Shown here one piece after another: positions 1 to 64,000 of a stretch of 64,000 bases of DNA. The stretch lies in the NCBI GenBank assembly GCA_041674545.1, contig JBAYVO010000001.1, positions 89,057 through 153,056 on the forward strand, given 5' to 3'. The notes below the pieces were generated by a model. It had not been told where the DNA came from and did no database searches. It saw nothing but the letters and a program-made list of their open reading frames with translations. How positions within the stretch are numbered: the first letter of the stretch is position 1; every line of letters starts with the position of its first letter. The position numbers were made by a program, and so were the translations under genes. Source of the stretch: Candidatus Nanopelagicales bacterium. Its GTDB lineage: Bacteria > Actinomycetota > Actinomycetes > S36-B12 > UBA10799.

Positions 1-2628
1 CGGAGCCTCCAAAGAGAACCCGGCTGTGCGAGGGAGACGCTGCTCTGCAGGGGTGTGAGCGACTGGCTCGGTCTCCACGGACTCGGCCACCGGCTCCAGA
101 GCAGCTGCACGCTCAGACATGGAAAGCACACCCAGCGCTTCCCTCTGATCGCGAGAAAGGTAGTCAACTGCAAGGCGCTTGAAGACATAGTCGAGCACAG
201 AACTGGAAAGTCGGATATCGGGGTCCGACGTCATTCCACGCGGCTCGAACTGCATGCCTGTGAACTTATCTACGAACGATTCCAGCGGAATTCCGTACTG
301 CAATCCGATAGAAACGGCGATGGAGAATGCATCCATCACGCCAGCCAGCGTCGATCCCTGCTTACCAAGCTTCAGGAAGATCTCGCCAAGCTGACCATCT
401 TCGGTATCCGACGACGTCAGATACCCGCTCGCGCCTCCGACCTCAAACGATGTCGTGAGACCATTACGACGTGCAGGAAGACGGCGGCGCTGAGGCACGA
501 CCACCGGAGCGTCTTCCGCCTTCTTGTCCGCGCTGGTCGCCAGCGGCTGCGTGGCCTTGCAGCCATCGCGATAGACCGCAAGAGCCTTCAGGCCCAGCGA
601 CCACCCGGACATGTAGACGTTGGCGATGTCCTCGACTGAAGCGTCAGCGGGGAGGTTCACCGTCTTGGAGATCGCGCCAGACAGGAACGGCTGCACCGCA
701 GCCATCATGTTGACGTGCCCCATCGGAGAAATGAACCGCTCACCCGTAGCGCAATCGAACACTTCGTAATGCTTCTCGTCCAGACCGGGAGCGCCGACAA
801 CAGAGTTGTTGTCCTTGACGAACGCGACAATACCCTCGATCTGCGCAGATGAGTAGCCCAGGTTCCGCAGCGCCGACGGGACCGTCTGGTTGACGATCAC
901 CATAGAACCGCCACCGTGCATCTTCTTGTGCTTGACCAGGCTGAAGTCCGGCTCCACACCAGTGGTGTCACAGTCCATCATAAAGCTGATCGTGCCCGTC
1001 GGAGCGAGCAACGAAATCTGCGCGTTACGGAAACCGGTGACCGCGCCGATGTCCAGCGCGTCCGCCCACTCCTGCGTCGCGAAATCCCGGATACCGACGT
1101 CAGTACCCGGAGCCAGCCGCAGGTGCTCGTTGGCCGCAGCGTGCATCCCCACGACCTTGAGGTGCGCCTTGGCGTTGCGCGCGTGCCCCTGGTACGCGCC
1201 CTTGGCCCGAGCGATGACCGCCGACTGCCGGTAGCTCGTCGCGCTCATCAGCGAGGTGATCGACGCCGCGATTGCCCGGCCACCCTCAGAGTCGTACGCC
1301 AAGCCCATGGCCATGAGCAGCGCACCCAGGTTGCTGTAGCCGATGCCCAGCTGCCGGTACTCGCGGGTGACCTTCCCGATCTTCTCGGTCGGGAAGTCCG
1401 CAAACGACACCGAGATGTCCATCGACGAGATGACGATTTCAACGGCCTGCGAGAACTTCAGGTAATCGAAGCGCAGGTCCGGGGTCAGGAACTTGAGCAG
1501 GTTCAGCGATGCCAGATTACAGCTGGAGTTATCCAGATGCATGTACTCCGAGCACGGATTCGAAGTCGTGATCCGGCCCGACTCCGGACAGGTGTGCCAC
1601 TTGTTAATCGTGTCACCGTACTGAATGCCCGGGTCCGCACATTCCCACGCAGCCTTGGACAGCGCCTCGAAGATCCTGCGCGCGGGCAGCGTCTCCGCTA
1701 CCGAGCCGTCGGTGCGGTTGTGCAACGAAAACATCTTGTCATCACGCACCGCCGCCATGAACTCATCGGAGACACGAATCGAGTTGTTCGCATTCTGATA
1801 CTGAACCGAGTTGTAGTTCTCAGACGCCATGCCCATGTCGAACCCGGCGGCGGAGAGGGCGCGGATCTTGTCCTCTTCGCGAGCCTTGATCTCGATGAAC
1901 TTCATGACATCGGGATGGTCCACATCCAGGCAAACGAGCTTCGCCGCCCGACGATTCGCTCCGCCCGACTGGATCGTCCCAGCGGACGAATCCGCGCCCC
2001 GCATGAACGACACCGGACCGGACGCCTGACCACCCGATGAGAGCAACTCCTTGGAGCCCCGAAGACGAGACAGGTTCACACCCGCGCCGGAGCCGCCCTT
2101 GAAGATCATCCCCTCTTCTTTATACCAATCGAGAATCGCCTCCATGTCGTCCTCGACGGCCAGAAGGAAACACGCGCTGACCTGCTGCGGAGCCTTGGTG
2201 CCGACGTTGAACCACACCGGCGAGTTGTAAGCAAAGATCTGGTGCAGCAGCATGTAGGTCAGCTCAGCGCGGAACGCATCCGCCGACTCGGTGTCTGCAA
2301 AGTAGTTGTTGCGAATACCTTCATCAGCGTACTTATTCGCAACACGACCAATAACCTGCTTGAGCGACCACTCCCGATCGGGGGTGCCCATCTTGCCTCG
2401 AAAATACTTCGAAGCAACGATCTGGCGCGCATTCATCGACCACTCAGCGGGGAACTCGGTGCCCAGCTGCTCGAAGTTGATCTCGCCAGTGCGGTAGTCC
2501 TTCAAAACGATGTCGGTGCTCTCCCACGCCACCTCAGAGAACGGATCCACGCCTGGCTTTGTGTAGACCCGGGTTACGACGATTCCCGTCGGCCGAGTCG
2601 AAACTTCATCAGTGGTCTGCACAGACAC
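1..2628 (-). CDS. nrdJ: Class II (adenosylcobalamin-dependent) ribonucleotide reductase NrdJ; C-terminus runs off the window
   Basis: Minus-strand frame is open from GTG 2628 (GGAAAGG 8 nt upstream) to position 1. It is absent from the ORF track because no stop lies in the window. My own translation contains YNSPVWFNVG, FKGGSGAGVNLSRLRGS, TSNPCSEYMHLDNSSCNLASLNL, PTGTISFMMDCDTTGVEPDFSLVK and AISKTVNLP, which are RNR class II hallmarks. No intein-like insertion seen. Confidence 0.9.
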   Translation of the reverse strand, partial: MSVQTTDEVSTRPTGIVVTRVYTKPGVDPFSEVAWESTDIVLKDYRTGEINFEQLGTEFPAEWSMNARQIVASKYFRGKMGTPDREWSLKQVIGRVANKYADEGIRNNYFADTESADAFRAELTYMLLHQIFAYNSPVWFNVGTKAPQQVSACFLLAVEDDMEAILDWYKEEGMIFKGGSGAGVNLSRLRGSKELLSSGGQASGPVSFMRGADSSAGTIQSGGANRRAAKLVCLDVDHPDVMKFIEIKAREEDKIRALSAAGFDMGMASENYNSVQYQNANNSIRVSDEFMAAVRDDKMFSLHNRTDGSVAETLPARRIFEALSKAAWECADPGIQYGDTINKWHTCPESGRITTSNPCSEYMHLDNSSCNLASLNLLKFLTPDLRFDYLKFSQAVEIVISSMDISVSFADFPTEKIGKVTREYRQLGIGYSNLGALLMAMGLAYDSEGGRAIAASITSLMSATSYRQSAVIARAKGAYQGHARNAKAHLKVVGMHAAANEHLRLAPGTDVGIRDFATQEWADALDIGAVTGFRNAQISLLAPTGTISFMMDCDTTGVEPDFSLVKHKKMHGGGSMVIVNQTVPSALRNLGYSSAQIEGIVAFVKDNNSVVGAPGLDEKHYEVFDCATGERFISPMGHVNMMAAVQPFLSGAISKTVNLPADASVEDIANVYMSGWSLGLKALAVYRDGCKATQPLATSADKKAEDAPVVVPQRRRLPARRNGLTTSFEVGGASGYLTSSDTEDGQLGEIFLKLGKQGSTLAGVMDAFSIAVSIGLQYGIPLESFVDKFTGMQFEPRGMTSDPDIRLSSSVLDYVFKRLAVDYLSRDQREALGVLSMSERAAALEPVAESVETEPVAHTPAEQRLPRTAGFSLEAP

Positions 2629-2688
2629 GAGCAAGCCTTTCCTGCAGGTAATGCGCTCAAAGCGTCTTGATGTAAAGCGCCAGATACG

Positions 2689-4374
2689 TCACGCCACGCG
2701 GCGGTTGAGCGCCTGCGGTGCGATCAGCGCGGAGATTTCTGCCGGAGACAGCGTGCGGAACAGATCGGACTCCTCTTCCCACACGGCCGACGCCAATGCG
2801 GCCTCGGTCTCCAACATCGCCAACGCCCGCTCCTCGTGGGTATCTGTCGTAAGTAGATTGTGTACGTACACAGCCTGGAAACGAGAGCCCTGACGACGAA
2901 CCCGACCAGCAAGCTGCTGCATACGTGCTGGGTTCGGCAGCTGATCCACGTTCACCAGATGCCGAGCCACCTGCAAGTTCAGCGACTTCTCGATGGCCGA
3001 GGTCCCCAACAACACTCGACAGGACGGATCCTCACGAAACCGCTCCAGGGCGGCGTCACGAACAGCGCCACGGCGTTCCTCGCCCCAGATGACCTCGTAC
3101 CCAAGCCCTTCGGATTCCATCCGATGTGCGAGCGAACGAAGACCGTTCTTGTACTGGATGAAAACGACAACCTTCTCGCCCGCGTCGTCTTCAGATTCAC
3201 CAGCCCAGTCCCCGGTCAGACGGTCGAGCAGCCAATCGAACTTCACGGACTTACCCGGACCGTCGGGATCCCCGATTACCGACAGTCCTTCGCAAATCTG
3301 CTTCCCGTAGAGCAGCTTGTTCAACGCATTGATCCGCTGGTTCTCACCGTTGCGCACCATTTCGAGAACACCCTGCTGCAACTCGCGATACTTCTCGCGC
3401 TGCAACGGGTGCAACTCCAGAAAAATGTTCGAGGGCACGATCTCGGGAAGCTCGACATCATCGATTTGCGCCAGCGAACGGCGCAGCACCATCGGCGCGA
3501 TCTTCTCCCGAAACTCCGGAAGCCGACGAATACCGGTGGTCTCCATCTTCGTGCGCTTGACCGGACGTCCGCGCGGACCGTTGACCCAGTAGTCCACCGG
3601 CTCCTTGCGAATGTGTCGGCGCTCGAACTCGGTACGCGGACCGAGCCGGTGCAGCGCTGAACCACCGATCTGGCTCAGCGAGTCATACAGCTCCAGCAGC
3701 TTCTTATGCAAAGGCGTGGCGTTGAGCAGGATGATGCGGTCGCACGAATTGTTCTCGATGCCCAGCTTCTTGAGCGCGTGCGCCGTCTTCGTCTCGGAGT
3801 GCCGCAACGGATCCACGTCATCCATCACCAACGTGGAGATCCCCAGCTCCTGCAGCTGGTAGTAGTCCTGACGCGCCATCTGGTGACCGATGATCAGAAC
3901 ATCCCACGGCTCGGCATAGCGGTCCGCGCGCTTACGCTGCGAGCCCTCGGCCAACTCCGTGATCAGACCCGGGACCGCGCGGCGAATCTCGCGCTGCCAC
4001 TGCCTCATAGCCGTTGGCTCGCACACCACCAGAGCGCGGCCACCGCCCCGAGGTCGACTCAGCTCGCCGGTCTCGAACAACAGCGCGAACAAACCCGTGA
4101 TCACGTGAGTCTTGCCGGACCCGACAGGATCAGCGATCAGACCACGCTTGACCAGCCAAAGCCACATGACCGCAACCCGCTGGTGACGACGCAGCTTGAT
4201 GCCGCACGCCCGGCAATACGGGTTCGGATCTGGGTTTTCGGGGGCGTGCTCTGAGCACGGAGATGAGTTGAACAACGACATCTCTGGCATGCCAGGAATG
4301 TCGTAGGAATTGCGGACAATTTCGGCTGCCTCCGCCAGCGCAGCCGGATTGACCCTATCCAGAACTGAGGGCAC
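2689..4374 (-). CDS. SNF2-family DNA helicase/ATPase
   Basis: 561-aa ORF. Walker A DPVGSGKTH, motif II VMDDVD, SNF2-type LLNATPLHKKLLELY, motif VI QLAGRVRRQGS. GTG start with GAAGGA upstream. Confidence 0.8.
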   Translation of the reverse strand: MPSVLDRVNPAALAEAAEIVRNSYDIPGMPEMSLFNSSPCSEHAPENPDPNPYCRACGIKLRRHQRVAVMWLWLVKRGLIADPVGSGKTHVITGLFALLFETGELSRPRGGGRALVVCEPTAMRQWQREIRRAVPGLITELAEGSQRKRADRYAEPWDVLIIGHQMARQDYYQLQELGISTLVMDDVDPLRHSETKTAHALKKLGIENNSCDRIILLNATPLHKKLLELYDSLSQIGGSALHRLGPRTEFERRHIRKEPVDYWVNGPRGRPVKRTKMETTGIRRLPEFREKIAPMVLRRSLAQIDDVELPEIVPSNIFLELHPLQREKYRELQQGVLEMVRNGENQRINALNKLLYGKQICEGLSVIGDPDGPGKSVKFDWLLDRLTGDWAGESEDDAGEKVVVFIQYKNGLRSLAHRMESEGLGYEVIWGEERRGAVRDAALERFREDPSCRVLLGTSAIEKSLNLQVARHLVNVDQLPNPARMQQLAGRVRRQGSRFQAVYVHNLLTTDTHEERALAMLETEAALASAVWEEESDLFRTLSPAEISALIAPQALNRRVA

Positions 4375-4400
4375 GAAACGCGTCCTTCACTTGCGAGTGG

Positions 4401-4691
4401 TTACTGAATCGCTTGATCAGTCCTACCCGCCGAAGGCAGATCCCGGACGAACCGAGGGGGCGACCCCCACGTCACGAGAGGCGGTTGAGCTGCAGGTTTG
4501 CGGGGTGTCACCACCGCGACCGCATAATTCAAATCCCTAGAGAACGCCTGAATTGCCTCAGCAATCAAAGACGTGCGCCAGTCAGCCTTCATGGACATCT
4601 CCCCAGTGATGTCTGCCGACAGATCTACCAAGATAGGTGACCTGATGAAGGCGGTTAAGGCGACGTGCTCGGTGGCATCCCTGCACCACAC
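4401..4691 (-). CDS. Hypothetical protein (true start may be the internal MSMKADW...)
   Basis: ORF on the coding strand filling the gap between the nuclease and helicase genes. No recognisable motif. Confidence 0.35.
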   Translation of the reverse strand: MWCRDATEHVALTAFIRSPILVDLSADITGEMSMKADWRTSLIAEAIQAFSRDLNYAVAVVTPRKPAAQPPLVTWGSPPRFVRDLPSAGRTDQAIQ

Positions 4692-4728
4692 CGCTGCGGG
4701 ACAGATTAACCCCTCGGCACGCGAACTC

Positions 4729-5163
4729 CTACCTCAACCTCCGTTCCGGCCAAGGAACCGCGTGACCAGCAGAGATCATGAGCTGAGACATGTCTTCGCC
4801 GTCAATCCACACCTTTGACAGACGCTTATCGAAATTCCAGCCTCCAATGTCGACAACGAAATCTCCGCATCTATGCAGGCAGTCCACCGTCCACTGTTGA
4901 GCCACCGCGCCCTTGGGCGTCGACAGACCCGGAGCATCACAACCGGACAACCGCAACCACGGCCAGAAACCCACACCCTGCTCGTCATCGGCAATGAGCA
5001 CCACGCGGAACGTGTCCGCATCATGCACGTCGACCAGCGACAGCACTCCGCCGACGAACAGACCGTGGTAGCGAGAGATCTGCGGTGTCTCCGGATGCCG
5101 AGAGTTCCTGCGAAACGCGGGAAACCGGCGCGTGACATCTACAGCGGGAAGCGGCCAGGTCAC
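4729..5163 (-). CDS. Staphylococcal-nuclease-like (SNase/thermonuclease fold) protein
   Basis: VHDADTFRV and LRLSGCDAPGL resemble the SNase DGDT and RLxGIDAPE motifs, but the catalytic Glu position reads Gly. Start reassigned to GTG 5163, which overlaps the upstream TGA (GTGA). The track's longer version overlaps the NlpC/P60 gene. Confidence 0.5.
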   Translation of the reverse strand: MTWPLPAVDVTRRFPAFRRNSRHPETPQISRYHGLFVGGVLSLVDVHDADTFRVVLIADDEQGVGFWPWLRLSGCDAPGLSTPKGAVAQQWTVDCLHRCGDFVVDIGGWNFDKRLSKVWIDGEDMSQLMISAGHAVPWPERRLR

Positions 5164-5858
5164 GTCGGGATCCGACCGTACTCTGTCATTGTTGAATACA
5201 CCTTGTGAATCCCCACCGTTGTACCCGGCTGGGGGGCATCGATCATCACGCCGCCCCCCAGATAAATGCCGACGTGCCCAGGCCCGTACACCAGGTCTCC
5301 GGCACGAGCCGCCGAGCGCGAGATCGGTGTTGTCCAACTACGGAGGGTCAAAGATGTTCGGTATGTGTTTGTCAACCCCGCCTGCTTGAGCACGAGATAC
5401 ACCAGACCAGAGCAATCAACACCGGAACGCGCCTTGCCGCCCCAGCGGTACGGCACACCGATGTAGGTCTTCGCGATGGCAACAATCCCCGCCACGCCTG
5501 CAACCTGCTCGACCAGCCCACCCACCAGACCCGGATCAGCGGCTGTAGGCGGCGCTGTGGAGGTTCGCGGGGGAGCAGACGACGTAGCAGAAGCCGTCGG
5601 CGTGACGAACTTCTGAGGGATCTCAGCGGGCTCCGCTGGAATGACCACAGGAGTCAAAGATGTGGTGTCCGCCAACGATTGCGACGGCACGGCAGCAAGC
5701 CCGATCGGCACCGTGGTCGAAGTGTCAGCGGGAGAAGTGACAGCTCGAAATGCGCCGGAATCGGACACGACCAAGCCGCCAGCTGCAGCGATGGCAGCAG
5801 CGGTGGTCAAAAGCTTCTTGTTGGAGTGCGCGGGCGGTTTGCGGTGACGTCCAGCCAT
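5160..5858 (-). CDS. Secreted or membrane-anchored NlpC/P60 peptidoglycan endopeptidase
   Basis: N-terminal GRHRKP + KKLLTTAAAIAAAGGLVV signal/anchor, a Pro/Thr/Ala linker, and a C-terminal NlpC/P60 core (VPYRWGGKARSGVDCSGLV ... GDLVYGPGHVGIYLGGGVMIDAP). Confidence 0.85.
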   Translation of the reverse strand: MAGRHRKPPAHSNKKLLTTAAAIAAAGGLVVSDSGAFRAVTSPADTSTTVPIGLAAVPSQSLADTTSLTPVVIPAEPAEIPQKFVTPTASATSSAPPRTSTAPPTAADPGLVGGLVEQVAGVAGIVAIAKTYIGVPYRWGGKARSGVDCSGLVYLVLKQAGLTNTYRTSLTLRSWTTPISRSAARAGDLVYGPGHVGIYLGGGVMIDAPQPGTTVGIHKVYSTMTEYGRIPT

Positions 5859-5895
5859 GCGTGACTACCTCTAGTCATGGCCCGACGTCCAGCGC

Positions 5896-6624
5896 TCAGT
5901 TCGGCCTGTGGTCCTTCAAGCGGCGGGTGCGCGCCGCTTCACGGTCTTTCATCTTCATCAACCACTCTGGAGGGGGAGTAGCTCCAAAGTACGTGTTGAT
6001 CTTTCCGCCCTCATAGTTGAGGACGTAACCGCCCTTGGCGATCTGGAAAGGCTTCCGCAACTTTCCCATGTAGTCGAACTTGTCGCCTCGCGAAACAACC
6101 GGGGAGAAAAAGTCTGGCAGGACGAAGTTCGAGACCGACACACCATCAATTGTGTAAAAGTCGCTCTGCACGGGGTCACAGACCTCAGTAGCGACCAGCC
6201 ACCCCTTGCCTGAATCCGACCAGCCCGAGCAGGACGGATTCACCAGCATCTCGCACACCTCATGCGAGACGATCGTCGACACCGACAGCTTCCCTGTCAG
6301 AATCTTTGACCCGGCATCGAGCACCGTGCCGACACCTACAATACCAGTAATTACGTCGCCTTCAAGCTCCGTGTGATATCCCAGAGCATTAGACTCGTCA
6401 CTCACCGATACCAGACGGAGAACCCAGTCTCCCTTGCCCGGCTTCTGACCCGGGTTAAGCACCATGACTGGACTGGGCAGCAGACGGTATGCGGGCGCCA
6501 GATGAGCCTGCACCTGCGTATGACAGGCGCGGGCCATCCGAGCTACATCATTGTCCGTCACAAGATCTGTCTCACGAGACAGATACAGGACCGGACCTAC
6601 AGTCTGGTAGGAAAGGTTGCCCAC
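5896..6624 (-). CDS. Hypothetical protein (242 aa)
   Basis: Long ORF on the coding strand. GTG 6624 overlaps the upstream TAG (TAGTG). Contains SHEVCEML but no second His, so no protease call. Confidence 0.6.
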   Translation of the reverse strand: MGNLSYQTVGPVLYLSRETDLVTDNDVARMARACHTQVQAHLAPAYRLLPSPVMVLNPGQKPGKGDWVLRLVSVSDESNALGYHTELEGDVITGIVGVGTVLDAGSKILTGKLSVSTIVSHEVCEMLVNPSCSGWSDSGKGWLVATEVCDPVQSDFYTIDGVSVSNFVLPDFFSPVVSRGDKFDYMGKLRKPFQIAKGGYVLNYEGGKINTYFGATPPPEWLMKMKDREAARTRRLKDHRPN

Positions 6625-6878
6625 TACCCAGTCTTCGCCGGAACCTTGCCGTTGGTCTCCGGCTTGGCCTCAGCAACCTCGGCGGCCAACTCAGGTGCGA
6701 CTGCAGACTCCGCCTCATCAGTGCTCAGACCAAGCACGTCAGCCTTGGACTCCAGGTAAGCCACGAGCTGCTGGTATTGCGCTCGAACGATAGACAGGTT
6801 TTTAGCAGACTCAGCCAGCTGGTGCGCCAGGTCAGCAAGAGCAACATCAGCAATACTGGGCGCTTCATTCTCGGCCAC
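6624..6878 (-). CDS. Small acidic coiled-coil protein downstream of the tail fibre
   Basis: 84-aa Ala/Glu/Leu-rich ORF directly after the fibre gene. Function unknown. Confidence 0.5.
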   Translation of the reverse strand: MAENEAPSIADVALADLAHQLAESAKNLSIVRAQYQQLVAYLESKADVLGLSTDEAESAVAPELAAEVAEAKPETNGKVPAKTG

Positions 6879-6925
6879 GAAAGCTCCTCCAGGGAATCAG
6901 AACAACACGGCAATGTTCGGCAAGG

Positions 6926-9900
6926 CTACGCAGCAGGCTTCAAATCATTGACATCCCTGCGGAGCTTTCGAAGCTCCTGTTCCTGCTCTCGACACACCTG
7001 CCACAAAAATCCCACAAAGTCCCGGATGTCGATGCCGAGACCACCCTCAATAGCAGGAGCATCCCTCACCAACTCAGGAAGAACAGCCTGCACATCCTCG
7101 GCAATCGGGAAAAAGTGCGGCTTGTGAATTGGCTCATCTAAAGCGTCAGATTCTACAATTTCATATACAGGAGCCTTGGTCTCCACATCCAAGACAGGCA
7201 TTCCCTTTTGATCCCGCTTGGCAATACGCTGACGAACTTTACGTTTTGCGGGAACAGCTTCACCGGGAACACGCTCGTTCTTGTAATTCCACTGCTTAGA
7301 CTCAACCGCCATAAGACCCTCGCGGGCGCTGGCAACATTTTCAAAAGAAATCTTCTTCTCGTTCTTCTTGGAACCACGACCCGAAGGCGCATTCCAATAT
7401 GCAGCATATCCACCGCGCAAAACCGAGTAGTTTTCGTTTCCGTACAAAAACATCTCAGTGTTGGTAGAAAGAAGAATACCAACGTTACCCGAAATACCAT
7501 GTAAGAACGGGCCTGAAGTGGAAGGACGAACAATCAATGTTCCCTGGCTGACAACAGCACCGCCAGAGGTGCGTCGAGAAAAACCGATAGTGCCGTTACC
7601 CGACACCTGCTGGCCTTCGAGGTTAACCTCACCACCCCAAATGTTCATGTCATCACCGAACGCAGAACACGCAGTACGCGTAACACCGTTCAACTGATTA
7701 GCAATAAACGCCTCACCCGGGTAGCAACCCACAGCTCCCAGTCGACCACTAATGGTCTGCGAACGAATGATGCAAGACGCCCCGCTACCAATACCAGCAG
7801 GCTCAGCAGAAATAGTGCAGTAGTTTGTATTGTCCTGGTAAAAACGAATAGCGTCAGGAGCAGAGCTGCCAGGGTTAATAACAATACGAGTTCCTGTAGA
7901 AGCTGTTGTCAGCTCTCCCATAAAGAACGCGCTACCGTTAGTGGAGTTCAAAAAGAATGTACGAACACCAGCCGCAGTAAACGCCTGCAAGCCAGTACCC
8001 GCCGTCATTTCCACCCGAGCGCCGGTGGCAGCAGCACCCGCGATGATTCGAGACGACAACACCAGGTCAGCCTGAAGCTTGTCCGCCGTGATCAGACGAG
8101 CCGTAAGGTTTGTAGTAGTAATTGTATCAGCGGCAATATTTGTACCAGTAATAGTAGCAGCGGCGATTTCAGTAGCAGTCAGAGTCGCTGTCGCAATCTT
8201 ATCCGCAAGAATAGATCGCGCAGTAATTGCATTACCATTAATGGTGTTCGCCAGAATCTGATCACCATTGATTTGATTACCCTCAATGATGTTACCGACG
8301 ATCCGGCCACCTTGGATATACGTACCGAAGATGCGGCCTGCAAAGAACGATGCTGACGTCAGCGAACCGCCCACGATGGCACCCGACACCGCCGTACCTA
8401 ACGTGGGCGAGATGCGCGTGACGATGGTGTCCTGCGCACGCACAGACGCCGATTTGGCCTCCAGGCCCTCCCAAGAGCAGCCCGGCTCACCGCCCGCACA
8501 GAACGGCGTGGCGATCTCACGATCCGCCTCCACCTGCACACCGGACCACCAGATAGGTGACACCGTGATGCGATTCTGCCGAGCCTGATCTTTGGACGGG
8601 TTATGCAAGCGGACCTTGTCCATCACGCCGGTGCACTGCACCTGCACGCGGGTCCACTGATTCGGCACCACAGGCGTAGCCGACGATGTGCCGCGTCCGA
8701 GATTGAGCGTGGAGTCCCGGCCCTCGATCTGCACCCAGCACGCGACATCCGACCACACGTAGATCGACAGCAGGTTGTCGAGGGTGTCCGGGATCGGAAC
8801 CGGGATCAGCGACGACGTCGAGATGCCAGGAGAGCCATCCCACTGGTAGCCCTCGGAGTCGCCGTCGAAGAATGCGCGGATCGCGGATGTCTGCTCATAC
8901 AGCACATCCGAAACCTGCAACGTGTCAGTATTGTTGAGCGTCGGAGCATAAATCTCCAGCTTGGCCGTCACCGCATTCGAGGGTGCGACCTTCACCAGTC
9001 CGATCTGCATGACACGGTTGGCGAACAGCGAGAACAGCGACGACGAATCTGTCTGAATCACCTCGCTGGTGACGTCGAACCACACGATGCGCGCCTGAAC
9101 GTACTGCGCCACCGACGCGCGGACCGAACACGAGAACGCCCACTGCGACAGCCCTGACACCGCGAGCGACGTCGCACGCATCGCAGCCGGGCCGGTGCTG
9201 GTCGCCTGCAGCTGCGCGGCGTGAGACTTCACAAAGCCGAGAACGGACTCACGAGTGAAGTTCTGGTACGCCACGGGGGACTGCGGAGTGCTAATAGTAA
9301 ACGTGACATTGTCAATCCAGACAGTGTCAGATCCACCAGTAGTCGCAGCGTTCTTGATGTAAGTAAATGTAATGTTCTGACCCGGGACCACGGCGTACGC
9401 AGCGGACTGGGTCCACACCGCCGATGTACCGGACGCCTGCATCTGCTGTACACCATTGACGGCAAAACGGAAGAAGTCGTTGACCTCGGACGAGACGCGA
9501 TACCAGAACTGCACCTGCGTGGCGTTGGCGGGCACCACGAACGTCGCCACCGAGGACGCGCTGTTACCGATGGTCGACGCCTTGAAACACCACGACCCGG
9601 ACTGCGGAGTGGTGTTCACCCGCGTCCACGGACCGCTGATCGTGGTCACATATGTGGTGTCTTCAAAGTCCTCGGTCAGCGACGTGATAACCGGCGGAAC
9701 AGGGTACAGCGGGGACGACTGCTCCCACCCCGACAGCGTGGTGTCGAGACCTGGGTTCGTGCTCTTGTTGTAGCGAGTGGCCGCAGGAGAGGTGCCCGTG
9801 CCGACCGTGTTCTTGAACGGCACATCGACATACGACGGAGCCGCAGGGTTCGGGTTGGTGCCACGGAATTTGACCGCGTACTCACCCGCAAAAACATGGC

Positions 9901-11644
9901 GCTGATCGTCGTATGCCTCACCCGCAACCGCCGTCTCACACTCGGAGCTTCCGATGAAGCCCGGGTTGAACGCGAGGTTGCGGGTGGCGCCAGCGATGAA
10001 CTGAATGCCGTCCTGGGAATTCAAGCTCATGCGAGCGCCGTCGATGAGCGAGTCCAGCTGGAACTCACCGAGCGGGGACAAATAGCCGGTGCGCTCTCCG
10101 GTCAGTCCGAACAGCTCAATACCGTTCGCGGCATCGAACTCCAGGCGCTCACCCGTGTCACCGGTACGAAGGGTGAAGCCGCCAGGAGTGAACTCCGCCA
10201 ACGGCGTGTTGAACGCGTTGTAGGAACGGATACCCGACGAGTCGATCTGGATGCGCTCATCGAGAATCTCAGAGACGTCGGTCGGGCCGAGGTAGATGTG
10301 TCCAGACGGGCCCATGAAGACCTCGTCCGCATTGAGCGTGCCCGAGACCAGCTTGCCGACACCCAGCGATGCGACCACCCGGTCGATGACCGAGCCGTCG
10401 GCCAGCGCGACCTCACCGACCGCTCCCGCAGCGATAGCCGCAGCCACCACAGCACCCGGGCTCAGCTCGGTCGAGGTGATCGACGCGTTCTTGATGTTGT
10501 AGCCGTAGACGGTCTCCGCCGCGATGTTGCCCACGCCAGGACCGTTCCCGCCGGTGATCGTGTCATACGCGATCTGGGTGCCGATGAGACCGGACGCCGC
10601 CGAGGTCACCACGCGATCGGTGCCAATGTACATCCGGTCCGACTCTGCCAACGAGCCGCGCAACACCGGACCACCGGTACCGAGCTGCAGCTCCGCCTTG
10701 TTGACGTCGGAGACGCCCTCCAGGATCACCCGGTTGGGGTGCGCCGGAAGGTCGGTGCGGATGTGGGCGGCGCCGCCGAGCTTTGCTGTGTAGCTCGACG
10801 GGAACACCGGCTCCGCCGCGAACGTGGCGATACCCGAGACACCCAGCGCCGAGAGCAGGAACGAATCTCCGGCGACCTGAACGCCCGCCAGGAAGTTGCC
10901 CTGGTTCGTAACCGTGAGCGCACCCTGGATGGCCAGAGAGCCCGCTGTGCCAGAGTTACCAGCCAGGGACGAGATCGATCCGCCGAACGTAGCGTTGCCA
11001 GAGCCGTCGACGGAGAACAGCAGCTGACCGTTGGTCTTCTCCGCGAGGATCGCTCCACCGCCACCACGCAGACGCAGCACCGTGTCATTGCCAGCGGTCT
11101 GCATAGACACAGCGGAAGCCGCAAGATCCGTACCGATAGACACATGCGTGCTGTCCACCCGGAACCGCTGCACGCCGTCTCGGAGAACGCGGAAAACATC
11201 GCCCGCATGATCGAAATCGACATCAAGCGTCAGAGCGGGAGATGCGGGAGAAGCTCCGTAAAGCTTCATCGACGTGATGGCATCGATGAAGTCCGCGAAC
11301 TTCGACCCCGTCACCGCGCCAGCCGCCAGCTCCAGCTCGGTCACCGAATTCGACGCCAGCTCATCGGTGGTGACGGTGTTGAGCATGAGCTTCTCGCCGG
11401 GGATGGAGCGATCATCGATCGACCCGCCATCACCGCCACCGGTGGGCTCCGCCGACGCGACGAGCAGCGTGGTCTCTTCGTCGACCTTGATGTACGCCTT
11501 CTTCTCATCCGTGCGAATCCACAGCAGACCGAGATCCGGAGCTGCAGGGTCGGATGAGAACCGAGGATTCAACGGCGTGCGCTGCGCGCCGGACTTCGCC
11601 AGCGACATGAGCCGCTTGATGGACTCAGCCTGCGGATCAATCAT
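6926..11644 (-). CDS. Tail fibre/tail spike protein (1572 aa) with C-terminal intramolecular chaperone (peptidase S74-type) domain
   Basis: Last structural gene of the tail block. Contains Gly/Ala/Thr-rich beta-helix-like stretches and a jelly-roll-like segment (GSWCFKAS...VQFWYRVSSEVNDFFRFAVNG...DTVWIDNVTF). Also has ITxxxI fibre repeats and a C-terminus SGRGSKKNEKKISFENV...KQWNYK...FFPIAEDVQAVLPELV...coiled coil, typical of S74 auto-cleaving chaperones. Confidence 0.85.
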   Translation of the reverse strand: MIDPQAESIKRLMSLAKSGAQRTPLNPRFSSDPAAPDLGLLWIRTDEKKAYIKVDEETTLLVASAEPTGGGDGGSIDDRSIPGEKLMLNTVTTDELASNSVTELELAAGAVTGSKFADFIDAITSMKLYGASPASPALTLDVDFDHAGDVFRVLRDGVQRFRVDSTHVSIGTDLAASAVSMQTAGNDTVLRLRGGGGAILAEKTNGQLLFSVDGSGNATFGGSISSLAGNSGTAGSLAIQGALTVTNQGNFLAGVQVAGDSFLLSALGVSGIATFAAEPVFPSSYTAKLGGAAHIRTDLPAHPNRVILEGVSDVNKAELQLGTGGPVLRGSLAESDRMYIGTDRVVTSAASGLIGTQIAYDTITGGNGPGVGNIAAETVYGYNIKNASITSTELSPGAVVAAAIAAGAVGEVALADGSVIDRVVASLGVGKLVSGTLNADEVFMGPSGHIYLGPTDVSEILDERIQIDSSGIRSYNAFNTPLAEFTPGGFTLRTGDTGERLEFDAANGIELFGLTGERTGYLSPLGEFQLDSLIDGARMSLNSQDGIQFIAGATRNLAFNPGFIGSSECETAVAGEAYDDQRHVFAGEYAVKFRGTNPNPAAPSYVDVPFKNTVGTGTSPAATRYNKSTNPGLDTTLSGWEQSSPLYPVPPVITSLTEDFEDTTYVTTISGPWTRVNTTPQSGSWCFKASTIGNSASSVATFVVPANATQVQFWYRVSSEVNDFFRFAVNGVQQMQASGTSAVWTQSAAYAVVPGQNITFTYIKNAATTGGSDTVWIDNVTFTISTPQSPVAYQNFTRESVLGFVKSHAAQLQATSTGPAAMRATSLAVSGLSQWAFSCSVRASVAQYVQARIVWFDVTSEVIQTDSSSLFSLFANRVMQIGLVKVAPSNAVTAKLEIYAPTLNNTDTLQVSDVLYEQTSAIRAFFDGDSEGYQWDGSPGISTSSLIPVPIPDTLDNLLSIYVWSDVACWVQIEGRDSTLNLGRGTSSATPVVPNQWTRVQVQCTGVMDKVRLHNPSKDQARQNRITVSPIWWSGVQVEADREIATPFCAGGEPGCSWEGLEAKSASVRAQDTIVTRISPTLGTAVSGAIVGGSLTSASFFAGRIFGTYIQGGRIVGNIIEGNQINGDQILANTINGNAITARSILADKIATATLTATEIAAATITGTNIAADTITTTNLTARLITADKLQADLVLSSRIIAGAAATGARVEMTAGTGLQAFTAAGVRTFFLNSTNGSAFFMGELTTASTGTRIVINPGSSAPDAIRFYQDNTNYCTISAEPAGIGSGASCIIRSQTISGRLGAVGCYPGEAFIANQLNGVTRTACSAFGDDMNIWGGEVNLEGQQVSGNGTIGFSRRTSGGAVVSQGTLIVRPSTSGPFLHGISGNVGILLSTNTEMFLYGNENYSVLRGGYAAYWNAPSGRGSKKNEKKISFENVASAREGLMAVESKQWNYKNERVPGEAVPAKRKVRQRIAKRDQKGMPVLDVETKAPVYEIVESDALDEPIHKPHFFPIAEDVQAVLPELVRDAPAIEGGLGIDIRDFVGFLWQVCREQEQELRKLRRDVNDLKPAA

Positions 11645-12771
11645 GTTGTACTCACTGACGTGTCATCCAGCTTGGACTCGAAGTCAATCTTGACGGTCTC
11701 CGCGCCCGGCGAATCCGCCGAACCGTTGGGAACCGACACGGTGATCTTTTCAACGCTGAAGTCACCATCTACGTGCACATAGCCGTCGTCGATCGAAACG
11801 TGACACTGATGCCCGGGGCGGAGCACACCGAGCACGGGATCGCTTCCCGCCTGCATGGTCACCGACGGCTGCGACGGCGAACCCGACAGCCGCTTGAGCT
11901 GGTTCACCGCCAGGTTGAGCACTCCCTCGTCACCGAGCAGCTCGCGGTTCTCGATGGACGACTCGATGCGCGGCTGTCGGGCCAGTGCGTCATCATTTTG
12001 AGCGGTGCGGCGCAGCATGGCCTCGTTGTCGAAGCCGCCGAAACCATCGACGAAGTTCGGGGACGGAGACAGCGGAGTCCAGTCGTAGTCATCGACGTTG
12101 CCTCCATAAATGAGCCGATGCGGTGTCGGAATCGGGTGCACCGCGTCGATGACCAGCCGGAAGCCGAGAACGTTGCCCGGCTGCCACTCACCCTCGATGC
12201 GGAAAGAGAACGCCGGGTTCATCTTCAGCAGCGTCTCGGCGGTCTCCACCACGCCCTTGTTCTCCCACCACGGGACCTTGTAGGACTGTGGCGGGCCGCC
12301 GACGGTCTCAGAGCCGATGGACACGCCCAGATCCCCCGCCGGACCCATCTGCGCGTATGTCAAAAGATTGCGGAGCATGAAACCGCGATCCTGGTTGATC
12401 CAGTCGAGAGTCTGTCGCACCCGGCGATGCCCGAAGATCGACCAGACCTCCTGCGCTACGACATTCAGATTCTTGCCCGAACGCGTGGGCTGCCACAGGA
12501 ACCCGCACCAGAACGGCTTGCCCAGCCGCTCAACCACCAGGTAGGTCTCCTGCGCCTTGAGGTAGCGCGTATTCGGATCATAAAGATCTAAAGTAGCACC
12601 GAACTCGCCTGCGACATTGTTCTGAAACGTGTACCCAACGTCAGCAAACTTGAACTCATGTGTGATACGACGAGACGCAAAATCGACCGCGAGATACCGC
12701 GTTCCCCGGCTGCGGTTCTGCGCAGCCACACGTACGGCATACGGATCGTCAATAATCGTAGAATCTGGCAT
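11641..12771 (-). CDS. Minor tail protein (tail tip/hub, Tal-like by position)
   Basis: 376-aa ORF with a 4-nt overlap onto the fibre gene. Sits in the tail-tip block downstream of the TMP and Dit. Confidence 0.65.
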   Translation of the reverse strand: MPDSTIIDDPYAVRVAAQNRSRGTRYLAVDFASRRITHEFKFADVGYTFQNNVAGEFGATLDLYDPNTRYLKAQETYLVVERLGKPFWCGFLWQPTRSGKNLNVVAQEVWSIFGHRRVRQTLDWINQDRGFMLRNLLTYAQMGPAGDLGVSIGSETVGGPPQSYKVPWWENKGVVETAETLLKMNPAFSFRIEGEWQPGNVLGFRLVIDAVHPIPTPHRLIYGGNVDDYDWTPLSPSPNFVDGFGGFDNEAMLRRTAQNDDALARQPRIESSIENRELLGDEGVLNLAVNQLKRLSGSPSQPSVTMQAGSDPVLGVLRPGHQCHVSIDDGYVHVDGDFSVEKITVSVPNGSADSPGAETVKIDFESKLDDTSVSTT

Positions 12772-12790
12772 TAGATGCTCTCTACTCAGC

Positions 12791-13714
12791 TCAGGTGGGC
12801 TGCTCGTAAACTCGAATTTCGTGAGTCACTACACTCTGCTGGGTCTCAAAAGTCATTGCAGTAGTCTGAGAACCCACACGCTGCACCTGCAGCTGAGAGA
12901 ATGGCGTAGTCAATGCAGGAAGAACGTATTCTCCGCTGACCAAGTAGTTGAACATTCCTGCGCTGTAAAGCTTCTGCGGAAACGGAACAGTCTTGCACTG
13001 ATCGTCTCCCGACGAGTTGCCCAGAATGGCCCGCATCAACGCTTCACCGGCTGCGAGAATGCGCGCGGTCGAACTGATCTTGTGGTGGCAACGGTGACCA
13101 CCGTGACGCGCCCAGAACGGCCAGTTGGGAAGAAAGAACCCATTAATGTTGATGTAAGTGTTCTGATTTACAACAACAGTGGTGTTCTGAACAATAGTAA
13201 TCTGATTGACATACTCCCGAGGCTTTACCATCTCCCGACGATCCGTGATCTTCGAAGGAGAGGACGCGTTCGGATTGATCACAATGTCCGAGAGCAGCAT
13301 CGAGCGATCCGGAAGGGCGGGCAACGGTGGGTTGTTGCTGGCCGAGTTCGCTCCAGGGACAACCTCGATGTTGAAAGAATTATCGCCGTCGCCGGATACC
13401 AGGGACGCATCGCGAACCCGGGCGATGATTGCGTCACGTCGGTACTGAGTAGAAGACGCGGTACCGAGGTTGAGAACAGTGTCTTCATCCTGCGTACAGT
13501 GATAGCTGCCGTTGAAAGACACGTCCGAGTAGATGACGCCGCGACCAGGACCGATCGTCACACTCATCGGCGTAGCACCGCCGCCAGTAGTGGTCCGGAA
13601 CGAATCAGGCGTGACGATTCCGGTGGCCCCGGCGCCCCACTGATCCTCGATCTGCAGGCGATCGGTGACCGCGTCGACGCCCACGGCCTGGGCGTATGCA
13701 AAACGCGCAGTCAT
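12791..13714 (-). CDS. Minor tail protein
   Basis: 307-aa ORF inside the tail-tip block. Assigned by synteny only. Confidence 0.6.
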   Translation of the reverse strand: MTARFAYAQAVGVDAVTDRLQIEDQWGAGATGIVTPDSFRTTTGGGATPMSVTIGPGRGVIYSDVSFNGSYHCTQDEDTVLNLGTASSTQYRRDAIIARVRDASLVSGDGDNSFNIEVVPGANSASNNPPLPALPDRSMLLSDIVINPNASSPSKITDRREMVKPREYVNQITIVQNTTVVVNQNTYININGFFLPNWPFWARHGGHRCHHKISSTARILAAGEALMRAILGNSSGDDQCKTVPFPQKLYSAGMFNYLVSGEYVLPALTTPFSQLQVQRVGSQTTAMTFETQQSVVTHEIRVYEQPT

Positions 13715-13729
13715 GTCAAATCCTTCCGA

Positions 13730-16240
13730 TCACAGGTACGCAGGCTCCCAGCGCCACACGACATAGCCCGACTCCGAATAGCCTTCGTGCGAGAACTGCA
13801 GTCGCTGGTAACCCGGGCGGGCATGCAGCCAGTCCGTAGTGCGGTCCAACCACCAGTACCGAGAACCCGTGCCGACCAGCTCAACTGTTCGCTCAGTGAA
13901 ATCAATGCGGATAACGTCATCAGCAGACAAGTCAATATCGTTAATGAGACGGAAACGCTCATTGGTGTCCATGTTGAAAAGAACTGGATTCACCAGATCT
14001 CCATGAAGCTCCGCTACCAGCCGAGCCTCATGTGTTCCGTCATTGAAAAGCGTGAAGATTCCGGTCGAGCCGAAGTTTCCGTACTCCAGCCGATACGTAC
14101 GCGGGTAGCGCCGAAGCCCACCGGGGGTCCGCACGATCACCGGATCCGAATGCTGCTCTTCAGCACGCCAGAACGGATCGTTCATCATCAGATCGACGGT
14201 GAACGTCGCGCGCATAGGACCCGTAGGGTTCAGGTCCATCTGCGACATGGGCTCGACCCACGTCCGCATCTTCATGATTCCGTAGCGCGTCGGAACACGG
14301 CGGATCAACATGATCTGCCTGTCCCACACCGCAAAAAGCTGCTTCAGCTTGTTGTAGTGCTCCCAGAACTGAGTGCGCAAGTAAATGTCCTCGGGAATGT
14401 CTCCATTCACCGTGGTGCCCTGCACCCACATCGCCAGCGACAGCTGCTTCTGGTCCGGAGTCTTAGGGATCCAACGCCGACCCGGGCGCGACGAGATACG
14501 GATGTTCTCGGTGTCAGCCACCGGGATGCCCTCGCGACCTGCCAGCGTGGAGATGTTGAACGCCAGCGTGGCAAGCGAGACCGGAGAGTCGTAGACCCAC
14601 TCTCCACGGACCAGGCGGCCGGGATCGACTTCCCAATACTCCTTAGTGGTGTAAAGGAGATGGCCGTCATCGTCGTAGCCGAACTGCTCCGAGTCCTCGG
14701 AGTAGACCTGACGGTCCGAACCCGGAAGGGGCTCGGCAGGCAGCACAGACACGCCCGTGAACGCCGTGAGGCCCAGATCCGGCATGGTCGCGGTGATCGC
14801 CGCCGATCCCTCGCCCACGGCCGTCACGAGACCCGAGGAATTGACCGTCGCGACCGACGGATCCGAGGTCGACCAGATCACGCTCACCGGAGATGCCGTA
14901 GCACCGCTGGAGTACTGGATCGTCGCGTACATCTGCTGCGTGACGAGCGCGTGCTGGACCAGAGTCAGAACACCCTGGCGAGGCTCAACGTAGGTCGATG
15001 TGATGACCTCGCCGAACTCTTCATCCAGCGACATCCAGTGCTGATGAATCCGGCCGTCATCGAGGTCGCGCGGGTAGACCGCGACCTCATCGAGGGTGGC
15101 TGCTACGTCATTGTTGGGAGCGAATACCAGAGCGCCGGACCCGACACCATCATAGTTCGTGTCCGCAAAAGCAAGAATGTCCTCACCATCAACGTAAATG
15201 GTAAGAAGGCCATCGTTGTACGTAAAAGCGTAGTGATGCCACTGGTTATCCTGCCACGGCGCATTGACCTGAGCACCCGTGGAAGAACCGACCGGCATAA
15301 ACCCGATCTGCGTCGTCCCGACCGTCGCGATCTTCCACTTATCCGTGGCGAACAGCGTGCCGCCAGTATCGGTGTCAAAACGCGCGAGGAACTCAAAGGT
15401 CCACTGGCCGAGCCCTACGGTGCCCAAATCCCAGGCGCCGTTGCCACCAACCACCGTGGCCGACCCGGCGGCAGCGAACTGCGACGCACCATCCCCGTCT
15501 TCCGGCCGAGACGTCACATTGTAAGTAACACCCGACGCGGAATAGTCGCCTCGGTAGATACCGTTTTCATCGACCATGTAACGGCGAGTGAATGTAGTAT
15601 CCATACGAGACTGCGACTTGCCTACAGTTCCCAACCACACACAGTTGGCCGAGCCACCATCGAAATACGTCCCCAGCGTCGACGTCGCCTCGTAATGGAC
15701 TCCGTCAACCTCCAGGCGATCAGTATTGGTAAGTGACTCCACCACCGCGAGCGCGCGCAGCTTCACGCCGTTCGCCGGAACCGTGTGCACCTGCGAGACC
15801 CGGGTCCAGGTATTCGCGGGGATAGAGATCGGTGTGCCGACCACCAGGCCGACCACGGAATCGTTGGAGCGCAGCGACTCCACGTTCACCGAGACGGTCT
15901 GCGCGCGGTTGACCCGAACCCAGTAGGACACCACGTACGACGTGCCCGCTGTAGCAGCGGTTGTCGGCATCGTGATCCACGACTTGAAAGACCAGTTCGC
16001 AGTTGCTGTCGCACGGTAATACGACGAGCCCTGCTGACCGCCGCTGGTCTGCCTGGATCCAGCGAAAGCCGCGTTATTGAGCGAGCTGCCATACCGCTGC
16101 GTGCTGTAACCCGTGGTGTCAACCTCGACCGACGGGTTGGGACACAGGTTGAACCGCGAAATGACTTCGTCGAACGGTGCATCCGACATGCGCCAGTACG
16201 CCAGCGGGCCGTCCAGCAGGATCTCGGTGTAGAGGCTCAC
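13730..16240 (-). CDS. Distal tail protein (Dit)-like minor tail protein with CBM-like, LamG-like and Big_2-like insertions
   Basis: Immediately follows the TMP with a 4-nt overlap. N-terminal LDGPLAYWRMSD and QWHHYAFTYNDGLLTIYVDGEDI...LDEVAVYPRDL are LamG-type. NPSVEVDTTGY is CBM-like. VATVNSSGLVTAVGEGSAAITAT is Ig-like group 2. The C-terminal third is siphovirus-tail-like. Confidence 0.7.
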   Translation of the reverse strand: MSLYTEILLDGPLAYWRMSDAPFDEVISRFNLCPNPSVEVDTTGYSTQRYGSSLNNAAFAGSRQTSGGQQGSSYYRATATANWSFKSWITMPTTAATAGTSYVVSYWVRVNRAQTVSVNVESLRSNDSVVGLVVGTPISIPANTWTRVSQVHTVPANGVKLRALAVVESLTNTDRLEVDGVHYEATSTLGTYFDGGSANCVWLGTVGKSQSRMDTTFTRRYMVDENGIYRGDYSASGVTYNVTSRPEDGDGASQFAAAGSATVVGGNGAWDLGTVGLGQWTFEFLARFDTDTGGTLFATDKWKIATVGTTQIGFMPVGSSTGAQVNAPWQDNQWHHYAFTYNDGLLTIYVDGEDILAFADTNYDGVGSGALVFAPNNDVAATLDEVAVYPRDLDDGRIHQHWMSLDEEFGEVITSTYVEPRQGVLTLVQHALVTQQMYATIQYSSGATASPVSVIWSTSDPSVATVNSSGLVTAVGEGSAAITATMPDLGLTAFTGVSVLPAEPLPGSDRQVYSEDSEQFGYDDDGHLLYTTKEYWEVDPGRLVRGEWVYDSPVSLATLAFNISTLAGREGIPVADTENIRISSRPGRRWIPKTPDQKQLSLAMWVQGTTVNGDIPEDIYLRTQFWEHYNKLKQLFAVWDRQIMLIRRVPTRYGIMKMRTWVEPMSQMDLNPTGPMRATFTVDLMMNDPFWRAEEQHSDPVIVRTPGGLRRYPRTYRLEYGNFGSTGIFTLFNDGTHEARLVAELHGDLVNPVLFNMDTNERFRLINDIDLSADDVIRIDFTERTVELVGTGSRYWWLDRTTDWLHARPGYQRLQFSHEGYSESGYVVWRWEPAYL

Positions 16241-19200
16241 GAGAACACCCCTGCGAAGTTCAGCTTCTGCATTGTGCCCTCGAACGAATCAGTAGAACGT
16301 TGCGGGGCTGGGTTCGTGATCTGAACAGCGCCCTCGGAGAACACCACAGACTTACTATTCGTGTCGCCCGACGATGCCGAAGAAATAGCCTTGGCAAGCT
16401 TCTCCTGAACCGCACGCCCGATACGCGGACGCGACAGCGACGGAGAGCCGACAAAGCTGAACAGATCCGCTGCATCCAGCACCGGCCCGCCGTTGGCGAA
16501 GTGCTGCATCGGATTGTCGTTCAGCTCATGCAGAGCCTGCACGCCGATCTTGCGGACTGCGTCTTTGCGCAGCACAAACTCGCCCGGAGTAAGCATTGCC
16601 GGGACAGTGTCACCCACCCCGGTACCCGGGACACGGCCACCGCGAGCGAACGGAAGACCGCGCTTGTAGGCGTCCATGTTGGAGAGGAACTTGTCCTTGT
16701 TCGGCGACGGAAGCTGCGCGATCTGCGCCGCCACCTGAGCGTTCTCCATCATGGTGAAGATGTCCTTGGTATCGATCTTTGTCGCCGTCGATACCTCACG
16801 CACACCGAGCCCTGCAGTCTTGCGCAGCGCACCGATGACGGTCAGCGCGTTCTCCAAATTCGCGCCGATGACGTTCTTGGACTCTTCCAGGATCTTCTCG
16901 ACCTTGGCCGCGTTCCCCGGAGACTTGACCGCCTCGCGAGACAGCGCCAGGCCGCCACCGTCGGTGGTGCCCGTGCCGAGCCCCATCTTCGCGAGCGCGA
17001 TAGCCAGATCGTCGTAGCCCCAACCCGAAAGCTTCAGGAGGTTGGACTCGAACTCCTTGGTCTGCGCGGTGCTCTCAGCGATGCCCTTGGACCAGCTGTC
17101 CAGCGTCATCGGGGTGGTCGTGCCATCGCCGGTAGCCGGGGCGGTGGGATCCGGAGTCGGCGCAGGTGTGGTGGTGTCCGGTGTAGCACCCTTCTTCGGG
17201 TACGACAGCCAGGCGCCCGTGAAGATCTTGCCGGGGTCCTTGATGTTGTTGATTCGAGCCAGCTCCGAGACCGTGGTCTCAAACCGCCGCGCGAGCGACC
17301 AGAGCGTGTCTCCGCGCTGAATCTGATAACGACCCATGTCGCCGGTGGTCGACTTCGCAGCCGCAGCAGGCGTAGGCGTGCGCGGCATGTTCAACCACTG
17401 ACCGGTCAGAACCTTGTTGACGTTGGCGATCTTGTTAAGACGCTTCAGCTCATCAACAGTGGTTCCATACGCGCGAGCAATGCCCGACAGCGAGTCGCCG
17501 CGCTTGATCTGGTAGGCCAGGCCGTTGTTACGCTGCACGACGCCGCCGAGCGCCATGTACTGCGCCGCGTTGTCGGAGAACGCACCCGGGCGCATGGCGT
17601 TGAGGGCCGCGAGGTTCTGCGGGCCAAGCGACTCCGCCGCCGGGCGCGAGAGCACATACTCGCCAGGGGTGAGCATGGCAGGCTCGGTGTCGCCGTTGCC
17701 ACGTCCAGGGACGTAACCGCCCTTGGCATACCAGTGCGGGGAACGACTCGACCACATGCGGTACGCGGTGATCGGGTCGCCGTACTTGCCCTTGATGTAG
17801 TTCAGACCCCACTCGGCCTGACCCGCAGCTGTCGGCTCAACAGGTCCGTGGGTTCCGGTCAGCTTCTGGAACAGACCGCGCGCCGAGGACGTCGGGTTCG
17901 CCGCGTTCGGATTCCAGCTCGACTCACCCTGGACCAGAGCAGCCAGCGCATCCCACTGCGGGCCCTCGCCCCAGCCGTAGCGAGCCGCTACCGCCTTGAC
18001 CGCAGCGATGACATCCGGAGACCCGGAGACGGCGCCCGCCAGCGGTCCGGCCATAGCGGTGGCCGCCATGACCTTGGCGAGGGCGGCCTCCTTGACCTTG
18101 TCCGCGCCCTGCTGAGCGATATCCGCCAACTGCTGTCCGTGCGGGCTCGGGTTACCCGCACGGAAGTCAGAAATCATCTTGTTGGCTTTGTCAAACTCTG
18201 CATTGACAATTGGTGTCGGATCGAACGCTACGCCGCCAACACCGCCAGAAACGAACGTACCGCCCACCTGCGGCAGTGAGTACTGCGCGGAGAACATGCC
18301 ATCATTCGCGCCACGAGCACCTGGACCCATGATTACCGCAGGCGGCGTGGACTCAACATTGATTCCACCGAGCGTGCCCGCCATGTGCGAGCCCGGCAGA
18401 ACACCGATTGAGAACGCCGACGACAGTCCAGGAACAAATCCTGCCGTAGCTCCACCCGCGAACGATGACGTGGTGTAGCGACGAACGTAAGGGTTACCCG
18501 TGGTCAAAGCACCATGGATAGCGCTCATGAAGCCCGAACAGTCGTAGCTGCCCGGTCCGGTAGCACCCCAGACGTACGGCTTGCCTACCTGAGAACGTGC
18601 AAACGCCAGACCGGCCTCGACCGGGCCACCCTCGGCCATGTGTGCCCAGCCCGGACCACCCGGATCCCCGCCCTGATCCATCTCTTGCATCGAACGGGTG
18701 TCGCCGCGACGCACTGCCTTGTGCCACGCATCAACGGCGCCCTGGCCGCCGAGCCGGTTAACAGCACGCTTGGAGAGCATGTACTCACCAGGCATACCCA
18801 TAATCGGAATGCTGTCCTTGTTTGCTTCTCCGCCCTTCAGCGGACCACCCTTGGCAAACCCAGGAACAACATCCGGAACATGCTTGTTCAGCGTAAACTG
18901 CGTGTCAAGCGCATTCCACGCAGCAATAATACCCTTGTTGAATGGGCCCTCAATAACAGCCCTGACAGGAACCGAAGCCGATTCCTGCATAGTAGCCATC
19001 TGAGTCTTAAACCACGCAGCAGTGTTACCCACCGACGTGTCAGTTGCGGTCAATCCAGCGCGCACCGCAGTCAACGCGGTATCAGCGCGAGTCTTGAAGT
19101 CTTCCGTCGACACCGACATTGCGGTTGTCGATGCCGCAGTGTGGGTCTGCGTCGTAGTCAGGTCCGTACGCAGCGGGAGCAACCCGGCGGTACGCACAGC

Positions 19201-22200
19201 CAACGTGGCCGCGTTCGACAGATCGCGATGCAGATTCATCGCGTTGGTCATTGCGGTCGTAGTGGTCTGCTCATGCACCTGAGTGGTGGTCAGGTCCGTA
19301 CGAAGCGGGAGCAGCCCGGCAGTACGGATATTGAGCAGCGAAGTGTTCGCGGCAAGATCGTGCGTCTGCATCGCCAGCGTCATTGCCTGCGTCACAGCGT
19401 CTGTAGTGGTCTGCGTTGTAGTCAGGTCCGTACGCAGCGGGAGCAACCCGGTTGCCCGGAGATCCGCGAGCGCAGCGTTACCAGCGACGTGCGTCGCCTC
19501 GATCGCGGCAGAGATTGCCGTGCCCACCGTCTGCGACGTGAGCGAAGTCAGATCGAGGTCGGTACGCAGCGGCGCCAGGCCGCCGGTGGAGATCTGCTGC
19601 AGCGCCGGGAACGCCTTGGCTGTCAGCTCCGTAGCCATGGCGGTAGCCGCCACGGTGAAGGTGTTCAGCGCAGCGGCCGACTCCGCGATGGCAGCAGCAT
19701 CGATCGGGGCAGGAGCCTCTGGTGCGTTGGTAGCGCCTACACCTGTCGATGCAGAAGCCTGTGCGACCGGACGCCTGCGGCCAACGATGCCTCCGCCTGC
19801 GTAAGCACCCGCACCGGTGGAACTGTTCCGGTTGGGCGAACGTCCAGAAGCTTCTCGGTTGGCCCGGAGAATGTTCTTGGCGCCGATCTTCTTGACCAAC
19901 TCAGGAACGAGAACAGCTTCACCCGGAGAGAGAGTCGCCGGAACAGTATCCTTGCCTGGAGCGTATCCAGGGACAATACCTCCACCCGCAAAATCATTCT
20001 TCAGGCGCGAATAATCCTCGCTAGTTGCCTGACCTGCGTCGAACCGCATGCGAATCTCAGCAAGATCCTGAATCTTCTTAAGCTGAGACTCAACTTCACG
20101 AAGACGTGCGATTGTTTCTGGAGCGTTGTCAGAAAGCTTGATCTCTTTGCCACCAGGCAAAGTGATGACAGCGTGACCTGTCTCGTCAATACGGACCTTG
20201 GCGCCAGCAGCGGCGAACGCCGTACCGTCCATGCCCGTAATGATCTTCTGCAGAGCTTCCGGCAACGGACCCTTATACGTCCCCGCAAGCTCCAGCGCAG
20301 CCGTAGACTGACCACGCAGCGCAGCAGTGTCAAGATCTGTCTCACCGCGCAGCTTAGCCGCAGCAACTTCGGCGGTGCCAGCAGTTGTAATGTAGTTAAG
20401 AATGTCTTGCTGAAGTGCATTGCTGGCAGCTTGTGCTTCAGCACTTGCCGCACCATTAGCAGCTACAGCATCATTATACGCCTTTTGCGACTCTTTAACA
20501 CTGTCCAAAGACTGCTTTTTAGCAAGATCTCCGTTGAGAGAAGCCAAAAGCATATCATTATGATTGCGAGAAGCTTCAGTAGCCTTCTGCTGCTCAATAG
20601 TTACACCATTAAGAGCAGCTCGAACACCAAGCGCTTCGTACTGCTCACGAACGAATCCCTCACGAAGCTTATCAATCTCCGCAAGCAACTCACGAGCACC
20701 CTGCCCAGTAGCGTTATATTCTTTATTCCATGTCTCAATGTAGGTGCCTCCCTGAGCACCTCCCGAAACGTACCCACTCCTCGCCATGTAAGAGTTAGCT
20801 TCAGCGACATCGAGCAATCGCTGACGCAACGTATCCAGAGACTGCCCACCACTAGTGATAGCAGTAGTAACCTGCTCCTGACCAATCTTAAAGTCTTTAA
20901 GACCGTCAGTTACCAGTCGTCCAGAACGCGCCATAGTCTGATCAGAAACAGACTTAGCTACAGACTTACGAATTGATTCGTCAATGACGCCATTAGAAGA
21001 ATCAATAGCAGAACGATAATTAGCAATTGCTTGATTGTTCTGCTCAATAGCATTGCGAGAATTAGCCGTCGCCGACCGAAACAGCGCAAAAAGCCCAATA
21101 GCACCGAGCATGGCAACCATGAACGGGCCACCAAGAGCACCCGACAAGCCGCCTAACACCTTGCTGAAACCACCCGCAGCTGCACCAGCCGTGCCAGCAG
21201 CTCCCGCGAGCGCGCCTGCTCCACGAGCACCATTCGTTGCAGCCGTGGCGTACGACGTCATTCCGCCAGCCGCACCAGCCGCCAGCGTTCCCGAGCTACG
21301 CACCGCAGAACCCGCGCCAGTTGCTGCGGTGGCGTACGACGTCATACGACGCTCAGAATCCGCAGCCGCAGTCCCAACAGCACGAATGTTGGTAGCCGCT
21401 GCCGTAGCAGCAGCGCCCACCCCACCAGTCATTGCGCGACCGGTGTTGTTTGCCGCAGTAGTAGCGTTGTTCAGCGAACTCGACGCAGAAGCGGCACTTG
21501 TCTCAACCGGCTTGAATACGCCGGTGAGCTTCGATGTCATCGAGCCAAACGCCGAGGACACCTTGCCCGCTGCGTTCGATGCAGCTGTAGCCGCTCCACC
21601 GAACGCAGTAGTAGCAGTCTTGGCAACAGGCGCAAACGCGCCCGAGACCGCCGCTCCCACCTTCGAGAACGCGGAACCGATCTTCGAGCCGGACGACGTC
21701 GCGGTCGATGCTGCACTGCTTGTTGCTGCAGCGGCTGCCGATGCCGCAGAACCGACTCCACGCAGCCCGGCAGACGCCGAATTGGCTCCAGCGCCGATCT
21801 TAGAAGATGCGGAGGCGACACCTGCAGCAGACTGCGAGAGCCCGGATGCAGACTTCCCAGCGGCTTGCGCGGCCGAACTCAGGCCGGAGACCGACTTCGT
21901 GGAACCCGCAGCAGACGTTCCCACACGCGAGAGCGAACTGGACGCTCCCGTAGCGGTCTGTCCGAACGCGCCGGTAGCCCTCGCAGCCGCCTGCGTGGCC
22001 GCGCTGTAGCCCGCCATCGCCTTGGTGGCAGCCGACAGGTTCGACGTGTTGATCGGCTTCGGAGCAGCAGGAGCGGGAGCCGCCGTCGAACCGACACCGC
22101 GCGAGCCAGGAACATTGCCCGCTGGGCGTGTCTGGGCACCGCTCTGGTTGGTCACCTGACCGGCGTTGCGGCCCGTCAGAGCAACAGACTCGCCAGCCTT

Positions 22201-25200
22201 GAGGCGAATCGGAGCTGGCTTGGCGCCCGGTGCAGGGAGAGTCTGCGCGGGACGGCTTGGGTGGTTGAGATTGGTCTTGGCCGGGGTCGACGCCGACGGA
22301 GTGGCCGATCCGACCACCCGGACAGGCAAAGGCTTCGCCGGTGTAGCCAGCGGACGGGCACCAGCGGACGGACCCGGAGGCAAGGCCAACGGAGCACGAC
22401 GCGCCGCTGAAGCACCCGCTGCAGTCTGACGCGCGCCAGTCGTTCCCGGAGTGATCGGAGGAACCCGACCGCCCGGAGGCGTCGCCACCGGAGATGGGAC
22501 ACGAGAAACAACCCCACCAGGCCCCGCTACAAACGAAGCTCGCGTAGGCGGCACAACATTGCCCGCACCAGGACCAGCGGTGAACTTGTACGGGTTACCC
22601 GCAGGAAGGGCGCGCGTGGTGCCCGGAGGCAGGGCACGGACCGTGCTCGGCTGTGTAACCGTGGGGGAGAATCGAGAAGTAGGAACAGCGCTGCCCGCGC
22701 GGTTGACCACCGGTGTGCCGACCGCCGACGCGCCCGCACGGAACAGACCGCCCACAGCCTGACCAGCACGAGCGGTACCGGTCACCGGCTTGGTGTCCGC
22801 CGCCTTGCGTCCCGCCGTGAAACCACTGCCGAACGTCGATGCCGTCCTGGGCTGGTTGGCAGCAGCAGCCGCGCGGGCCGCCGATCCGCCCAGCGCCGCG
22901 TTGAGCTTGGAGGCACCCGGCAGGAACGCCATGACCTTGCCAAGCGCAGCGAACGCGATCGTCGCACCCTTGGCAGCCAGCATCATGCTGACCAGGAACG
23001 ACACGATCGGAATCGACGTCAGGAAGTCGAGCAGCTCGACTGCCTTGCCGATGATCGAGACAAACGCGCTCAGGCCACCGCCAGACCCATTCTCGGAGAG
23101 GTTCGAGAAGAAGTCCATGAGGTTCGAGAGCAGCTCGATGATCTGCGGACCGAGCTTGTCGAACGCCGCACCGATGGCTTTGAACATGCGCTCCAGCGCA
23201 GGCCCCATGGTGTCGCGAATGGACAGCAACATCTTCGTTACTGTCTCACTAGCGCCCATATCAATGAACGCCTTGGCAATATCGCCAAGAATGCCCATTG
23301 TCAACTCAAGGTTGGGCTTAACCTTCTTGAAGTACTCCGCCATGGCATTTTTGCCCTCGGCGGTGCCCATCCATTTCCGCGTCTCAGCGGTGAGCTTCTC
23401 GAAGTCCTCCAGGATCCCGGTACCCGTCGGATCACCGGCCTTGAAGACCTCCTTGATGATGCCGCCGACGTTGAAAATGATCTTGCCGAGAAGCTCCAGG
23501 CGCGCGCGGACCTTCTCGAAGTACTTGACCAGCGACTCATCGCCACGGCCGATCTCAGCTTCCTTCTTGTAATACTCAGAAAGCTGCAGTACAAGGTCGC
23601 CAATCCACTGCGCGAGCGGCTCGGCGGCAACACCGACGTCTTCCAGCGCGGAAGCAAAGTTGATGAACGCCTGACCGAACTTGTCGATCAGCGCCGGGCC
23701 GCCGCCGGTACCGAAGCGCTTAAGATCCTCTTCCCAGCTCTTGACCTCTTCAGCCAGCTTGAAGCCGAGGTTGCCGAGCACCTCGCCGAACGCCTTGACC
23801 GCCGGTGTGGCGACCGTGTCCAGCATCGGGATGAGAAGCTGCAGACCCTTGATCAGGCCCGGGAACATCGCGGTCTGCGCGGTGCGGCTCAGCTCGTCGA
23901 ACTTCGGGGTCAGATTGCGGAGGATCTCCACCATCTGACGGCCCTCAGGTGAGAGCTTCGCAAGCGCAGCCGCAAGCTTGTTCGCCGCAGCCGACGCTCC
24001 ACCCGACGACTTCGTCGCCTGATCTTGGGCCTCGGCGAGGCGCTGCATGGCGTCGGAGACACGCTCAGCCGCATCACGCTGACGCTTGGCCGAGTCTGTC
24101 TTCGCTTCCGCGAGATTGCGCTCCGCATCCGCAACCGACTGCGCAGAATCGCGCTGCTGCTTGGCCTGGGCCTGCTGGGCATCTCCGAGCGAGCGCGCCG
24201 CGCTCTGCTGGGCCTCCATCGCGGACTTGAGGGAATCCTGCGCCGAGACAACGCCCGGCATCCCCTCGACGCCGCCCTGCTGGGCCTCGTTGAGATCCGC
24301 CTGATCACGCGCAGCCTGGCGCGCTACATCGTTGATCCGGTCCTGGGCCTCAGCGACCCGCAACGCCGCTTCACGACGATCCAGCGACGACGCCGTGGCA
24401 TCAGCGTTGACCTCAGCCAAACGCTCCTGAGCCCGGAGCAGGCTGATCTCCGCGCCCTCCTGGGTGAGCGCGCTGTCGTGAACCCGATCGGAGAGATCCT
24501 CCAAGTCGCGAATCGCCTGACGGCGCGCGTCGTGAAGATCCTCTTCCGCCCGGAGAACGTCTTCGTTGGCCCGGATCAGATCGCGGTTGGCGTCCTCGAC
24601 ACGGCGCGCCGCCTGCACAGCACCCTCGGCTGCGTCCTCGCGCGCACGCTCCACCGCACGTTGGGCATCAGCGACCTGTCGAGCGCCAGCAACCTCAGCG
24701 TCCTGCTGACCCTGAACGGCATCACGGACACCACGCTGGGCCGCGCCGATCGCCTTCGCTGCCGCCACCCGCTGCGCCGCAGCAGACGTAGCACCCGAAG
24801 CAGCCTGCTGATCCACAGCCTTGTACGCCGCGAGCGCATCACCGACACCACGGAACGCCGATGCGATCGTGCCGACCGCTCCCGCCGCAGCGACGGCCAT
24901 GGGGCCCAGAGCGGCGATGGCGTTCACCGCAGGACCAGCAGCCCCGACGATCGCCACAAGCCCGGAGACAAGCGATGAGAGCGCTCCTACGAGCAGCTGC
25001 ACACCGGGGACCACGGCGGCGAAACCGAGCCCGAGCAGGATCGTCCGCAGACCGGCACCCGCAACACCCGTGCCGTTGAGCGTGGCCCGCAGCGGACTCA
25101 TCACGCTGGCGAGCTGGCGGGCTCCGTTGGAGGAATCCCGCGACGACGATCCGACACCGCGCAGCGACGAGGACAGCCGGTTCGCCGAGCTGTCACCCTC

Positions 25201-26115
25201 GCGCATCGCAGAGTTGCTGTCGCGCACCGAGCTGGCGTTTGACCGGTTGGCCGACGCCGCGCTCGATGCCGCCGGGCCGACCCGGAGCAGCGACGCGATC
25301 AACCCATCCTGATCGCTAGCTGCCGAGCGCGCCGCCGTGCCCGACTCACGGTAAGACGACGAAGACGCCGACACCGAGTTGCGCGCGTTCGCCGCAGACG
25401 GTGTCAGACGGTCGAGCGCAGCTTTGAGCGCGTCATGGTCTACCGCCGACTGCTTGGCAGCGGTTCCCGACTCGCCGTGCGCGGTCGCCAAGTTTCGATG
25501 CGAGCTGACAGATTGATCCGCCGCGTCGCGCGACCTGTCAAGGGAATCCGCGTGATCTTTGGCTGAAGCCGCAGCCTTGTCGTCGGCTTCAGCGACCTTG
25601 CGGATCGACTCGGTGAGCTTGTCGATGACCGACGACTTGTCGCGAGCCGCGTTGCGCTCATCCGAGAGCGACTTCGCATGCTGCTGCGCCGACTTGGTCG
25701 CGCGCTCTTCCTGATCGGCCAACCCGCGCATCGATGTCGCCAGCGAGCCGACCTCGCCCTTGGCCGCAGACGCGCGATCCCGGAGGCGATCCTGCTCCGT
25801 CGCCAGCGACCCGGCGGACTTGCGGGCCCGCTCCTGGGTATCCGCCAGCCGAGCCATGGACTTCTCCAGCTGCGACGTAGCAGCTGTGCCCTTACCCAGC
25901 TTGGACTGCGCCGCAGCCAGCGAGTTGGTCTCGGTACGAAGATTCTTCTGCGCGGTTGTTGTCTTTTCCAGCGCAGAATTAAACTTATCAAAATCGCCGG
26001 TCTTACCAGACTGACGCTGAAGCTTCTCAATCTCCGCGCGAGTCTTCTTGACCTCGCGGTTAAGGGAGGCGAAATCGGCGACCGCCCGGAATACCGCAGT
26101 ACTCGTAGGAGCCAC
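16237..26115 (-). CDS. Tape measure protein, 3292 aa, with embedded NlpC/P60, lytic transglycosylase (SLT) and two LysM domains
   Basis: Sits between the tail chaperones and Dit. Has an N-terminal coiled coil and hydrophobic segments. NlpC/P60 motif GKPYVWGATGPGSYDCSGF; SLT motif GESSWNPNAANPTSSARGLFQ. LysM motifs YQIKRGDSLSGIARAYG...LNMP and YQIQRGDTLWSLARRF...LSYP. Confidence 0.95.
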   Translation of the reverse strand: MAPTSTAVFRAVADFASLNREVKKTRAEIEKLQRQSGKTGDFDKFNSALEKTTTAQKNLRTETNSLAAAQSKLGKGTAATSQLEKSMARLADTQERARKSAGSLATEQDRLRDRASAAKGEVGSLATSMRGLADQEERATKSAQQHAKSLSDERNAARDKSSVIDKLTESIRKVAEADDKAAASAKDHADSLDRSRDAADQSVSSHRNLATAHGESGTAAKQSAVDHDALKAALDRLTPSAANARNSVSASSSSYRESGTAARSAASDQDGLIASLLRVGPAASSAASANRSNASSVRDSNSAMREGDSSANRLSSSLRGVGSSSRDSSNGARQLASVMSPLRATLNGTGVAGAGLRTILLGLGFAAVVPGVQLLVGALSSLVSGLVAIVGAAGPAVNAIAALGPMAVAAAGAVGTIASAFRGVGDALAAYKAVDQQAASGATSAAAQRVAAAKAIGAAQRGVRDAVQGQQDAEVAGARQVADAQRAVERAREDAAEGAVQAARRVEDANRDLIRANEDVLRAEEDLHDARRQAIRDLEDLSDRVHDSALTQEGAEISLLRAQERLAEVNADATASSLDRREAALRVAEAQDRINDVARQAARDQADLNEAQQGGVEGMPGVVSAQDSLKSAMEAQQSAARSLGDAQQAQAKQQRDSAQSVADAERNLAEAKTDSAKRQRDAAERVSDAMQRLAEAQDQATKSSGGASAAANKLAAALAKLSPEGRQMVEILRNLTPKFDELSRTAQTAMFPGLIKGLQLLIPMLDTVATPAVKAFGEVLGNLGFKLAEEVKSWEEDLKRFGTGGGPALIDKFGQAFINFASALEDVGVAAEPLAQWIGDLVLQLSEYYKKEAEIGRGDESLVKYFEKVRARLELLGKIIFNVGGIIKEVFKAGDPTGTGILEDFEKLTAETRKWMGTAEGKNAMAEYFKKVKPNLELTMGILGDIAKAFIDMGASETVTKMLLSIRDTMGPALERMFKAIGAAFDKLGPQIIELLSNLMDFFSNLSENGSGGGLSAFVSIIGKAVELLDFLTSIPIVSFLVSMMLAAKGATIAFAALGKVMAFLPGASKLNAALGGSAARAAAAANQPRTASTFGSGFTAGRKAADTKPVTGTARAGQAVGGLFRAGASAVGTPVVNRAGSAVPTSRFSPTVTQPSTVRALPPGTTRALPAGNPYKFTAGPGAGNVVPPTRASFVAGPGGVVSRVPSPVATPPGGRVPPITPGTTGARQTAAGASAARRAPLALPPGPSAGARPLATPAKPLPVRVVGSATPSASTPAKTNLNHPSRPAQTLPAPGAKPAPIRLKAGESVALTGRNAGQVTNQSGAQTRPAGNVPGSRGVGSTAAPAPAAPKPINTSNLSAATKAMAGYSAATQAAARATGAFGQTATGASSSLSRVGTSAAGSTKSVSGLSSAAQAAGKSASGLSQSAAGVASASSKIGAGANSASAGLRGVGSAASAAAAATSSAASTATSSGSKIGSAFSKVGAAVSGAFAPVAKTATTAFGGAATAASNAAGKVSSAFGSMTSKLTGVFKPVETSAASASSSLNNATTAANNTGRAMTGGVGAAATAAATNIRAVGTAAADSERRMTSYATAATGAGSAVRSSGTLAAGAAGGMTSYATAATNGARGAGALAGAAGTAGAAAGGFSKVLGGLSGALGGPFMVAMLGAIGLFALFRSATANSRNAIEQNNQAIANYRSAIDSSNGVIDESIRKSVAKSVSDQTMARSGRLVTDGLKDFKIGQEQVTTAITSGGQSLDTLRQRLLDVAEANSYMARSGYVSGGAQGGTYIETWNKEYNATGQGARELLAEIDKLREGFVREQYEALGVRAALNGVTIEQQKATEASRNHNDMLLASLNGDLAKKQSLDSVKESQKAYNDAVAANGAASAEAQAASNALQQDILNYITTAGTAEVAAAKLRGETDLDTAALRGQSTAALELAGTYKGPLPEALQKIITGMDGTAFAAAGAKVRIDETGHAVITLPGGKEIKLSDNAPETIARLREVESQLKKIQDLAEIRMRFDAGQATSEDYSRLKNDFAGGGIVPGYAPGKDTVPATLSPGEAVLVPELVKKIGAKNILRANREASGRSPNRNSSTGAGAYAGGGIVGRRRPVAQASASTGVGATNAPEAPAPIDAAAIAESAAALNTFTVAATAMATELTAKAFPALQQISTGGLAPLRTDLDLTSLTSQTVGTAISAAIEATHVAGNAALADLRATGLLPLRTDLTTTQTTTDAVTQAMTLAMQTHDLAANTSLLNIRTAGLLPLRTDLTTTQVHEQTTTTAMTNAMNLHRDLSNAATLAVRTAGLLPLRTDLTTTQTHTAASTTAMSVSTEDFKTRADTALTAVRAGLTATDTSVGNTAAWFKTQMATMQESASVPVRAVIEGPFNKGIIAAWNALDTQFTLNKHVPDVVPGFAKGGPLKGGEANKDSIPIMGMPGEYMLSKRAVNRLGGQGAVDAWHKAVRRGDTRSMQEMDQGGDPGGPGWAHMAEGGPVEAGLAFARSQVGKPYVWGATGPGSYDCSGFMSAIHGALTTGNPYVRRYTTSSFAGGATAGFVPGLSSAFSIGVLPGSHMAGTLGGINVESTPPAVIMGPGARGANDGMFSAQYSLPQVGGTFVSGGVGGVAFDPTPIVNAEFDKANKMISDFRAGNPSPHGQQLADIAQQGADKVKEAALAKVMAATAMAGPLAGAVSGSPDVIAAVKAVAARYGWGEGPQWDALAALVQGESSWNPNAANPTSSARGLFQKLTGTHGPVEPTAAGQAEWGLNYIKGKYGDPITAYRMWSSRSPHWYAKGGYVPGRGNGDTEPAMLTPGEYVLSRPAAESLGPQNLAALNAMRPGAFSDNAAQYMALGGVVQRNNGLAYQIKRGDSLSGIARAYGTTVDELKRLNKIANVNKVLTGQWLNMPRTPTPAAAAKSTTGDMGRYQIQRGDTLWSLARRFETTVSELARINNIKDPGKIFTGAWLSYPKKGATPDTTTPAPTPDPTAPATGDGTTTPMTLDSWSKGIAESTAQTKEFESNLLKLSGWGYDDLAIALAKMGLGTGTTDGGGLALSREAVKSPGNAAKVEKILEESKNVIGANLENALTVIGALRKTAGLGVREVSTATKIDTKDIFTMMENAQVAAQIAQLPSPNKDKFLSNMDAYKRGLPFARGGRVPGTGVGDTVPAMLTPGEFVLRKDAVRKIGVQALHELNDNPMQHFANGGPVLDAADLFSFVGSPSLSRPRIGRAVQEKLAKAISSASSGDTNSKSVVFSEGAVQITNPAPQRSTDSFEGTMQKLNFAGVFS
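19040..19590 (-). repeat. Four in-frame tandem repeats (~129-132 bp, ~43 aa) inside the tape measure gene
   Basis: The DNA string gtcaggtccgtacgcagcgggagcaacccgg recurs near 19157, 19288, 19420 and 19549. Protein repeat: GLLPLRTDLTTTQ(T/V)... Confidence 0.85.
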
Positions 26116-26130
26116 CGATTTCCCCGTTCC

Positions 26131-26685
26131 TTACTCTTTTGGCTTAGGAGGAAGAATCATCCGTCCACCAAAGATTGCAGTGAGCTTCTCGAAGCTCCCC
26201 GCCTTGGGATCCGCCGAACTACCGACAGATTCCTCGTACGGGGCGTTGCCATTCTGTTTTGCTTTCTCCTCGGCAATGAGGTGATCAGCAGTGGGCTCTT
26301 TCGATTTACGCTTGTTAGACATAATCGAAAGCTCTGCTGCCGCCTTGCTCAGCTCCTTAGCTCCATCACTAGACATCGAAAGATTCGCTAAAAAGAATGC
26401 CAGCATCTTGGTCTGCCACTCGATGTAGGTACGTTCTCGATAATCTGTAAGTGACTTTCGCTCGTTGATCGTCTCTACAATCTGCCTCAGTCGGCAGATT
26501 CGGAGGTCGAGGACTTCTTCGTCTTTCCAGCCGTACTCCGACGAGACGAGGTCTGCGGCTCGGGCGTAACTACCGACAATTCTGGGGTCGGCGAACCGGA
26601 CTCCGGCTGGGAGTTCGAAGTCTGCGAGTTTGTCAATTGGCCGGTCTTCGTCATCATCGTGAAGGCCGCGCTCAGTCGTTTTCCC
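26131..26685 (-). CDS. Tail assembly chaperone, -1 frameshift extension (T part of the G/GT pair)
   Basis: The -1 frame relative to 26487..27137 has a stop at 26698-26700, then stays open through 26134. The 91-aa ATG ORF in the track (26131..26406) is only the tail of this frame. Predicted fusion product is about 335 aa. Confidence 0.75.
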   Translation of the reverse strand, partial: GKTTERGLHDDDEDRPIDKLADFELPAGVRFADPRIVGSYARAADLVSSEYGWKDEEVLDLRICRLRQIVETINERKSLTDYRERTYIEWQTKMLAFFLANLSMSSDGAKELSKAAAELSIMSNKRKSKEPTADHLIAEEKAKQNGNAPYEESVGSSADPKAGSFEKLTAIFGGRMILPPKPKE

Positions 26686-27137
26686 AGGGCCGCCAGGTCA
26701 TTCTTCTCGCGCATGATGACGGCCTCGATGATCGAGATCGCGTCCTCAGGCTCGGGGTTGAACAGCTCCTCGGACAGCTTGCGACGCAGATCGTCGTTCG
26801 TCTCACGCTGCTTCTTGTCCGCACCCGGGGTCAGGCCATCGGGCTCGACCACCGACATGATGAACTCGACGGCCTCATCCTCTGCCTCGGGCAGCGCGAT
26901 GAGCGCGATGGCGAGCAGCTGCGTACCGAACGCCTCCGCCCGCTCCTCATCACCGGAGATCGACATGGCCTCGCGCAACATCGGGATGTACGCGGCACCA
27001 CCACGGGTGATGATGCGCAGCAGCCGGAACAGCTGGCGCAGCTTCAGCCGCTGAATCTCCACCTTGGAACCGGAGACAAGCTCAATCAGCTTGCCCTCCG
27101 GGTCCAGACGGTCGGTCTCAGAGTTCGGTAACGACAC
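26487..27137 (-). CDS. Tail assembly chaperone (G-like, 0-frame product)
   Basis: 216-aa ORF between the major tail protein and the TMP. AAGGAG RBS before GTG 27137. Contains the slippery site. Confidence 0.75.
   Translation of the reverse strand: MSLPNSETDRLDPEGKLIELVSGSKVEIQRLKLRQLFRLLRIITRGGAAYIPMLREAMSISGDEERAEAFGTQLLAIALIALPEAEDEAVEFIMSVVEPDGLTPGADKKQRETNDDLRRKLSEELFNPEPEDAISIIEAVIMREKNDLAALGKRLSAAFTMMTKTGQLTNSQTSNSQPESGSPTPELSVVTPEPQTSSRRSTAGKTKKSSTSESAD
26679..26685 (-). promoter_or_regulatory. Programmed -1 ribosomal frameshift slippery heptamer G_GGA_AAA
   Basis: Plus strand ttttccc equals minus strand GGGAAAA. In the 0 frame it reads CTG GGA AAA (codons 151-153 of the chaperone gene). 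The -1 frame opens 13 nt upstream. Confidence 0.75.
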
Positions 27138-27173
27138 AGGTGCTCCTTGGCATCAGAAAACGACTAACAGGGA

Positions 27174-27719
27174 TCAGGTGACCGGCGAGTTCACCAGACG
27201 ACCGATGGCCTTCTCGGGCAGAGGGTCGCCCTGCTCATCGACCGGGGACACAACCGCACGACCGGAGTAGTTCAGGACGAGACCGTCCTTGTAGGTCGGA
27301 CCGTCGAAGCTGATCGGCATGAACTGCACGCGGAACAGCACGATGTCCATCGTCCGCACCGCACCGGCCGAGTCCTTCGACGGAATGCGGATCAGAACCG
27401 GGCGCGGGGCCTGGTTCAGCGAGGACTGGGTCCACAGCGGCATGCTCCACTCGTCACCGGTGGAGGTGACAGGGGCTCCGGTCAGCAGCGAAATCACGTT
27501 GAACGGGACGTAGCCCGAGCTGATCGTGACCTCGGCGTAGTTGAACCAGAACCAGTTCGACAGCACCGCGTCATCACCGGTGTTGTCGTAGCTGTCAGAG
27601 TCAACCGACACAGAGCCTTCACGAACACCGTAGATGTCCGCAAGCTCCGCACCAGTCTGACCATTCAAAATTGCTGCATGGCTGACCGAAAATGCTTCAA
27701 AGATCCCGGTTGCGGGCAT
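27174..27719 (-). CDS. Major tail (tube) protein
   Basis: About 181 aa, directly upstream of the chaperone pair. ATG 27719 lies 9 nt after GAAGGGA; the track starts 3 nt earlier at TTG 27722. Assigned by position. Confidence 0.65.
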   Translation of the reverse strand: MPATGIFEAFSVSHAAILNGQTGAELADIYGVREGSVSVDSDSYDNTGDDAVLSNWFWFNYAEVTISSGYVPFNVISLLTGAPVTSTGDEWSMPLWTQSSLNQAPRPVLIRIPSKDSAGAVRTMDIVLFRVQFMPISFDGPTYKDGLVLNYSGRAVVSPVDEQGDPLPEKAIGRLVNSPVT

Positions 27720-27801
27720 CAAAGATTCCCTTCATAAAATCCCGGGGCATCTCCGTGCTTCGTGGGATCGCTTCACTGGCTACGGGAATCTTCGGCTGCC
27801 T

Positions 27802-28626
27802 CTACTCGGCAGAACCGCGCGCAGCCTTCCGGCGAGAAGCCGCGTAAAGACGGTTACACTCTCTGCAAGTGCCATTCTTAGACAAAGAGTTCTCTAAATC
27901 CAAAAAATGTCCGTCTTCGCATACAATTCTGTCCAAGCCCTGCTGATAGCAAATTTCAGCACGACGAACAAAAAAAGTATCACGAGACTTAATTACCTTG
28001 TCTCGCTCACACTGCTTGCACACAGCAGTGCCATTCTCATTAATTCGAATACCAACTTCCGCAAGCACGTGTCCATGATTACAAGTCTCACGCTTGGTCA
28101 GCGACAACTTCACCCGGCCACGCCGAGCACTCTCTTCAGACGTGGTCCCATCCAGGTGCGCGGGATTCACGCACCGACGAATACCGCAAATGTCATTGAG
28201 ATGGTCCACCACCTCACCCTCCTCAAGAGGGCGGTTGTAGAACTCGAAACTCCAGCGGTGCGCGCCGACCGTCTTGTACTTGCCGTCGACCTTGACCGAA
28301 AACCTGCCGTAACCCTGATGCGTCAGGTGACCGGTCCAATACCAATGGCCGTCGCGGTCCTTCTCCACCCGGCGAAGGAACTTGGTCTCCAGGTCTTCAT
28401 TACGCGGCCCGTACTCACGGCGGGGAACATGCTCGTACGCCACGGGCACCGCGTAGATGATCACCGAACCACGGGGAGTGCGGGCGACCTCCAGACGCGG
28501 AGACTTCAAGCCCGGCTCGGTGATCTGCTTGCGGCGCCCGTCCTCGTAGAAACGACGCGGCCTGGTCGGGATCCCCATCTGACGAATCAGAACGTCGCGC
28601 AGCGGGACGCCAGCGATCTCAATCAA
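27802..28626 (-). CDS. Free-standing HNH homing endonuclease
   Basis: HQGYGRFSV...VGAHRWSFE...VVDHLNDICGIRRCVNPAHLDGTT (HNH_3-type) plus C-terminal CxxC pairs. Locally low GC. Inserted next to the major tail gene. Confidence 0.85.
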   Translation of the reverse strand: MIEIAGVPLRDVLIRQMGIPTRPRRFYEDGRRKQITEPGLKSPRLEVARTPRGSVIIYAVPVAYEHVPRREYGPRNEDLETKFLRRVEKDRDGHWYWTGHLTHQGYGRFSVKVDGKYKTVGAHRWSFEFYNRPLEEGEVVDHLNDICGIRRCVNPAHLDGTTSEESARRGRVKLSLTKRETCNHGHVLAEVGIRINENGTAVCKQCERDKVIKSRDTFFVRRAEICYQQGLDRIVCEDGHFLDLENSLSKNGTCRECNRLYAASRRKAARGSAE

Positions 28627-28669
28627 CTTACACTCCTCTAGGTATGACTACTTTGTCGTACCCAAAAGA

Positions 28670-28939
28670 TCAGCTGTCGCGGTCGACTACCACAGATTCA
28701 ATGAGGTCACCGGAGATGTCGAAACGGTGCAACACGAGGGCAACGTCCTTGCCCTCGGAACGCATCCGGCGGCGGCAATCCTGGCACGCAAGCTCAATAA
28801 GATTGTCTGTGGTGACAGGAGCAGTCTGACCAGCAAGTCGGAGTTTGGCGAAAAGCTTCCGGGGGCCGGTGGGACACCGAAGCTCGACCTCGCGTGCGCT
28901 ATCCACCGACATGCCCCAGACTTCGACCGAAGCCGTCAT
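28670..28939 (-). CDS. Hypothetical protein (89 aa)
   Basis: ORF with a 4-nt overlap onto the glycosyltransferase gene. Only 3 Cys, so no firm Zn-finger call. Confidence 0.5.
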   Translation of the reverse strand: MTASVEVWGMSVDSAREVELRCPTGPRKLFAKLRLAGQTAPVTTDNLIELACQDCRRRMRSEGKDVALVLHRFDISGDLIESVVVDRDS

Positions 28940-30132
28940 GATGACAATCCGTCTAAGGCGCCGCGACGCAGCATATCCTGGAACTGCGCTGACTCAGGCT
29001 TCTCCGGTTTGCGGCACATCCGCATACGTGTAGCGACCTCGACTCCTCGACTGCCCGCAACAGTTTCCAAGCGATCACAGAACCGCTCCAGGACCCGGGT
29101 CCAGCTCACCATGTTCGGGAGCGTGCGAGCGGCAACCTCGCCGCGACGCGCCGCCTCAGAACGATTGTTGTAGATACCGAGCATGATCTCCGCGAGATGG
29201 TCCTCATCCGCGATAGCCGCTCGCGCCTTGAGACCGGAGAACGTTTCCTTCATCTCGAACCGCAGCGGATAGGCGTACTGATCGCTCATCCACTGCGCGT
29301 GCCCGCCCACGTTGGTCGCCACGACCGCACCACCGGTGGAGGCGAACTCGATGGCCGGTCGGTTCTTTCCCTCGCCCCAGGACGGCGCCAGCAGCACGTG
29401 CGACTCACGGTAGAGCGCGTGAACGGCCTCGACCGACCACATCTCCCCGATGATCTTCAGACCCGAACACCAGGACTCCATGGCCGGATGCAGACCGGGA
29501 TACGTGGTCTTGAGGACCAGCTGCGCATCTTGCAACTCGCCCGCGTCGCGCAGCTTCTTGAACGAATTGATCGACACCCACGGGTTCTTGCGTGACGACA
29601 GAGCGCCCAACATGAGAAAACGGAACGGGGACGCATTCCAGTCACGCTGATGCGGAGGAAGTGTCGTCACCCCACCCTGAAGTACAGAAACTTTGTCGTG
29701 GTACGGGCTCAGAGCTGACTTGGACACTTCGTCGTAGGCGAACACCGCGTCGAAGTGTGTCAAAGCCTTGCCCAGGTGATCGGTCACCCGAAACGCGTGC
29801 TCGCAGTTCGCCTGATTGACCTCATCGACGTTGTCGAGAGAATCCCACTCCCACATCGACCACGCCACCGACACCGTCGACACCGAGTACAACCCCGCCG
29901 ACTCAGGAGAGCGCGCCAGCTCCTGGGGGCAGCGATGCGAAATCAACAAATCCACATGCTCGGGAATGGGCTTGGTGATTAGGGCCGCGACATCCGCCGG
30001 GAGCGGGGGATGAACACCGGAAGGGTGCAGATACACATCCGCGCCCCACGCCATCAGCGCCTGAGCAAGTTCAATACCATCTGTGCCGTAACCTGTTTGA
30101 CTGTTCACCGGGCACGACAAAAGTACCTTCAA
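28936..30132 (-). CDS. GT-B fold (GT4-like) glycosyltransferase
   Basis: HVLLAPSWGEGKNRPAIEFASTGGAVVATNVGGHAQWM matches the GT4 EX7E region. Start moved to TTG 30132, which has AAGGAG 6 nt upstream and follows the upstream stop at 30146. The track's ATG 30210 would overlap the upstream gene by 65 nt. Confidence 0.8.
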   Translation of the reverse strand: MKVLLSCPVNSQTGYGTDGIELAQALMAWGADVYLHPSGVHPPLPADVAALITKPIPEHVDLLISHRCPQELARSPESAGLYSVSTVSVAWSMWEWDSLDNVDEVNQANCEHAFRVTDHLGKALTHFDAVFAYDEVSKSALSPYHDKVSVLQGGVTTLPPHQRDWNASPFRFLMLGALSSRKNPWVSINSFKKLRDAGELQDAQLVLKTTYPGLHPAMESWCSGLKIIGEMWSVEAVHALYRESHVLLAPSWGEGKNRPAIEFASTGGAVVATNVGGHAQWMSDQYAYPLRFEMKETFSGLKARAAIADEDHLAEIMLGIYNNRSEAARRGEVAARTLPNMVSWTRVLERFCDRLETVAGSRGVEVATRMRMCRKPEKPESAQFQDMLRRGALDGLSS

Positions 30133-30145
30133 GGTATCTCCTTGC

Positions 30146-30670
30146 TCAACCTGTATTAAGCCCGTAATGGCATTGAAGACGTACGCCTTCCGGCCAGTCC
30201 GAGACCTCATAGACGTCGGGGAGCGACATCAGTTGCGAGCCCCATACTCGCAATCCCGGATCTCCCGAAGCGCTGCCCCACACTTCGGAGAAACCATCAA
30301 CCCGATGCAACACTGTCTGGAAATGCTCCCAGACCATACGAGCCCTAGATTCCGCATCATCTCGCAGCGGGGGCCCATTCAAGGACTCGCGCGAGCAATC
30401 CGCGTAAATCTCCAGCGACAGCCGTGGAAACCGAGCTGTGTTGTGCTGATTAGGACGTGTCCACGCGCCCTCTTCACGTAAAACTGCAGCGGCTTTCCCC
30501 GTTCCCTCCACCACTGCCTGAAGCTTGCGAACGAACAGCCAGACTCCAACAGGCGCAGACCCCACGGGGGAGGCGAGCGCACTCACCACACCGGGAACGG
30601 TCGACAATTTGCGATGAGCGGCGACTGCGAGATCATTGCGCGCCAACAGAGGAAACAGCGAACTTGTCAC
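30146..30670 (-). CDS. Neck/tail terminator-like protein (by position)
   Basis: 174-aa ORF, last of four consecutive coupled neck genes (GTGA overlap at 30667-30670). Function from synteny only. Confidence 0.45.
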   Translation of the reverse strand: MTSSLFPLLARNDLAVAAHRKLSTVPGVVSALASPVGSAPVGVWLFVRKLQAVVEGTGKAAAVLREEGAWTRPNQHNTARFPRLSLEIYADCSRESLNGPPLRDDAESRARMVWEHFQTVLHRVDGFSEVWGSASGDPGLRVWGSQLMSLPDVYEVSDWPEGVRLQCHYGLNTG

Positions 30671-31041
30671 TGCAACCTCGCACGGACTGTCGCACCCATA
30701 GCGTGCAAAAAATCATCGCGGAGCAGATCGAGGTTGCTCATCGCGTCGTGCTCCTCGCCGCGCCCGAACTCCTCTTTGGCGTACCTGACGATGGGGTGCG
30801 CGTAACCCGGGGCAGGCCCGCCATACGAGATCTCTCCCGACCAGCTGCTCTCATCTCGACGGTTCGAGACGCGACCTGAGCCCTTCAACGAGCCGGTGAT
30901 GACGTGGACACGGGCCTGAGTCTCCTCAAAGCCCTTTGCCAGCACCTGCGACAGCTCCGCCAGCGTCTCCACGCCGGGACCTTCGTGGGCGTCGAGAGCG
31001 TCGAGCCACTCCGACACATCGACATAGAGATAGACCGACAT
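30667..31041 (-). CDS. HK97 gp10-like neck/tail completion protein
   Basis: 124 aa. VHVITGSLKGSGRV resembles the gp10-family TGxLrxS motif. TGATG coupling on both sides. Confidence 0.55.
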   Translation of the reverse strand: MSVYLYVDVSEWLDALDAHEGPGVETLAELSQVLAKGFEETQARVHVITGSLKGSGRVSNRRDESSWSGEISYGGPAPGYAHPIVRYAKEEFGRGEEHDAMSNLDLLRDDFLHAMGATVRARLQ

Positions 31042-31439
31042 CAGAGATTCACCGCCACAGCACCCTGGGCCACAGAAGGGGCCACCTCGATCGCTTGTCC
31101 CTCAAGGTGATGGAAATTCCGCATGTTGATAGCGCGATCGGGAGCGGTGCGGACCTCCCAGGTGCCCACCACCGGACCCGCCACGCACTCCATGCGATCA
31201 CCGGGACGCAGCTCGGTGCCCGGGGCACACCAGTATGTCGCCACCCGATCGGGGGCACGACCGGCTTGCGCGGGCATGGGGACGTCCTTGCCGGGACGGT
31301 AGAAGCCGACCTCGATCCGGCACTGCACCCGCTCCATGCCCGCCACCACGACCCAGCTGGTCGCGAGCACACCGTCGGTGAACACGCCCTGAGAACGTGT
31401 CACTCGCACGTATGTCGGCATAAGTCGATACGGGATCAC
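31041..31439 (-). CDS. Head closure/head-tail stopper-like protein
   Basis: 132-aa ORF in the neck block with overlaps to both neighbours. Assigned by synteny. Confidence 0.5.
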   Translation of the reverse strand: MIPYRLMPTYVRVTRSQGVFTDGVLATSWVVVAGMERVQCRIEVGFYRPGKDVPMPAQAGRAPDRVATYWCAPGTELRPGDRMECVAGPVVGTWEVRTAPDRAINMRNFHHLEGQAIEVAPSVAQGAVAVNL

Positions 31440-31975
31440 CGGTACATGCCTCCACCGGACTCCAGCGGAGGACCCTGCCGGAAGTTCTCCGTATCCGCCG
31501 GACCCGTCAAGATCGGACGGCCACCGGCCCAGCCGATGTCACCAGGACGATCGAAGGCCGAGATGGACGCGTTGGAGATCGTCGACGTGAACGCGTCCGC
31601 CGCTGCATCGAGCAGCTTGGACACCGCGACGTCGAACCACGACACACCCGACGGGATCCCGGCCAGCACATTCTGCTCAGCCAGGGTGTAGGAATACGAA
31701 CCGATGTTCTCCGTCTTGAACGGAGAGAACCTCATGTCGCGATGGTTGTTGCCTTCAAAGATGGCCTCCGCCATCGCCAACACGCCGCGACGAGCAGTGC
31801 GCCCGAGCAGCGTGTTGGCCGGTGGCAGCTCCGTGATGGAGACAGACGACAGCGCAAGCTCCAGCAGATCACCAGCCTGCGCCAGAGCCTCCATCACGAA
31901 CGGACGGTCGTAGTGCTCCGGGCTTTGACCGGTGAAGTTGGAAAGATCAATTTCCGTAAGCCCGGTATCCACCAC
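31436..31975 (-). CDS. Head-to-tail adaptor-like protein
   Basis: 179-aa ORF, first of the neck block, with a GGAGG RBS. Assigned by synteny. Confidence 0.5.
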   Translation of the reverse strand: MVDTGLTEIDLSNFTGQSPEHYDRPFVMEALAQAGDLLELALSSVSITELPPANTLLGRTARRGVLAMAEAIFEGNNHRDMRFSPFKTENIGSYSYTLAEQNVLAGIPSGVSWFDVAVSKLLDAAADAFTSTISNASISAFDRPGDIGWAGGRPILTGPADTENFRQGPPLESGGGMYR

Positions 31976-31984
31976 AACCTCCGA

Positions 31985-32743
31985 TTAGGTCAGCTTGGTC
32001 TTCAAGGTCGCCAGCTGCTGAATCGGACGTGCAACGCGGTTGCGATTACGCTCGCGATCCGCTGCAGCGCCGTCCTTCCACGGCAAACCCGGCCATGGTC
32101 CATGTCCGAACTTGACCTGACCCCAACGGCGAAGCTGCTCACCATCGGTCAGCAGCACCCACGACTTACCGGTGCGATCACAGGTGTCGCGCCACGCTGG
32201 AGTGCCCACCTCGAACTCGATCTCCTGGCCGACATACCAGACCTGACCGTTGGAAGTGAACCCGTCCTCGCGGACGTGAATGATCACCGTGTCGCCGGGA
32301 GCCGGGTCGATCGGAGGCGGGCCCACAGCCCACGACGCGACCTCCGCACCAGAGCCGGACAGAGCGGCCCGTGCTGCCGCCAGTTCGGCTTCCAGACGCA
32401 GCACCAGCTCGGTCTGGGCGGTGTTAGGGACCGGACCCGCCGGGAGGTTGTCCGAGCCAACGGTGTCGTTCGCCAAATTCTCCACATTGGTGTTGGAGAT
32501 GACCACAGACTCCGACACATTCGAAGTAGTGACCGGCGGGACGTTGATGCCCGGGGTCGCATCGATCACCGGCTCGGGGTCCGGCGGAACGATGTAGGCG
32601 GACAGATCATCATCGGGCTCAGCCGACGCCACCTCATCGGGGGCATCCGCAGGAGGGATCGCTCCCTTGGTCTTAGGAGTGCGCCCCGATGGGGGTGGCG
32701 GGCTGGACCGACGGATAGCAGGCTTCTCGTCTTCAGATGGCAT
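31985..32743 (-). CDS. Hypothetical protein with a Pro-rich N-terminus (252 aa)
   Basis: ORF on the coding strand with an AAGGAG RBS. No recognisable motif. Confidence 0.55.
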   Translation of the reverse strand: MPSEDEKPAIRRSSPPPPSGRTPKTKGAIPPADAPDEVASAEPDDDLSAYIVPPDPEPVIDATPGINVPPVTTSNVSESVVISNTNVENLANDTVGSDNLPAGPVPNTAQTELVLRLEAELAAARAALSGSGAEVASWAVGPPPIDPAPGDTVIIHVREDGFTSNGQVWYVGQEIEFEVGTPAWRDTCDRTGKSWVLLTDGEQLRRWGQVKFGHGPWPGLPWKDGAAADRERNRNRVARPIQQLATLKTKLT

Positions 32744-32763
32744 TGAATGCTCCTTGAGCTAAC

Positions 32764-33120
32764 TCAGACCTCAGCGATGTTGGTGTCGTCGTACGACACC
32801 GTCTGGCCACGGTTGGGGATGGCGTAGACGCCGACAGCACCGGCTGCAGCGATGAGCATCTGAATCAGCTCGACCGTCTGGATGCCGCCGACGATGGCCG
32901 ACGCCAGCACGGTCAAAATCGCCGCGAGTGCCGACACGATGAACTTGGTGTACTTCGCTCCCGGGATGTTCGGTGCGGTGAACACGGCAGCGGCACCGAC
33001 GCCGATGATGGCGACGTTGACCCACTCCACAGAGTCCACAACGTTGTCACCCGCAAGCGCCGCCACCAGAGCAGCGGCGATCGTGACAACCACCTGCATG
33101 ACGAGCTTTGCGTACTTCAT
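32764..33120 (-). CDS. Integral membrane protein (3-4 TM), holin-like
   Basis: 118 aa, almost entirely hydrophobic Ala/Val/Ile/Gly helices. GAGGAGGG RBS. Confidence 0.6.
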   Translation of the reverse strand: MKYAKLVMQVVVTIAAALVAALAGDNVVDSVEWVNVAIIGVGAAAVFTAPNIPGAKYTKFIVSALAAILTVLASAIVGGIQTVELIQMLIAAAGAVGVYAIPNRGQTVSYDDTNIAEV

Positions 33121-33186
33121 GACAACCCTCCTCAGGAAGCGCAGCAGGAAAGCCGTGCTTCTCCGAGGTCTTCGACCTGGTGTCGG

Positions 33187-33369
33187 TTAAACTCCTCGAC
33201 CCCGTACAAGTCCCAGGATCGCCAGAATGAACAGGACCACGGCGGCGATGTAGCCGATGATCATGACAATGGAGCCGCCCGGGGCAGGGATGTAGGGCGG
33301 AACGAAGATGGCGATGAGCAGGCAGATGACTGCGCCGATGAGGCAGCCGATCCAATTTGTACGCACCAT
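33187..33369 (-). CDS. Small membrane protein (2 TM)
   Basis: 60 aa: WIGCLIGAVICLLIAIFV...IVMIIGYIAAVVLFILAILGLV. First gene after the terminator at 33394-33421. Confidence 0.55.
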   Translation of the reverse strand: MVRTNWIGCLIGAVICLLIAIFVPPYIPAPGGSIVMIIGYIAAVVLFILAILGLVRGRGV

Positions 33370-33393
33370 GTAAGTGTCTTCGACCTAGAACGC

Positions 33394-33421
33394 AAAAAAG
33401 GGACCGGATTCGTCCGGTCCC
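33394..33421 (-). terminator. Rho-independent terminator
   Basis: Minus strand reads GGGACCGGA-CGAA-TCCGGTCCC followed by TTTTTTG: a perfect 9-bp GC-rich stem, a tetraloop and a T6 tract. Confidence 0.85.
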
Positions 33422-33424
33422 TTC

Positions 33425-33661
33425 TCAGCTGGCCTCCGCATCCGGGACCAACCCCGTCGCCTGCCAGTGCGCCAACTGACCCTCGGTCCAGCCGAGCCAC
33501 ACGTGCAGCGGCTCACCGATGGTCTTCTTACAACGACGCCATTCTCGTTCTAGAAGTCTGACTTCCTCCGCGTTCAACTGACGAACCGGATAATTCTTCT
33601 CATGAACGGAATTGAGTCTACGTGCTACTTCCTGCGGAGTTTCCGGGGGAAGAAAACTCAT
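33425..33661 (-). CDS. Hypothetical protein (78 aa)
   Basis: Last gene of the small-gene island. ATG 33661 forms an ATGA overlap with the upstream micro-ORF stop. Confidence 0.5.
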   Translation of the reverse strand: MSFLPPETPQEVARRLNSVHEKNYPVRQLNAEEVRLLEREWRRCKKTIGEPLHVWLGWTEGQLAHWQATGLVPDAEAS

Positions 33662-33741
33662 CCGCACTTACAAAAAAGGTAAGGACGTCCACACTTTGTG
33701 CAGTTACCGCGCTGAGGCGGACGGTAGAAATACCAGAACAT
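33658..33741 (-). CDS. 27-aa Cys-rich micro-protein MFWYFYRPPQRGNCTKCGRPYLFCKCG
   Basis: Below the track cutoff. AAGGAG lies 4 nt (AGTC) before ATG 33741, and its stop overlaps the next ATG (ATGA). Contains a CxxC...CxC pattern. Confidence 0.45.
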   Translation of the reverse strand: MFWYFYRPPQRGNCTKCGRPYLFCKCG

Positions 33742-33750
33742 GACTCTCCT

Positions 33751-34005
33751 TTAGTAGGGAGGATAGTAGCCACAATTCATACCAATGTTAAACATGCACT
33801 TACAGCAAAGATACCGCGTCAGTTCGTGAAAATGCCGAGGGCCTGATTGATCACCAATCTTGTGTGTAGCCGGGCCTCCGCACACGCAGATTTCTTCTAC
33901 CGCCGAGATCGAGATGGAATGGGGAGCGTAGTCCACATTGACCCGATCCGGTTCCGCCCACGGCTGGCCCAACGAAGCCAACAAATCATCCATCTCACCC
34001 GGCAC
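33751..34005 (-). CDS. Cys-rich hypothetical protein (84 aa)
   Basis: TAAAGGAG junction upstream of GTG 34005. Cys pattern CVCGG...CCKC...C. Confidence 0.5.
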   Translation of the reverse strand: MPGEMDDLLASLGQPWAEPDRVNVDYAPHSISISAVEEICVCGGPATHKIGDQSGPRHFHELTRYLCCKCMFNIGMNCGYYPPY

Positions 34006-34016
34006 GATGCGCTCCT

Positions 34017-34202
34017 TTAGTCTGTCCGACCATCAAGAGGCTGATGCACTTCCTGCCACTCGATGGATCCGTCAGGACTGACTTCGCCTTCAGAAACCGG
34101 ACCACACTGACAGTCATTCACAGGATCAACATCATGCTCTACAAGATCGTCCAACGGCACGATATGCACCCCGTGGATGGGATCATCTACTCGCGCCCAC
34201 AT
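34017..34202 (-). CDS. Hypothetical protein (61 aa)
   Basis: Start moved to ATG 34202, giving a TGATG overlap with the upstream stop. Confidence 0.45.
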   Translation of the reverse strand: MWARVDDPIHGVHIVPLDDLVEHDVDPVNDCQCGPVSEGEVSPDGSIEWQEVHQPLDGRTD

Positions 34203-34579
34203 CAGGACGGTCCCAGCAGAAGCGAGATCGCATCTCGAAGCTCCGGGCACCCGGTCATCTCAGAAGACGCGCTCAACTTCTTGCCGTCCGTGACCTCGAT
34301 ACCCCGACCATACTTGCAGTCGCAGGTACGGTTCCCGAACGACCGGTACGCGCACACCTCCCGACGTACCGCCTCCAGCGACGCCGCCAGTTCCACGCGC
34401 CTATCGTATTCCGGCGCGAGCACATGCTGGGCCATCAACGGAGCCCATTCGGGATGTCCAGCACGCTGCATCTCGTAGAGAGCGACGTTCAGCGCCCGCT
34501 TCGCGTCATCGACCTCAACGTTGGTCTTCAGATAGACCCGCTGCAGGTTGGCCCGCGCTTCCTCAACCGACATCGACAT
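34202..34579 (-). CDS. Hypothetical protein (125 aa)
   Basis: GGGAGGA RBS before ATG 34579. No motif recognised. Confidence 0.55.
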   Translation of the reverse strand: MSMSVEEARANLQRVYLKTNVEVDDAKRALNVALYEMQRAGHPEWAPLMAQHVLAPEYDRRVELAASLEAVRREVCAYRSFGNRTCDCKYGRGIEVTDGKKLSASSEMTGCPELRDAISLLLGPS

Positions 34580-34943
34580 TCGAATCCTCCCAACCCGGAG
34601 ACATGCACGTCGTCCACGACGCCTTGGTCAACGACCCGTCCTTAGAACGCCGGACCAGAGAATCCCGGCCGTTCCACGTCACGCACGGCTCGACTACCAC
34701 GCACCGATCACCAGAGCAGATGGTCACCACCTCGTTGCGCACCGGCATCCAGTACTCAGACTCGACGTCGCCCCGATGCAGCAACCACTGCAGGCGCCAC
34801 CAGTACTCCAACAGCGGGAGAACGATGCCTCGGCGCCAGAACAGATACACCAGCATGAACGGAACGCGAACGGCCCAGAACCGCGTCGACACCGAGCCGT
34901 CCGTAGGCTTCTTGATGTACAAACGAATCGTCGAAAGTTCCAT
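34563..34943 (-). CDS. Hypothetical protein with an N-terminal hydrophobic segment (126 aa)
   Basis: TGATG coupling with the DUF397 gene. Contains RFWAVRVPFMLVYLFW. Confidence 0.5.
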   Translation of the reverse strand: MELSTIRLYIKKPTDGSVSTRFWAVRVPFMLVYLFWRRGIVLPLLEYWWRLQWLLHRGDVESEYWMPVRNEVVTICSGDRCVVVEPCVTWNGRDSLVRRSKDGSLTKASWTTCMSPGWEDSNVDVG

Positions 34944-35140
34944 CAGATGACCGGATCAAACTCTTCCGGATCGAACTCACCCAGCTTCACGCCACGAATG
35001 AATGCGCTCCACTCGCTCCGGGTAAATCGCAACTTCGGGCCGTCCGACTCCTTGGTGTCGCTGATGAGGAACACAGCGTCCTCGCGCGAGAACTCGACGT
35101 CGACACAGTCACCGGACGGGTTCGAAAAGGACGACTTCAC
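34943..35140 (-). CDS. DUF397 (BldB-like) domain protein
   Basis: VKSSFSNPSGDCVDVEF...VFLISDTKESDGPKLRFTRSEWSAFIRGVKLGEFD matches the actinomycete DUF397 pattern W/xKSSxS..G.CVEV...RDSK.P.GP.L.F....W..F...VK.GEFD. Start is GTG 35140 with a GTGA overlap. Confidence 0.85.
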   Translation of the reverse strand: MKSSFSNPSGDCVDVEFSREDAVFLISDTKESDGPKLRFTRSEWSAFIRGVKLGEFDPEEFDPVI

Positions 35141-35349
35141 GGCTTGGTGCGCTCCTTCCATGCCTTCTTGAACAGATCCCAGTTCACCCGCTGCCGATCG
35201 ATCCATGGCGCCGCGTCCCAGGCGTCCACGATCTGCTCGTACAACTCTTCACACGAGTTCAGATCTTCAGCTCGCTCTGCGGCGTCGTACTTCTCATTCA
35301 ACTCCAGCCACTCCTGCAGAGACGGCGGGACTGCCAAATCAGCGCTCAT
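35137..35349 (-). CDS. Hypothetical protein (70 aa)
   Basis: Start is preceded by a junction motif copy (35347-35364). Confidence 0.55.
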   Translation of the reverse strand: MSADLAVPPSLQEWLELNEKYDAAERAEDLNSCEELYEQIVDAWDAAPWIDRQRVNWDLFKKAWKERTKP

Positions 35350-35364
35350 GCAGGTGTTCTACCC
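35347..35364 (-). repeat. Start-associated junction motif copy
   Basis: Minus strand GGGTAGAACACCTGCATG. The TAG is the stop of 35359..35565 and the ATG is the start of 35137..35349. Confidence 0.8.
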
Positions 35365-35565
35365 GCTAGTGAGCTGCCAGAGCCCCCACAAAGACAGGCC
35401 AAAGGCCACCACCGTGATCACCGGCAGCAAAACCCACGCCCACTGCCCCGCCTCATCCGAGATGCAGAACAGAATCACCCACAACATCCACACGAGGAAC
35501 GCCGCAGCGACCGCACCAAAAAAGACTCCGAGCAACTCCAAAAACGGAGGAAGCGTGATCGTCAC
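35359..35565 (-). CDS. Small membrane protein (2 TM)
   Basis: 68 aa: LGVFFGAVAAAFLVWMLWVILF...WAWVLLPVITVVAFGLSLWGLW. GTGA overlap at the start. Confidence 0.55.
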   Translation of the reverse strand: MTITLPPFLELLGVFFGAVAAAFLVWMLWVILFCISDEAGQWAWVLLPVITVVAFGLSLWGLWQLTSG

Positions 35566-36224
35566 GTCCGGATCACCACGGTATTGCGCACCTCAACACT
35601 GTTAGTGCGGCCACGTTGCGCGCGAGAATCCGCCTTGACCGACGACGACTGTGTCTGAGTCTCCGAAGGGAAACGACCGGACAGCAGATCCATCATTTTC
35701 TCGACATTGTTCTCAACAATGTGAGTGTAATCCACACCATCCAAAACCAGCAGAATGGCAAGCTTGCCGTCACGAAGTGCGTAGATCAGCTCTACAGAGT
35801 CGGTGAACAGACTCAGAGCCCAATAGCCGCGCTCGTGACCCACTTCAAGAGACTCGCCAAACCCGGCCGACAGATGCTCATACGCCTTCTGAATGAGCTT
35901 GGGGGCATCTTCGATATTTGCGCCAGTCGGAAAGTCGCGAGGAAGACTTTGACGGTAAGTAGGGTCGCGCCACAACTTACCGAAATCGTCATCCAGCCAC
36001 ACAGTAGGACGCTGCTTACCATCAACAGACAGCTTCACGTTCTTGAGGAACGTGCGTCCGCTCGGACTGACCTTGAAAAACGCCTCGTTGCGGACCCGGC
36101 CGTTATTGGCGATCAGCGTCCAGCCGCGCGTCACCTTAATGACCTCGGGGACCTCCCCCGTCTGTGCAACAACACGTTCGATGTATTCCTGCACAGACGG
36201 GGGATAGATCGAAACATCAGCCAC
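35562..36224 (-). CDS. Hypothetical protein (220 aa), abuts the nucleotidyltransferase gene
   Basis: GTG 36224 follows directly after the upstream TGA. No motif recognised. Confidence 0.6.
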   Translation of the reverse strand: MADVSIYPPSVQEYIERVVAQTGEVPEVIKVTRGWTLIANNGRVRNEAFFKVSPSGRTFLKNVKLSVDGKQRPTVWLDDDFGKLWRDPTYRQSLPRDFPTGANIEDAPKLIQKAYEHLSAGFGESLEVGHERGYWALSLFTDSVELIYALRDGKLAILLVLDGVDYTHIVENNVEKMMDLLSGRFPSETQTQSSSVKADSRAQRGRTNSVEVRNTVVIRT

Positions 36225-37037
36225 TCAGCACCAGCCCCAGTACTTCTTCAGCGTGTCGATGACCCACGCATCGATCTTCTGGTAGTCCGGCTTCTCCGGG
36301 AGCGGACCGGCACCGGACTTCATCAGATCAAAGATCTCCGCTTCCAGCGCTTCCGCGCGACCCAGAGCTTCCTGCTTGGTGTACTTACCCACACGAAGGT
36401 CCCGGATCCAGGTGAGATCCGGTTCCGGGATCGGAAGCGTGATCGAACCGGTCTTGAGCAGCTCCACGCCCTGCACGCCGAGACGCACCATGTGCCCCGC
36501 GAACTTCGTATCGAAACCGTACTGCTCCCTGATATCCGCACGGCCCTGGTTGCGAGTACCGCCCGAGCGCAGGCCCAGCAGACCCTCACGCTGCGAACGC
36601 AGATATCCCGCGTACTTGAACCCGTTGCTCCGCGAAAGAAAAAGATGCCGGTTCTCTCGCAGCGAGCGGCCCCACTGATTTGCAAACAGCACATGCTCCT
36701 GGGGGACAAACAGCGGAAGCTGCATTGTCGGATTCCCCTGTGCCACCAGATCGACATAATGCCGAAGATTGTAAGCAACAAAGTCCAGGTCACCCGGACC
36801 GGAGCACACACCCTCGGGCTTGGTGCGCCAGGTGTACGTCTTGGTGTTCACCGACCCCAGAACCTGACGAGGGTGCTCCAGCCACACACCCATCTCATCG
36901 CGGTCGTCGGTTCCCTCGATCGACGTGCCATGCACACCCGAGCCCGCCAGCACGCGCAGGATCATGCCCTCGCGTGCGACCTTCTGGCGCGGGCTGTCCG
37001 GAAGGATCGGAATAACTTCGTTGAATTTAGCGCTCAC
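36225..37037 (-). CDS. Pol-beta-superfamily nucleotidyltransferase (predicted)
   Basis: LAGSGVHGTSIEGTDDRDEMGV fits the G-S-x9-13-D-x-D NTase motif. 270 aa. Confidence 0.6.
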   Translation of the reverse strand: MSAKFNEVIPILPDSPRQKVAREGMILRVLAGSGVHGTSIEGTDDRDEMGVWLEHPRQVLGSVNTKTYTWRTKPEGVCSGPGDLDFVAYNLRHYVDLVAQGNPTMQLPLFVPQEHVLFANQWGRSLRENRHLFLSRSNGFKYAGYLRSQREGLLGLRSGGTRNQGRADIREQYGFDTKFAGHMVRLGVQGVELLKTGSITLPIPEPDLTWIRDLRVGKYTKQEALGRAEALEAEIFDLMKSGAGPLPEKPDYQKIDAWVIDTLKKYWGWC

Positions 37038-37052
37038 GTAAATCTTCTACTC
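37035..37052 (-). repeat. Start-associated junction motif copy (degenerate)
   Basis: Minus strand GAGTAGAAGATTTACGTG, with the same 9-nt TAG-to-start spacing. Precedes the nucleotidyltransferase gene. Confidence 0.5.
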
Positions 37053-37515
37053 ATTCCTTAGGAGGATCGCAGAACTCCGGAGGCGGGTCCGTCACCCACG
37101 CCGGAGTGATATCCCGGTCCTCGAACTGAGGATTGCGCGTCCACACGCCGCCGGGCTTACGCTCCCACGCCTGCTCGATGTAGCACCCGACCGACGACAT
37201 CGACTCGCCCGCACCACGACACTCATGCCACGGCGGATCACCGTAGCGGAAGTTCTCCGTCAGGTAATCGAGGTTCCACTCCGGCGGAAGCTCATCGCCT
37301 TCACGGAAGCTCCGGTACCGGTCATAGCGTGTCCAGCCCTCACCGACCGACATGCGCAGAGCACACGCCTGACACTCGATGCGAGCCAGCACGGCCCACG
37401 TGTCGTAGACGCCCAGCATCCGAGGATGGAAAGCCGCGTAACGCGGAACCCCGTAGCCATCGTGCCACAACGGGGTTCCGGCAATCTCGCGAATATCCTG
37501 ATAGTCAGGAAGCAT
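37051..37515 (-). CDS. Hypothetical protein (154 aa)
   Basis: Start is preceded by a junction motif copy (37513-37530). Confidence 0.6.
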   Translation of the reverse strand: MLPDYQDIREIAGTPLWHDGYGVPRYAAFHPRMLGVYDTWAVLARIECQACALRMSVGEGWTRYDRYRSFREGDELPPEWNLDYLTENFRYGDPPWHECRGAGESMSSVGCYIEQAWERKPGGVWTRNPQFEDRDITPAWVTDPPPEFCDPPKE

Positions 37516-37530
37516 GTCAGAGTCCTACCC
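37513..37530 (-). repeat. Start-associated junction motif copy
   Basis: Minus strand GGGTAGGACTCTGACATG. Confidence 0.8.
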
Positions 37531-37965
37531 CGGGAGAAGACGCCTTGAGAACAAGTCCTTCAGCTCAAGGCGCGCCTGCGCTTTCCACTGCTCCTCGGTG
37601 CACGGGGAATACTCACCCCACACCTTCTGACCGAGCAGCCGACAATCGTAGTCCGCCTCGGTGGGATCGTTGTCGATCGAATAGCCCTCCCGCTCCTGAT
37701 AGCTCGGAGCGGGATCCCGGAACGGGCAGTCAGGACAGAACGAACCCGGACCGTAGTCCGGGGACATCGTCGAACCGTTGAGCAGCCACTGCAAAGCCGG
37801 ATAGAAATGCTCGTCAGCAGAGTCCGCCATCTCAGCGAGAGTATCGCCGTAGAGAGACAGCGTGCACTCAGAGCACGACAGTCCCCAAAACACCTGACCG
37901 GTGTAACGGCGGTAGGAACGCAGCTTCGAGCGGTGCACCAACGGCATCGCCCCGCGCTCAGACAT
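37525..37965 (-). CDS. Cys-rich hypothetical protein (146 aa)
   Basis: ORF on the coding strand. Its TAG stop lies inside a junction motif. Confidence 0.55.
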   Translation of the reverse strand: MSERGAMPLVHRSKLRSYRRYTGQVFWGLSCSECTLSLYGDTLAEMADSADEHFYPALQWLLNGSTMSPDYGPGSFCPDCPFRDPAPSYQEREGYSIDNDPTEADYDCRLLGQKVWGEYSPCTEEQWKAQARLELKDLFSRRLLPG

Positions 37966-38158
37966 CAGAAAGTCCCGGAACCTTTACGCCCCAGCACCTA
38001 GCTACCTTGCGAAGCACCGTCGTCGCATAAATGACGGACTCCTGCGTGTTGTACCCCGCCTGCGAGTAAATACGAATCAGATGATGAACTGCCTCGTGGA
38101 GAGCGTCTTCATCCACCGAAACCGGCAGACACACCATGACATCCTCGACGTTCTCCAC
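37958..38158 (-). CDS. Hypothetical protein (66 aa)
   Basis: Start moved to GTG 38158, with GGAGG 8 nt upstream, just after the upstream TAG. Confidence 0.45.
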   Translation of the reverse strand: MENVEDVMVCLPVSVDEDALHEAVHHLIRIYSQAGYNTQESVIYATTVLRKVARCWGVKVPGLSDV

Positions 38159-38160
38159 GA

Positions 38161-38364
38161 CTACACCTCCGGAGGGAACGCCACGTCCCAACACGACGGG
38201 CAGATACCTGACATCAGCTGCTCACGACGGTCCACACTCAGATCACTCAGAGCTTCCTGAATATGTGCACCGTGCTTCCACCGGTTGTACCCGATCTGAT
38301 CGACCTCGAACTCGTCGACCTTGTGACACGTCGGGCACTCGGAACTTACCAACAATACGGACAT
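38161..38364 (-). CDS. Zn-ribbon protein (CPTC...CPSC)
   Basis: 67 aa with two CxxC pairs. TGACATG junction. Confidence 0.55.
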   Translation of the reverse strand: MSVLLVSSECPTCHKVDEFEVDQIGYNRWKHGAHIQEALSDLSVDRREQLMSGICPSCWDVAFPPEV

Positions 38365-38365
38365 G

Positions 38366-38695
38366 TCACTTACCCACCGGACGCTTGCCTCCGCAAAACT
38401 GATCCCACTCGGTCATCCGCAGCAGCGGCGTCGCGCCACCACCGCTGTCGCTACGGCCCGACGACGGCGTGGCGAAACCCAGGCCATCGACACACACCTT
38501 GGCGATGTTCGGGTACAGGTCTGCGTTGCGATACACCTCGATGTAGTCCACGTCGCTAACCACATCGACCGGAGAGCCCTCGTGGCCGCCCCGGTCACCG
38601 AGCTGCTCCGCACACCCGGTCAGCAGCGCGAGCGACAGCCCAGCGCCGACCAGAACACCCACAACACGCTTAGTCCTCACGGGGATCCCTTTCAC
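38366..38695 (-). CDS. Lipoprotein
   Basis: Signal peptide with lipobox: VLVGAGLSLALLTGC. GTG 38695 is preceded by a variant junction motif. Confidence 0.7.
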   Translation of the reverse strand: MKGIPVRTKRVVGVLVGAGLSLALLTGCAEQLGDRGGHEGSPVDVVSDVDYIEVYRNADLYPNIAKVCVDGLGFATPSSGRSDSGGGATPLLRMTEWDQFCGGKRPVGK

Positions 38696-38710
38696 AACGA
38701 AGTTCTACCG
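38693..38710 (-). repeat. Start-associated junction motif copy (variant, GTG start)
   Basis: Minus strand CGGTAGAACTTCGTTGTG. Precedes the lipoprotein gene. Confidence 0.6.
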
Positions 38711-38860
38711 GGGACGACGCTTCTTGCGGTCGACCACAACAGGCTTAGCAATGCTCAAAATATGCTCAGAAAACTCGCACCCGGGACGGGCGCAGTACCG
38801 CATGCTGCGCTGGGTCAGAAACTTGCCGTGACCACACTCAGGGCATTTCCATGCGCTCAC
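38705..38860 (-). CDS. Zn-ribbon mini-protein (51 aa)
   Basis: GAGGAG RBS, then GTG 38860. Contains KCPECGHGKF...YCARPGCEF. The track's 139-aa version overlaps the exonuclease gene. Confidence 0.5.
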   Translation of the reverse strand: MSAWKCPECGHGKFLTQRSMRYCARPGCEFSEHILSIAKPVVVDRKKRRPR

Positions 38861-38870
38861 GGCACACTCC

Positions 38871-39374
38871 TCAGCGGTCGCCTTCGAGCAGCCGCTCGAA
38901 CGCCTCGACGTTGCCCTTCGCATCGTTGACCGGGTTATGGTCATGCGGGGTCCGACGGTACTTCTTCCATCCCTGCGTGTTCGGGAAGTTGTCCTTGAGC
39001 CCGGCGTAGTAGTCCGAGATCCGACGGCCCGAGTGCCCGAACGGGTTGTCCCGATCAGCACGGTCGAACATGCCCGCGATCCACATGAAGTCGTAGGCAG
39101 GGTTGTCCGACACCAGCACCGCACGCGAACCCTCGGGAAGCACGTTCAGCAGCCACAAGCCGAGATCGATCGACACCTCCTCGTCGGAGGCGACGCGCTC
39201 ACCCACCACGGGAATCGCCGGATTCTCCGGATCCGGGTACGACTCGAACAGCCGACCGTGGAAAGTCTCTCGCGAGGTGAAGTGCACACACCCGAACTCG
39301 GTCAGCGTGCCGTTCACCGGAGACCGGCCCCGCGCTTCGCAGTCTACGAAAATCAGCTTGTCCAGGTATGCCAT
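38871..39374 (-). CDS. DEDDh (DnaQ-like) 3'-5' exonuclease
   Basis: Exo I FVDCEA, Exo II LVSDNPAYDFMW, Exo III HDHNPVNDAKG (H-x4-D). Confidence 0.7.
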   Translation of the reverse strand: MAYLDKLIFVDCEARGRSPVNGTLTEFGCVHFTSRETFHGRLFESYPDPENPAIPVVGERVASDEEVSIDLGLWLLNVLPEGSRAVLVSDNPAYDFMWIAGMFDRADRDNPFGHSGRRISDYYAGLKDNFPNTQGWKKYRRTPHDHNPVNDAKGNVEAFERLLEGDR

Positions 39375-39389
39375 GTCAGTGTTCTACCC
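39372..39389 (-). repeat. Start-associated junction motif copy
   Basis: Minus strand GGGTAGAACACTGACATG. The upstream gene stops at TGA 39391-39393, so this TAG is not a used stop. Confidence 0.8.
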
Positions 39390-39390
39390 G

Positions 39391-39663
39391 TCAGAAAAGA
39401 ACTTTGATGATCCGGGCCAGACACACACCCGGAGGCGGCGAGGGGTTCAGCACGACCACGCGGGCCTCAGACGGGTTGTGCCGGAACGAATTCGCGGGCA
39501 CCAGCACCCAATTGCCCACTCGCGTCGACGTGGGCGCCAGGTAGGTGTAAACCCGGCCCAGCGGGTCGAACTGCACACCGACGGTGAAGTCTTCCTCCGC
39601 CGACGCCATGAACGACACGATCTCCGTATCAGAGATCGTCAGCTCTTCAACGTTGGTAACCAT
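39391..39663 (-). CDS. Hypothetical protein (90 aa)
   Basis: Start is preceded by a junction motif copy (39661-39678). Confidence 0.55.
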   Translation of the reverse strand: MVTNVEELTISDTEIVSFMASAEEDFTVGVQFDPLGRVYTYLAPTSTRVGNWVLVPANSFRHNPSEARVVVLNPSPPPGVCLARIIKVLF

Positions 39664-39678
39664 GTAGGTGTCCTACCC
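39661..39678 (-). repeat. Start-associated junction motif copy
   Basis: Minus strand GGGTAGGACACCTACATG. The upstream gene stops at TGA 39681-39683. Confidence 0.8.
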
Positions 39679-39680
39679 GG

Positions 39681-39914
39681 TCAGTACGCAGTGCCCTGGA
39701 TGTCCAGCCGATGGTCCTCCAGCAGCCGCACACGCTCGCGGAACGAATCGATCGCCGCCTCCACGGTCAGCTCCACCTCGTCAGCGACCAGGGCGTCCGC
39801 AATCTCCTGCAGCTCCCAGCACTCGACGATGATGTCCCACCCATCCTCGTGGTAGCGATGCTCGGCGTAGGCGTAGACAAACTTCGCCAGCTCCATGGGG
39901 GTGTGCTCAGCCAC
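39681..39914 (-). CDS. Hypothetical acidic protein (77 aa)
   Basis: ORF on the coding strand with an 8-nt overlap onto the upstream gene. Confidence 0.5.
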   Translation of the reverse strand: MAEHTPMELAKFVYAYAEHRYHEDGWDIIVECWELQEIADALVADEVELTVEAAIDSFRERVRLLEDHRLDIQGTAY

Positions 39915-40161
39915 GATTCCTCTTCACCCTGTGCGAATCCAACATTTCGCGGTGCTGCTCAGTCCACCAAGCGCGGAACTCACGTGACACCCGCAGAGTC
40001 TCGCCGGTAAAGGCGAAATACCTAGCCTGCTCCCACGTCGGAAAAGCCCAGCCCCGAGACGAACCAACCGGCCGCACGTGCCAAGGCCACGCAGCCGCCT
40101 CCGGAGTGCCGTAACCCTTCTGACCCGGGCGAATCTTGAAAACCTCACACCGCCTAGTCAC
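39907..40161 (-). CDS. Hypothetical basic Trp-rich protein (84 aa)
   Basis: ORF on the coding strand with 8-nt overlaps on both sides. Confidence 0.5.
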   Translation of the reverse strand: MTRRCEVFKIRPGQKGYGTPEAAAWPWHVRPVGSSRGWAFPTWEQARYFAFTGETLRVSREFRAWWTEQHREMLDSHRVKRNRG

Positions 40162-40630
40162 GACGATCCACCTTGTACGTGAAACGCTGCGTCGTACGGA
40201 AATACGCCACAGCCTTCATCATCTCCAGCGCCTGATCCAGATCAACGTGAGCACCCTCCCAGAACGGAGTGCCCATCTGCTCCAGGAGCATCTCGTCCTC
40301 CCCCTCGGGCAGCGGCCACACCCGGAACCGGCCCTCGCGGTCCACGAGCATCATTGCCGCCGCAGGAACAGGAAACGACTGCTCCGCCATCACGCACTCT
40401 CCCGAGAGGTGCGCACCAGATCCCGCGTCGCCAACTTGCCCACGCCCAGCGCCAGCAACAGCCCACCCAGAAACACCGAAACCACCCAGAACGTCAGCCC
40501 GAAGTCCAGCAACGCCCCCGATGAGCGCCACCGCGAACAGCCCCACCCGGATCACCAGACGCAGCACCAGCGTGACCAGCTCATCGAGCGAACGCAGCAG
40601 CGCCTCTTCGCCACTCACCTCAGGCATCAT
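40154..40630 (-). CDS. Hypothetical protein with an N-terminal TM segment (158 aa)
   Basis: Start moved to ATG 40630 (ATGA overlap). Contains LVTLVLRLVIRVGLFAVALIGGVAGL. Confidence 0.5.
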   Translation of the reverse strand: MMPEVSGEEALLRSLDELVTLVLRLVIRVGLFAVALIGGVAGLRADVLGGFGVSGWAVAGAGRGQVGDAGSGAHLSGECVMAEQSFPVPAAAMMLVDREGRFRVWPLPEGEDEMLLEQMGTPFWEGAHVDLDQALEMMKAVAYFRTTQRFTYKVDRRD

Positions 40631-40833
40631 GCACTCCCGAACTGGAACGAAATGAAGCACTCGTCCTCACCGGGAATGAATCCCAGCTCATCGAGCCGAG
40701 CCAACTCCTCAGAAGAGAACAGGCCCGGATCCACGCACACGGTCAGCACGTCATGCTCGCAATGCGTAGGCGACGAAGGGTTAGCGCGCGTACGCATCAG
40801 CAGCAGGATCCCAAGAAGCGCAAGATCGATCAT
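40627..40833 (-). CDS. Hypothetical protein (68 aa)
   Basis: ORF on the coding strand. No motif recognised. Confidence 0.45.
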   Translation of the reverse strand: MIDLALLGILLLMRTRANPSSPTHCEHDVLTVCVDPGLFSSEELARLDELGFIPGEDECFISFQFGSA

Positions 40834-40839
40834 CCATCA

Positions 40840-41055
40840 CTACACCCCAAAGATCATGGTCGTCGCCGGAACACCGGTCAGACCCGTCACGACCAGCGCA
40901 ACCGCGACCGAGCCGATCAACAGCAGCCCGACCGCAGGAAGACACCCGATCTCGCCACCGGAGTCGCGGCGGGCCAGCAGGAAAATCACCGCCACTTCGG
41001 CCAGCGCGAGCACTACACCGCAGATCAGCGCGGTCAACTGGATAGCAGGACTCAT
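40840..41055 (-). CDS. Small membrane protein (3 TM)
   Basis: 71 aa, hydrophobic throughout. Start is preceded by a junction motif copy (41053-41070). Confidence 0.55.
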   Translation of the reverse strand: MSPAIQLTALICGVVLALAEVAVIFLLARRDSGGEIGCLPAVGLLLIGSVAVALVVTGLTGVPATTMIFGV

Positions 41056-41070
41056 GTAGCACTCCTACCC
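41053..41070 (-). repeat. Start-associated junction motif copy
   Basis: Minus strand GGGTAGGAGTGCTACATG. Confidence 0.75.
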
Positions 41071-41223
41071 GAGCAACTTGATCAGTCCCTGCTCAATCAA
41101 CTCATCGAGCAGTGCATCCGCAGACTGCAGGCGCAGATCCGCAGTCAGGTAATCCGGCGGGAAGTAGCTCTCGATCAACGCCACCGCGCATTCACGAACC
41201 GTAAAACCCGAGTAATCAGACAT
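41065..41223 (-). CDS. Hypothetical protein (52 aa) MSDYSGFTVRECAVALIESYF...
   Basis: Below the track cutoff. Bracketed by two junction motif copies; its TAG stop lies inside the downstream copy. Confidence 0.5.
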   Translation of the reverse strand: MSDYSGFTVRECAVALIESYFPPDYLTADLRLQSADALLDELIEQGLIKLLG

Positions 41224-41404
41224 GTCGGTGTCCTACCCGGTAAAGGTCGGGAACGGCCTGATGGAACCCGCGCCACTTCCGGCACCGCGCCGGGAGATGC
41301 TCCACCCAGATACCCGGACCAAAAAACTCCCAAAGAACTCCATCCAGCACGAACACCAGACGGGTGCAGTTCTCGCACGGATCGCAATCATCGAAGTTGC
41401 TCAC
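41216..41404 (-). CDS. Hypothetical Cys-containing protein (62 aa)
   Basis: GTGA overlap at its start. Its 3' end reads through a motif copy. Confidence 0.45.
   Translation of the reverse strand: MSNFDDCDPCENCTRLVFVLDGVLWEFFGPGIWVEHLPARCRKWRGFHQAVPDLYRVGHRHV
41221..41238 (-). repeat. Start-associated junction motif copy
   Basis: Minus strand GGGTAGGACACCGACATG. Confidence 0.8.
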
Positions 41405-41601
41405 TTGCCGAACACCTTTCGATACAACCGCGCCGCCATGTCAGAGACATTGACGTAAATCAACGCCTGGGCGTAGTCGGTATTCTGCGACGCCGGGCGG
41501 GTGAGCAGATCCTCCGGGATGGGCTGATCCGACAGCTCCTGCGCGTACACCTCGTGGATGTCAGACTCATCGACCAGCTGCAGCAGCCACTTGTATCCCA
41601 T
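41401..41601 (-). CDS. Hypothetical protein (66 aa)
   Basis: Start is preceded by a junction motif copy (41599-41616). Confidence 0.5.
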   Translation of the reverse strand: MGYKWLLQLVDESDIHEVYAQELSDQPIPEDLLTRPASQNTDYAQALIYVNVSDMAARLYRKVFGK

Positions 41602-41616
41602 GTCAGGGTTCTACCC
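41599..41616 (-). repeat. Start-associated junction motif copy
   Basis: Minus strand GGGTAGAACCCTGACATG. Confidence 0.8.
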
Positions 41617-41793
41617 CTCCGACGCCTCTTCCCACTCTGCGTAGGAATCGAACAGCGACGGACCCTCACCCGGGAAATCCAGGCCGATGACCGGACCCTC
41701 CACCGAACCATCCGGGCGGATGATGCGCACAATCGTGTACCAGCGATGCACGTCGAACTCGACACGGTCAATCGGACCCTCAATAATCTTCAT
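41611..41793 (-). CDS. Hypothetical protein (60 aa)
   Basis: Start is preceded by a junction motif copy (41791-41808). Confidence 0.5.
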   Translation of the reverse strand: MKIIEGPIDRVEFDVHRWYTIVRIIRPDGSVEGPVIGLDFPGEGPSLFDSYAEWEEASEG

Positions 41794-41808
41794 GTCAGAG
41801 TTCTACCC
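41791..41808 (-). repeat. Start-associated junction motif copy
   Basis: Minus strand GGGTAGAACTCTGACATG. The upstream gene stops at TGA 41795-41797 in another frame. Confidence 0.8.
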
Positions 41809-42130
41809 TAGAGGTGTAGCGATACGCCTGACGCATACGAACTTCCACATTCAGTCGAATGTCAATACGCTGCTGCATAGACGGATAAGAATACTTACCG
41901 CTCATGCCTCTAAAAGTAGTCATCGCAACAGACTGCACCGGAGAGGGGCCCGGAGTAGCGGCCTCCAAATAATTTCCCTTGCGGCTCACGACAGCGTCGA
42001 GCTTCTTACTCCTAGTGACGGCCCAGTCCAAGGCGTCCGCAGCCTCATCAACGCTGACCTGCCACAACACCGCAGCCGCGACCAGTAGGTCACAGGTGCG
42101 GGCAACACGCTCATCTCCCCAACGAGTCAT
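41795..42130 (-). CDS. Hypothetical protein (111 aa)
   Basis: Start is preceded by a junction motif copy (42128-42145). Confidence 0.55.
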   Translation of the reverse strand: MTRWGDERVARTCDLLVAAAVLWQVSVDEAADALDWAVTRSKKLDAVVSRKGNYLEAATPGPSPVQSVAMTTFRGMSGKYSYPSMQQRIDIRLNVEVRMRQAYRYTSRVEL

Positions 42131-42145
42131 GTCAGGGTCCTACCC
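42128..42145 (-). repeat. Start-associated junction motif copy
   Basis: Minus strand GGGTAGGACCCTGACATG. The TAG is the stop of the EndoVII gene. Confidence 0.8.
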
Positions 42146-42973
42146 GTCCAGCGAGGACCGCGCGTGGCGGAGGATGTACTCGTCGAACGCCGCTCCGGAA
42201 ATGTTCATAGTCTCCAACCGACCTAATGTGGTGTTACAGCTGAAACACAGCAGCTGACGAAGACACAAACCGCAGGACTGCCGACCCGGACAACACGCGT
42301 GGTCGTGATCCACAGCCAACCGACGATCACCCGGCGAAGCCCCACAAATGGCACAAACCCACCCCTGAGCATCCGCCATACGTTCATAATCTTCAACAGT
42401 AAGTTTATACAAAAACCAAATTCTACTTACCCAAACCTGATCTAAATAAAGCTCACGCTGATCGTCAGTCATAGAGTCATAACGAACTTTACGTTCAATT
42501 TTACGACAAACTCGGCATACGACCTGATATCCAGATTCGACCGTCTGGTCTTCATAAAAACTAAGCACAGGCTTGCTCTCACCACAGGTAAGACACACCC
42601 GGACGCCATCGACAACCGGGTTTTCCTGATCCTTGATCGAAGGAAGTACATAGTCCGGACCACGCCACTTCTCCGCCTGCTTGGCGTTGGCCTTGCGCTG
42701 CAGCGCGCGGGCACACGGGAGACAGCGTCCGGTAAGACGCCTACCCTCACCGCGATTCTTCTTCACCAGCTGCGCCAGCTCCATCGGAAGCTTCTCCCGG
42801 CACTGCGTGCAGGTGAACTCCGGATCCTCAGGCGTGAGGCCACGGTTGGGCTGACGCTCAGACGGCGTCTGCTTCATGCCAGGGCGGGGGATACCCGGGC
42901 GCCCGGACCCGGGACGAGGAACTCCCTTCCCACCCTTAGACGGCGGACTGCCAACAAAAACTGCGTCTTCCAC
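42140..42973 (-). CDS. Recombination endonuclease VII-family homing-type endonuclease with N-terminal Zn ribbons
   Basis: LAVDHDHACCPGRQSCGLCLRQLLCFSCNTTLG is the EndoVII signature. Several upstream CxxC pairs. First gene after the capsid terminator, with a low-GC patch. Confidence 0.8.
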   Translation of the reverse strand: MEDAVFVGSPPSKGGKGVPRPGSGRPGIPRPGMKQTPSERQPNRGLTPEDPEFTCTQCREKLPMELAQLVKKNRGEGRRLTGRCLPCARALQRKANAKQAEKWRGPDYVLPSIKDQENPVVDGVRVCLTCGESKPVLSFYEDQTVESGYQVVCRVCRKIERKVRYDSMTDDQRELYLDQVWVSRIWFLYKLTVEDYERMADAQGWVCAICGASPGDRRLAVDHDHACCPGRQSCGLCLRQLLCFSCNTTLGRLETMNISGAAFDEYILRHARSSLDG

Positions 42974-42984
42974 AAAACCTCCAG

Positions 42985-43033
42985 AAACGACTGAGAGGGC
43001 AGAACCCCTTTCACAGGAGTCCTACCCTCTCAG
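42985..43033 (-). terminator. Stem-loop terminator downstream of the major capsid gene
   Basis: Minus strand reads CTGAGAGGGTAGGAC-(13 nt loop)-GTTCTGCCCTCTCAG, a 15-bp stem with two G-U pairs, followed by TCGTTTCTGG. The 5' arm contains a GGGTAGGAC motif copy. Confidence 0.7.
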
Positions 43034-43102
43034 AGGCTAGAAGATTTTGCCAGTGTTTTATTTTGGCCTTCTAGATGACCTTCAGATCAACGTTTCCGCA
43101 GG

Positions 43103-44125
43103 TCAGTTGGCGACGCGGGCGACGAGCACCTGCTCGGGGCGATAGATCACCGGGAGGAAGTGTTGTTCGATGAGATACTGGCGACTGGAAGGGTCTTTCT
43201 CCTTCCAGGTCTTAGCAAATCGACCTGTAAAGCCACGAGGGGCCTCATCGTCGGCAGTCGGGCCAAGCATGAACTCCATGGGACGGTTGTCCGAGAGGTT
43301 GGCAAAAATAATCTTGCCGTCACCCAGGAACATCGTCTCATTACCAGCCGCGTCCTCGTAGACCGACTCGGTGGTCGTCCAGTTGAGGCCCATGAAGCCC
43401 GGCATGGTGCCCGACGAGTAGTACTCGTCCTTCATGCGGTCCGACATCAGGCCAGCGGCGTTACCGTCGGTGGCGAAGGCGTCGAAGATCAGCGACAGCG
43501 TCTGCTCGGTGCAGAACGCCTCGCGGACCGGGACCTGACCATCACGCTGGATCAGGCGCTTCCACGCCCGGATGTCAGCGATGATCTGCGAAGCCGATGC
43601 GCTGGCCCAGAGGGTCGACGCGGTGGGCTTGTGCGAAGCCGAGAACTTGTAGTCGATCGACGCCTGAACGTCGTCGTAGTCGAACACCAGCTGACCCTGG
43701 AGAGCCTGCCACGCGCAGTACTCCATGAAGTTGTCAAAGCGGGTGTTCAGGTCGTTGATCTCACGGAGAACAGCGGCCTCGGCGTTCTTGGCGGCAAGCG
43801 ACCCTGGCTCACGGATCCAGTGGATCGTGGTCGGCTCGAATACCTTCTTCTCGCGAAGGTAGACGAACGCGGCGCTTTCCTGGCTCCGACCGAGCCGAGG
43901 CACGATGTGCGCCTCGGAGTTCGGAACGTTGGGCTTCGCCACGCTCCGGGAACCCTTGATCACGTCCCACTTCGCCACCGGGTAAGGCCACGGCTGCTTG
44001 GAGAGACGGTTGACCAGGATCAGGTTCTCCGGAGCCTTCATCTTCTCGACCACGCCCATAAGCACGGTCGGCTCCAGCAAACTGATGTCCGGCAACTCTG
44101 TCACCTTTCTCGCTGACGCAGTCAC
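43103..44125 (-). CDS. Major capsid protein, lambda gpE-like
   Basis: 340 aa. C-terminus GRFAKTWKEKDPSSRQYLIEQHFLPVIYRPEQVLVARV parallels lambda gpE RYPKNWVTTGDPAREFTMIQSAPLMLLADPDEFVSVQL. Paired with a gpD-like gene upstream. Confidence 0.85.
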   Translation of the reverse strand: MTASARKVTELPDISLLEPTVLMGVVEKMKAPENLILVNRLSKQPWPYPVAKWDVIKGSRSVAKPNVPNSEAHIVPRLGRSQESAAFVYLREKKVFEPTTIHWIREPGSLAAKNAEAAVLREINDLNTRFDNFMEYCAWQALQGQLVFDYDDVQASIDYKFSASHKPTASTLWASASASQIIADIRAWKRLIQRDGQVPVREAFCTEQTLSLIFDAFATDGNAAGLMSDRMKDEYYSSGTMPGFMGLNWTTTESVYEDAAGNETMFLGDGKIIFANLSDNRPMEFMLGPTADDEAPRGFTGRFAKTWKEKDPSSRQYLIEQHFLPVIYRPEQVLVARVAN

Positions 44126-44247
44126 CGGAATTATGCTGGGACTGCTATGTACATCTGATTCGTCAGCGAGTCCGATATTTAAATCGAACCCCGGCCTGCG
44201 CCACGCTGGTTAAAGCGTCATCCGGCTGGCCTACGTGCTAATGCTTA

Positions 44248-44652
44248 TCAGAAGGTAAGCGTGTCGAAACTGTCATCGAGACGAGCGTTGAGGTCAGCGA
44301 TGGCGGCGGAGTCGAGTCCGACGACCAGCTGGCTCTTCAAGATGCCCGAGATGACGATGTTGCCCTGGTAGGTGTGACCCTGGGCGTCCGTACCGGTGTC
44401 AACGCCACGACGCAGGACACCGCGAGCAACACCCGCGCCATCCGAGCCGCCGTTGTCGTACTTGACCCACTTCTTATCCGTGGTGCGCTGCGCAAGCACA
44501 GTGCCCAGCGGGAGAATGCCCTGGCCAGCCGCGAGGGTGACACCCTTCTGGGTGAACCGCGCGTAGCTGTAGAGCAGCTCGGGGTCGTAAGAGGTGTTGC
44601 CCTTCCAAAAGCCCGGGGAAGGGATGATGTTGCCGACGTACTCCACTGCCAT
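44248..44652 (-). CDS. Head decoration protein, lambda gpD-like
   Basis: 134 aa. KKWVKYDNGGSDGAGVARGVLRRGVD...GNIVISGILK resembles the gpD core. Lies immediately upstream of the gpE-like capsid gene. Confidence 0.65.
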   Translation of the reverse strand: MAVEYVGNIIPSPGFWKGNTSYDPELLYSYARFTQKGVTLAAGQGILPLGTVLAQRTTDKKWVKYDNGGSDGAGVARGVLRRGVDTGTDAQGHTYQGNIVISGILKSQLVVGLDSAAIADLNARLDDSFDTLTF

Positions 44653-44698
44653 GTCTAATGCTCCTCAGGAAAAGTCGCTGCCGCCGCGATCAGCCGAA

Positions 44699-45898
44699 TC
44701 AGGAAGTCAGGTACTGCGCGGCAGGACCGTCAGACGCGGTGAGACGAGCAAGCTCGGCCTCGACGTCGATCTCCTGCTTCTGGTGAGCCTCAGCGTCAGG
44801 AGCGACACCCTTCTCGACCGACAGAGCCACGATCGGCTCCTCGGGGAGCAGGGCGTCGAAGGTCTCCCGGTTCGACAGGGCCAGGTTCAGGTACGTCTCA
44901 CGCTTGGCCGGGACGATGAAGCCCCGGTCGATGAGACCGTCGATCTCGGTCTCGACGTTGCGCTTCTCCAGAGCGAGAATCCGCTCACCGGCAGCGTCGA
45001 AGTTGCTCGACAACTTGACGTTCTGCTGAGCAAGCTCAGACACAGCGTCAACGAGCGTGTCGGTGTCGATTTCGCCATCCTTGTTCGAGAGAGCGACCTC
45101 GGCGTCGGTACCGGTCAGAGCAGCCTTGACCTTGGCGGCCAGCTCCTCGACGTCCGGCTTCGCGGCCAGCTCCTCCTGGGCGGCAGACAGCGCAGTCTCG
45201 GCAGTCTCCGTCTTGGTCTTGAAGGTCGCCAGCTGCTCCTGCAGCGCGGTGACATCCAGCTCGTGCTCGGCCTTCAACTCGGCCAGAATCTCATCCAGCG
45301 TGCGGGGCACCGCAGCCTCCCTCTGATCGCTTGTCGCACTCATCTCAAGGAGCGCGGGGCTGCCTTCGTATTCGGACGACGCCGCAACGATCTCCTCATA
45401 GGGATCCAGCTGGGTCACGTATGGACGGTTCGTGACAGCTACGTGTAAAAGCGTCGGACCAACCTTCTGGTTGGTAGTTGTGTCGGTGTAGTTCAAATGC
45501 ATGAACGCCGACGCACCCAAAAGGGTCTTACCGAAATCATCGGCACTCTTACGCGCATCTACGTGTGCGTAGATCTTGCCGTTCTTATCATCGACCTCGA
45601 TGTCGAGAACTTCACCGAGATTTGCACCAGGATTCTCGACATGCTCATTCTGGTCATTGGCAAGAGGGACCTGAACAATGGGACAGACATTGGCGTCAAA
45701 GTTGCCCTTAAGAGCATCGCCAAATGCCTTGTCAATCTTAATCTTGGTCTTGGTGACCGGATGAATCAACTCTCCATAGGAGAGGATGTGCTTCCGGAAC
45801 ACCCGTCCCTGCTTCTGGCGGGACAGAGCGACAGAGTCGTTCATCTCTGTCCAGTCCGCATCCGGTGACGGCGCAATTACCGTATACAGATCGCCCAT
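44699..45898 (-). CDS. Capsid scaffolding protein (possible protease-scaffold fusion, Mu gpI-like layout)
   Basis: 399 aa: an ~190-aa globular N-terminus followed by a long Glu/Ala/Leu coiled coil. Positioned between MuF and the decoration/capsid genes. Confidence 0.6.
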   Translation of the reverse strand: MGDLYTVIAPSPDADWTEMNDSVALSRQKQGRVFRKHILSYGELIHPVTKTKIKIDKAFGDALKGNFDANVCPIVQVPLANDQNEHVENPGANLGEVLDIEVDDKNGKIYAHVDARKSADDFGKTLLGASAFMHLNYTDTTTNQKVGPTLLHVAVTNRPYVTQLDPYEEIVAASSEYEGSPALLEMSATSDQREAAVPRTLDEILAELKAEHELDVTALQEQLATFKTKTETAETALSAAQEELAAKPDVEELAAKVKAALTGTDAEVALSNKDGEIDTDTLVDAVSELAQQNVKLSSNFDAAGERILALEKRNVETEIDGLIDRGFIVPAKRETYLNLALSNRETFDALLPEEPIVALSVEKGVAPDAEAHQKQEIDVEAELARLTASDGPAAQYLTS

Positions 45899-45934
45899 GT
45901 CCGAGGTCTTCGGCAGCTACCAGATTCCAAACAT

Positions 45935-45972
45935 GAAAAAGCGCCCGGGATCGTCATGAACCCGGGCGCTTT
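45935..45972 (-). terminator. Rho-independent terminator
   Basis: Minus strand reads AAAGCGCCCGGG-TTCATGACGAT-CCCGGGCGCTTT followed by TTC: a 12-bp perfect stem running into a T-rich tract. Confidence 0.85.
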
Positions 45973-45984
45973 GACAACGCTGCA

Positions 45985-46293
45985 CTACTGAGGTGACCGC
46001 TTGCGGTTCTCCACCGCCTCCAGCGCTACCGCGCGGGCGAGAACGTGCCGTGGCTCTTCACCTGTCTTACGTGGGATGGCTCGCCACAACGCCACCGTGG
46101 GAGTGCGCTGGGCAAGATGGCGCGCCCACTCGTCCCATGTCGGAGCTGAACCTCGGGACTCCATGATGGACGCCCCGAGTGTCCGAGCCTCGCCTCCGTC
46201 CTTGGTGCGAAGGTATGCCGACGATGTCGGGGACAGCCACACACCGAGAACCTTGTTCGAATCTGGGTGCACATGCACCAGCGCTAGAGGCAT
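45985..46293 (-). CDS. Hypothetical protein (102 aa)
   Basis: AAGGAG RBS. Last gene before the terminator at 45935-45972. Confidence 0.55.
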   Translation of the reverse strand: MPLALVHVHPDSNKVLGVWLSPTSSAYLRTKDGGEARTLGASIMESRGSAPTWDEWARHLAQRTPTVALWRAIPRKTGEEPRHVLARAVALEAVENRKRSPQ

Positions 46294-46303
46294 CCCGAAC
46301 TCC

Positions 46304-46873
46304 TTACGAAGACCGGGTCAAGGATACAACCTCGGGCACCGTTCCCGACGGCGCACTCAAGGCCACACCGCCCACATGCGGATTAACGTATGCCAGCTCC
46401 ATCGACTCGGTATCGATGTCCGAAGAACTCTGCACGACCAGCTCACCAGCCGGGCCCGCAAACTGCGCCTGATCCATGAGAACCCGACGCAGCTTTTCCC
46501 TGTGCGGGGCCAGGAACTCCGCCAAACCCTCGGAGAACCACGAGTTCAGCTCCCACAACCCGGAGCGAGCACTGTCCAAGGGCAACAGCTGCGTGCGAAC
46601 CACGTAGTGCCCGTCTCGGTCGATTTCCTCCCAGGAGTTGATGTACATCAGCACATCCTGGTCGCCATCGAACGACATCAGCACCGGCCACTCGCCGCGC
46701 ATCTGCATCACGACCAGCACCGGGAAGTTGAACCGGCCATCCGGGTCGAGACGGCCGTCCGCCATCACCTGCGAGAACGTGGCCCCCTGAGGGAAGCTCT
46801 CATCGAGAAACACCTGCCACGCTGCCGCCGCTTCGACAGCAGAACTGAACTGCTGCTCCGTCGGGTTGTTCAC
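46304..46873 (-). CDS. Hypothetical acidic protein (189 aa) directly after the MuF giant
   Basis: GTG 46873 lies 2 nt after the giant's TGA. No motif recognised. Confidence 0.6.
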   Translation of the reverse strand: MNNPTEQQFSSAVEAAAAWQVFLDESFPQGATFSQVMADGRLDPDGRFNFPVLVVMQMRGEWPVLMSFDGDQDVLMYINSWEEIDRDGHYVVRTQLLPLDSARSGLWELNSWFSEGLAEFLAPHREKLRRVLMDQAQFAGPAGELVVQSSSDIDTESMELAYVNPHVGGVALSAPSGTVPEVVSLTRSS

Positions 46874-46875
46874 GA

Positions 46876-49800
46876 TCAGTCATCCTCCTCATCAGGGTTC
46901 CACGCGAGCGCTGCCGCCTTGACCTTAGCCAAAGCTTCCGCCTTGCCCGCAGCTACCACGAACCTATCTTCAATCGTCAAACCACGGATGTTTGTTACAC
47001 CCTTGCTCTTCAGGTAGTCGATGAACGCCTGACGTTCCGACTGACTGTTAAACACAGCAAGTTCGATGTCATCCAACACCGAGATTCCATGCTTAATCAT
47101 GGTCTCGTTATGGTCTTGAATGCTGGTAGCTTTCTCTAAGCTAAAATCAGACTTAATTTTACGATTGTCAATTTTACCCCAACCATCGCCCTTAAAGGAA
47201 TAGTTGGTAGTTTTTGCCAACACACGCGGGTTTACATAAATTTGAGAGTAATCAAAGTTATTGCCGGTCTGATTAGTGCGAACAAAGTTAAAATGTCCAG
47301 CGCCGTTAGTAATGTCCGGCGGAGAAGACTGACCTTCAATAACCTTGCCCATCATACGAGGACGCGCTTCGTTCGACCACAGACCGCCCGTACGAAGAAT
47401 CGTACGCATATCACCCATACCGATGGAGTGCGTAGCAAAAGGCTTGTTCTTGAGGTACTCCCAGTCCGCATCAAAACGATCCCAGTACGGGTTGCCGCCG
47501 ACTACCTCAGGACGCGCCACGTTCGGATGCGAGAACTTCGGCATGTACTTCTGCTTATCTACAAACTCTTTAACTTGCTCTTTGCTGGTCAATCGAGACC
47601 ACGCCTCGCGCCAACGCTCCAGCTCTTCTTTAGCCTGAAGCGCAGGAGTGCCCTCCGTGCCGCCCGGCAAATTGTCCCGGACGTAATCCACCACGTCTTT
47701 GTGCTTACCCTGCCCCTGGTCCCTGCGATCCGTGAGCACGCCGTACAGGTGGCGCCAGTAGAACAGCTCCATGTCGGTATCCTCCGCAGCAGACAGGTCC
47801 AATCCCATCTGCTGCAGCGCAGTCATAGCTGCCTCGGTTCCCGTATGCGTGCCGTCGTAGTTGCGCACCTTGATCTTCAGACCGCCCTGCTGAGACCGCC
47901 GCACGCCATCTTCGTCGTGCCACGACCGGTACTCGATTTCTGTACCGTCAGGGAGTTCCACAACATACGTTGTACCCGACTGAAGAATTTGGCTATTCCA
48001 GCCCGATGGCTTAGATCCATTCAGAACCATATTGCCGTCATCGTCGATCGAGCCCTGCTCGTAGTAGGACACAACCTTCTTGACCTTGAAACCGTCCGAC
48101 GGAGCTGCAATCTCCGGCGTGATAGCTGGCCTCTTCGGAGGCTCGAACGGGAACGGGTCAAAATCACCGTGCTTAGACTGACCGCCAAAATCGATTAAAC
48201 GCTGTACGTCTTTGATTTTGCCATCGTAGTACGACAGCAAATTCTTGTACGTTTCCTTGGCTTCTGTCCAGTCAGCAAACTGTGATGGATAAATACCCGA
48301 TTCGACCTCAGCAAGCTTCTTCTCAACATCCGCTTTCATGGTATTAAAATTAGCCATGTGCGACGAGTTGAAGTTTTGATCTCCTAACCCGTTGTGATGA
48401 GAAACAGTCTTAGCAGCAGCAAGCGAGAACTGCGAATAGCTAGTAGCTCCCGCGTTACTCAAAAACTCAGTCTTTTGATAACTGTCTGAAACATCTCCTA
48501 CTGTAACCGTATTGCCAGCGCGAGCCACAAGCCACTTGCGCAACTCCTTGTCCGCCTGCTTACGGACCAGCGCAGTCATATGCAGCTCGGTACCACCCTG
48601 CGACGTCTTCACCTCTTGCGCCAGAACGTAGTTCTCCTCCAGCGCATTGCCGCCAAAGAAAGTAGAAGCTCCCGCATGTCCGGCTTCCTTCACCCGGGTG
48701 AGATGGTCCTCCGAAAACCCGGAGAACACATGCTTGCCGAGGCTCTGGCTCTTGGCTGGCTTCTCGCGACCCAGCTGCGAGTAAATACCGTCCCAGAACT
48801 TCTCAAAATCCTCGGACAATGCGTTCTTACGCGCCAGCGCCTGCGACACCAGGTCAGGCAGATCCTTGGCAGACGTCCATCCAAAGTTGGTGCGGTTCTG
48901 TAATCCCTCAGTGATTGTCGAACCCCAGGACGCATCCGATACCGACGACGTCTTCCGTGCCTGCGCCATAGATGCGAGGTACAACGAGTCCACATCCGCG
49001 TCGGAATACTTTCCTGACAACGCAGCCTTGTAGACCTTGTCGTAGTAAGGGGTGGTCCAGTCGGACAACTGCCCGACCTTCAGCTGCATAGAGCCCGGCT
49101 TGCCGAAACGCACGAAGGAACGGGCGATGTCGATCGGCATCACGCGCTTGCCATCGGGCATCAACAGGAAGTTGTTGCCGTGAGCGTCATCGTTTGCTGT
49201 GGCCCAGTCCTGCACGTGCGCGGCCATCAGATCCTTGAGTGCCGAGATGGGCAGGTCAACAGGATCAGTGTTCATCAAGGTTCCCTGGCTGGGGACCTTG
49301 GCCTGGAACTGGCCGAACTTGCCATTAAACGTTCCCAGCTCCGACGCGGCAACCCGGAATCCCGCAAGCTCCGCCAACTTGTGGCTGGCGTGCTCGATCT
49401 CAGCGCGGAACTTCTCAGGAGCGACCTTGAACAGGAACGGGTTGCCCTGCTCATCGGTCAGCTGCCAGATCTCCGAAGACGAGCCACCACCGAGCGGAGG
49501 CTGCTCCGCATTCATGGTGTAAGTCTTCTTCTCAAGCTTCAACGCATCATGCACAAAGCCCAGCAGTGCAGGAACGTTGTAGTGTGAATCCTCGTAAATC
49601 TTGCCCAGCAAATCCTGCATCTGCTGCTTGGCAAAAGCCGGGCTCTTGAACGTGGCAGAACCTTCAGGGGCCGCAGCTACCGCGTGCAGCGCGACCAGCT
49701 GTGCCTTTACCTCGGGCGTCTGACTAGTCAAGAACTCAACAGACTTGTCACTGACACCAACATGGTTCAAATAAGTATCAAGCTGACTGTTGTTCCATCC

Positions 49801-52800
49801 CTGCACCGCAACCTTGGAATAATCCATTTCAGGAAAACCTTCGGGCAACGGGACTGCATAGCCGGGAGCGTACTTCTCCACTGACGGAAGAATAGGCGAA
49901 GAATGAATGTCGCCCTCGTTGACATTTTTCTGTCCAAGATACGAGAGAGAATCAGTTCCCAGCTTGTTCCCTGAAGCGTGTGCGATTGCCCAAGAACGCT
50001 TTTGGCTACTGCTTAACCCTGTAGGATGCTGCATGTTTGCGGCAAGCAAATACGCATCTACAGTCTCACTCTGCCAAAGATGCCAAGAGTCAGTGTTGGG
50101 CCACGATCCGTCAACTTTGATTCCAGCAGGAATCTCGCCTGAGACTAACGGCGGCATCTTCTTCTTGACGAAGCCGGACGCGTTCACCGGGTTTTCAGGA
50201 GAACCCGGGTGCACCTTGCGCTTACCGTGCTGCTGAACCTTCTTGGACTCGATCTCGTAAGCCTTGTCCCACTCACCGTTGGCCCACGCGTACATCCACG
50301 CGACCAAGTCTTCCTTCTTGGTCGAGCTGTTCAGATGCTTGGCTGCAATGTTCTCGAACCCGGAATCCTTGGCCCACTTCTTCGCAGACGCCAACAGCAC
50401 CGGCTTCTCGACCCAGTCCGGCCTGATGTGCCCCGCCACCATGAACGGCTGCAACACCGGGGCGTCCGCATCGAACATGTGCGACGGCGTAGACGCGACC
50501 GGAGAGTTCTGCGGTGGCACCCAGAACATGTCACCGGACTCCACGGCGTTCATGAACTCATCGATGTCCATGTTTGGGCCACTGGCGTCCAGCGTGACGT
50601 GCATTCCCTCGCCGTCGGTCCAGGTGCCCAGCTGCACCCCATTCCAATAACCGTCCGGCGAGACCTCATCGGGCGCGTCCGGGGTGTTGGGGACCGGGTC
50701 GACCGCAGGAGCCACCGATGGGCCGTCGTAGACGCTGTCGAGCTTGGAGACCAGCTCTTCCGGGCTGTAGACCTTCAGCACCGAGCCATCGGCATCGATC
50801 TTCTGGACGAGACCGTCAGGATCGAACTTGTAGTGCGCCACCTGCGGGGCAGCACCCGTAGACAGCAGGTTCCCCTGGCCCAGGCCAGTCAGATACACAA
50901 ATTGGTTATTCTTCGCAGCAGTCTGGAAAGCCTGCGAGAACGGCGTGGTAGTCGGCGCCCACGCGTCCTGCATAGAAGCGTTGCCTGCTTTGGCTACCAG
51001 GTCGCCCAGGTACGGAGACTGCAACGCAGCGCCCGCCTGATCCTCCAAAGACGGGGGCCCGGAATCCTCCAGATCTCCCTGGAACACCGCCGTATGCGTC
51101 TGGAATGACAGAGTGTCATCCATCAGGTTCATGGCAAAAAACGATGGTGAAATGCCCTCAGGCCCGTTCTCGCCTACCTTGAAAACGTTTCCGTTGTACT
51201 GATGCTTGTAATCGCCGATCAGGAACCCGTTAGGGTCCTTGAGCGCCTCGGTCATCCAAGAGTCCGGACTCACCTGCAACGCCGTGGGAGCAATACCCTC
51301 GCTGGTGAGATAGGGCTTCACCACATCAATATGCGCCATTGACTCACCGGATGGCGTCGCAATGAGCACCGAGCCGTCCGGGTACACGCTGTAAGTAGAA
51401 GTCCCTGAAGCGTAGTGACCGACCTGCACTCGATTCACGTAGACAGCATTAGGATCCGTCGGAAGATCCGACAGCTTATCCCAAGTACCTAACTCAAGCA
51501 TACTCTTGACAAGATCAGAATCTGTCATATGAACAGTCTGACCAGAAGACGTGTTAATGCTGTGCGCTGTTCCGTCCGGGTAGACCTTGAGCGCCATACC
51601 ACCCGGAGAGGTGTAGAACCCGACCTCAGGCAACTCCGAACCCGCAAGATCCGTGCCTAATCCGGAGGTCTGGAACTTGTCACCAATCTTGTCGGCGATC
51701 TGTGCAGAACTCAAATTCTTGAAATCTCCATCGTTGATTTCAACAACAGAGTTCTCTTCAGGATTGATCTCGAAGTAAGTTCCGCCCTCGAAATAACCAT
51801 CATCGGTGTCGATGTACCCGGAAGAACTCCAGAAATGGGTTTCACCAGTCTTGTGCGCCTGCTGGAACGCGTCCGCAAAAGAATTGTCAAAAATGCCATC
51901 CGTGTCCTTGGCATTTTTGACCAATTCCTGCAGCGAAAGAGAACCGCCCGACACGTTGGTGGTCGGCGGACCACTGAAGAAATCTTCCACCGGGTCCGGC
52001 GCGCCCACATCTACAGGAGTGACATCCGGATCCGAATCAGGTCCAGTCACAGGCGTCGGGTTGGACGCCATGTTGTCGGCCTTGCCCTGCAGGACAGCGA
52101 TAACCGCTTCCTTGAGCTTGCCGTAGTGAACCTTGCCGTTACCGCCCTTAAACGGAGCAGACAGCGGGTCCGCCTCGATGAAGGTCTTGAGATCCGCCTT
52201 GGCGAGCGGAGAGTCAATCGCCTTGAGCGGCGCCTTCACGCTAGTAGAGCTGGAATTCTTCACCGCATCGATAGCGTCGAGAATTTCCTGCTTGGTAACG
52301 CTCTTCCCTGCAACGGACACCGTAGACGGAGCAGTCGGCGCTTCCGGCGGATTGTTGAGCTGCAGAACAGCATCGTCCATGTGCTTCTGCAGCGCATCCG
52401 ACACGGCCTGCTTCCACGGCGCCGAGTCCAAATGCGAATCGACACCGAGGCTTGCTCCGAACCCGTTCTGGCCCATTCCCTTGAACGGATGTCCCGCAGG
52501 GAGATGGCCCATCAACGTGTAGAACTGACCATCCGGGTCCAATCCCAGCGGCGGGCCATCCCACAAGCTCTTGAGCAACTGCAGCTCGTTGACGCTGGCC
52601 TCGACAGTACCCAGCTGCACCTTGGGAGAATCATCCGGACCGGGCGTCTCGACAGGACCATTCTGACCTGGACGTGTCTTCACATTCAGATAGTCATTCA
52701 ACCCATCGAACAGCACCTTGTTCATCTCATGAGCCGGAGTACGGCCCACGAACTCGCTCCAGTCCACGCCATACGCGAGCGGGTTATGCCCTACTTGCGC

Positions 52801-55800
52801 CAGCTTGCCGGACATCGTTTCACCCTGATCAAAATCGATGTCGGCAAAAAAGTCCTGCATCTCCTTGATCTGCGCCTGCGACGCCAGCACACCCTGGATA
52901 CCCGGGCTGGCGTGCGGAACCTCGGGCAGATCCGCAGCCGGGTTCGGAACAGGAGGGTGATCTGTCTGGTGCTTATCCAGAGCATCCTGCAGCAGCGCGA
53001 TCACAGCAGGCTTGAGCTTGCCGTAATGAACCTTGCCGTTGCCTCCCTTGAAAGAATCAGTCAACGGAGACGTGTTGGCGTGTCCCTGCAGGTCGACACC
53101 CGACAGCGGGGAACCAATAGCCTTGAGCGGCTTCTTCACACCGGTCTCAGACTTAGGCGACTTCTGCAGCGCGTCAAGCGCTTCCGCCACCGCCTGCGGG
53201 GTGACCGGAACACCGCCGAACGAAATGAAACCCGGAGACGCAGGCGCGTGCGTGTGTCCAGAGCCCTGCGGATCCACCGCGTGCAGCGCAGCGTGGATCG
53301 CTTCATGATCAGAAAGCCCGAGCGAGGACTGATGCTCTTCGAGACCGTGCGACTCCTGCAGGTGCGCCACGGCGGGAGCGGCATCCAACGGCGTAGCACC
53401 GGTCTGCTGATGCGCCTTCTGCAACGCGGCAATCAGAGCAGGCTTGGTCTTGTTGTTGTAGTACGCCTTGTACGGCGCGGCTACCTCGTGGAACTTGCCT
53501 GCCGCCAGCGGGGATCCCACGCGCTTGAGGTCCGCCGCGACGTTGCCCGACGGGTTCGCAGACAGAGCGTTGATCGCCTGCTCCAGCTGCGTCGACGTCA
53601 TCTCGAACCCACCGACCAACGCCTTCCCCGAACCCGGGAGAGGCTGGGTGTTCTGGATCGACACGCCCTCGTCAGTGACGTTGTTGAGGCCCGAAAGCAG
53701 CTGCGCGCGAGCAGCCGGATTGTCCGCGCCGCCGACCTTCTTCGCCTGCACACCCGCGCCCTGCGGGTTGTACTTGATCAGATCACCATCGGGCTGCAGG
53801 ACGTAGAGCGTGTCCTTGGACTTGCCCGACTTGTAGACCTGCGAGCCCTCCTCCATCTGCACGGAGTGCGCGCCGACCGAAAACAACGACGGACCGTTCT
53901 TGACCACACCGCCAGGACCGCCCTCGGGCGCTTCAGGCTGGCTGAACTTCGGACGCACCGGAGCGGACATATCCTCGACGACATCACCGGTCTCAGGGTC
54001 CGTCACCGGCTCGGCATCCGCCGGGACAGCAGGCGCGCGACCGTCGAGACCGAACTCCTTGATGTCTTTTAGAATTCGCTTGTCACGGTTGACATTCAGG
54101 AGACTCTCGGCTTCCTCCACAGAGACCTTCTTGACCGAAGCAGTCTCCGAGCCTCCCGGCTCGTACGGAGAAGCGTCATCGGGCAGCGGCTGACCGCCGG
54201 TCCGCTTTCCGACGTACATGCGGACCTTGCCGCCGCCGGAGCGCTTGAAGTCGCCAAGATATCCGGTGATGTCTCCTTCGAGACCGGTCTCTTCCCACAG
54301 CTCCTTATGTGCGTTCTGCTGCGGAGAAAGATTGGCTTCGATACCGCCCTTGGGAAACGTGTGCTCGTAACCTGCGTAGTGATCCTTGGGCTCGTAAATC
54401 CAGATGTAACCGTCAGGCTCGATCAGCGCGATGCCCGTAGCCATCCGGCCCTCGGTGTCCGGCAACGCAGGCTCACCCGGGATCGCGACATCCGGCTTGG
54501 CCGTGAAGTCCGGCATCTTCTGACCGTTGGCGTTCTTCTTGGACTGCGGACGATCGCCAGGCTCGGAAGTGTTCTGCGATCCCGAGGATCCCGAAGCGTT
54601 CTGCTGTCCAAGGACATTCTGCTGCTCTGGGGCCGGGATTCCCTTGGGGACAGCCTTGCCACGATCGCCGGGCTCGGCCTGATTTGGAATCGACGGAGCT
54701 TCAGGAGCAGAGCCCCCGCCCGCCTTAGACGCGTTGAACTTGCGCTGCCAATCCTCATTGAAATCGTCGTCTTCAACTTCGTCGACATCACCGAGGCTGC
54801 CGTTTGCAATCTGCTTTACCGCCACCTGTTGCAGCGGAAAACTCTTCTTAAAGTCAGACTTGTAAATTTCACCAGTTCCGTCTGGATTAACCTTTACTCC
54901 ACCCCAGTTGGAATTATCAGTGAAAACGTAAGAACCCTCTGGGAGCGTTCCATTCTTCTTCAGATCCTCATTCATTTCCATGAGCGGACCCGGACCATCG
55001 GGATCCGGAACATCAGGATCGTCAGAAATTTTTGTTACTGTTCCGTACTGCTTGTGCAGAGAAAGGAACTGAGCTGTCTTAGCTTTATCGCTATCGACAG
55101 TCTCACCCTTGTGAATAGAAGTAGAAGAACCATCCTGGTGAACAATAACCTGAGTATCTTCATCACCAGGCATGTCAACTTTATAAGTGCCTGGCTTCCA
55201 GTTCAGGTCGATAGAACCGCCCTTGGGCGTGGCCTTATCCGCCGCCTTCTGAGCCTTGTTGATGGCCTTAGCCTGCTTAGCAGAAACCTGCTTCACATTT
55301 GGCGAAGGCAGTGCTCCACCAACATCCGGAATCTTCATTCCAGTCTTAGTGTCGTAGTAATAGCCCGACACGTGCTGAAGATGACCGTTGACCATTCGCG
55401 TGTACGCCTTCACGTGCACGATCGTGGCCGCAATATAGTCGTCTCGATCTTCAGGAGACACAGTCATCGCCCACTTGGCGTACGCCTGCATTCCCTGCGC
55501 GGTCAGTCCGACCGTCGGCGCGCTAGCCGGGAAGTAGATCACCAGCGAGCAGCGACAGTTTGGGTGACGCGGAGGCGTACTCAACACCTTGGTGTAGGGA
55601 ACCGGCTCAGAATCAGGAACCTCGAACGGCTCTCCGAGCGGCACGTGCTGACCGTGCAAACGAGTACACATGGGGCACGGAGGGTTCACCAAATCGAAGC
55701 GAGCCACCCACAGCTTGTGTGCTGTCTCAGAAAGCAGCTCCGCCAACGCTTGCAGGAACTGCTCGGTAGCCGCACCACGACCCGCCTGCACCGCCGAGAC

Positions 55801-56241
55801 AACCGCCAGCTCCGCGCGGCGCAGCATCTCCGCGAGCGCCTTAGCCTTGTCCTTGGCACCCTTGGCTACCGCAACCTGGCCAGCCAGGAAATCCGTGACC
55901 AGCTGCGTGCCCAGCTCCTCGCTGGAGAACACCACCGTGTCCATGAGCGCGGTCGGCAGATCCAACGCCTCCGCCTGCGCCCGGCCGAACCGAGCACCCT
56001 CATCGACACCCGCCGACAGCGCACGACGGATGAGCGCCACCGAACCCGCGAGCAACGCAGTGGTGACCAGCGGAGAGCCATCTTCCTCTGACTGCGCGTC
56101 GGTCAACCGCTGGCCGTAGAGCACCCGCATGTCCGCCACAAACTGCTGCTCCGCCGCAGCCGCGAACGTGCGCGAGGTATCCACCAGACCCAGCAGCTCT
56201 ACGAGATCCTGCTCGATCGGCGTCAAAGCCGGGGTGGTCAC
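46876..56241 (-). CDS. Giant MuF-like minor head protein fusion (3121 aa) with Nudix-like, kinase-like and PARP-like ART-like modules
   Basis: Uninterrupted 9366-nt ORF coupled to the portal gene (TAGTG). MuF/SPP1 gp7 motif PPCPMCTRLHG...PPRHPNCRC at aa 187-231. Nudix-like FPKGGIE...KELWEETGL at aa 629-654. Kinase-like GGGSS...FKV...DDAHGNNFLL...IDIARSF at aa 2250-2376. H-Y-E ART-like motifs at aa 2935-3050. Confidence 0.9.
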   Translation of the reverse strand: MTTPALTPIEQDLVELLGLVDTSRTFAAAAEQQFVADMRVLYGQRLTDAQSEEDGSPLVTTALLAGSVALIRRALSAGVDEGARFGRAQAEALDLPTALMDTVVFSSEELGTQLVTDFLAGQVAVAKGAKDKAKALAEMLRRAELAVVSAVQAGRGAATEQFLQALAELLSETAHKLWVARFDLVNPPCPMCTRLHGQHVPLGEPFEVPDSEPVPYTKVLSTPPRHPNCRCSLVIYFPASAPTVGLTAQGMQAYAKWAMTVSPEDRDDYIAATIVHVKAYTRMVNGHLQHVSGYYYDTKTGMKIPDVGGALPSPNVKQVSAKQAKAINKAQKAADKATPKGGSIDLNWKPGTYKVDMPGDEDTQVIVHQDGSSTSIHKGETVDSDKAKTAQFLSLHKQYGTVTKISDDPDVPDPDGPGPLMEMNEDLKKNGTLPEGSYVFTDNSNWGGVKVNPDGTGEIYKSDFKKSFPLQQVAVKQIANGSLGDVDEVEDDDFNEDWQRKFNASKAGGGSAPEAPSIPNQAEPGDRGKAVPKGIPAPEQQNVLGQQNASGSSGSQNTSEPGDRPQSKKNANGQKMPDFTAKPDVAIPGEPALPDTEGRMATGIALIEPDGYIWIYEPKDHYAGYEHTFPKGGIEANLSPQQNAHKELWEETGLEGDITGYLGDFKRSGGGKVRMYVGKRTGGQPLPDDASPYEPGGSETASVKKVSVEEAESLLNVNRDKRILKDIKEFGLDGRAPAVPADAEPVTDPETGDVVEDMSAPVRPKFSQPEAPEGGPGGVVKNGPSLFSVGAHSVQMEEGSQVYKSGKSKDTLYVLQPDGDLIKYNPQGAGVQAKKVGGADNPAARAQLLSGLNNVTDEGVSIQNTQPLPGSGKALVGGFEMTSTQLEQAINALSANPSGNVAADLKRVGSPLAAGKFHEVAAPYKAYYNNKTKPALIAALQKAHQQTGATPLDAAPAVAHLQESHGLEEHQSSLGLSDHEAIHAALHAVDPQGSGHTHAPASPGFISFGGVPVTPQAVAEALDALQKSPKSETGVKKPLKAIGSPLSGVDLQGHANTSPLTDSFKGGNGKVHYGKLKPAVIALLQDALDKHQTDHPPVPNPAADLPEVPHASPGIQGVLASQAQIKEMQDFFADIDFDQGETMSGKLAQVGHNPLAYGVDWSEFVGRTPAHEMNKVLFDGLNDYLNVKTRPGQNGPVETPGPDDSPKVQLGTVEASVNELQLLKSLWDGPPLGLDPDGQFYTLMGHLPAGHPFKGMGQNGFGASLGVDSHLDSAPWKQAVSDALQKHMDDAVLQLNNPPEAPTAPSTVSVAGKSVTKQEILDAIDAVKNSSSTSVKAPLKAIDSPLAKADLKTFIEADPLSAPFKGGNGKVHYGKLKEAVIAVLQGKADNMASNPTPVTGPDSDPDVTPVDVGAPDPVEDFFSGPPTTNVSGGSLSLQELVKNAKDTDGIFDNSFADAFQQAHKTGETHFWSSSGYIDTDDGYFEGGTYFEINPEENSVVEINDGDFKNLSSAQIADKIGDKFQTSGLGTDLAGSELPEVGFYTSPGGMALKVYPDGTAHSINTSSGQTVHMTDSDLVKSMLELGTWDKLSDLPTDPNAVYVNRVQVGHYASGTSTYSVYPDGSVLIATPSGESMAHIDVVKPYLTSEGIAPTALQVSPDSWMTEALKDPNGFLIGDYKHQYNGNVFKVGENGPEGISPSFFAMNLMDDTLSFQTHTAVFQGDLEDSGPPSLEDQAGAALQSPYLGDLVAKAGNASMQDAWAPTTTPFSQAFQTAAKNNQFVYLTGLGQGNLLSTGAAPQVAHYKFDPDGLVQKIDADGSVLKVYSPEELVSKLDSVYDGPSVAPAVDPVPNTPDAPDEVSPDGYWNGVQLGTWTDGEGMHVTLDASGPNMDIDEFMNAVESGDMFWVPPQNSPVASTPSHMFDADAPVLQPFMVAGHIRPDWVEKPVLLASAKKWAKDSGFENIAAKHLNSSTKKEDLVAWMYAWANGEWDKAYEIESKKVQQHGKRKVHPGSPENPVNASGFVKKKMPPLVSGEIPAGIKVDGSWPNTDSWHLWQSETVDAYLLAANMQHPTGLSSSQKRSWAIAHASGNKLGTDSLSYLGQKNVNEGDIHSSPILPSVEKYAPGYAVPLPEGFPEMDYSKVAVQGWNNSQLDTYLNHVGVSDKSVEFLTSQTPEVKAQLVALHAVAAAPEGSATFKSPAFAKQQMQDLLGKIYEDSHYNVPALLGFVHDALKLEKKTYTMNAEQPPLGGGSSSEIWQLTDEQGNPFLFKVAPEKFRAEIEHASHKLAELAGFRVAASELGTFNGKFGQFQAKVPSQGTLMNTDPVDLPISALKDLMAAHVQDWATANDDAHGNNFLLMPDGKRVMPIDIARSFVRFGKPGSMQLKVGQLSDWTTPYYDKVYKAALSGKYSDADVDSLYLASMAQARKTSSVSDASWGSTITEGLQNRTNFGWTSAKDLPDLVSQALARKNALSEDFEKFWDGIYSQLGREKPAKSQSLGKHVFSGFSEDHLTRVKEAGHAGASTFFGGNALEENYVLAQEVKTSQGGTELHMTALVRKQADKELRKWLVARAGNTVTVGDVSDSYQKTEFLSNAGATSYSQFSLAAAKTVSHHNGLGDQNFNSSHMANFNTMKADVEKKLAEVESGIYPSQFADWTEAKETYKNLLSYYDGKIKDVQRLIDFGGQSKHGDFDPFPFEPPKRPAITPEIAAPSDGFKVKKVVSYYEQGSIDDDGNMVLNGSKPSGWNSQILQSGTTYVVELPDGTEIEYRSWHDEDGVRRSQQGGLKIKVRNYDGTHTGTEAAMTALQQMGLDLSAAEDTDMELFYWRHLYGVLTDRRDQGQGKHKDVVDYVRDNLPGGTEGTPALQAKEELERWREAWSRLTSKEQVKEFVDKQKYMPKFSHPNVARPEVVGGNPYWDRFDADWEYLKNKPFATHSIGMGDMRTILRTGGLWSNEARPRMMGKVIEGQSSPPDITNGAGHFNFVRTNQTGNNFDYSQIYVNPRVLAKTTNYSFKGDGWGKIDNRKIKSDFSLEKATSIQDHNETMIKHGISVLDDIELAVFNSQSERQAFIDYLKSKGVTNIRGLTIEDRFVVAAGKAEALAKVKAAALAWNPDEEDD
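52072..53604 (-). repeat. Three diverged copies of a ~65-85 aa module inside the MuF giant
   Basis: Protein copies are (E/Q)xIxAL...(K/R)xxGSPLA...FKGGNGKVHYGKLK(P/E)AVIA(L/V)LQ at aa ~880-945, 1010-1092 and 1310-1390. DNA identity is visible between cttgagcttgccgtagtgaaccttgccgtt (~52111) and cttgagcttgccgtaatgaaccttgccgtt (~53011). Confidence 0.8.
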
Positions 56242-57866
56242 TACGCACCTGCCATCGCGCTCAAGGCGCTGTCGATCGCGTCACGGTCAGTGTTGTCGAG
56301 AGCGACGAACTCGGGAGCGAGATACGTCGAAGCCGACGGAAGGCCCTCAGAAGACAGCTGAGAGGGCAATGCGGGCAGCTGAGGCGTAGGCGCGGGAGCA
56401 CCCCCCGGAAGCGCAGCCTGACCCGGCATTCCCATGGGCTGGTTACCCGGGATGAACTGCTGCTGCGGGGCCACACCCGGCTGCTGATCTGCAGGCACCG
56501 TAGGGATGGGCTGGAACGGCGGCTCCATCGGAGGGGCTCCGACACCGGCCATGAAGTGCTTCACGGTCTCATCGGTCTGCTTCTTCAGCAGCTCATCGAG
56601 CTTCTCGTACTCGATGTCAAGGCCCATCTCACCCGCCATGTACTTCTCCAGCTCCAGCATGAACCGGCGAGTCACGTTGGCGCCCTGGCCAGCAGAAGAA
56701 AGCTTGTCAAACGTGTTCTTGATGGCCTCTTTTTGCTCTTCAGAAAACGGGCCAAACTTCAGCTTTGGATACTTGTCGTTCTTAAAGTTCCAGTCAATGA
56801 ATCGCGGAGTGAGCCAATCGTTAAAAATAGTTTCTAACTCGTTAATAATGACATTGACCAGCACCAAATACATCGAGTCGTTAGGGCCGCCGAACGACAC
56901 CAACGGAGAACCGCCACCCTGCTGATCGTCCAGGAACGGCGCCAACACCGACTTACTCATCTGGCTGTTGTGGTGATTGATGAAATCCATGAACGGGAAC
57001 TCACCCGGGGAACGGCCGAGATCCTCCACCGACCAGCCAATATCCGGAACCGTCACCGACTGCGCAAGGCCGAAGTCCTGCAACGCCATGCGGAACTGGC
57101 TGATCTCCTTGGGAGAGGCCGACGTCGGGTACTTGCCCAGACGCGACCCCACCGCACGGTGCTGCGCCGCGAGGTGCGCCAAGTAGTACAGCTTGATCTT
57201 CTTATCGTAGTGATAAAAAGCAGCGTTAAAGTAAGAAACTCCGTAGAACGGATTCTCTTCCTCGGAGCACGCGTAATAGATCGAGTTCTTGGCTTCGATC
57301 TTCTCGTCGATGACTCGGCCATTCGGAGTCACGGTGCGCTGACGGAACCCGTCGTACTCACCCTGCTCATCGACCGCGAACGACACAGTATCCGAAGGAC
57401 GATACGCGATCTTGTCGAGCGTGTACTTACCCTCCAGCGGACCCTTGCGCGGGCGCGTGTAGACCAGCTCGAAAGGCGCAAACCCGTCCACCGTCGCCAG
57501 CAGCATCTGCGAGACAACTCGATTGAACGGCGTACGCATACCGCCATTCACCGCAGGCAAGGTGTAGAGATTCGTGATGAACTCCGCCTCCTTGTCCCCG
57601 CCATCCGCCGGAACCCAGGACGCACGCTTCGCCGCCGCGCGGGCGGGCATGGTGAGCAGCCGGTACAGCGCACGCGCCTGGCCATCTTGGCGACGCATCT
57701 CTGTCAGCTGCTTCACCGTGGGAACGTCGTTGCGCCCCAGCAGGTACGAACCCTTGGAGTCGAAGCCCTCGGCGAACGGCATACCCGCCAGCCGAATACC
57801 CATCTCCTCATTAAGCTCAGAGTTTTTGGGCTTGACCATTTCGGTGACATTGTCGGGCTTTGCCAC
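56241..57866 (-). CDS. Portal protein
   Basis: 541 aa between the terminase large subunit and MuF. GGAGG RBS and a Pro/Gln-rich C-terminus. Assigned by synteny and size. Confidence 0.75.
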   Translation of the reverse strand: MAKPDNVTEMVKPKNSELNEEMGIRLAGMPFAEGFDSKGSYLLGRNDVPTVKQLTEMRRQDGQARALYRLLTMPARAAAKRASWVPADGGDKEAEFITNLYTLPAVNGGMRTPFNRVVSQMLLATVDGFAPFELVYTRPRKGPLEGKYTLDKIAYRPSDTVSFAVDEQGEYDGFRQRTVTPNGRVIDEKIEAKNSIYYACSEEENPFYGVSYFNAAFYHYDKKIKLYYLAHLAAQHRAVGSRLGKYPTSASPKEISQFRMALQDFGLAQSVTVPDIGWSVEDLGRSPGEFPFMDFINHHNSQMSKSVLAPFLDDQQGGGSPLVSFGGPNDSMYLVLVNVIINELETIFNDWLTPRFIDWNFKNDKYPKLKFGPFSEEQKEAIKNTFDKLSSAGQGANVTRRFMLELEKYMAGEMGLDIEYEKLDELLKKQTDETVKHFMAGVGAPPMEPPFQPIPTVPADQQPGVAPQQQFIPGNQPMGMPGQAALPGGAPAPTPQLPALPSQLSSEGLPSASTYLAPEFVALDNTDRDAIDSALSAMAGA

Positions 57867-57882
57867 CGACTACCTCCAAAGA

Positions 57883-59778
57883 TTACAGTCCGGGCAACTT
57901 AAAGCTGTTGCCTGTCTGCATGCCGCGCCACACATCCTCCGCTCCAACAGGAGCATCACCGGCCGCGCTCGACACCCAAAACAGGTCTTGGGGGTCTTCG
58001 TCTGGATCCGTCGTCTCCTCGGCCCCGCCCGTCGTCACGGCGGTGATGACCGCGCCGCAGACAGCATCGGATAAATCCTTAGACCCGCCCGGAGGATGAT
58101 CGATCTTGCGCTTCTTGGGATCCTGCTGAAGATGCAGCAGCTCATTGCGCAGCAGACGGCTGTAGGGAATCTCAACCCGACCCTCTTCGACCAGGCTGCG
58201 GAACTGCCGGTACGGCTCATCGGTGCGGTCCATCGACAACAGCGGAGCCTCAATGCCGCCGACCTGAAGGATCTGTCGGTTGTCGACGCTCTGCCATCCG
58301 TCCATCGACGCCGCGCGGATCGGGAAGCCTCGCTGCTGCAGCTCGAACACCAACTGTCGATAGAAGCGAAGCTGGATCTCGCGGGGAGGATCCGATTCCA
58401 GGTCCGCCTCCAGAGCAATTGCGGTGTCCACCTTCACCACCGGGCGCTCATCCCAGACGAGCTGACCGTTGTACTCCGGATCCTTGCGTGCGAACTTGTC
58501 CCAGCTCACGACGTGCGCCATGGCGAACCCGGCACGATCACCGTTAAGCGCAAGGTCGCAGTGAGTGGCATACGTAGCGCCGGGGATAGGCTTCAGCGAC
58601 TGCGGAATGACAAAGCGAGGGTGCCATCCACCCTGCGCGAACTCCCAGTGGACCTCGATCTCGGGAGTGTCGACCATCGCCGAGTCGACCGAATTCTCGG
58701 AACGGAAATACGGCGGGAGCATGGTGCGCTCGGGCATGCACAGATACGCCGCGCGAGCCCATTCCGGTTCCGCCTCGAAGTCCGCCACCAGCTCTTCAGG
58801 AACCGGGACCGGAGAGATCTCCTTCTCCAGCTCCACGAATGTCGTGCGCGCCAGCAGCGGATTGAACTCCCACGACGGCATAGGGCCGACGATGAAGTGC
58901 TTAGAATCCGCACCCTTGCGCTCGATGTCTTGCTTAGACTCAGCATGCAGCTGCAGAATCGGCGATCCGTGATACCGGGGATACGAAATGCGAACGTTCT
59001 TGAATGTTCGTGGAAAACGAGTCACCGCCGAGGAACGCAGCATCTTGATGATGCCCTCCGCAGAACGCATCGGGGTGCGGGTACCGCCGCTTCCCGTGCG
59101 GGCGATGTCATCAGCAGTGCGGAACGCATCGATCTCGTCCGCCACACCGAGAATCAGGTTCAGACCCTCCTGGGTCTCTGCATCCGAGGATCCAGACACC
59201 GACTCCAGGCCACGCGCCCACTCGATCGTATTCTTCTTAGGATCACACTTGTCCGCAAACCACCCCTTGCGGACAATTCGAGTCATAGGCTCGAAATACG
59301 CACGGCGTGCCTGATCCTTGGTAGAAGCCACGTTGAGCATGTGGATCGACTCCGAGGACGGCATGCCGAAGTAATCACGCGGGTCCTTGAGACACAGCAG
59401 CAGATACGAGATGCGCAACGCCATCAGGCGAGCAATCAAGTCCTTGCCGCCACCCTTGCCGACCAGCAACGTCAGGAAGTTCGCCATCGGAATCGGCGCC
59501 CAGTAATCACCGAACTCCGCCTGCATGTGCGGGTACAGCTCCGGGTAATAGACCCGTTCCGCAGCCCGGAGCGCCGTAGCCTGCGGGACAGACAACGGAG
59601 ACATGCCGATGTAATGCTTGTCCGAGATGAAGACGTCCAGCGGGACAGGCTCTTCCGCGAACAAATCATCGCAGACGCCCCGCGCCGTCGACAGACGCTC
59701 TTCCGAACCGAGCTGGCGCAGCCATTGAGCCGGAGTCAGAGCGTCATTCTGCTCAACGGCACGTAGACGAGGGGGCAT
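57883..59778 (-). CDS. Terminase large subunit
   Basis: 631 aa. Walker A LLVGKGGGKD, Walker B-like LILGVADEID, and a C-terminal nuclease-type region. Lies upstream of the portal gene. Confidence 0.85.
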   Translation of the reverse strand: MPPRLRAVEQNDALTPAQWLRQLGSEERLSTARGVCDDLFAEEPVPLDVFISDKHYIGMSPLSVPQATALRAAERVYYPELYPHMQAEFGDYWAPIPMANFLTLLVGKGGGKDLIARLMALRISYLLLCLKDPRDYFGMPSSESIHMLNVASTKDQARRAYFEPMTRIVRKGWFADKCDPKKNTIEWARGLESVSGSSDAETQEGLNLILGVADEIDAFRTADDIARTGSGGTRTPMRSAEGIIKMLRSSAVTRFPRTFKNVRISYPRYHGSPILQLHAESKQDIERKGADSKHFIVGPMPSWEFNPLLARTTFVELEKEISPVPVPEELVADFEAEPEWARAAYLCMPERTMLPPYFRSENSVDSAMVDTPEIEVHWEFAQGGWHPRFVIPQSLKPIPGATYATHCDLALNGDRAGFAMAHVVSWDKFARKDPEYNGQLVWDERPVVKVDTAIALEADLESDPPREIQLRFYRQLVFELQQRGFPIRAASMDGWQSVDNRQILQVGGIEAPLLSMDRTDEPYRQFRSLVEEGRVEIPYSRLLRNELLHLQQDPKKRKIDHPPGGSKDLSDAVCGAVITAVTTGGAEETTDPDEDPQDLFWVSSAAGDAPVGAEDVWRGMQTGNSFKLPGL

Positions 59779-59802
59779 ATCCCAGTCTTCGTGCAGTCCG
59801 TG

Positions 59803-60462
59803 CTAAGCGGTCATCGCGTAGTAGTCCAGAGGACCCGGAATCCACAGCTCCGATGCCAGCCGGTACAACTCACGGCTGAACGAATCCGACGCAGCTCCGT
59901 ACTTCTCGCAAAACACAAACCCCTCGGCCAACAGCTCCGGGATGCTCATCGAAGCACGCTGCGAGTACTTCCGAGCAGCCGCAGCGCCCGAGATCCCCGA
60001 CGCCTTCTCCAAGCGTCGCAACACCGCCTGATACCCCGCCTCCAGCGAACTCGGGTACCGACGATGGATGGGCACCTGGAACAGCAGGTGCCCCCACTCG
60101 TGCGTAAGAATGTCTTCCCAACAATCTCCTACGAGAGCGTTGGTTTCACGCAGTCCTAGAAGCTCGACCTCAGACAACGGGTTCAGCAGTTTGCGCTTGT
60201 TGATCTGCAAAACTCCCTCAACGGTAGTCATGCAGAAGGTAGAAGCATGCGCGTAGTCGTCGCCTAGATCTTTAGCGTGAACCTTCTTAATGCCTGCGGC
60301 CAAGTACGGCCACGCTTCACTCAAGTCGTACAGGTGCTGACGAAGCTGAGGAAGACGCGAGTACTTCCGCAACTGCCAGCTAAACGGGATGAGCAACTCA
60401 TGCCCGGGAGGACGCGCCGCGCTCGCAATCGGCTTCACCGACGGAAGCAACGACATAGACAT
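59803..60462 (-). CDS. Putative zinc metallopeptidase (HExxH)
   Basis: 219 aa with ILTHEWGHLLF. Occupies the slot where a small terminase subunit is usually found. Confidence 0.5.
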   Translation of the reverse strand: MSMSLLPSVKPIASAARPPGHELLIPFSWQLRKYSRLPQLRQHLYDLSEAWPYLAAGIKKVHAKDLGDDYAHASTFCMTTVEGVLQINKRKLLNPLSEVELLGLRETNALVGDCWEDILTHEWGHLLFQVPIHRRYPSSLEAGYQAVLRRLEKASGISGAAAARKYSQRASMSIPELLAEGFVFCEKYGAASDSFSRELYRLASELWIPGPLDYYAMTA

Positions 60463-60485
60463 GCGCCCGTTATACCGTACCTACC

Positions 60486-61079
60486 TCATTGTTGTGCAAG
60501 TTTCGCCCATACAATTACGTTCGAGAGGTAACGATGGGCTGCGCGATCCAGCGTTCCGCCGCACGTGATCAAGCGCAGCTCGGCACCAGAAGTGTTCTGG
60601 TACACATCAGCTGTGGGAAATTCATTCTTGTCAATAGTTGACGTTCGGTACACCTCGAACGCCGCGACAGTCCCATCCTCGCGCTGAACCTCAATGCGAT
60701 CACCCTCGACCACGCTCTTGAGGTTGGCGAAGATTCCCTGCTCACCGCCACCGTTGACGTGCCCCAAGATGACGGCCGGTCCCTTAGCGCCCGGACGAGG
60801 GCCAAGGTTGTACCAGGACGCCAGCATGGGCTGCTCGACCGGAGGCTCCAAATGTCCGCCCCGAGCATCGAGTCCCAGCCCGTCAACCATGACAGGACCA
60901 TCGATGTTGCGCGCGAACACCGATACATTCACCGGACGCGGCTGCACACCAGGCAGAACATCAGCAGGCGCAGACTGCGCGGGCGTGCTCGGCGCGTCCG
61001 GAGCCGCTGCAGTCCCACACCCAGCCAGGACTGCAGCGAACACCAGAACAGAGGCCAAAAGCCCCGCTACACGACTCAC
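60486..61079 (-). CDS. Class F-type sortase, lipoprotein
   Basis: Lipobox AAVLAGCG. ASWYNLGPRPGAKGPAVILGHVNGGG (His), FANLKSVVEGDRIEV, AELRLITCGG (Cys) and RYLSNVIVWAKL (Arg) give the actinobacterial class F sortase layout. Confidence 0.8.
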   Translation of the reverse strand: MSRVAGLLASVLVFAAVLAGCGTAAAPDAPSTPAQSAPADVLPGVQPRPVNVSVFARNIDGPVMVDGLGLDARGGHLEPPVEQPMLASWYNLGPRPGAKGPAVILGHVNGGGEQGIFANLKSVVEGDRIEVQREDGTVAAFEVYRTSTIDKNEFPTADVYQNTSGAELRLITCGGTLDRAAHRYLSNVIVWAKLAQQ

Positions 61080-61681
61080 TCCGTCGAACCGTCCCCGGTC
61101 TCAGGCGCATCGTTGGGAACCACGACAACATCCGAGCCGCCTGGAACCACCGTGACCGTAGTCAGAGGCGGAGCTGTGGTGGTCGGGGTGACAGTCACAG
61201 TGGTCGGCGGAGCCGGAGCGCACGCCTTCAACTTGTCATCGATCAGTAGATTGAGCTTGGCCTGCGCGTCTGCCAGAACCTTCTTCAGCTCCGTCAAAGG
61301 CGTGGTGCTTGCAGCATTGATAAACGCCGTCACCGCAGCAACGAAATCACCCTGAGCCTTGGTCAGCTTGGTCTGCAGGTCCAACAGAACCGCAACCGAC
61401 GCCTTCGCTGCAACCGCCGAAGCGTACGCATCTCCAGCCTTCGCAAGCACATCCTGCTTCAAAAGAACCTGCGTCTGCAAACCCGCGAGCGCGGTATCCG
61501 CGTCAGCCAACTTGTCGGAAGCGTCGACTACCACCTGAGCCTGAGCCACCACACGAACTGTCGCGGTCACACACCCAGCAGAGTCCGGGCCAACGGCAGG
61601 TGCTGCTGCCGCCAGCGGAGCAAACACTGACAGCGAAGCGGCTACCAAGCCGCTCACCACCAGCAAACGGAACTGCTTCAT
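61076..61681 (-). CDS. Secreted Ala-rich helical protein ending in a sortase-like APETG motif
   Basis: Signal peptide MKQFRLLVVSGLVAASLSVFAPLAAAAP, a helical Ala-rich middle, a Pro/Thr-rich tail and the C-terminus ...VVVPNDAPETGDGSTE. GTGA overlap with the sortase start. Confidence 0.7.
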   Translation of the reverse strand: MKQFRLLVVSGLVAASLSVFAPLAAAAPAVGPDSAGCVTATVRVVAQAQVVVDASDKLADADTALAGLQTQVLLKQDVLAKAGDAYASAVAAKASVAVLLDLQTKLTKAQGDFVAAVTAFINAASTTPLTELKKVLADAQAKLNLLIDDKLKACAPAPPTTVTVTPTTTAPPLTTVTVVPGGSDVVVVPNDAPETGDGSTE

Positions 61682-61729
61682 CTCACGGTCTCCTTGATCG
61701 GGGATGAGACCTTACGGGTAGCTATTCGG

Positions 61730-62413
61730 CTATGCAGTCTCACTTACACAAGTGTAAGTAGGAAAGCTGTCGTCCGCGTTTGATCGTGTGCAGCGGATGT
61801 TTTCCAACGGGCTAGAACTAGGAAAAATGAACTCCGCTGGCGGCTGACCCGGAGCACCCGCAGGTCCCTGCGCCCCAGGCGGACCCGTGTCGCCCTGCGC
61901 CCCCTGCACGCCCTGAGGACCCTGCACGCCCTGGATACCCTGCGCGCCAGCGGTGCCCGGCTCACCCGGAGTACCGGCCGTACCTGGCTCACCAGGCGTA
62001 CCCGCGATACCCGGCTCACCAGGAACACCCTGCGGGCCCGTAGCACCGGGGATGCCCGGAATGGGGGCGATCTTGACCCGCTCAGCCTGCGAACACAGAC
62101 CGGACGGCAGAGAACTCTTGGCATCGGAGTCCGCGCACGCTTCAGAGATTTGGCTCGCCAGCGTCTTAGCCTGCCCAGCGGTGGCATCGCGCTGCTGCAC
62201 CACCAAATCCTTCTGGGTGGTGACATTTTCGACCTGGCGGTTGCTGGTCTTCACGGACAACACCAACGCCGTAGCCGCAACGATGAGAGCAACCCCGACC
62301 AGCACCGGCCACAGACGCTTGAGCAGCGAAAGAAAATCCGGACGGTTATGTCGAGAACGATTTTTGGGACGGTTCGCGGGTACGCCCGCAGGCATCGGGA
62401 ACGCTCGGGTCAT
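61730..62413 (-). CDS. TM-anchored collagen-like protein
   Basis: Basic N-terminus, a TM segment ([20 protein letters not shown]), a short coiled coil, 24 uninterrupted G-X-Y triplets and a ~35-aa Cys-containing C-terminal knob. Confidence 0.8.
61842..62057 (-). repeat. Collagen-like G-X-Y repeat tract (24 triplets)
   Basis: [72 protein letters not shown]. Confidence 0.9.
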
Positions 62414-62859
62414 GTCAAGTCACCACAGTTCGGAGGCGGTGGCAGAGGTGCGGCTGCCCGAACCCTCTCCAATTCACGGATTGCAGAAATATACTTCTGA
62501 GTCTCACGAGCAGCCGCTTCACGATCACCAGCCAGCGTGGCGGTCAACAGCTCCACCTGAGCCTGCGTCTCCACGCGCTGAGCTTCACTGCGATCAGTCA
62601 GCGCCTGAGAAACAGCTTTATTGTATGTAATCTGGCAGGAAGTAGTTCGATAGTAACTAATTCCGGAAAGAACAACTAAGATGAGGATGGCTAATCCAAC
62701 AAACGAACGGAAAAGCTCAAACTTGGTAGCCCTCACCCTCTTACCTCCGGTCGTTGTTGCATCAGCCTGGGCAGACCGAATGGCCAGCCAACATGTAGCC
62801 CAACCCAGCACAAAGCCGCCACCAGACCACAGCAGTGCGGAGTACAGGGAAGGAGCCAT
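62410..62859 (-). CDS. Membrane protein (2 TM) with a C-terminal coiled coil
   Basis: 149 aa with 4-nt overlaps to its neighbours. Confidence 0.6.
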
Positions 62860-63095
62860 TAGTCGACCTTTGCCGGTTCCGGATCTTCCTCTTCTTTATC
62901 CTCTTCAGGATTGCCGTTCTTGTCCTTGTTGGACCTACGCGACAGGGCTAACGCTCCACCAACAATAGCCATAAAAATACCATTGATAGCAACGTCCGGA
63001 CTGTAGTCCTCAACAATGAACTGCGCCGCAAAATTAATGGCCCAGACCACAGTGACGACAACAATGATCGCCGTCGCCAGTGGCTTAGGGATCAC
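62859..63095 (-). CDS. Small 2-TM protein with a highly charged C-terminus (holin-like topology)
   Basis: 78 aa: two hydrophobic helices followed by SRRSNKDKNGNPEEDKEEEDPEPAKVD. Confidence 0.55.
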   Translation of the reverse strand: MIPKPLATAIIVVVTVVWAINFAAQFIVEDYSPDVAINGIFMAIVGGALALSRRSNKDKNGNPEEDKEEEDPEPAKVD

Positions 63096-63469
63096 TCTTT
63101 CGTCCTATGCTCAGGCCGATTAACCGGCGGAACCTCATACCGAAGTCGCCACGCTCCCCACAGCATCAGACTGACGCCGATCAAGCTGAGAGCAAGGCGA
63201 TAATGAGCATGATCGCCAATGTGGTCAACTTCAGTACCGATCACGATCATGGCAAACAAACACTGAGCAGTCAGTCGAGCCTGCTGTCCTGAAGCTCGGG
63301 CATTCAGCACTAACCGTGGTGTCCACACGATTAACGCAAGTCCCAACAACATCGTGATTACTCGTACAATGTCGACCCAAAAAACAAGAGGCCAGGCAAA
63401 CGGGGTGCCAGGTCCATCAGGAGCACAGAGTGCGTAGCAATCCCTTGCGTATAAGATTGTCGGTAACAC
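63092..63469 (-). CDS. Membrane protein (3-4 TM)
   Basis: 125-aa hydrophobic ORF with a 4-nt overlap downstream. Confidence 0.55.
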   Translation of the reverse strand: MLPTILYARDCYALCAPDGPGTPFAWPLVFWVDIVRVITMLLGLALIVWTPRLVLNARASGQQARLTAQCLFAMIVIGTEVDHIGDHAHYRLALSLIGVSLMLWGAWRLRYEVPPVNRPEHRTKE

Positions 63470-63501
63470 AGCTTGAACCCCCGCTCAAGCGGAAGCTCAA
63501 A

Positions 63502-63765
63502 TTAGGATTTATTGAGCTTCTTGGACATGCCAAACTGCTTTAAAGCTGCCTGAGGCGAATCAAACTTCTGCTTGTAATTGTCCCAGGATCCAGACCACTT
63601 GTCGCCAATACGCTTCACCACGGCCACCTTCGCGCCCTTGGCATCCACGATCTGGCGCTGGCCCGGAGGAAGCGTCGGGTTGGACGCAAACCGATAGCCA
63701 CTCGACGTTGTGGAATCCGCCGAGCTGTCCTTCTTCTTGTTCACCCACGGAGGTGCGGCGCCCAT
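63502..63765 (-). CDS. Hypothetical basic protein (87 aa)
   Basis: ORF on the coding strand with a TGATG overlap onto the upstream gene. Confidence 0.5.
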   Translation of the reverse strand: MGAAPPWVNKKKDSSADSTTSSGYRFASNPTLPPGQRQIVDAKGAKVAVVKRIGDKWSGSWDNYKQKFDSPQAALKQFGMSKKLNKS

Positions 63766-64000
63766 CAGCCGTTGCCCTTCGATTTGGGCGCCTTGGCCGG
63801 GTTCTTGATCGGCCCCTGCGCGATGTACTGCCGATAGAGACGCTTCACAGAGGCGGGAACCATCGCCGTAAGCCCGAGAGCCTGCGCCGCCTTCACCACC
63901 TCAGCTGCAGCAGCCCCACGCTTGCCATCCGGCAACCGCTCAATCTGTCCGAGAGCGCTTTTCAGCTTTCCCTCATTGCCGATGTCCCCAAAAACCTTGC
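63765..64000 (-). CDS. Hypothetical protein, N-terminus outside the window
   Basis: Open minus-strand frame from the window edge to TGA 63765-63767. My translation ends ...LPDGKRGAAAAEVVKAAQALGLTAMVPASVKRLYRQYIAQGPIKNPAKAPKSKGNG. Confidence 0.5.
   Translation of the reverse strand, partial: KVFGDIGNEGKLKSALGQIERLPDGKRGAAAAEVVKAAQALGLTAMVPASVKRLYRQYIAQGPIKNPAKAPKSKGNG

What the first reader, a model, noticed from the sequence alone, without database searches (positions are those of the whole stretch)
54052..54450. Nudix-like box inside the MuF giant
Residues ~598-730 read GIALIEPDGYIWIYEPKDHYAGYEHTFPKGGIEANLSPQQNAHKELWEETGLEG...VRMYVG. K-E-L-W-E-E-T-G-L fits the R-E-U-x-E-E-x-G-U core of the Nudix box, preceded by PKGGxE. 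The first consensus Glu is not in register (Leu/Ser) and Arg is Lys, so activity is uncertain. A Nudix (NDP-X/ADP-ribose pyrophosphatase-type) module on the same polypeptide as an ART-like module would link NAD cleavage products to their hydrolysis.
Basis: partly seen in the sequence, partly recalled or inferred. Interest (0 to 1): 0.6.

Follow-up and report, generated by a model that had tools for sequence, protein, structure and literature searches.

The report
Nudix enzyme in phage head giant
The flagged stretch encodes a real and probably active Nudix pyrophosphatase domain inside a 3,121-residue phage head protein that looks built to be injected into the host; this general design is already known from comparative genomics, but nobody has tested what this Nudix subfamily cleaves.

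Summary
Observation confirmed. Window 54052-54450 (minus strand) encodes residues 598-730 of a 3,121-aa ORF (46876-56241). These residues match Pfam NUDIX above threshold (41.6 bits, cut-off 21.1, E 1.5e-10, almost the full profile). They fold into a high-confidence Nudix model (pLDDT 93.4).

They fall at positions that vary across the subfamily. E647, E650, E651, G632 and G653 are invariant in 96 relatives, so activity is likely.

The closest solved relatives are Ap4A/ApnA hydrolases and RppH, not ADP-ribose pyrophosphatases.

The host protein is a MuF-anchored "polyvalent" head protein of a roughly 186-kb, actinophage-like siphovirus. Its layout is MuF, Nudix, long spacer, atypical kinase-like domain, then a C-terminal domain with a weak but consistent ART (DarT-like) fold.

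Among the 143 top representatives carrying this Nudix subfamily, 123 also have the kinase-like domain. 82 have either a classical ART or the DarT-like domain, never both. In three Gram-negative phages the same set is split across neighbouring genes.

So the link to an ART is recurrent, but the substrate is unknown. Nudix fused to MuF has been described before (Iyer et al. 2017, 2022). I file this as a new member of a known kind, of moderate interest.

The parts
46876..56241 (-). 3,121-aa ORF (GTG start, overlapping the portal gene's stop by 1 nt): the MuF-anchored polyvalent head/effector protein that contains the finding.
   Evidence: Full-length orthologues P0183 (3,121 aa, about 50-52% identity) and P0161 (3,568 aa). 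Called as one 3,121-aa gene with a NUDIX hit on ENA contig k141_2474284.
55525..55914 (-). MuF (phage head morphogenesis, SPP1 gp7/Mu F-like) domain, aa 110-239: the presumed capsid anchor.
   Evidence: Pfam PF04233 20.8 bits, below its 29.6 cut-off. PHROG head-morphogenesis/portal/minor-head families at E 3e-9 to 5e-3. BLASTP 3e-12 to the separate 265-aa Magritte gp15. Local HMM E 3e-36.
54451..54684 (-). Low-complexity Pro/Gly/Gln/Ser-rich linker before the Nudix domain (aa 520-597). Its last ~25 residues (PDFTAKPDVAIPGEPALPD) are a remnant of the subfamily's conserved N-terminal extension.
   Evidence: Read directly from the sequence. It is the least conserved segment between orthologues, 29-40% identity.
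54052..54450 (-). Nudix hydrolase domain, aa 598-730 (Pfam match aa 600-725 = window 54067-54444).
   Evidence: 64-65% identical between orthologues, against 52% for the whole protein.
54280..54348 (-). Nudix box, aa 632-654: GGIEANLSPQQNAHKELWEETGL. Catalytic-helix core KELWEETGL is at 54280-54306. Leu638 replaces the first consensus Glu and Lys646 replaces Arg.
   Evidence: Column counts in 96 relatives: G632, E647, E650, E651 and G653 are 96/96; position 638 is L39/E15/A14; position 646 is K55/R36.
48796..49461 (-). Atypical protein-kinase-like domain, aa 2261-2482 (CtkA/HipA/actin-fragmin-kinase-like). The catalytic-type Lys, Asp, Asn and Asp are invariant in the family alignment.
   Evidence: Pfham-level support is weak: Pfam HipA_C hit E 0.0045. 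Local HMM E 2.5e-60, present in 123 of 143 Nudix-bearing representatives. Invariant K26/D106/N111/D125. Profile against the PDB gives only marginal hits: CtkA 0.027, LepB 0.098, AFK 0.099. 66-70% identical between orthologues.
46954..47484 (-). C-terminal domain, aa 2920-3096: probable ART-superfamily (DarT-like) fold with conserved G-x-S-x3-D, FTR and NE motifs.
   Evidence: No Pfam or PDB sequence hit. Shared by 15 other Nudix-bearing giants and never found together with a classical ART. AF2 pLDDT 66.9, pTM 0.69. Foldseek top hits are all ART superfamily but weak.
56241..57866 (-). Portal protein gene immediately upstream (context).
   Evidence: phrog_113 portal, E 4.6e-30.
57883..59778 (-). 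Large terminase gene (context).
   Evidence: tblastn 40.6% identity to the Microbacterium phage Magritte terminase, E 4e-123.
43103..45898 (-). Downstream head genes (context): 399-aa protease/scaffold-like gene (44699-45898) and major capsid protein (43103-44125).
   Evidence: phrog_328 E 4.3e-6 and phrog_29 E 3.4e-43. Pfam Phage_cap_E and HDPD on the contig's called genes.

Best explanation
Shown: residues about 598-730 form a genuine Nudix pyrophosphohydrolase domain with an intact catalytic helix. It belongs to a distinct subfamily found mainly in phages and mobile elements. The subfamily box is G-x5-[L/E/A]-x7-[K/R]-E-x2-E-E-x-G-L. Its closest solved relatives are Ap4A/ApnA hydrolases.

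Shown: the domain is one module of a 3,121-aa protein encoded between the portal gene and the protease/capsid genes of a large siphovirus-like, actinophage-related phage. The layout is MuF head domain, Nudix, about 1,500-aa spacer, atypical kinase-like domain, then a C-terminal ART-like (DarT-like) domain.

Inferred: MuF anchors the protein inside the capsid. The protein is ejected into the host with the DNA, like other 'polyvalent' head proteins and T4 Alt. There the Nudix module cleaves the pyrophosphate bond of an adenine-nucleotide NDP-X compound at the very start of infection.

My committed guess for the substrate is a broad dinucleotide or nucleoside-polyphosphate range of the ApnA / NAD(H) / ADP-ribose type, as measured for phage T4 NudE. 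This would remove host nucleotide alarm or immune signals, or nucleotide caps on RNA, while the kinase-like and ART-like modules modify host macromolecules.

Confidence by step:
- Nudix identity: about 0.95.
- Catalytically active: about 0.75.
- Virion-packaged and injected: about 0.65.
- Substrate class as stated: about 0.35.
For: Domain identity: Pfam above its cut-off, PHROG nudix families, AF2 pLDDT 93.4 and a Nudix-only Foldseek list.

Activity:
- E647/E650/E651/G653/G632 are invariant in 96 relatives, and a downstream Glu (E699) is nearly invariant.
- KELWEETG is identical in the two roughly 50%-identical orthologues.
- The Nudix segment is more conserved (64-65%) than the whole protein (52%) and than the flanking linker (29-40%).
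- The deviant positions 638 and 646 vary freely across the family.

Lineage: the subfamily profile matches Aquifex Ap4A hydrolase 3I7U full-length at 89 bits, E 3.7e-24. Next come MutT1/Rv2985 diadenosine polyphosphatase and the Ndx1 Ap6A hydrolase. Foldseek gives the same order.

Head-effector context:
- Gene order is terminase, portal, giant, protease/scaffold, capsid, with MuF evidence.
- Of 37 Nudix-bearing giants scanned with Pfam, the head-domain families hit were Phage_Mu_F in 7 members, Phage_portal_3 in 5 and Phage_min_cap2 in 4 (per-family member counts, which may overlap). ART families were hit in 7 (ADPrib_exo_Tox) and 3 (ART) members, and one member carries the anti-CBASS nuclease Acb1.
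- The nearest GenBank phage homologue, Yersinia phage fHe-Yen8-01 gp131 (45% identity), is annotated by its depositors as a particle-associated protein, as is the neighbouring giant ART.

Published inference: phage Nudix domains fused to MuF or portal are packaged and injected to counter NAD/ADPr-derived signals (PMC9503650). Polyvalent proteins are described in PMC5512222.

Substrate precedent: T4 NudE is annotated as active on FAD, diadenosine polyphosphates, ADP-ribose and NADH. It decaps NAD-RNA in vitro (bioRxiv 10.1101/2024.04.04.588121).
Against: - No biochemistry exists for any member of this subfamily.
- Arg to Lys and loss of the first Glu could lower or change activity.
- The phage is known only from a metagenome contig, so packaging is inferred from gene order, the MuF fusion and annotation of distant relatives. 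I found no paper for the Yersinia phage proteomics.
- MuF scores below Pfam's cut-off.
- Standalone relatives also occur in apparently cellular or mobile-element contexts, so the subfamily is not exclusively a virion effector.
- Similarity to T4 NudE is only superfamily-level: hhalign E 7e-9 over 71 columns, nothing by BLASTP.
Confidence: 0.6

Rival explanations
1. ADP-ribose-centred coupling. The Nudix works downstream of the ART module of the same polyprotein. Either it destroys free ADP-ribose and NAD-derived immune signals, or it trims ADP-ribosyl marks written by the ART down to phosphoribosyl marks that host macrodomain/ARH enzymes cannot remove.
For: - Recurrent fixed-order architecture Nudix-kinase-ART: 43 Nud-Kin-ART, 11 MuF-Nud-Kin-ART, 10 Kin-Nud-ART. 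82 of 143 carry an ART-type end.
- The same set is split into adjacent genes in Yersinia, Pseudomonas and Morganella phages.
- One standalone homologue lies near SIR2 and an ADP-ribosylglycohydrolase.
- Nudix enzymes can convert protein-ADP-ribose to phosphoribose in vitro (title and abstract of PMC4680915, listed).
- T4 NudE accepts ADP-ribose.
- Iyer et al. propose phage Nudix domains counter soluble ADPr derivatives.
Against: - The nearest solved relatives are ApnA hydrolases and RppH. ADP-sugar pyrophosphatases match only the box, at 29 bits, and are absent from the top 50 structural matches.
- There is no proline about 16 residues after the box, the ADPRase signature as I recall it from Dunn et al. 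1999. Position +16 is Gly670.
- ARTs are the commonest enzyme in polyvalent proteins anyway (PMC9503650), so co-occurrence alone is weak evidence.
- The Nudix is more tightly linked to the kinase-like domain (123 of 143, median gap 65 aa) than to the ART.
Confidence: 0.25
2. RNA 5'-end pyrophosphohydrolase (RppH/NudE.1-like). The injected Nudix removes triphosphate, NAD or Np4A caps from host transcripts to trigger their decay, giving early host shut-off.
For: - The best NCBIfam partial matches are RppH models, E 4e-6 but far below cut-off.
- RppH structures are among the Foldseek and profile hits.
- Viral precedents: T4 NudE.1 decaps NAD-RNA in vitro. Poxvirus and algal-virus Nudix enzymes decap host mRNA (as summarised in PMC9503650).
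Against: - RppH scores well below Ap4A hydrolase: 31 against 89 bits, and only over the N-terminal half.
- No RNA-binding extension is evident.
- NCBIfam scores are 26 bits against cut-offs of 116 or more.
Confidence: 0.15
3. Catalytically dead ligand-binding module. The Nudix fold is kept as a nucleotide sensor or scaffold (as in NrtR-type regulators) that regulates the neighbouring kinase-like or ART-like domains.
For: Two consensus box residues are changed: Glu to Leu and Arg to Lys. The subfamily is tightly juxtaposed with the kinase-like domain. In P0146 it is apparently inserted between the kinase lobes.
Against: All three helix glutamates and both glycines are invariant in 96 sequences, and the downstream Glu is nearly so. 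Sensor Nudix domains typically lose these (my own knowledge of NrtR). 36 of 96 relatives still have Arg and 15 have the first Glu, so the changes look like tolerated variation.
Confidence: 0.07
4. Housekeeping nucleotide-pool sanitation (MutT-like) for phage DNA replication, with no effector role. The fusion to MuF is incidental.
For: MutT1/MutT2-type enzymes are among the structural neighbours. Generic source annotations of relatives read 'MutT'.
Against: The domain sits in a structural-module gene fused to MuF, between effector-type domains. Relatives are fused to portal, MuF, ART, phosphatase and Acb1 domains. This makes no sense for a replication-phase housekeeping enzyme. MutT proper scores poorly: NCBIfam 18 bits against a 148-bit cut-off.
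Confidence: 0.05

Closest known systems
Aquifex aeolicus Ap4A hydrolase aq_158 (PDB 3I7U/3I7V), with the related diadenosine-polyphosphate Nudix enzymes M. smegmatis MutT1 / M. tuberculosis Rv2985 and T. thermophilus Ndx1
   Same: Best match by single sequence (1.1e-7), by subfamily profile (89 bits, E 3.7e-24, full length including the C-terminal WE...LL...DK motif) and by fold (E 1e-11, TM 0.72-0.79). It shares the FPKG-x-x-E ... [R/K]E-V-W-E-E-T-G box context.
   Different: - Only about 27% identity.
- The window domain has Leu for the first box Glu and Lys for Arg.
- It carries a subfamily-specific N-terminal extension remnant.
- It is an internal module of a 3,121-aa phage protein rather than a free 134-aa enzyme.
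- Its substrate is untested.
Phage T4 NudE (e.1 / NudE.1)
   Same: A phage-encoded Nudix with a similar PKG-R-x-E...LS...A-x-[R/K]-E-x-x-E-E-T-G box region (alignment). It is encoded next to internal virion protein genes and lysozyme. It has a broad adenine-dinucleotide range and NAD-cap activity. It is cited as the type of the clade that Iyer et al. found fused to MuF and portal.
   Different: Similarity is only superfamily-level: hhalign 95.8%, E 7e-9 over 71 columns, and no BLASTP alignment. T4 NudE is a free 151-aa protein. I could not test whether the window's subfamily is the 'T4-like' clade of that paper.
Polyvalent proteins / MuF-fused head-packaged effectors (Iyer, Burroughs, Anantharaman, Aravind 2017, PMC5512222; Iyer et al. 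2022, PMC9503650)
   Same: A giant multidomain phage protein with an N-terminal MuF, encoded beside the portal, combining ART-type, kinase-type and nucleotide-processing domains. The 2022 paper explicitly notes Nudix domains fused to MuF, portal and the capsid protease, and predicts packaging and injection.
   Different: The text of those papers, as far as I could search it, does not describe the fixed Nudix / atypical-kinase / ART set, nor the swap of classical ART for a DarT-like end domain. 'Nudix' occurs once in the 2017 paper, in another context. No 'kinase' passage in the 2022 paper concerns it. The 2017 kinase family is reported mainly from Verrucomicrobia-Chlamydia and Bacteroidetes, whereas this phage is actinophage-like.
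Standalone virion Nudix proteins of ~90-kb Gram-negative phages (Yersinia phage fHe-Yen8-01 gp131, Pseudomonas phage Dolphis gp119, Morganella phage Mecenats66 ORF52)
   Same: These are the closest GenBank phage homologues, at 36-45% identity over about 130 aa with the same Leu/Lys box variant. They sit two genes downstream of a giant protein that carries the same kinase-like domain and a classical ART. gp129, gp130 and gp131 are annotated as particle-associated.
   Different: There the Nudix is a separate 247-282-aa protein with a full ~140-aa N-terminal extension, and the ART is the classical R-S-E type (Pfam ADPrib_exo_Tox). In the window everything is fused to MuF and the end domain is DarT-like.
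Legionella SidE-family effectors (mART + phosphodiesterase on one polypeptide) - a 'works like' analogy only, from my own knowledge
   Same: An injected multidomain effector in which an ART domain and a domain that cleaves the ADP-ribose pyrophosphate/phosphodiester act in sequence on the same mark. This is the precedent for the novel reading below.
   Different: There is no homology: the SidE PDE is not a Nudix. No evidence here shows that the two modules act on a common substrate.

Membership tests
Nudix hydrolase superfamily (Pfam PF00293) | Profile match above the curated gathering score over most of the domain | tested here: met
   41.6 bits in the full protein and 46 bits in the excised segment, against a 21.1-bit cut-off. 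Profile positions 4-132 of 134.
Nudix hydrolase superfamily (Pfam PF00293) | Nudix box GX5EX7REUXEEXGU | tested here: inconclusive
   7 of 9 specified positions are present (G632, E647, L648, E650, E651, G653, L654). The first Glu is Leu638 and the Arg is Lys646. Both deviant positions vary within the subfamily (L39/E15/A14 and K55/R36), while the others are 96/96.
Nudix hydrolase superfamily (Pfam PF00293) | Alpha/beta/alpha Nudix fold with the box forming a loop-helix-loop | tested here: met
   AF2 pLDDT 93.4, pTM 0.88, with helix 51-63 of the model covering the box. Foldseek PDB gives 530 hits at E<=0.001, and the whole listed top 50 are Nudix enzymes.
Nudix hydrolase superfamily (Pfam PF00293) | Metal-dependent hydrolysis of a nucleoside diphosphate linked to X | not testable with these tools
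   Needs an enzyme assay. Only conservation of the catalytic glutamates supports it.
ADP-ribose pyrophosphatase subfamily of Nudix | Closest sequence and structure relatives are ADPRases / ADP-sugar pyrophosphatases | tested here: not met
   ADP-sugar pyrophosphatases score 29 bits over the box only, against 89 bits for Ap4A hydrolase. None appear in the Foldseek top 50. NudE ADP-compounds hydrolase scores 17.8 bits against a 169-bit cut-off.
ADP-ribose pyrophosphatase subfamily of Nudix | Conserved proline about 16 residues downstream of the box (rule recalled from Dunn et al. 1999; not re-checked in a paper here) | tested here: not met
   Residues +1 to +30 after Leu654 are EGDITGYLGDFKRSGGGKVRMYVGKRTGGQ. 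The first Pro is at +31, and +16 is Gly670.
Ap4A/ApnA-hydrolase-like Nudix clade (Aquifex aq_158 type) | Full-length profile and fold similarity to characterised ApnA hydrolases | tested here: met
   3I7U at E 3.7e-24 full length and Foldseek E 1e-11. This shows relatedness, not substrate.
Ap4A/ApnA-hydrolase-like Nudix clade (Aquifex aq_158 type) | Hydrolysis of diadenosine polyphosphates | not testable with these tools
Polyvalent / MuF-fused head-packaged phage effector proteins | N-terminal MuF (head morphogenesis) domain | tested here: inconclusive
   Pfam 20.8 bits, below the 29.6 cut-off. But seven PHROG head-morphogenesis or minor-head families plus one portal family match at E 3e-9 to 5e-3. 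BLASTP gives 3e-12 to Magritte gp15, and the CxxC...HPNCRC motif is present.
Polyvalent / MuF-fused head-packaged phage effector proteins | Encoded in the head module next to portal and terminase | tested here: met
   Terminase 57883-59778, portal 56241-57866, giant, protease/scaffold 44699-45898, capsid 43103-44125, all on the minus strand.
Polyvalent / MuF-fused head-packaged phage effector proteins | Several unrelated effector-type enzymatic domains in one polypeptide | tested here: met
   Nudix, kinase-like and ART-like. The last two rest on weaker evidence.
Polyvalent / MuF-fused head-packaged phage effector proteins | Physically present in virions and delivered into the host | not testable with these tools
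   Only indirect evidence: depositors' 'particle associated' annotation of distant homologues.
ART superfamily (C-terminal domain aa 2920-3096) | ART fold and NAD-binding catalytic motifs | tested here: inconclusive
   No Pfam or PDB sequence hit. The model has pLDDT 66.9. Foldseek hits are consistently ARTs but weak: DarT E 8e-3, TM about 0.4; BFVD best E 8.7e-4. Conserved R (FTR), S..D and NE residues are present. The domain occupies the same terminal slot as the classical ART and never co-occurs with it.

The most novel reading that the evidence does not exclude
The recurrent Nudix / atypical kinase / ART set is not a random bag of effectors. It may be one co-evolved, sequentially acting machine injected by many unrelated phages. 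For example, the ART writes ADP-ribose on a host protein or, if DarT-like, on DNA. The Nudix then cuts the mark to phosphoribose, making it irreversible to host macrodomain/ARH erasers. This would be a Nudix-based analogue of the SidE mART+PDE logic. The kinase-like domain would either prime the target or use the released nucleotide.

Nothing here excludes this reading. It is suggested by:
- the fixed domain order;
- the 65-aa median Nudix-kinase spacing;
- one case of a Nudix apparently inserted between the kinase lobes;
- the mutually exclusive swap of classical ART for a DarT-like domain;
- the preservation of the set as neighbouring genes in Gram-negative phages.
Probability: 0.15. Interest if true: 0.8.

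Novelty: new member of a known kind. Interest (0 to 1): 0.45.

Why it matters
Injected head proteins act before any phage gene is expressed. They are therefore a phage's first answer to host immunity, much of which runs on NAD-derived and other nucleotide signals.

This Nudix subfamily is large. An exhaustive search found 2,322 cluster representatives at E<=0.001 and 613 at E<=1e-30. Most of the top 150 are embedded in proteins of 900-6,330 aa. None has been characterised biochemically.

Knowing its substrate would show what host molecule these phages need to destroy in the first seconds of infection. It would also show whether the conserved partnership with a kinase-like and an ART domain reflects one pathway. 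Cultured relatives (Yersinia phage fHe-Yen8-01, Pseudomonas phages Dolphis and Jeremy, Morganella phage Mecenats66) make this directly testable.

For this window taken alone, the result mainly confirms that a correctly spotted motif is a real domain of a kind already predicted in the literature.

Tried and rejected
- The plus-strand reading of the given coordinates gives only stops. The feature is on the minus strand.
- Megablast of the whole gene against GenBank phages found no match. tblastn of the first 3,000 aa found that only the Nudix segment has GenBank phage homologues.
- The word-indexed protein search with the Nudix segment alone gave only 4 hits. With a profile it gave 135 hits, all short standalone proteins. 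This wrongly suggested the fusion was unique until the exhaustive HMMER search showed that giants dominate.
- The word-indexed search with the C-terminal domain found nothing.
- PDB sequence searches with the C-terminal region gave only noise, both as a single sequence and as a profile. The kinase-like region gave noise as a single sequence and only marginal hits as a profile.
- ADPRase membership was considered and rejected on profile, fold and the downstream-proline rule.
- Close kinship to T4 NudE was considered. Only superfamily-level similarity was found.
- Papers: nothing is held for fHe-Yen8-01. The Mecenats66 paper does not discuss ORF50-52.
- Genome contexts of two standalone homologues were mixed and not clearly phage. 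One looks like a T4SS-type mobile element. The other is a SIR2 / ADP-ribosylglycohydrolase / WYL neighbourhood. I did not use them as support for virion delivery.
- Self-BLAST of the giant reported no internal repeats, although two ~85-aa modules sharing GNGKVHYGKLK are visible by eye and by regex.

Full report
**1. The observation**

The coordinates 54052-54450 translate to nonsense on the plus strand. On the minus strand they lie in one ORF, 46876..56241, of 3,121 codons with a GTG start that overlaps the stop of the upstream gene by one base. The quoted peptide is there. GIALIEPDG starts at residue 603 and VRMYVG ends at 678. KELWEETGL is residues 646-654 (window 54280-54306) and is the only match to the core pattern in the protein.

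The 23-residue box reads GGIEANLSPQQNAHKELWEETGL (aa 632-654). The GX5E glutamate position holds Leu638, and the Arg position holds Lys646.

**2. Is it more than a motif?**

Yes, on three independent lines.

- Pfam NUDIX (PF00293) scores 41.6 bits against a gathering cut-off of 21.1 (E 1.5e-10). The match covers aa 600-725 and profile positions 4-132 of 134.
- Four PHROG 'nudix hydrolase' families match. The best solved-structure sequence match is the Aquifex aeolicus Ap4A hydrolase, at 1.1e-7.
- An AlphaFold2 model built on a 96-sequence alignment has mean pLDDT 93.4 and pTM 0.88, with the expected strand-helix-strand order. Foldseek against the PDB returns 530 matches at E<=0.001, and the whole listed top 50 are Nudix enzymes.

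**3. Is it likely to be active?**

In the 96-sequence alignment of relatives, G632, E647, E650, E651 and G653 are invariant (96/96). A downstream glutamate (E699 here) is nearly invariant.

The two 'wrong' positions are simply variable in this subfamily. Position 638 is Leu in 39, Glu in 15 and Ala in 14 sequences. Position 646 is Lys in 55 and Arg in 36. An acidic residue three positions after the first Gly (E635) is present in 92 of 96.

Two full-length orthologues from metagenomes are about 50-52% identical overall: P0183 (3,121 aa) and P0161 (3,568 aa). In the Nudix segment they are 64-65% identical, against 29-40% in the preceding linker. KELWEETG is unchanged in both, while position 638 is Tyr in one of them. 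This is the pattern of a domain under purifying selection on its catalytic helix. Activity itself cannot be shown here.

**4. Which kind of Nudix?**

A profile of the subfamily matches the Aquifex Ap4A hydrolase (3I7U) over its full length at 89 bits (E 3.7e-24). Next come mycobacterial MutT1/Rv2985 (a diadenosine polyphosphatase), the Thermus Ndx1 Ap6A hydrolase and DR1025, then RppH, Dcp2 and the DIPPs. ADP-sugar and ADP-ribose pyrophosphatases reach only 29 bits, over the box alone. Foldseek gives the same ranking, with no ADPRase in the top 50. NCBIfam gives only sub-threshold partial hits, best to RppH.

The proline about 16 residues after the box that marks ADPRases (recalled from Dunn et al. 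1999) is absent. The domain therefore belongs with the ApnA-hydrolase/RppH side of the superfamily rather than with ADPRases.

That is relatedness, not substrate. T4 NudE shares a similar PKGR-x-E...LS...[R/K]E-x-x-EETG region. Its GenBank record describes it as acting on FAD, diadenosine polyphosphates, ADP-ribose and NADH, and it decaps NAD-RNA in vitro. T4 NudE is related to the window's domain only at superfamily level.

**5. What carries it?**

The minus-strand neighbours, in gene order, are:
- large terminase (40.6% identical to that of Microbacterium phage Magritte);
- portal;
- the giant itself;
- two small ORFs;
- a protease/scaffold-like gene, a decoration-like gene and the major capsid protein.

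Further on lie a 3,292-aa tape measure protein and tail genes. The window is part of ENA metagenome contig k141_2474284 (186,198 bp), on which the same 3,121-aa gene was called.

The giant's N-terminus (aa 110-239) is MuF-like. It scores below Pfam's cut-off (20.8 against 29.6 bits). However, eight PHROG head-morphogenesis, minor-head or portal families support it, and BLASTP gives 3e-12 to the separate 265-aa gp15 of Magritte.

The only part of the giant with homologues in GenBank phages is the Nudix segment.

**6. The wider family**

The exhaustive HMMER search found 2,322 cluster representatives at E<=0.001 and 613 at E<=1e-30. Most of the top 150 are large proteins of 900-6,330 aa with the Nudix domain internal. 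One has five tandem copies.

Pfam scanning of 37 of them gave these per-family member counts:

| Pfam family | Members of 37 |
|---|---|
| NUDIX | 37 |
| ADPrib_exo_Tox | 7 |
| Phage_Mu_F | 7 |
| Phage_portal_3 | 5 |
| Phage_min_cap2 | 4 |
| ART | 3 |
| Tyrosine/dual-specificity phosphatase families | 2 each |
| Acb1 (anti-CBASS), DUF2213, HAD, SelO | 1 each |

I then built local HMMs for four domains and scanned the 143 new representatives:
- A kinase-like domain is present in 123.
- A classical R-S-E ART is present in 67.
- The window's C-terminal domain is present in 15.
- The last two never occur together, so 82 carry one or the other.

The commonest architectures are Nud-Kin-ART (43), Nud-Kin (27), MuF-Nud-Kin-ART (11), Kin-Nud-ART (10) and MuF-Nud-Kin-DarT-like (5, including the window). 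The median Nudix-kinase gap is 65 aa; in the window it is about 1,530 aa.

**7. The other modules of the window's giant**

The kinase-like domain (aa 2261-2482) has an invariant Lys, Asp, Asn and Asp in the order of protein-kinase catalytic residues. It has only marginal profile hits, to H. pylori CtkA (0.027), Legionella LepB (0.098), actin-fragmin kinase (0.099) and HipA, plus a weak Pfam HipA_C hit. I call it kinase-like, not proven.

The C-terminal domain (aa 2920-3096) has no sequence-level match anywhere. A 16-sequence alignment gave a mediocre model (pLDDT 66.9, pTM 0.69). Its Foldseek matches are nevertheless almost all ART-superfamily proteins:
- in the PDB, DarT (E 8e-3, prob 0.98), SopF, KptA/Tpt1, cholera and pertussis toxins, and OspC3/CopC;
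- in BFVD, granulovirus ORF32/ORF30, a phage 2'-phosphotransferase, a phage DarT and a PARP domain.

Iyer et al. relate a baculovirus ORF28 family to DarT. I did not test whether the granulovirus ORF32/ORF30 hits belong to that family.

The domain occupies the slot that the classical ART holds in relatives. On that basis I accept 'ART-like module on the same polypeptide' as probable, at about 0.6.

**8. Independent support for a Nudix-kinase-ART unit**

The best GenBank phage homologues of the Nudix segment have 36-45% identity and the same Leu/Lys box variant. They are separate 247-282-aa proteins: Yersinia phage fHe-Yen8-01 gp131, Pseudomonas phage Dolphis gp119 and Morganella phage Mecenats66 ORF52.

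In all three phages the gene lies two genes downstream of a giant protein of 2,146, 1,222 or 1,238 aa. That giant carries the same kinase-like domain (E about 1e-62) and a Pfam-confirmed ADPrib_exo_Tox domain. In the Yersinia phage record the giant, the small middle protein and the Nudix protein are all annotated as particle-associated. I found no paper describing that proteomics.

Fused in one lineage and adjacent in another is the classical signature of functional linkage.

**9. Mechanism**

*Shown:* a Nudix domain with an intact catalytic helix; its ApnA-hydrolase-like lineage; the MuF-portal gene context; the multidomain layout; the recurrent association with kinase-like and ART-type domains.

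*Inferred from established knowledge:* MuF fusions and polyvalent proteins are thought to be packaged in the head and ejected with the DNA (PMC5512222, PMC9503650). T4 Alt is the experimental precedent cited there.

*Inferred by me:* the Nudix module cleaves an adenine-nucleotide NDP-X compound immediately after ejection. The likely range is broad, of the ApnA/NAD(H)/ADPR type. It would remove host nucleotide signals or caps while the other modules modify macromolecules.

*Rivals:*
- RNA decapping (0.15);
- an inactive sensor (0.07);
- pool sanitation (0.05).

**10. Comparison with what is known, and novelty**

The idea that phage Nudix domains are fused to MuF, portal or the capsid protease, packaged and injected to counter NAD/ADPr-based immunity is stated explicitly by Iyer et al. 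2022. Polyvalent proteins with ARTs and truncated kinases were described in 2017. The public pipeline that called this contig's genes already attached PF00293 to the product. The finding is therefore a new member of a known kind.

I did not find two things in the searchable text of those papers or elsewhere. One is the fixed Nudix / kinase-like / ART set. The other is the replacement of the classical ART by a DarT-like domain. These could still be in figures or supplements that I cannot see.

**11. Verdict**

Interest is moderate at 0.45. It is a correct call on a real domain in an interesting but already-predicted class of phage protein. It has a testable open question (the substrate) and a possibly new conserved three-enzyme cassette.

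Noticed in passing
Related proteins P0121-P0263; window giant aa 574-733, 2261-2482, 2920-3096: A recurrent, fixed-order Nudix / kinase-like / ART cassette. Of 143 representatives, 123 have the kinase-like domain, 67 a classical ART and 15 the window's DarT-like end domain. The two ART types never occur together.
   Followed up: partly
P0121 (1,905 aa), Nudix copies between about aa 600 and 1,600: One relative carries five tandem copies of the Nudix domain, each with its ~90-aa N-terminal extension (HP..G..V.I..P..PS...W..P...F.P.G..P..LNG...). Pfam reports 5 stretches at E 5e-57.
   Followed up: no
P0146 (1,835 aa), aa ~1270-1650: The Nudix domain (1340-1484) appears to be inserted between the N-lobe-like segment and the catalytic-loop part of the kinase-like domain. 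The kinase HMM aligns only from position 81 onwards, after the Nudix. This hints at tight physical coupling.
   Followed up: no
Alignment A3 members: Among 37 Nudix-bearing giants, one also contains an Acb1 anti-CBASS nuclease domain (E 3e-35), two contain tyrosine/dual-specificity phosphatase domains, two contain inteins, and one has a weak SelO hit. This is consistent with an anti-defence or host-takeover toolkit.
   Followed up: no
window 52957-53214 and 52057-52314 (minus strand; giant aa ~1010-1095 and ~1310-1395): Two ~85-aa repeated modules of unknown function share ...VKxPLKAIxSPLxxxDL....PL...FKGGNGKVHYGKLKxAVIAxLQ... They are seen by eye and by regex but were not reported by self-BLAST. 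They are conserved in orthologues P0183 and P0161.
   Followed up: no
P0161 (orthologue, 3,568 aa), aa ~530-900: This orthologue has an extra ~370-aa insertion between MuF and Nudix. The insertion contains an HEMGH zincin-type metallopeptidase motif and is absent from the window's protein. It shows modular gain and loss within this lineage.
   Followed up: no
window 16237-26115 (minus strand): A 3,292-aa tape measure protein, implying a very long tail. Its C-terminal third matches endolysin, transglycosylase and LysM PHROGs.
   Followed up: no
window 42140-42973 (minus strand): A 277-aa endonuclease VII/HNH-type gene sits inside the structural module just downstream of the major capsid gene.
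   Followed up: no
window 61730-62413 (minus strand): A 227-aa collagen-like/tail-fibre-like protein is encoded upstream of the terminase, away from the tail module.
   Followed up: no
L001 (Microbacterium phage Magritte) 10993-11790 and 12048-18023: In the nearest cultured relative by terminase, MuF is a separate 265-aa protein (gp15). A 1,991-aa 'hypothetical protein' (gp17) occupies the giant's position. It has no Nudix, only a near-threshold GNAT hit. The effector load of this slot evidently differs between related phages.
   Followed up: partly
L007/L008 (JGI metagenome contigs carrying standalone homologue P0036): A standalone member of the Nudix subfamily lies in a neighbourhood with SIR2, an ADP-ribosylglycohydrolase, a WYL regulator, NERD/UvrD and PD-(D/E)XK genes. 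This looks like an NAD/ADPr-flavoured defence or mobile island rather than a phage head module.
   Followed up: no
L002 7079-7558, L003 5088-5591, L004 5187-5675: A conserved ~160-aa protein with no Pfam match sits between the giant kinase+ART gene and the Nudix gene in all three Gram-negative phages. It is annotated as particle-associated in the Yersinia phage. I did not check whether it has a counterpart inside the fused giants.
   Followed up: no

Follow-up and report, generated by a model that had tools for sequence, protein, structure and literature searches.

Organization of the locus

The window, a stretch of 64,000 nt taken from a Candidatus Nanopelagicales assembly (GCA_041674545.1), contains on its minus strand a sortase gene and, overlapping it, the gene for its predicted substrate, which we call the partner. 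The features of this cassette and its surroundings are as follows.

59803..60462, minus strand: 219-aa protein with an HEWGH sequence (HExxH at residue 121), between the sortase and the terminase
60486..61079, minus strand: lipoprotein-type class F-like sortase, 197 aa (ORF, HMM matches, predicted fold)
61076..61079, minus strand: GTGA overlap of partner stop and sortase start (read from the sequence)
61076..61126, minus strand: extended class F sorting motif and stop, partner residues 185-201, VVVVPNDAPETGDGSTE (profile of 135 partner C-termini)
61076..61681, minus strand: partner and predicted substrate, 201 aa (ORF and translation)
61730..62413, minus strand: collagen-like protein, type II membrane-anchored, 227 aa (Pfam Collagen, E=9.7e-16)
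62410..62859, minus strand: coiled-coil membrane protein with a C-terminal Cys, 149 aa (phrog_10261 membrane protein, E=6.7e-4)
62859..63095, minus strand: 78-aa protein, two TM-like segments, acidic C-terminus (hydropathy; PHROG matches weak)

The GTG start of the sortase (61079-61077) overlaps the TGA of the partner, leaving an intergenic gap of -4 nt. The earlier note had described this overlap and called the sortase coupled to the secreted protein; the arrangement does point to translational coupling. Among the loci compared, the partner stop and the sortase start are related by a 4-nt overlap, a 1-nt gap or a 5-nt gap.

The sortase

The 197-aa protein begins with a hydrophobic segment (residues 4-22, hydropathy scan) that ends in the lipobox VLAGC, with Cys21, and its catalytic domain covers approximately residues 47-194. 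Pfam Sortase (PF04203) matches residues 86-194 (72 bits, cutoff 26.6, E=4.9e-20). Within NCBIfam, class_F_sortase (NF033748) is the best class match (E=6.4e-48), although with 162.3 bits it falls 3.7 bits short of the curated cutoff of 166; the next sortase class scores about 134 bits lower. The nearest homologues (43-61% identity) carry the NCBI/UniRef name class F sortase, and the genera with homologues include Actinophytocola, Pseudonocardia, Actinomycetospora and Amycolatopsis. The class F-type sortase with a lipobox announced by the earlier note is therefore there; the most fitting label for it is class F-like, or a phage branch that has diverged within class F.

A PDB search with the single protein sequence gave no match and a PDB profile search gave only marginal matches to class C sortases, so a fold search was needed. 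The AF2 model has a mean pLDDT of 86.6, and among the 50 Foldseek PDB matches listed all are sortases (classes A, C and E), most of them at probability 1.0 and TM of about 0.5-0.57. We consider the predicted sortase fold confident.

The candidate catalytic His and Cys of the earlier note, H107 (VILGHVNGG) and C173 (LRLITCGG), are invariant in 212 of 212 relatives and align with H120 and C184 of SrtA, as well as with a class C sortase. The third member of the proposed triad, R183 (RYLSN), did not stand, being kept in only 11 of the 212 relatives. The invariant Arg of this family is R169, four residues ahead of Cys173. N187 is conserved in 198 of the 212, and it faces R197 of SrtA only if a low-confidence hhalign alignment is extended by one residue. 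Since the canonical Arg position appears to hold Asn187, and Arg183 is not conserved, the catalytic mechanism may differ from that of the characterised sortases.

The partner and its sorting motif

The translation, the hydropathy profile and the AF2 model of the 201-aa partner all agree with what had been described for it: a signal peptide, a helical body, a Pro/Thr stalk and an APETG motif lacking the hydrophobic and basic anchor. The signal-like hydrophobic segment is N-terminal (residues 6-24), and a hydropathy scan of the whole protein found no other beyond residue 24. The body is modelled as an antiparallel helical hairpin (residues 35-153, pLDDT 83-96) that closes at Cys154; Cys37 belongs to the sequence GPDSAGC, and a Cys37-Cys154 disulfide probably staples the hairpin. 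The Pro/Thr stalk (residues 161-201) is disordered. Fold searches with the partner model returned only generic helical hairpins, all non-significant. APETG occupies residues 192-196 and is followed by DGSTE and the stop, with an acidic C-terminus. From the canonical tripartite sorting signal, the pentapeptide is present while the hydrophobic domain and the positive tail are both absent.

A position-specific profile of 135 distinct partner C-termini gave the extended motif P-x-G-[GA]-[VAP]-x-T-G-[GD]-G, and at 135 distinct loci this motif precedes a class F sortase. In the window and the 7.7 kb beyond it, the partner is the single real gene bearing this motif; its predicted cleavage-site peptide is VVPNDAPETGDGSTE, with Thr195-Gly196 as the putative scissile bond. 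The partner family is otherwise poorly conserved (mean column identity of 25% in 46 inspected members), the only invariant residues being Cys37, Ala109, Cys154, Thr195 and Gly196. All 46 have the C-terminal xTG, so the motif is conserved in homologues of the 201-aa protein, a point on which the earlier note had staked its proposal. The sortase gene follows the partner wherever the context is long enough to show it, and the motif variants follow the sortase tree (43 changes versus 87.5 expected at random). In relatives of the same lineage, the corresponding ...PNDAPETGDGSTE runs into a canonical hydrophobic and basic tail, which connects the motif with sorting signals of the classical kind.

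Partners with and without a tail

Most of the partner family (42 of 46 members) stops 1 to 11 residues past the TG. Over the 135 distinct C-termini, the number of residues after the TG is bimodal, either 1-12 or 26-63 and none between. We scored the class F pairs of bacterial genomes with a tail-first classifier, and the 81 classified pairs comprise 34 tail-less and 47 tailed ones. As these actinobacterial chromosomal loci and the majority within the family show, the missing anchor is no peculiarity of the phage protein. We rejected for the same reason the idea that the tail-less state is phage-specific, phage-type neighbours being present at only 1 of 26 such genome loci. Also rejected was a fusion by frameshift or read-through, with the signal peptide of the sortase serving as the missing tail, since the frame relation between stop and start differs among loci.

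On the sortase tree the tail state changes 14 times, versus 47.9 at random. A lipobox is present in 55 of 64 sortases with a tail-less partner and in 32 of 87 with a tailed one (raw counts, uncorrected for kinship). Considering the bimodal length, the stable phylogeny, the tail-less majority and the association with the lipobox, we read the tail-less state as functional and not as decay. The membrane-retention tail would then be dispensable for the lipoprotein-type branch of class F. In the lineage of the window itself every other partner has kept the canonical anchor, and we read the window partner as having lost its own by a recent, precise deletion.

Phage context and neighbour genes

Contiguous genes on the same strand encode a terminase, a Mu-type portal (Portal_Mu), a MuF/NUDIX polyvalent protein, an E-type major capsid protein (Phage_cap_E) and an SPP1_Dit-like tail component. 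These virion and packaging hallmarks confirm that the sortase is encoded by a phage, and the window is a siphovirus-type actinophage. Its terminase has tblastn matches in 363 phage records, and tail-fibre PHROGs and an endolysin lie upstream on the same contig. The pair is a short way upstream of the terminase, a position common to five related contigs (L005, L006, L201, L202 and L203), with gaps of -4 to 48 nt from the cassette on to the portal. A promoter and terminator scan gave matches at chance level, and so no support for an independent moron-type transcription unit, and PADLOC found no defence-system match for the seven cassette proteins.

The collagen-like protein has a TM segment (residues 36-54), 24 GXY triplets and two Cys pairs, as seen by hydropathy and the GXY run. 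In L006, L199, L202 and L203, the gene immediately preceding the partner is homologous or analogous to it. Such a gene precedes the pair in 5 of 25 viral loci and in 0 of 61 genome loci, and by these counts it is a recurrent, phage-specific neighbour. The 149-aa protein, with one TM-like segment above threshold (residues 49-67), has tblastn matches in L002, L006 and L019 and family members in L003 and L028. The 78-aa protein, whose predicted topology is holin-like, has tblastn matches in L006, L007, L012 and L019, roughly 2 kb ahead of the sortase genes there. Both genes seem to be accessory genes recurring with sortase pairs. The 219-aa HExxH gene has a counterpart (32-34% identical) at the same position in L005/L006, and L202 and L201 have another gene in its place or none. 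Its protein has no Pfam, NCBIfam, PHROG or PADLOC match, and it is uncertain that it belongs to the module.

On phages, the cassette is usually found beside tail-fibre and lysis genes, and many viral loci have HMM-verified endolysins or holins within 6 kb of the pair. A prophage of Pseudonocardia parietis DSM 45256 (L181, identical with L008) also bears a tail-less pair, with M15-type lysins on its flanks. Two neighbour families, the 'M15-like' FAM7 and the 'transglycosylase-like' FAM62, have no Pfam match and were left out of the verified lysins. The context thus connects the pair, circumstantially, with the membrane-anchored collagen-like protein and with the region of lysis and tail-fibre genes.

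Related sortases were found on at least 32 IMG/VR contigs, and the pair is therefore not unique to the phage of the window. A search of 50,697 GenBank phage records, PHROGs and the searchable literature for a described phage sortase-substrate pair found none, in keeping with the earlier note, which knew of none, and neither sortase nor partner has a match in any cultured phage record. The cultured phages closest to this one in their backbone are Microbacterium phage Magritte (40.6% terminase identity) and the Streptomyces phages of about 130 kb (LukeCage, StarPlatinum and others, about 32%), with a similar order of terminase then portal. Unlike the phage of the window, Magritte lacks a sortase; ahead of its terminase come glycosyltransferase genes and hypothetical genes.

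Proposed mechanism and alternative explanations

We think it likely that the pair forms a sortase cassette of class F type, carried by the phage and working by export and sorting, with a role in the envelope late in infection. Partner and sortase would be made from one tightly coupled message, in roughly equal amounts. The partner would be exported through a cleavable Sec signal peptide and the sortase as a lipoprotein, tethered on the outside of the cytoplasmic membrane. Once outside, the partner is expected to fold into an antiparallel helical hairpin of about 120 residues, presenting its C-terminus on a disordered Pro/Thr stalk of about 40 residues. The sortase would recognise P-x-[G/D]-[GA]-[VAP]-x-T-G-[GD]-G-[ST] and, by analogy with sortase chemistry, cut between Thr195 and Gly196. 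Following the established reaction, a thioacyl intermediate would form on Cys173 and the partner would be transferred to an amine of the envelope. The most likely candidate acceptor is a peptidoglycan precursor; the alternative is a neighbour in the cassette, such as the membrane-anchored collagen-like protein. From the gene order, the outcome would be a covalent remodelling of the infected cell envelope late in infection, which we infer to be the most likely biological role because the cassette is located among late genes, next to those for tail fibres and lysis. Such remodelling could serve receptor masking, phage exclusion or conditioning of the wall around lysis.

A bolder reading, which we offer as doubtful but worth stating, is that lipoprotein-type class F enzymes and their coupled tail-less partners form a distinct sortase mode, capturing the substrate without membrane retention of the precursor. 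The product might then have no link to peptidoglycan at all, and be ligated to another envelope protein (e.g., the collagen-like one) or remain as a covalent sortase-partner adduct anchored by the lipid of the enzyme. Phages would have captured such pairs repeatedly, setting them in the tail-fibre/lysis region to build a late covalent envelope structure.

It is rather unlikely that the pair is instead an accessory of lysis, expressed with holin and endolysin to affect the integrity of the wall or link it to the membrane during lysis, and not for exclusion. In this version the targets that the sortase attaches or processes would be the hairpin protein and perhaps also the collagen-like and coiled-coil proteins. 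Many viral loci do have HMM-verified endolysins (Amidase_2, Peptidase_M15_4, CHAP, GH25) and a PHROG holin a few kb away on the same strand. The order in L199 is collagen-like gene, partner, sortase, three small genes and Amidase_2, M15_4 endolysins are near the pair in L003 and L198, and small proteins with one or two TM segments repeatedly adjoin it. On the contig of the window, an M15_4/PG_binding_1 endolysin lies about 9 kb upstream. However, in the lineage of the window the pair adjoins the terminase and about 15 genes, including tail fibres, come before the endolysin, while bacterial chromosomal pairs of equal architecture have lysis genes nearby in only 1 of 26 loci. The region from tail fibres and lysis genes to the genome end is, besides, a classic site of accessory cargo, and we know of no lysis mechanism that employs a sortase.

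Still less probable is that the window carries a crippled substrate, with productive sorting ended by a recent deletion of the tail, the partner only secreted and the pair decaying. All other members of its lineage and motif subgroup (L002, L005/6, L197, L202, L203, P0127 and P0138) keep the canonical tail. The recent loss in the window partner could be mildly deleterious. A classical substrate deprived of its hydrophobic and charged tail is secreted and not anchored, so the tail-less protein might be released and not attached. Nevertheless, the deletion endpoint coincides with a natural tail-less end, P0152 likewise finishing in ...TGDGSTE and a stop, and tail-less partners are a stable majority elsewhere (14 changes versus 48 at random). 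Nothing in the reading frame, in the motif or in the stop/start coupling has been disrupted, and the sortase keeps every family-invariant residue.

We consider very improbable a sortase without turnover transpeptidation, either anchoring the partner to the membrane through a long-lived thioacyl or a tight non-covalent 1:1 complex, or acting as a C-terminal trimming protease: the near-equimolar synthesis implied by the overlap, the frequent lipid anchor of sortases with tail-less partners and the apparent Asn at the canonical Arg position (which might slow the resolving step) would suit it. But sortases of the same lineage, about 50-68% identical, serve tailed and fully canonical partners, so that ordinary sorting chemistry is to be expected. 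Besides, a thioester is easily hydrolysed and, to our knowledge, a non-turnover sortase anchor has no precedent.

Comparison with known systems

With the actinobacterial class F sortases (NF033748; IPR042001), the sortase of the window shares the fold and the His and Cys motifs, and the x-T-G end of its motif is LPXTG-like. SrtF of Cutibacterium (Propionibacterium) acnes is the sole class F member studied biochemically, in vitro, and the motif reported for it is LPXTG (PMC8225981). The enzyme of the window differs from it and from class F in general by being phage-encoded, by its lipoprotein anchor, by the extended motif and by the apparent lack of a conserved Arg at the canonical position. 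In place of a housekeeping set of substrates, it has a dedicated, translationally coupled and tail-less partner.

Canonical sorting by sortases A and E, as in S. aureus SrtA or in Streptomyces SrtE1/E2 with the chaplins, uses LPXTG or LAXTG followed by a hydrophobic domain and a positive tail. Those systems and the pair described here have in common a secreted x-T-G substrate and a membrane-associated Cys transpeptidase. Relatives of the partner carry the full tripartite signal, as in sortase A/E systems, whereas the window partner and most of the family are without the tail; the gene pair is also dedicated and coupled, unlike the canonical ones.

The phage exclusion lipoproteins Llp of T5 and Ltp of Streptococcus thermophilus TP-J34 are stand-alone blockers of receptor or injection, with no enzymatic partner. 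Like them, the sortase of the window is phage-encoded and predicted to be exported and lipid-anchored, and it could modify the surface of the infected cell. PHROG and PADLOC searches found no sequence or family relation between the cassette and these lipoproteins.

Significance

Actinomycetes carry several copies of class F sortases. The literature still describes their role in the cell as unknown, and a quadruple class F deletion in Actinoplanes gave no phenotype (PMC13251363). If the distinct mode proposed above were true, the cassette would offer the first tractable phenotype for these enzymes. Together with its relatives, it pairs each enzyme with a predicted substrate of its own, and adds an extended motif unlike LPXTG. 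As enzyme and substrate make up a minimal, self-contained set whose tag is short and soluble, it could also serve as an orthogonal tool for protein ligation. A virus with its own surface-protein ligase and substrate would represent a new kind of envelope-modifying cargo, one that neither the genomes of cultured phages nor PHROGs contain. The pairs are, finally, a natural experiment on the sorting signal itself, in which the retention tail would be optional in the lipoprotein-type branch, contrary to the textbook tripartite signal.

Phage context of the gene pair

The window belongs to a siphovirus-type actinophage. Its terminase, portal, capsid and Dit-like genes share the minus strand with the sortase gene and that of its partner, the predicted secreted substrate, which establishes the phage context claimed in the earlier note.

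Features of the window discussed in the text
2689-4374 (-): SNF2-family helicase, at the low-coordinate end
16237-26115 (-): 3,292-aa ORF upstream of the Dit-like gene, presumably encoding the tape measure protein
27802-28626 (-): HNH endonuclease
28936-30210 (-): group-1 glycosyltransferase
42140-42973 (-): endonuclease VII-domain protein
46876-56241 (-): 3,121-aa polyvalent protein with a NUDIX and a weak MuF-like domain, immediately following the portal
59803-60462 (-): 219-aa protein with HEWGH (HExxH metalloprotease-like) at residue 121, between sortase and terminase
60486-61079 (-): sortase, 197 aa, GTG start
61076-61681 (-): partner, 201 aa, with signal-peptide-like N-terminus, hairpin, stalk and motif
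61730-62413 (-): collagen-like protein beside the partner, predicted type II membrane protein with 24 GXY triplets
In the window (-): terminase (40.6% identity to the Microbacterium phage Magritte terminase)
In the window (-): Mu-type portal and E-type capsid protein, structural hallmark genes
In the window (-): Dit-like tail protein, downstream of the 3,292-aa ORF

The 3,121-aa and 3,292-aa ORFs are both unusually long, and the glycosyltransferase, HNH endonuclease and endonuclease VII-domain genes are scattered through the structural region. Intergenic spacing from 63935 down to the portal is -4 to 48 nt, and a promoter and terminator scan gave matches at chance level. A Peptidase_M15_4/PG_binding_1 endolysin is found ~9 kb upstream of the partner, and tail-fibre-like genes past the window's end. 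The parent contig (L196; ENA ERZ27247358 k141_2474284) has 186,198 bp and is assigned by one source to a 'Candidatus Nanopelagicales' MAG. Phage genes of ~60% GC fill the window (64 kb) and the next 10 kb, and the contig probably represents a phage genome that was binned into a MAG. The nearest named bacterial relatives of the sortase come from genera that include Pseudonocardia, Actinophytocola and Amycolatopsis.

The 219-aa HEWGH protein had no match in Pfam, NCBIfam, PHROG or PADLOC; a 32-34% identical gene occupies the same place in the related contigs L005 and L006, but L202 and L201 have a different gene there or none. The collagen-like protein beside the partner has a basic N-terminus, a TM segment at residues 36-54 and a C-terminal Cys pair, and its C-x-R-D-x-D-S-P-D...Y-x-C-like end is conserved in L199 and L203. 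A second collagen-like protein of this phage (L196 1617-2183), near the endolysin, adjoins the tail-fibre-like genes.

The sortase

The two genes are coupled exactly as claimed, the GTG start of the sortase sharing bases with the TGA stop of the partner (GTGA). The 197-aa protein matches Pfam Sortase with 72 bits (cutoff 26.6). The lipobox reported earlier was recovered as VLAGC (Cys21), closing a hydrophobic N-terminal segment in the hydropathy profile, and class F is by far the best NCBIfam sortase class (E=6.4e-48), although its 162.3 bits fall 3.7 bits short of the curated cutoff of 166; the next class reaches 28 bits. The AlphaFold2 model, which drew on 24 homologues, has a mean pLDDT of 86.6, mostly above 90 in the catalytic domain, and the listed Foldseek PDB matches are all sortases (classes A, C and E; 12-21% identity), establishing enzyme family and fold. 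A sequence search against the PDB matched no solved structure, so this branch is without a structural representative.

The catalytic triad proposed earlier stood in two of its residues: His107 and Cys173 occur in 212/212 related sortase domains, but Arg183 in 11 only. Conserved candidates for the third residue are Arg169, four residues N-terminal of Cys173 (209/212), Lys151 (211/212), Tyr184 (206/212) and Asn187 (198/212). When profiles were aligned with S. aureus SrtA (sequence entered by hand), the result, of low confidence, pairs His107 with His120 and Cys173 with Cys184, and stops one residue short of placing Asn187 opposite Arg197. By this low-confidence alignment, this class F branch may carry its conserved Asn187 at the position of the canonical beta8 catalytic Arg, in a non-canonical active site. 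A role as non-turnover anchor or maturation protease was considered for this protein as a rival reading.

The partner family

As described in the earlier note, the partner has an N-terminus resembling a signal peptide (hydropathy), a helical body and a Pro/Thr stalk: AlphaFold2 gives a long antiparallel hairpin at residues 35-153 (pLDDT 83-96) and a disordered stalk at 161-201. The C-terminus reads ...VVVVPNDAPETGDGSTE. Fold searches with this model returned generic hairpins only, none significant.

An HMM was searched exhaustively against 1.84 billion representative proteins and gave 48 matches. In all 46 family members inspected, the sequence motif ends in x-x-x-T-G; the stop follows 1-11 residues past TG in 42 (tail-less), and a hydrophobic segment with a basic end in 4 (tailed). 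Motif conservation among homologues, on which the earlier reading had been staked, was found, since the only invariant positions of the alignment (25% mean column identity) are Cys37, Ala109, Cys154, Thr195 and Gly196. Thr-Gly is the bond cut by sortases. Cys37 starts helix 1 and Cys154 ends the return helix, consistent with a disulfide staple of the hairpin.

In many members the Pro/Thr linker is separated from the sorting motif by an additional calcium-binding module of the Excalibur type (DxDxDGxxCE), as in the partners of L011, L015, L016, L020, L028, L033, L034, L197, L202 and L203 (Pfam PF05901 is recorded for L197 and L202). The window's partner, which lacks this module, is the minimal form.

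Related phages and loss of the tail

The order (collagen-like), partner, sortase, terminase, Mu portal and NUDIX polyvalent protein is also found in L005, L006, L201, L202 and L203, the terminases of L005 and L006 being 80% identical to the window's. In these relatives, read in all but L201, whose contig starts at the sortase, ...P[NS]DAPETG(D/E)G... leads into a hydrophobic stretch whose end is basic, and the motif-subgroup members L002, L197, P0127 and P0138 read likewise. The window's motif is homologous to the complete canonical sorting signals of sister phages, and these sequences indicate that the APETG-type motif is a genuine sorting motif.

The missing anchor noted earlier was borne out, with the window's partner ending exactly at GDGSTE; P0152, a natural tail-less member, likewise ends ...TGDGSTE. 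Since the relatives keep the tail and the window's partner stops right after GDGSTE, the sequences point to a recent, precise deletion with the same end-point as in natural tail-less members. A recently crippled substrate was considered as a rival reading.

Tail-less partners across class F systems

The loci fetched, all with related sortases, were 32 viral from IMG/VR, 80 from metagenomes and 80 from bacterial genomes, with genes called by a GC3 heuristic and the partner taken by script as the same-strand gene ending beside each sortase. C-termini follow the consensus V-x-V-[VT]-P-x-G-[GA]-[VAP]-x-T-G-[GD]-G-[GPS]-[TL]-A, and the number of residues after TG is cleanly bimodal: 56 distinct sequences have 1-12 (median 5) and 79 have 26-63 (median 40). 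The phage survey suggested in the earlier note gave 21 tail-less and 5 tailed partners on viral contigs, these IMG/VR labels being checked through flanking genes only, vs 7 and 34 on metagenome contigs and 34 and 47 in bacterial genomes.

Phage-type neighbours were found at 1/26 tail-less genome loci (L181, in Pseudonocardia parietis DSM 45256; IMG/VR L008 is this same element); therefore, class F systems of actinobacteria have the tail-less architecture natively, and on phages it is enriched, not invented. Many actinobacterial chromosomes have class F sortases with tail-less partners stopping directly after ...KGGVETGFGGTAR or ...GGVETGGGATARS, for instance Amycolatopsis L160, L162, L169, L173, L177 and L178 among genome loci L116-L195, some as tandem duplicated pairs.

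On an approximate neighbour-joining tree of the 212 sortase domains, tail state changes 14 times vs 47.9 at random (minimum 38, 1,000 shuffles), viral or genomic origin 6 vs 27.2, and motif variants 43 vs 87.5. A lipobox sortase accompanies 55/64 tail-less and 32/87 tailed partners (counts uncorrected for phylogeny); 2 of the 9 tail-less exceptions are lipoboxes missed by the regex.

Neighbours and proposed role

Flanking genes of the viral pairs were clustered into families and then HMM-checked.

Viral contigs: genes near the pair
Amidase_2: L007, L011; by family membership L009, L019, L020
Peptidase_M15_4: L003; by family L008
CHAP: L022; by family L016
GH25: L031; by family L012
PHROG holin: L031; by family L016, L017, L030
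Terminase: L015

L199 has the order tail protein, collagen-like, partner, sortase, three small genes, Amidase_2 and tail-fibre/depolymerase genes; in L198 an M15_4 lysin is located upstream, with Lsr2 downstream. Sortase pairs on otherwise divergent viral contigs also come with three of the window's accessory genes:
Accessory gene 1: 78-aa protein with two TM-like segments
Accessory gene 2: 149-aa membrane and coiled-coil protein (phrog_10261)
Accessory gene 3: collagen-like protein anchored in the membrane (type II), with 24 GXY triplets

At 5/25 assessable viral loci, and also in L199, L202 and L203, the 2.5 kb upstream include a collagen-like gene; at genome loci the count is 0/61. On the 139-kb IMG/VR contig L004, a 1,027-aa ORF upstream of the pair (827-3910, +) looks by eye like an FtsK/ATPase-type protein with an intein-like insertion (Cys-start ... 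HN-Ser end).

Our functional statements on sortase and partner are all computational. Following established sortase chemistry, both proteins would be exported via Sec and the sortase lipidated; it would cleave the Thr195-Gly196 bond, forming a thioacyl intermediate on Cys173, and pass the partner to an envelope amine. An accessory function in lysis was considered as a rival reading, lysin and holin genes being near several pairs. We favour late-infection envelope remodelling, in receptor masking/exclusion or associated with lysis, neither being preferred.

Only P. acnes SrtF, with LPXTG specificity, is listed in reviews as a characterised class F member (PMC8225981), and a 2026 study, in which a quadruple class F deletion had no phenotype, states that the physiological roles of these enzymes remain unknown (PMC13251363). 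In line with the earlier claim that no phage sortase-substrate pair is described, tblastn with three different queries against 50,697 GenBank phage records matched neither gene, PHROG has no family for the sortase, PADLOC has no model, and a literature search on phages and class F sortases found no described phage sortase. The cassette is not categorically new, since it belongs to sortase systems; it is new in being phage-borne, in being dedicated and coupled, in its extended motif and in its optional tail. Among lipoprotein-type class F systems, tail-less sorting signals seem to be general, and this feature is apparently undescribed.
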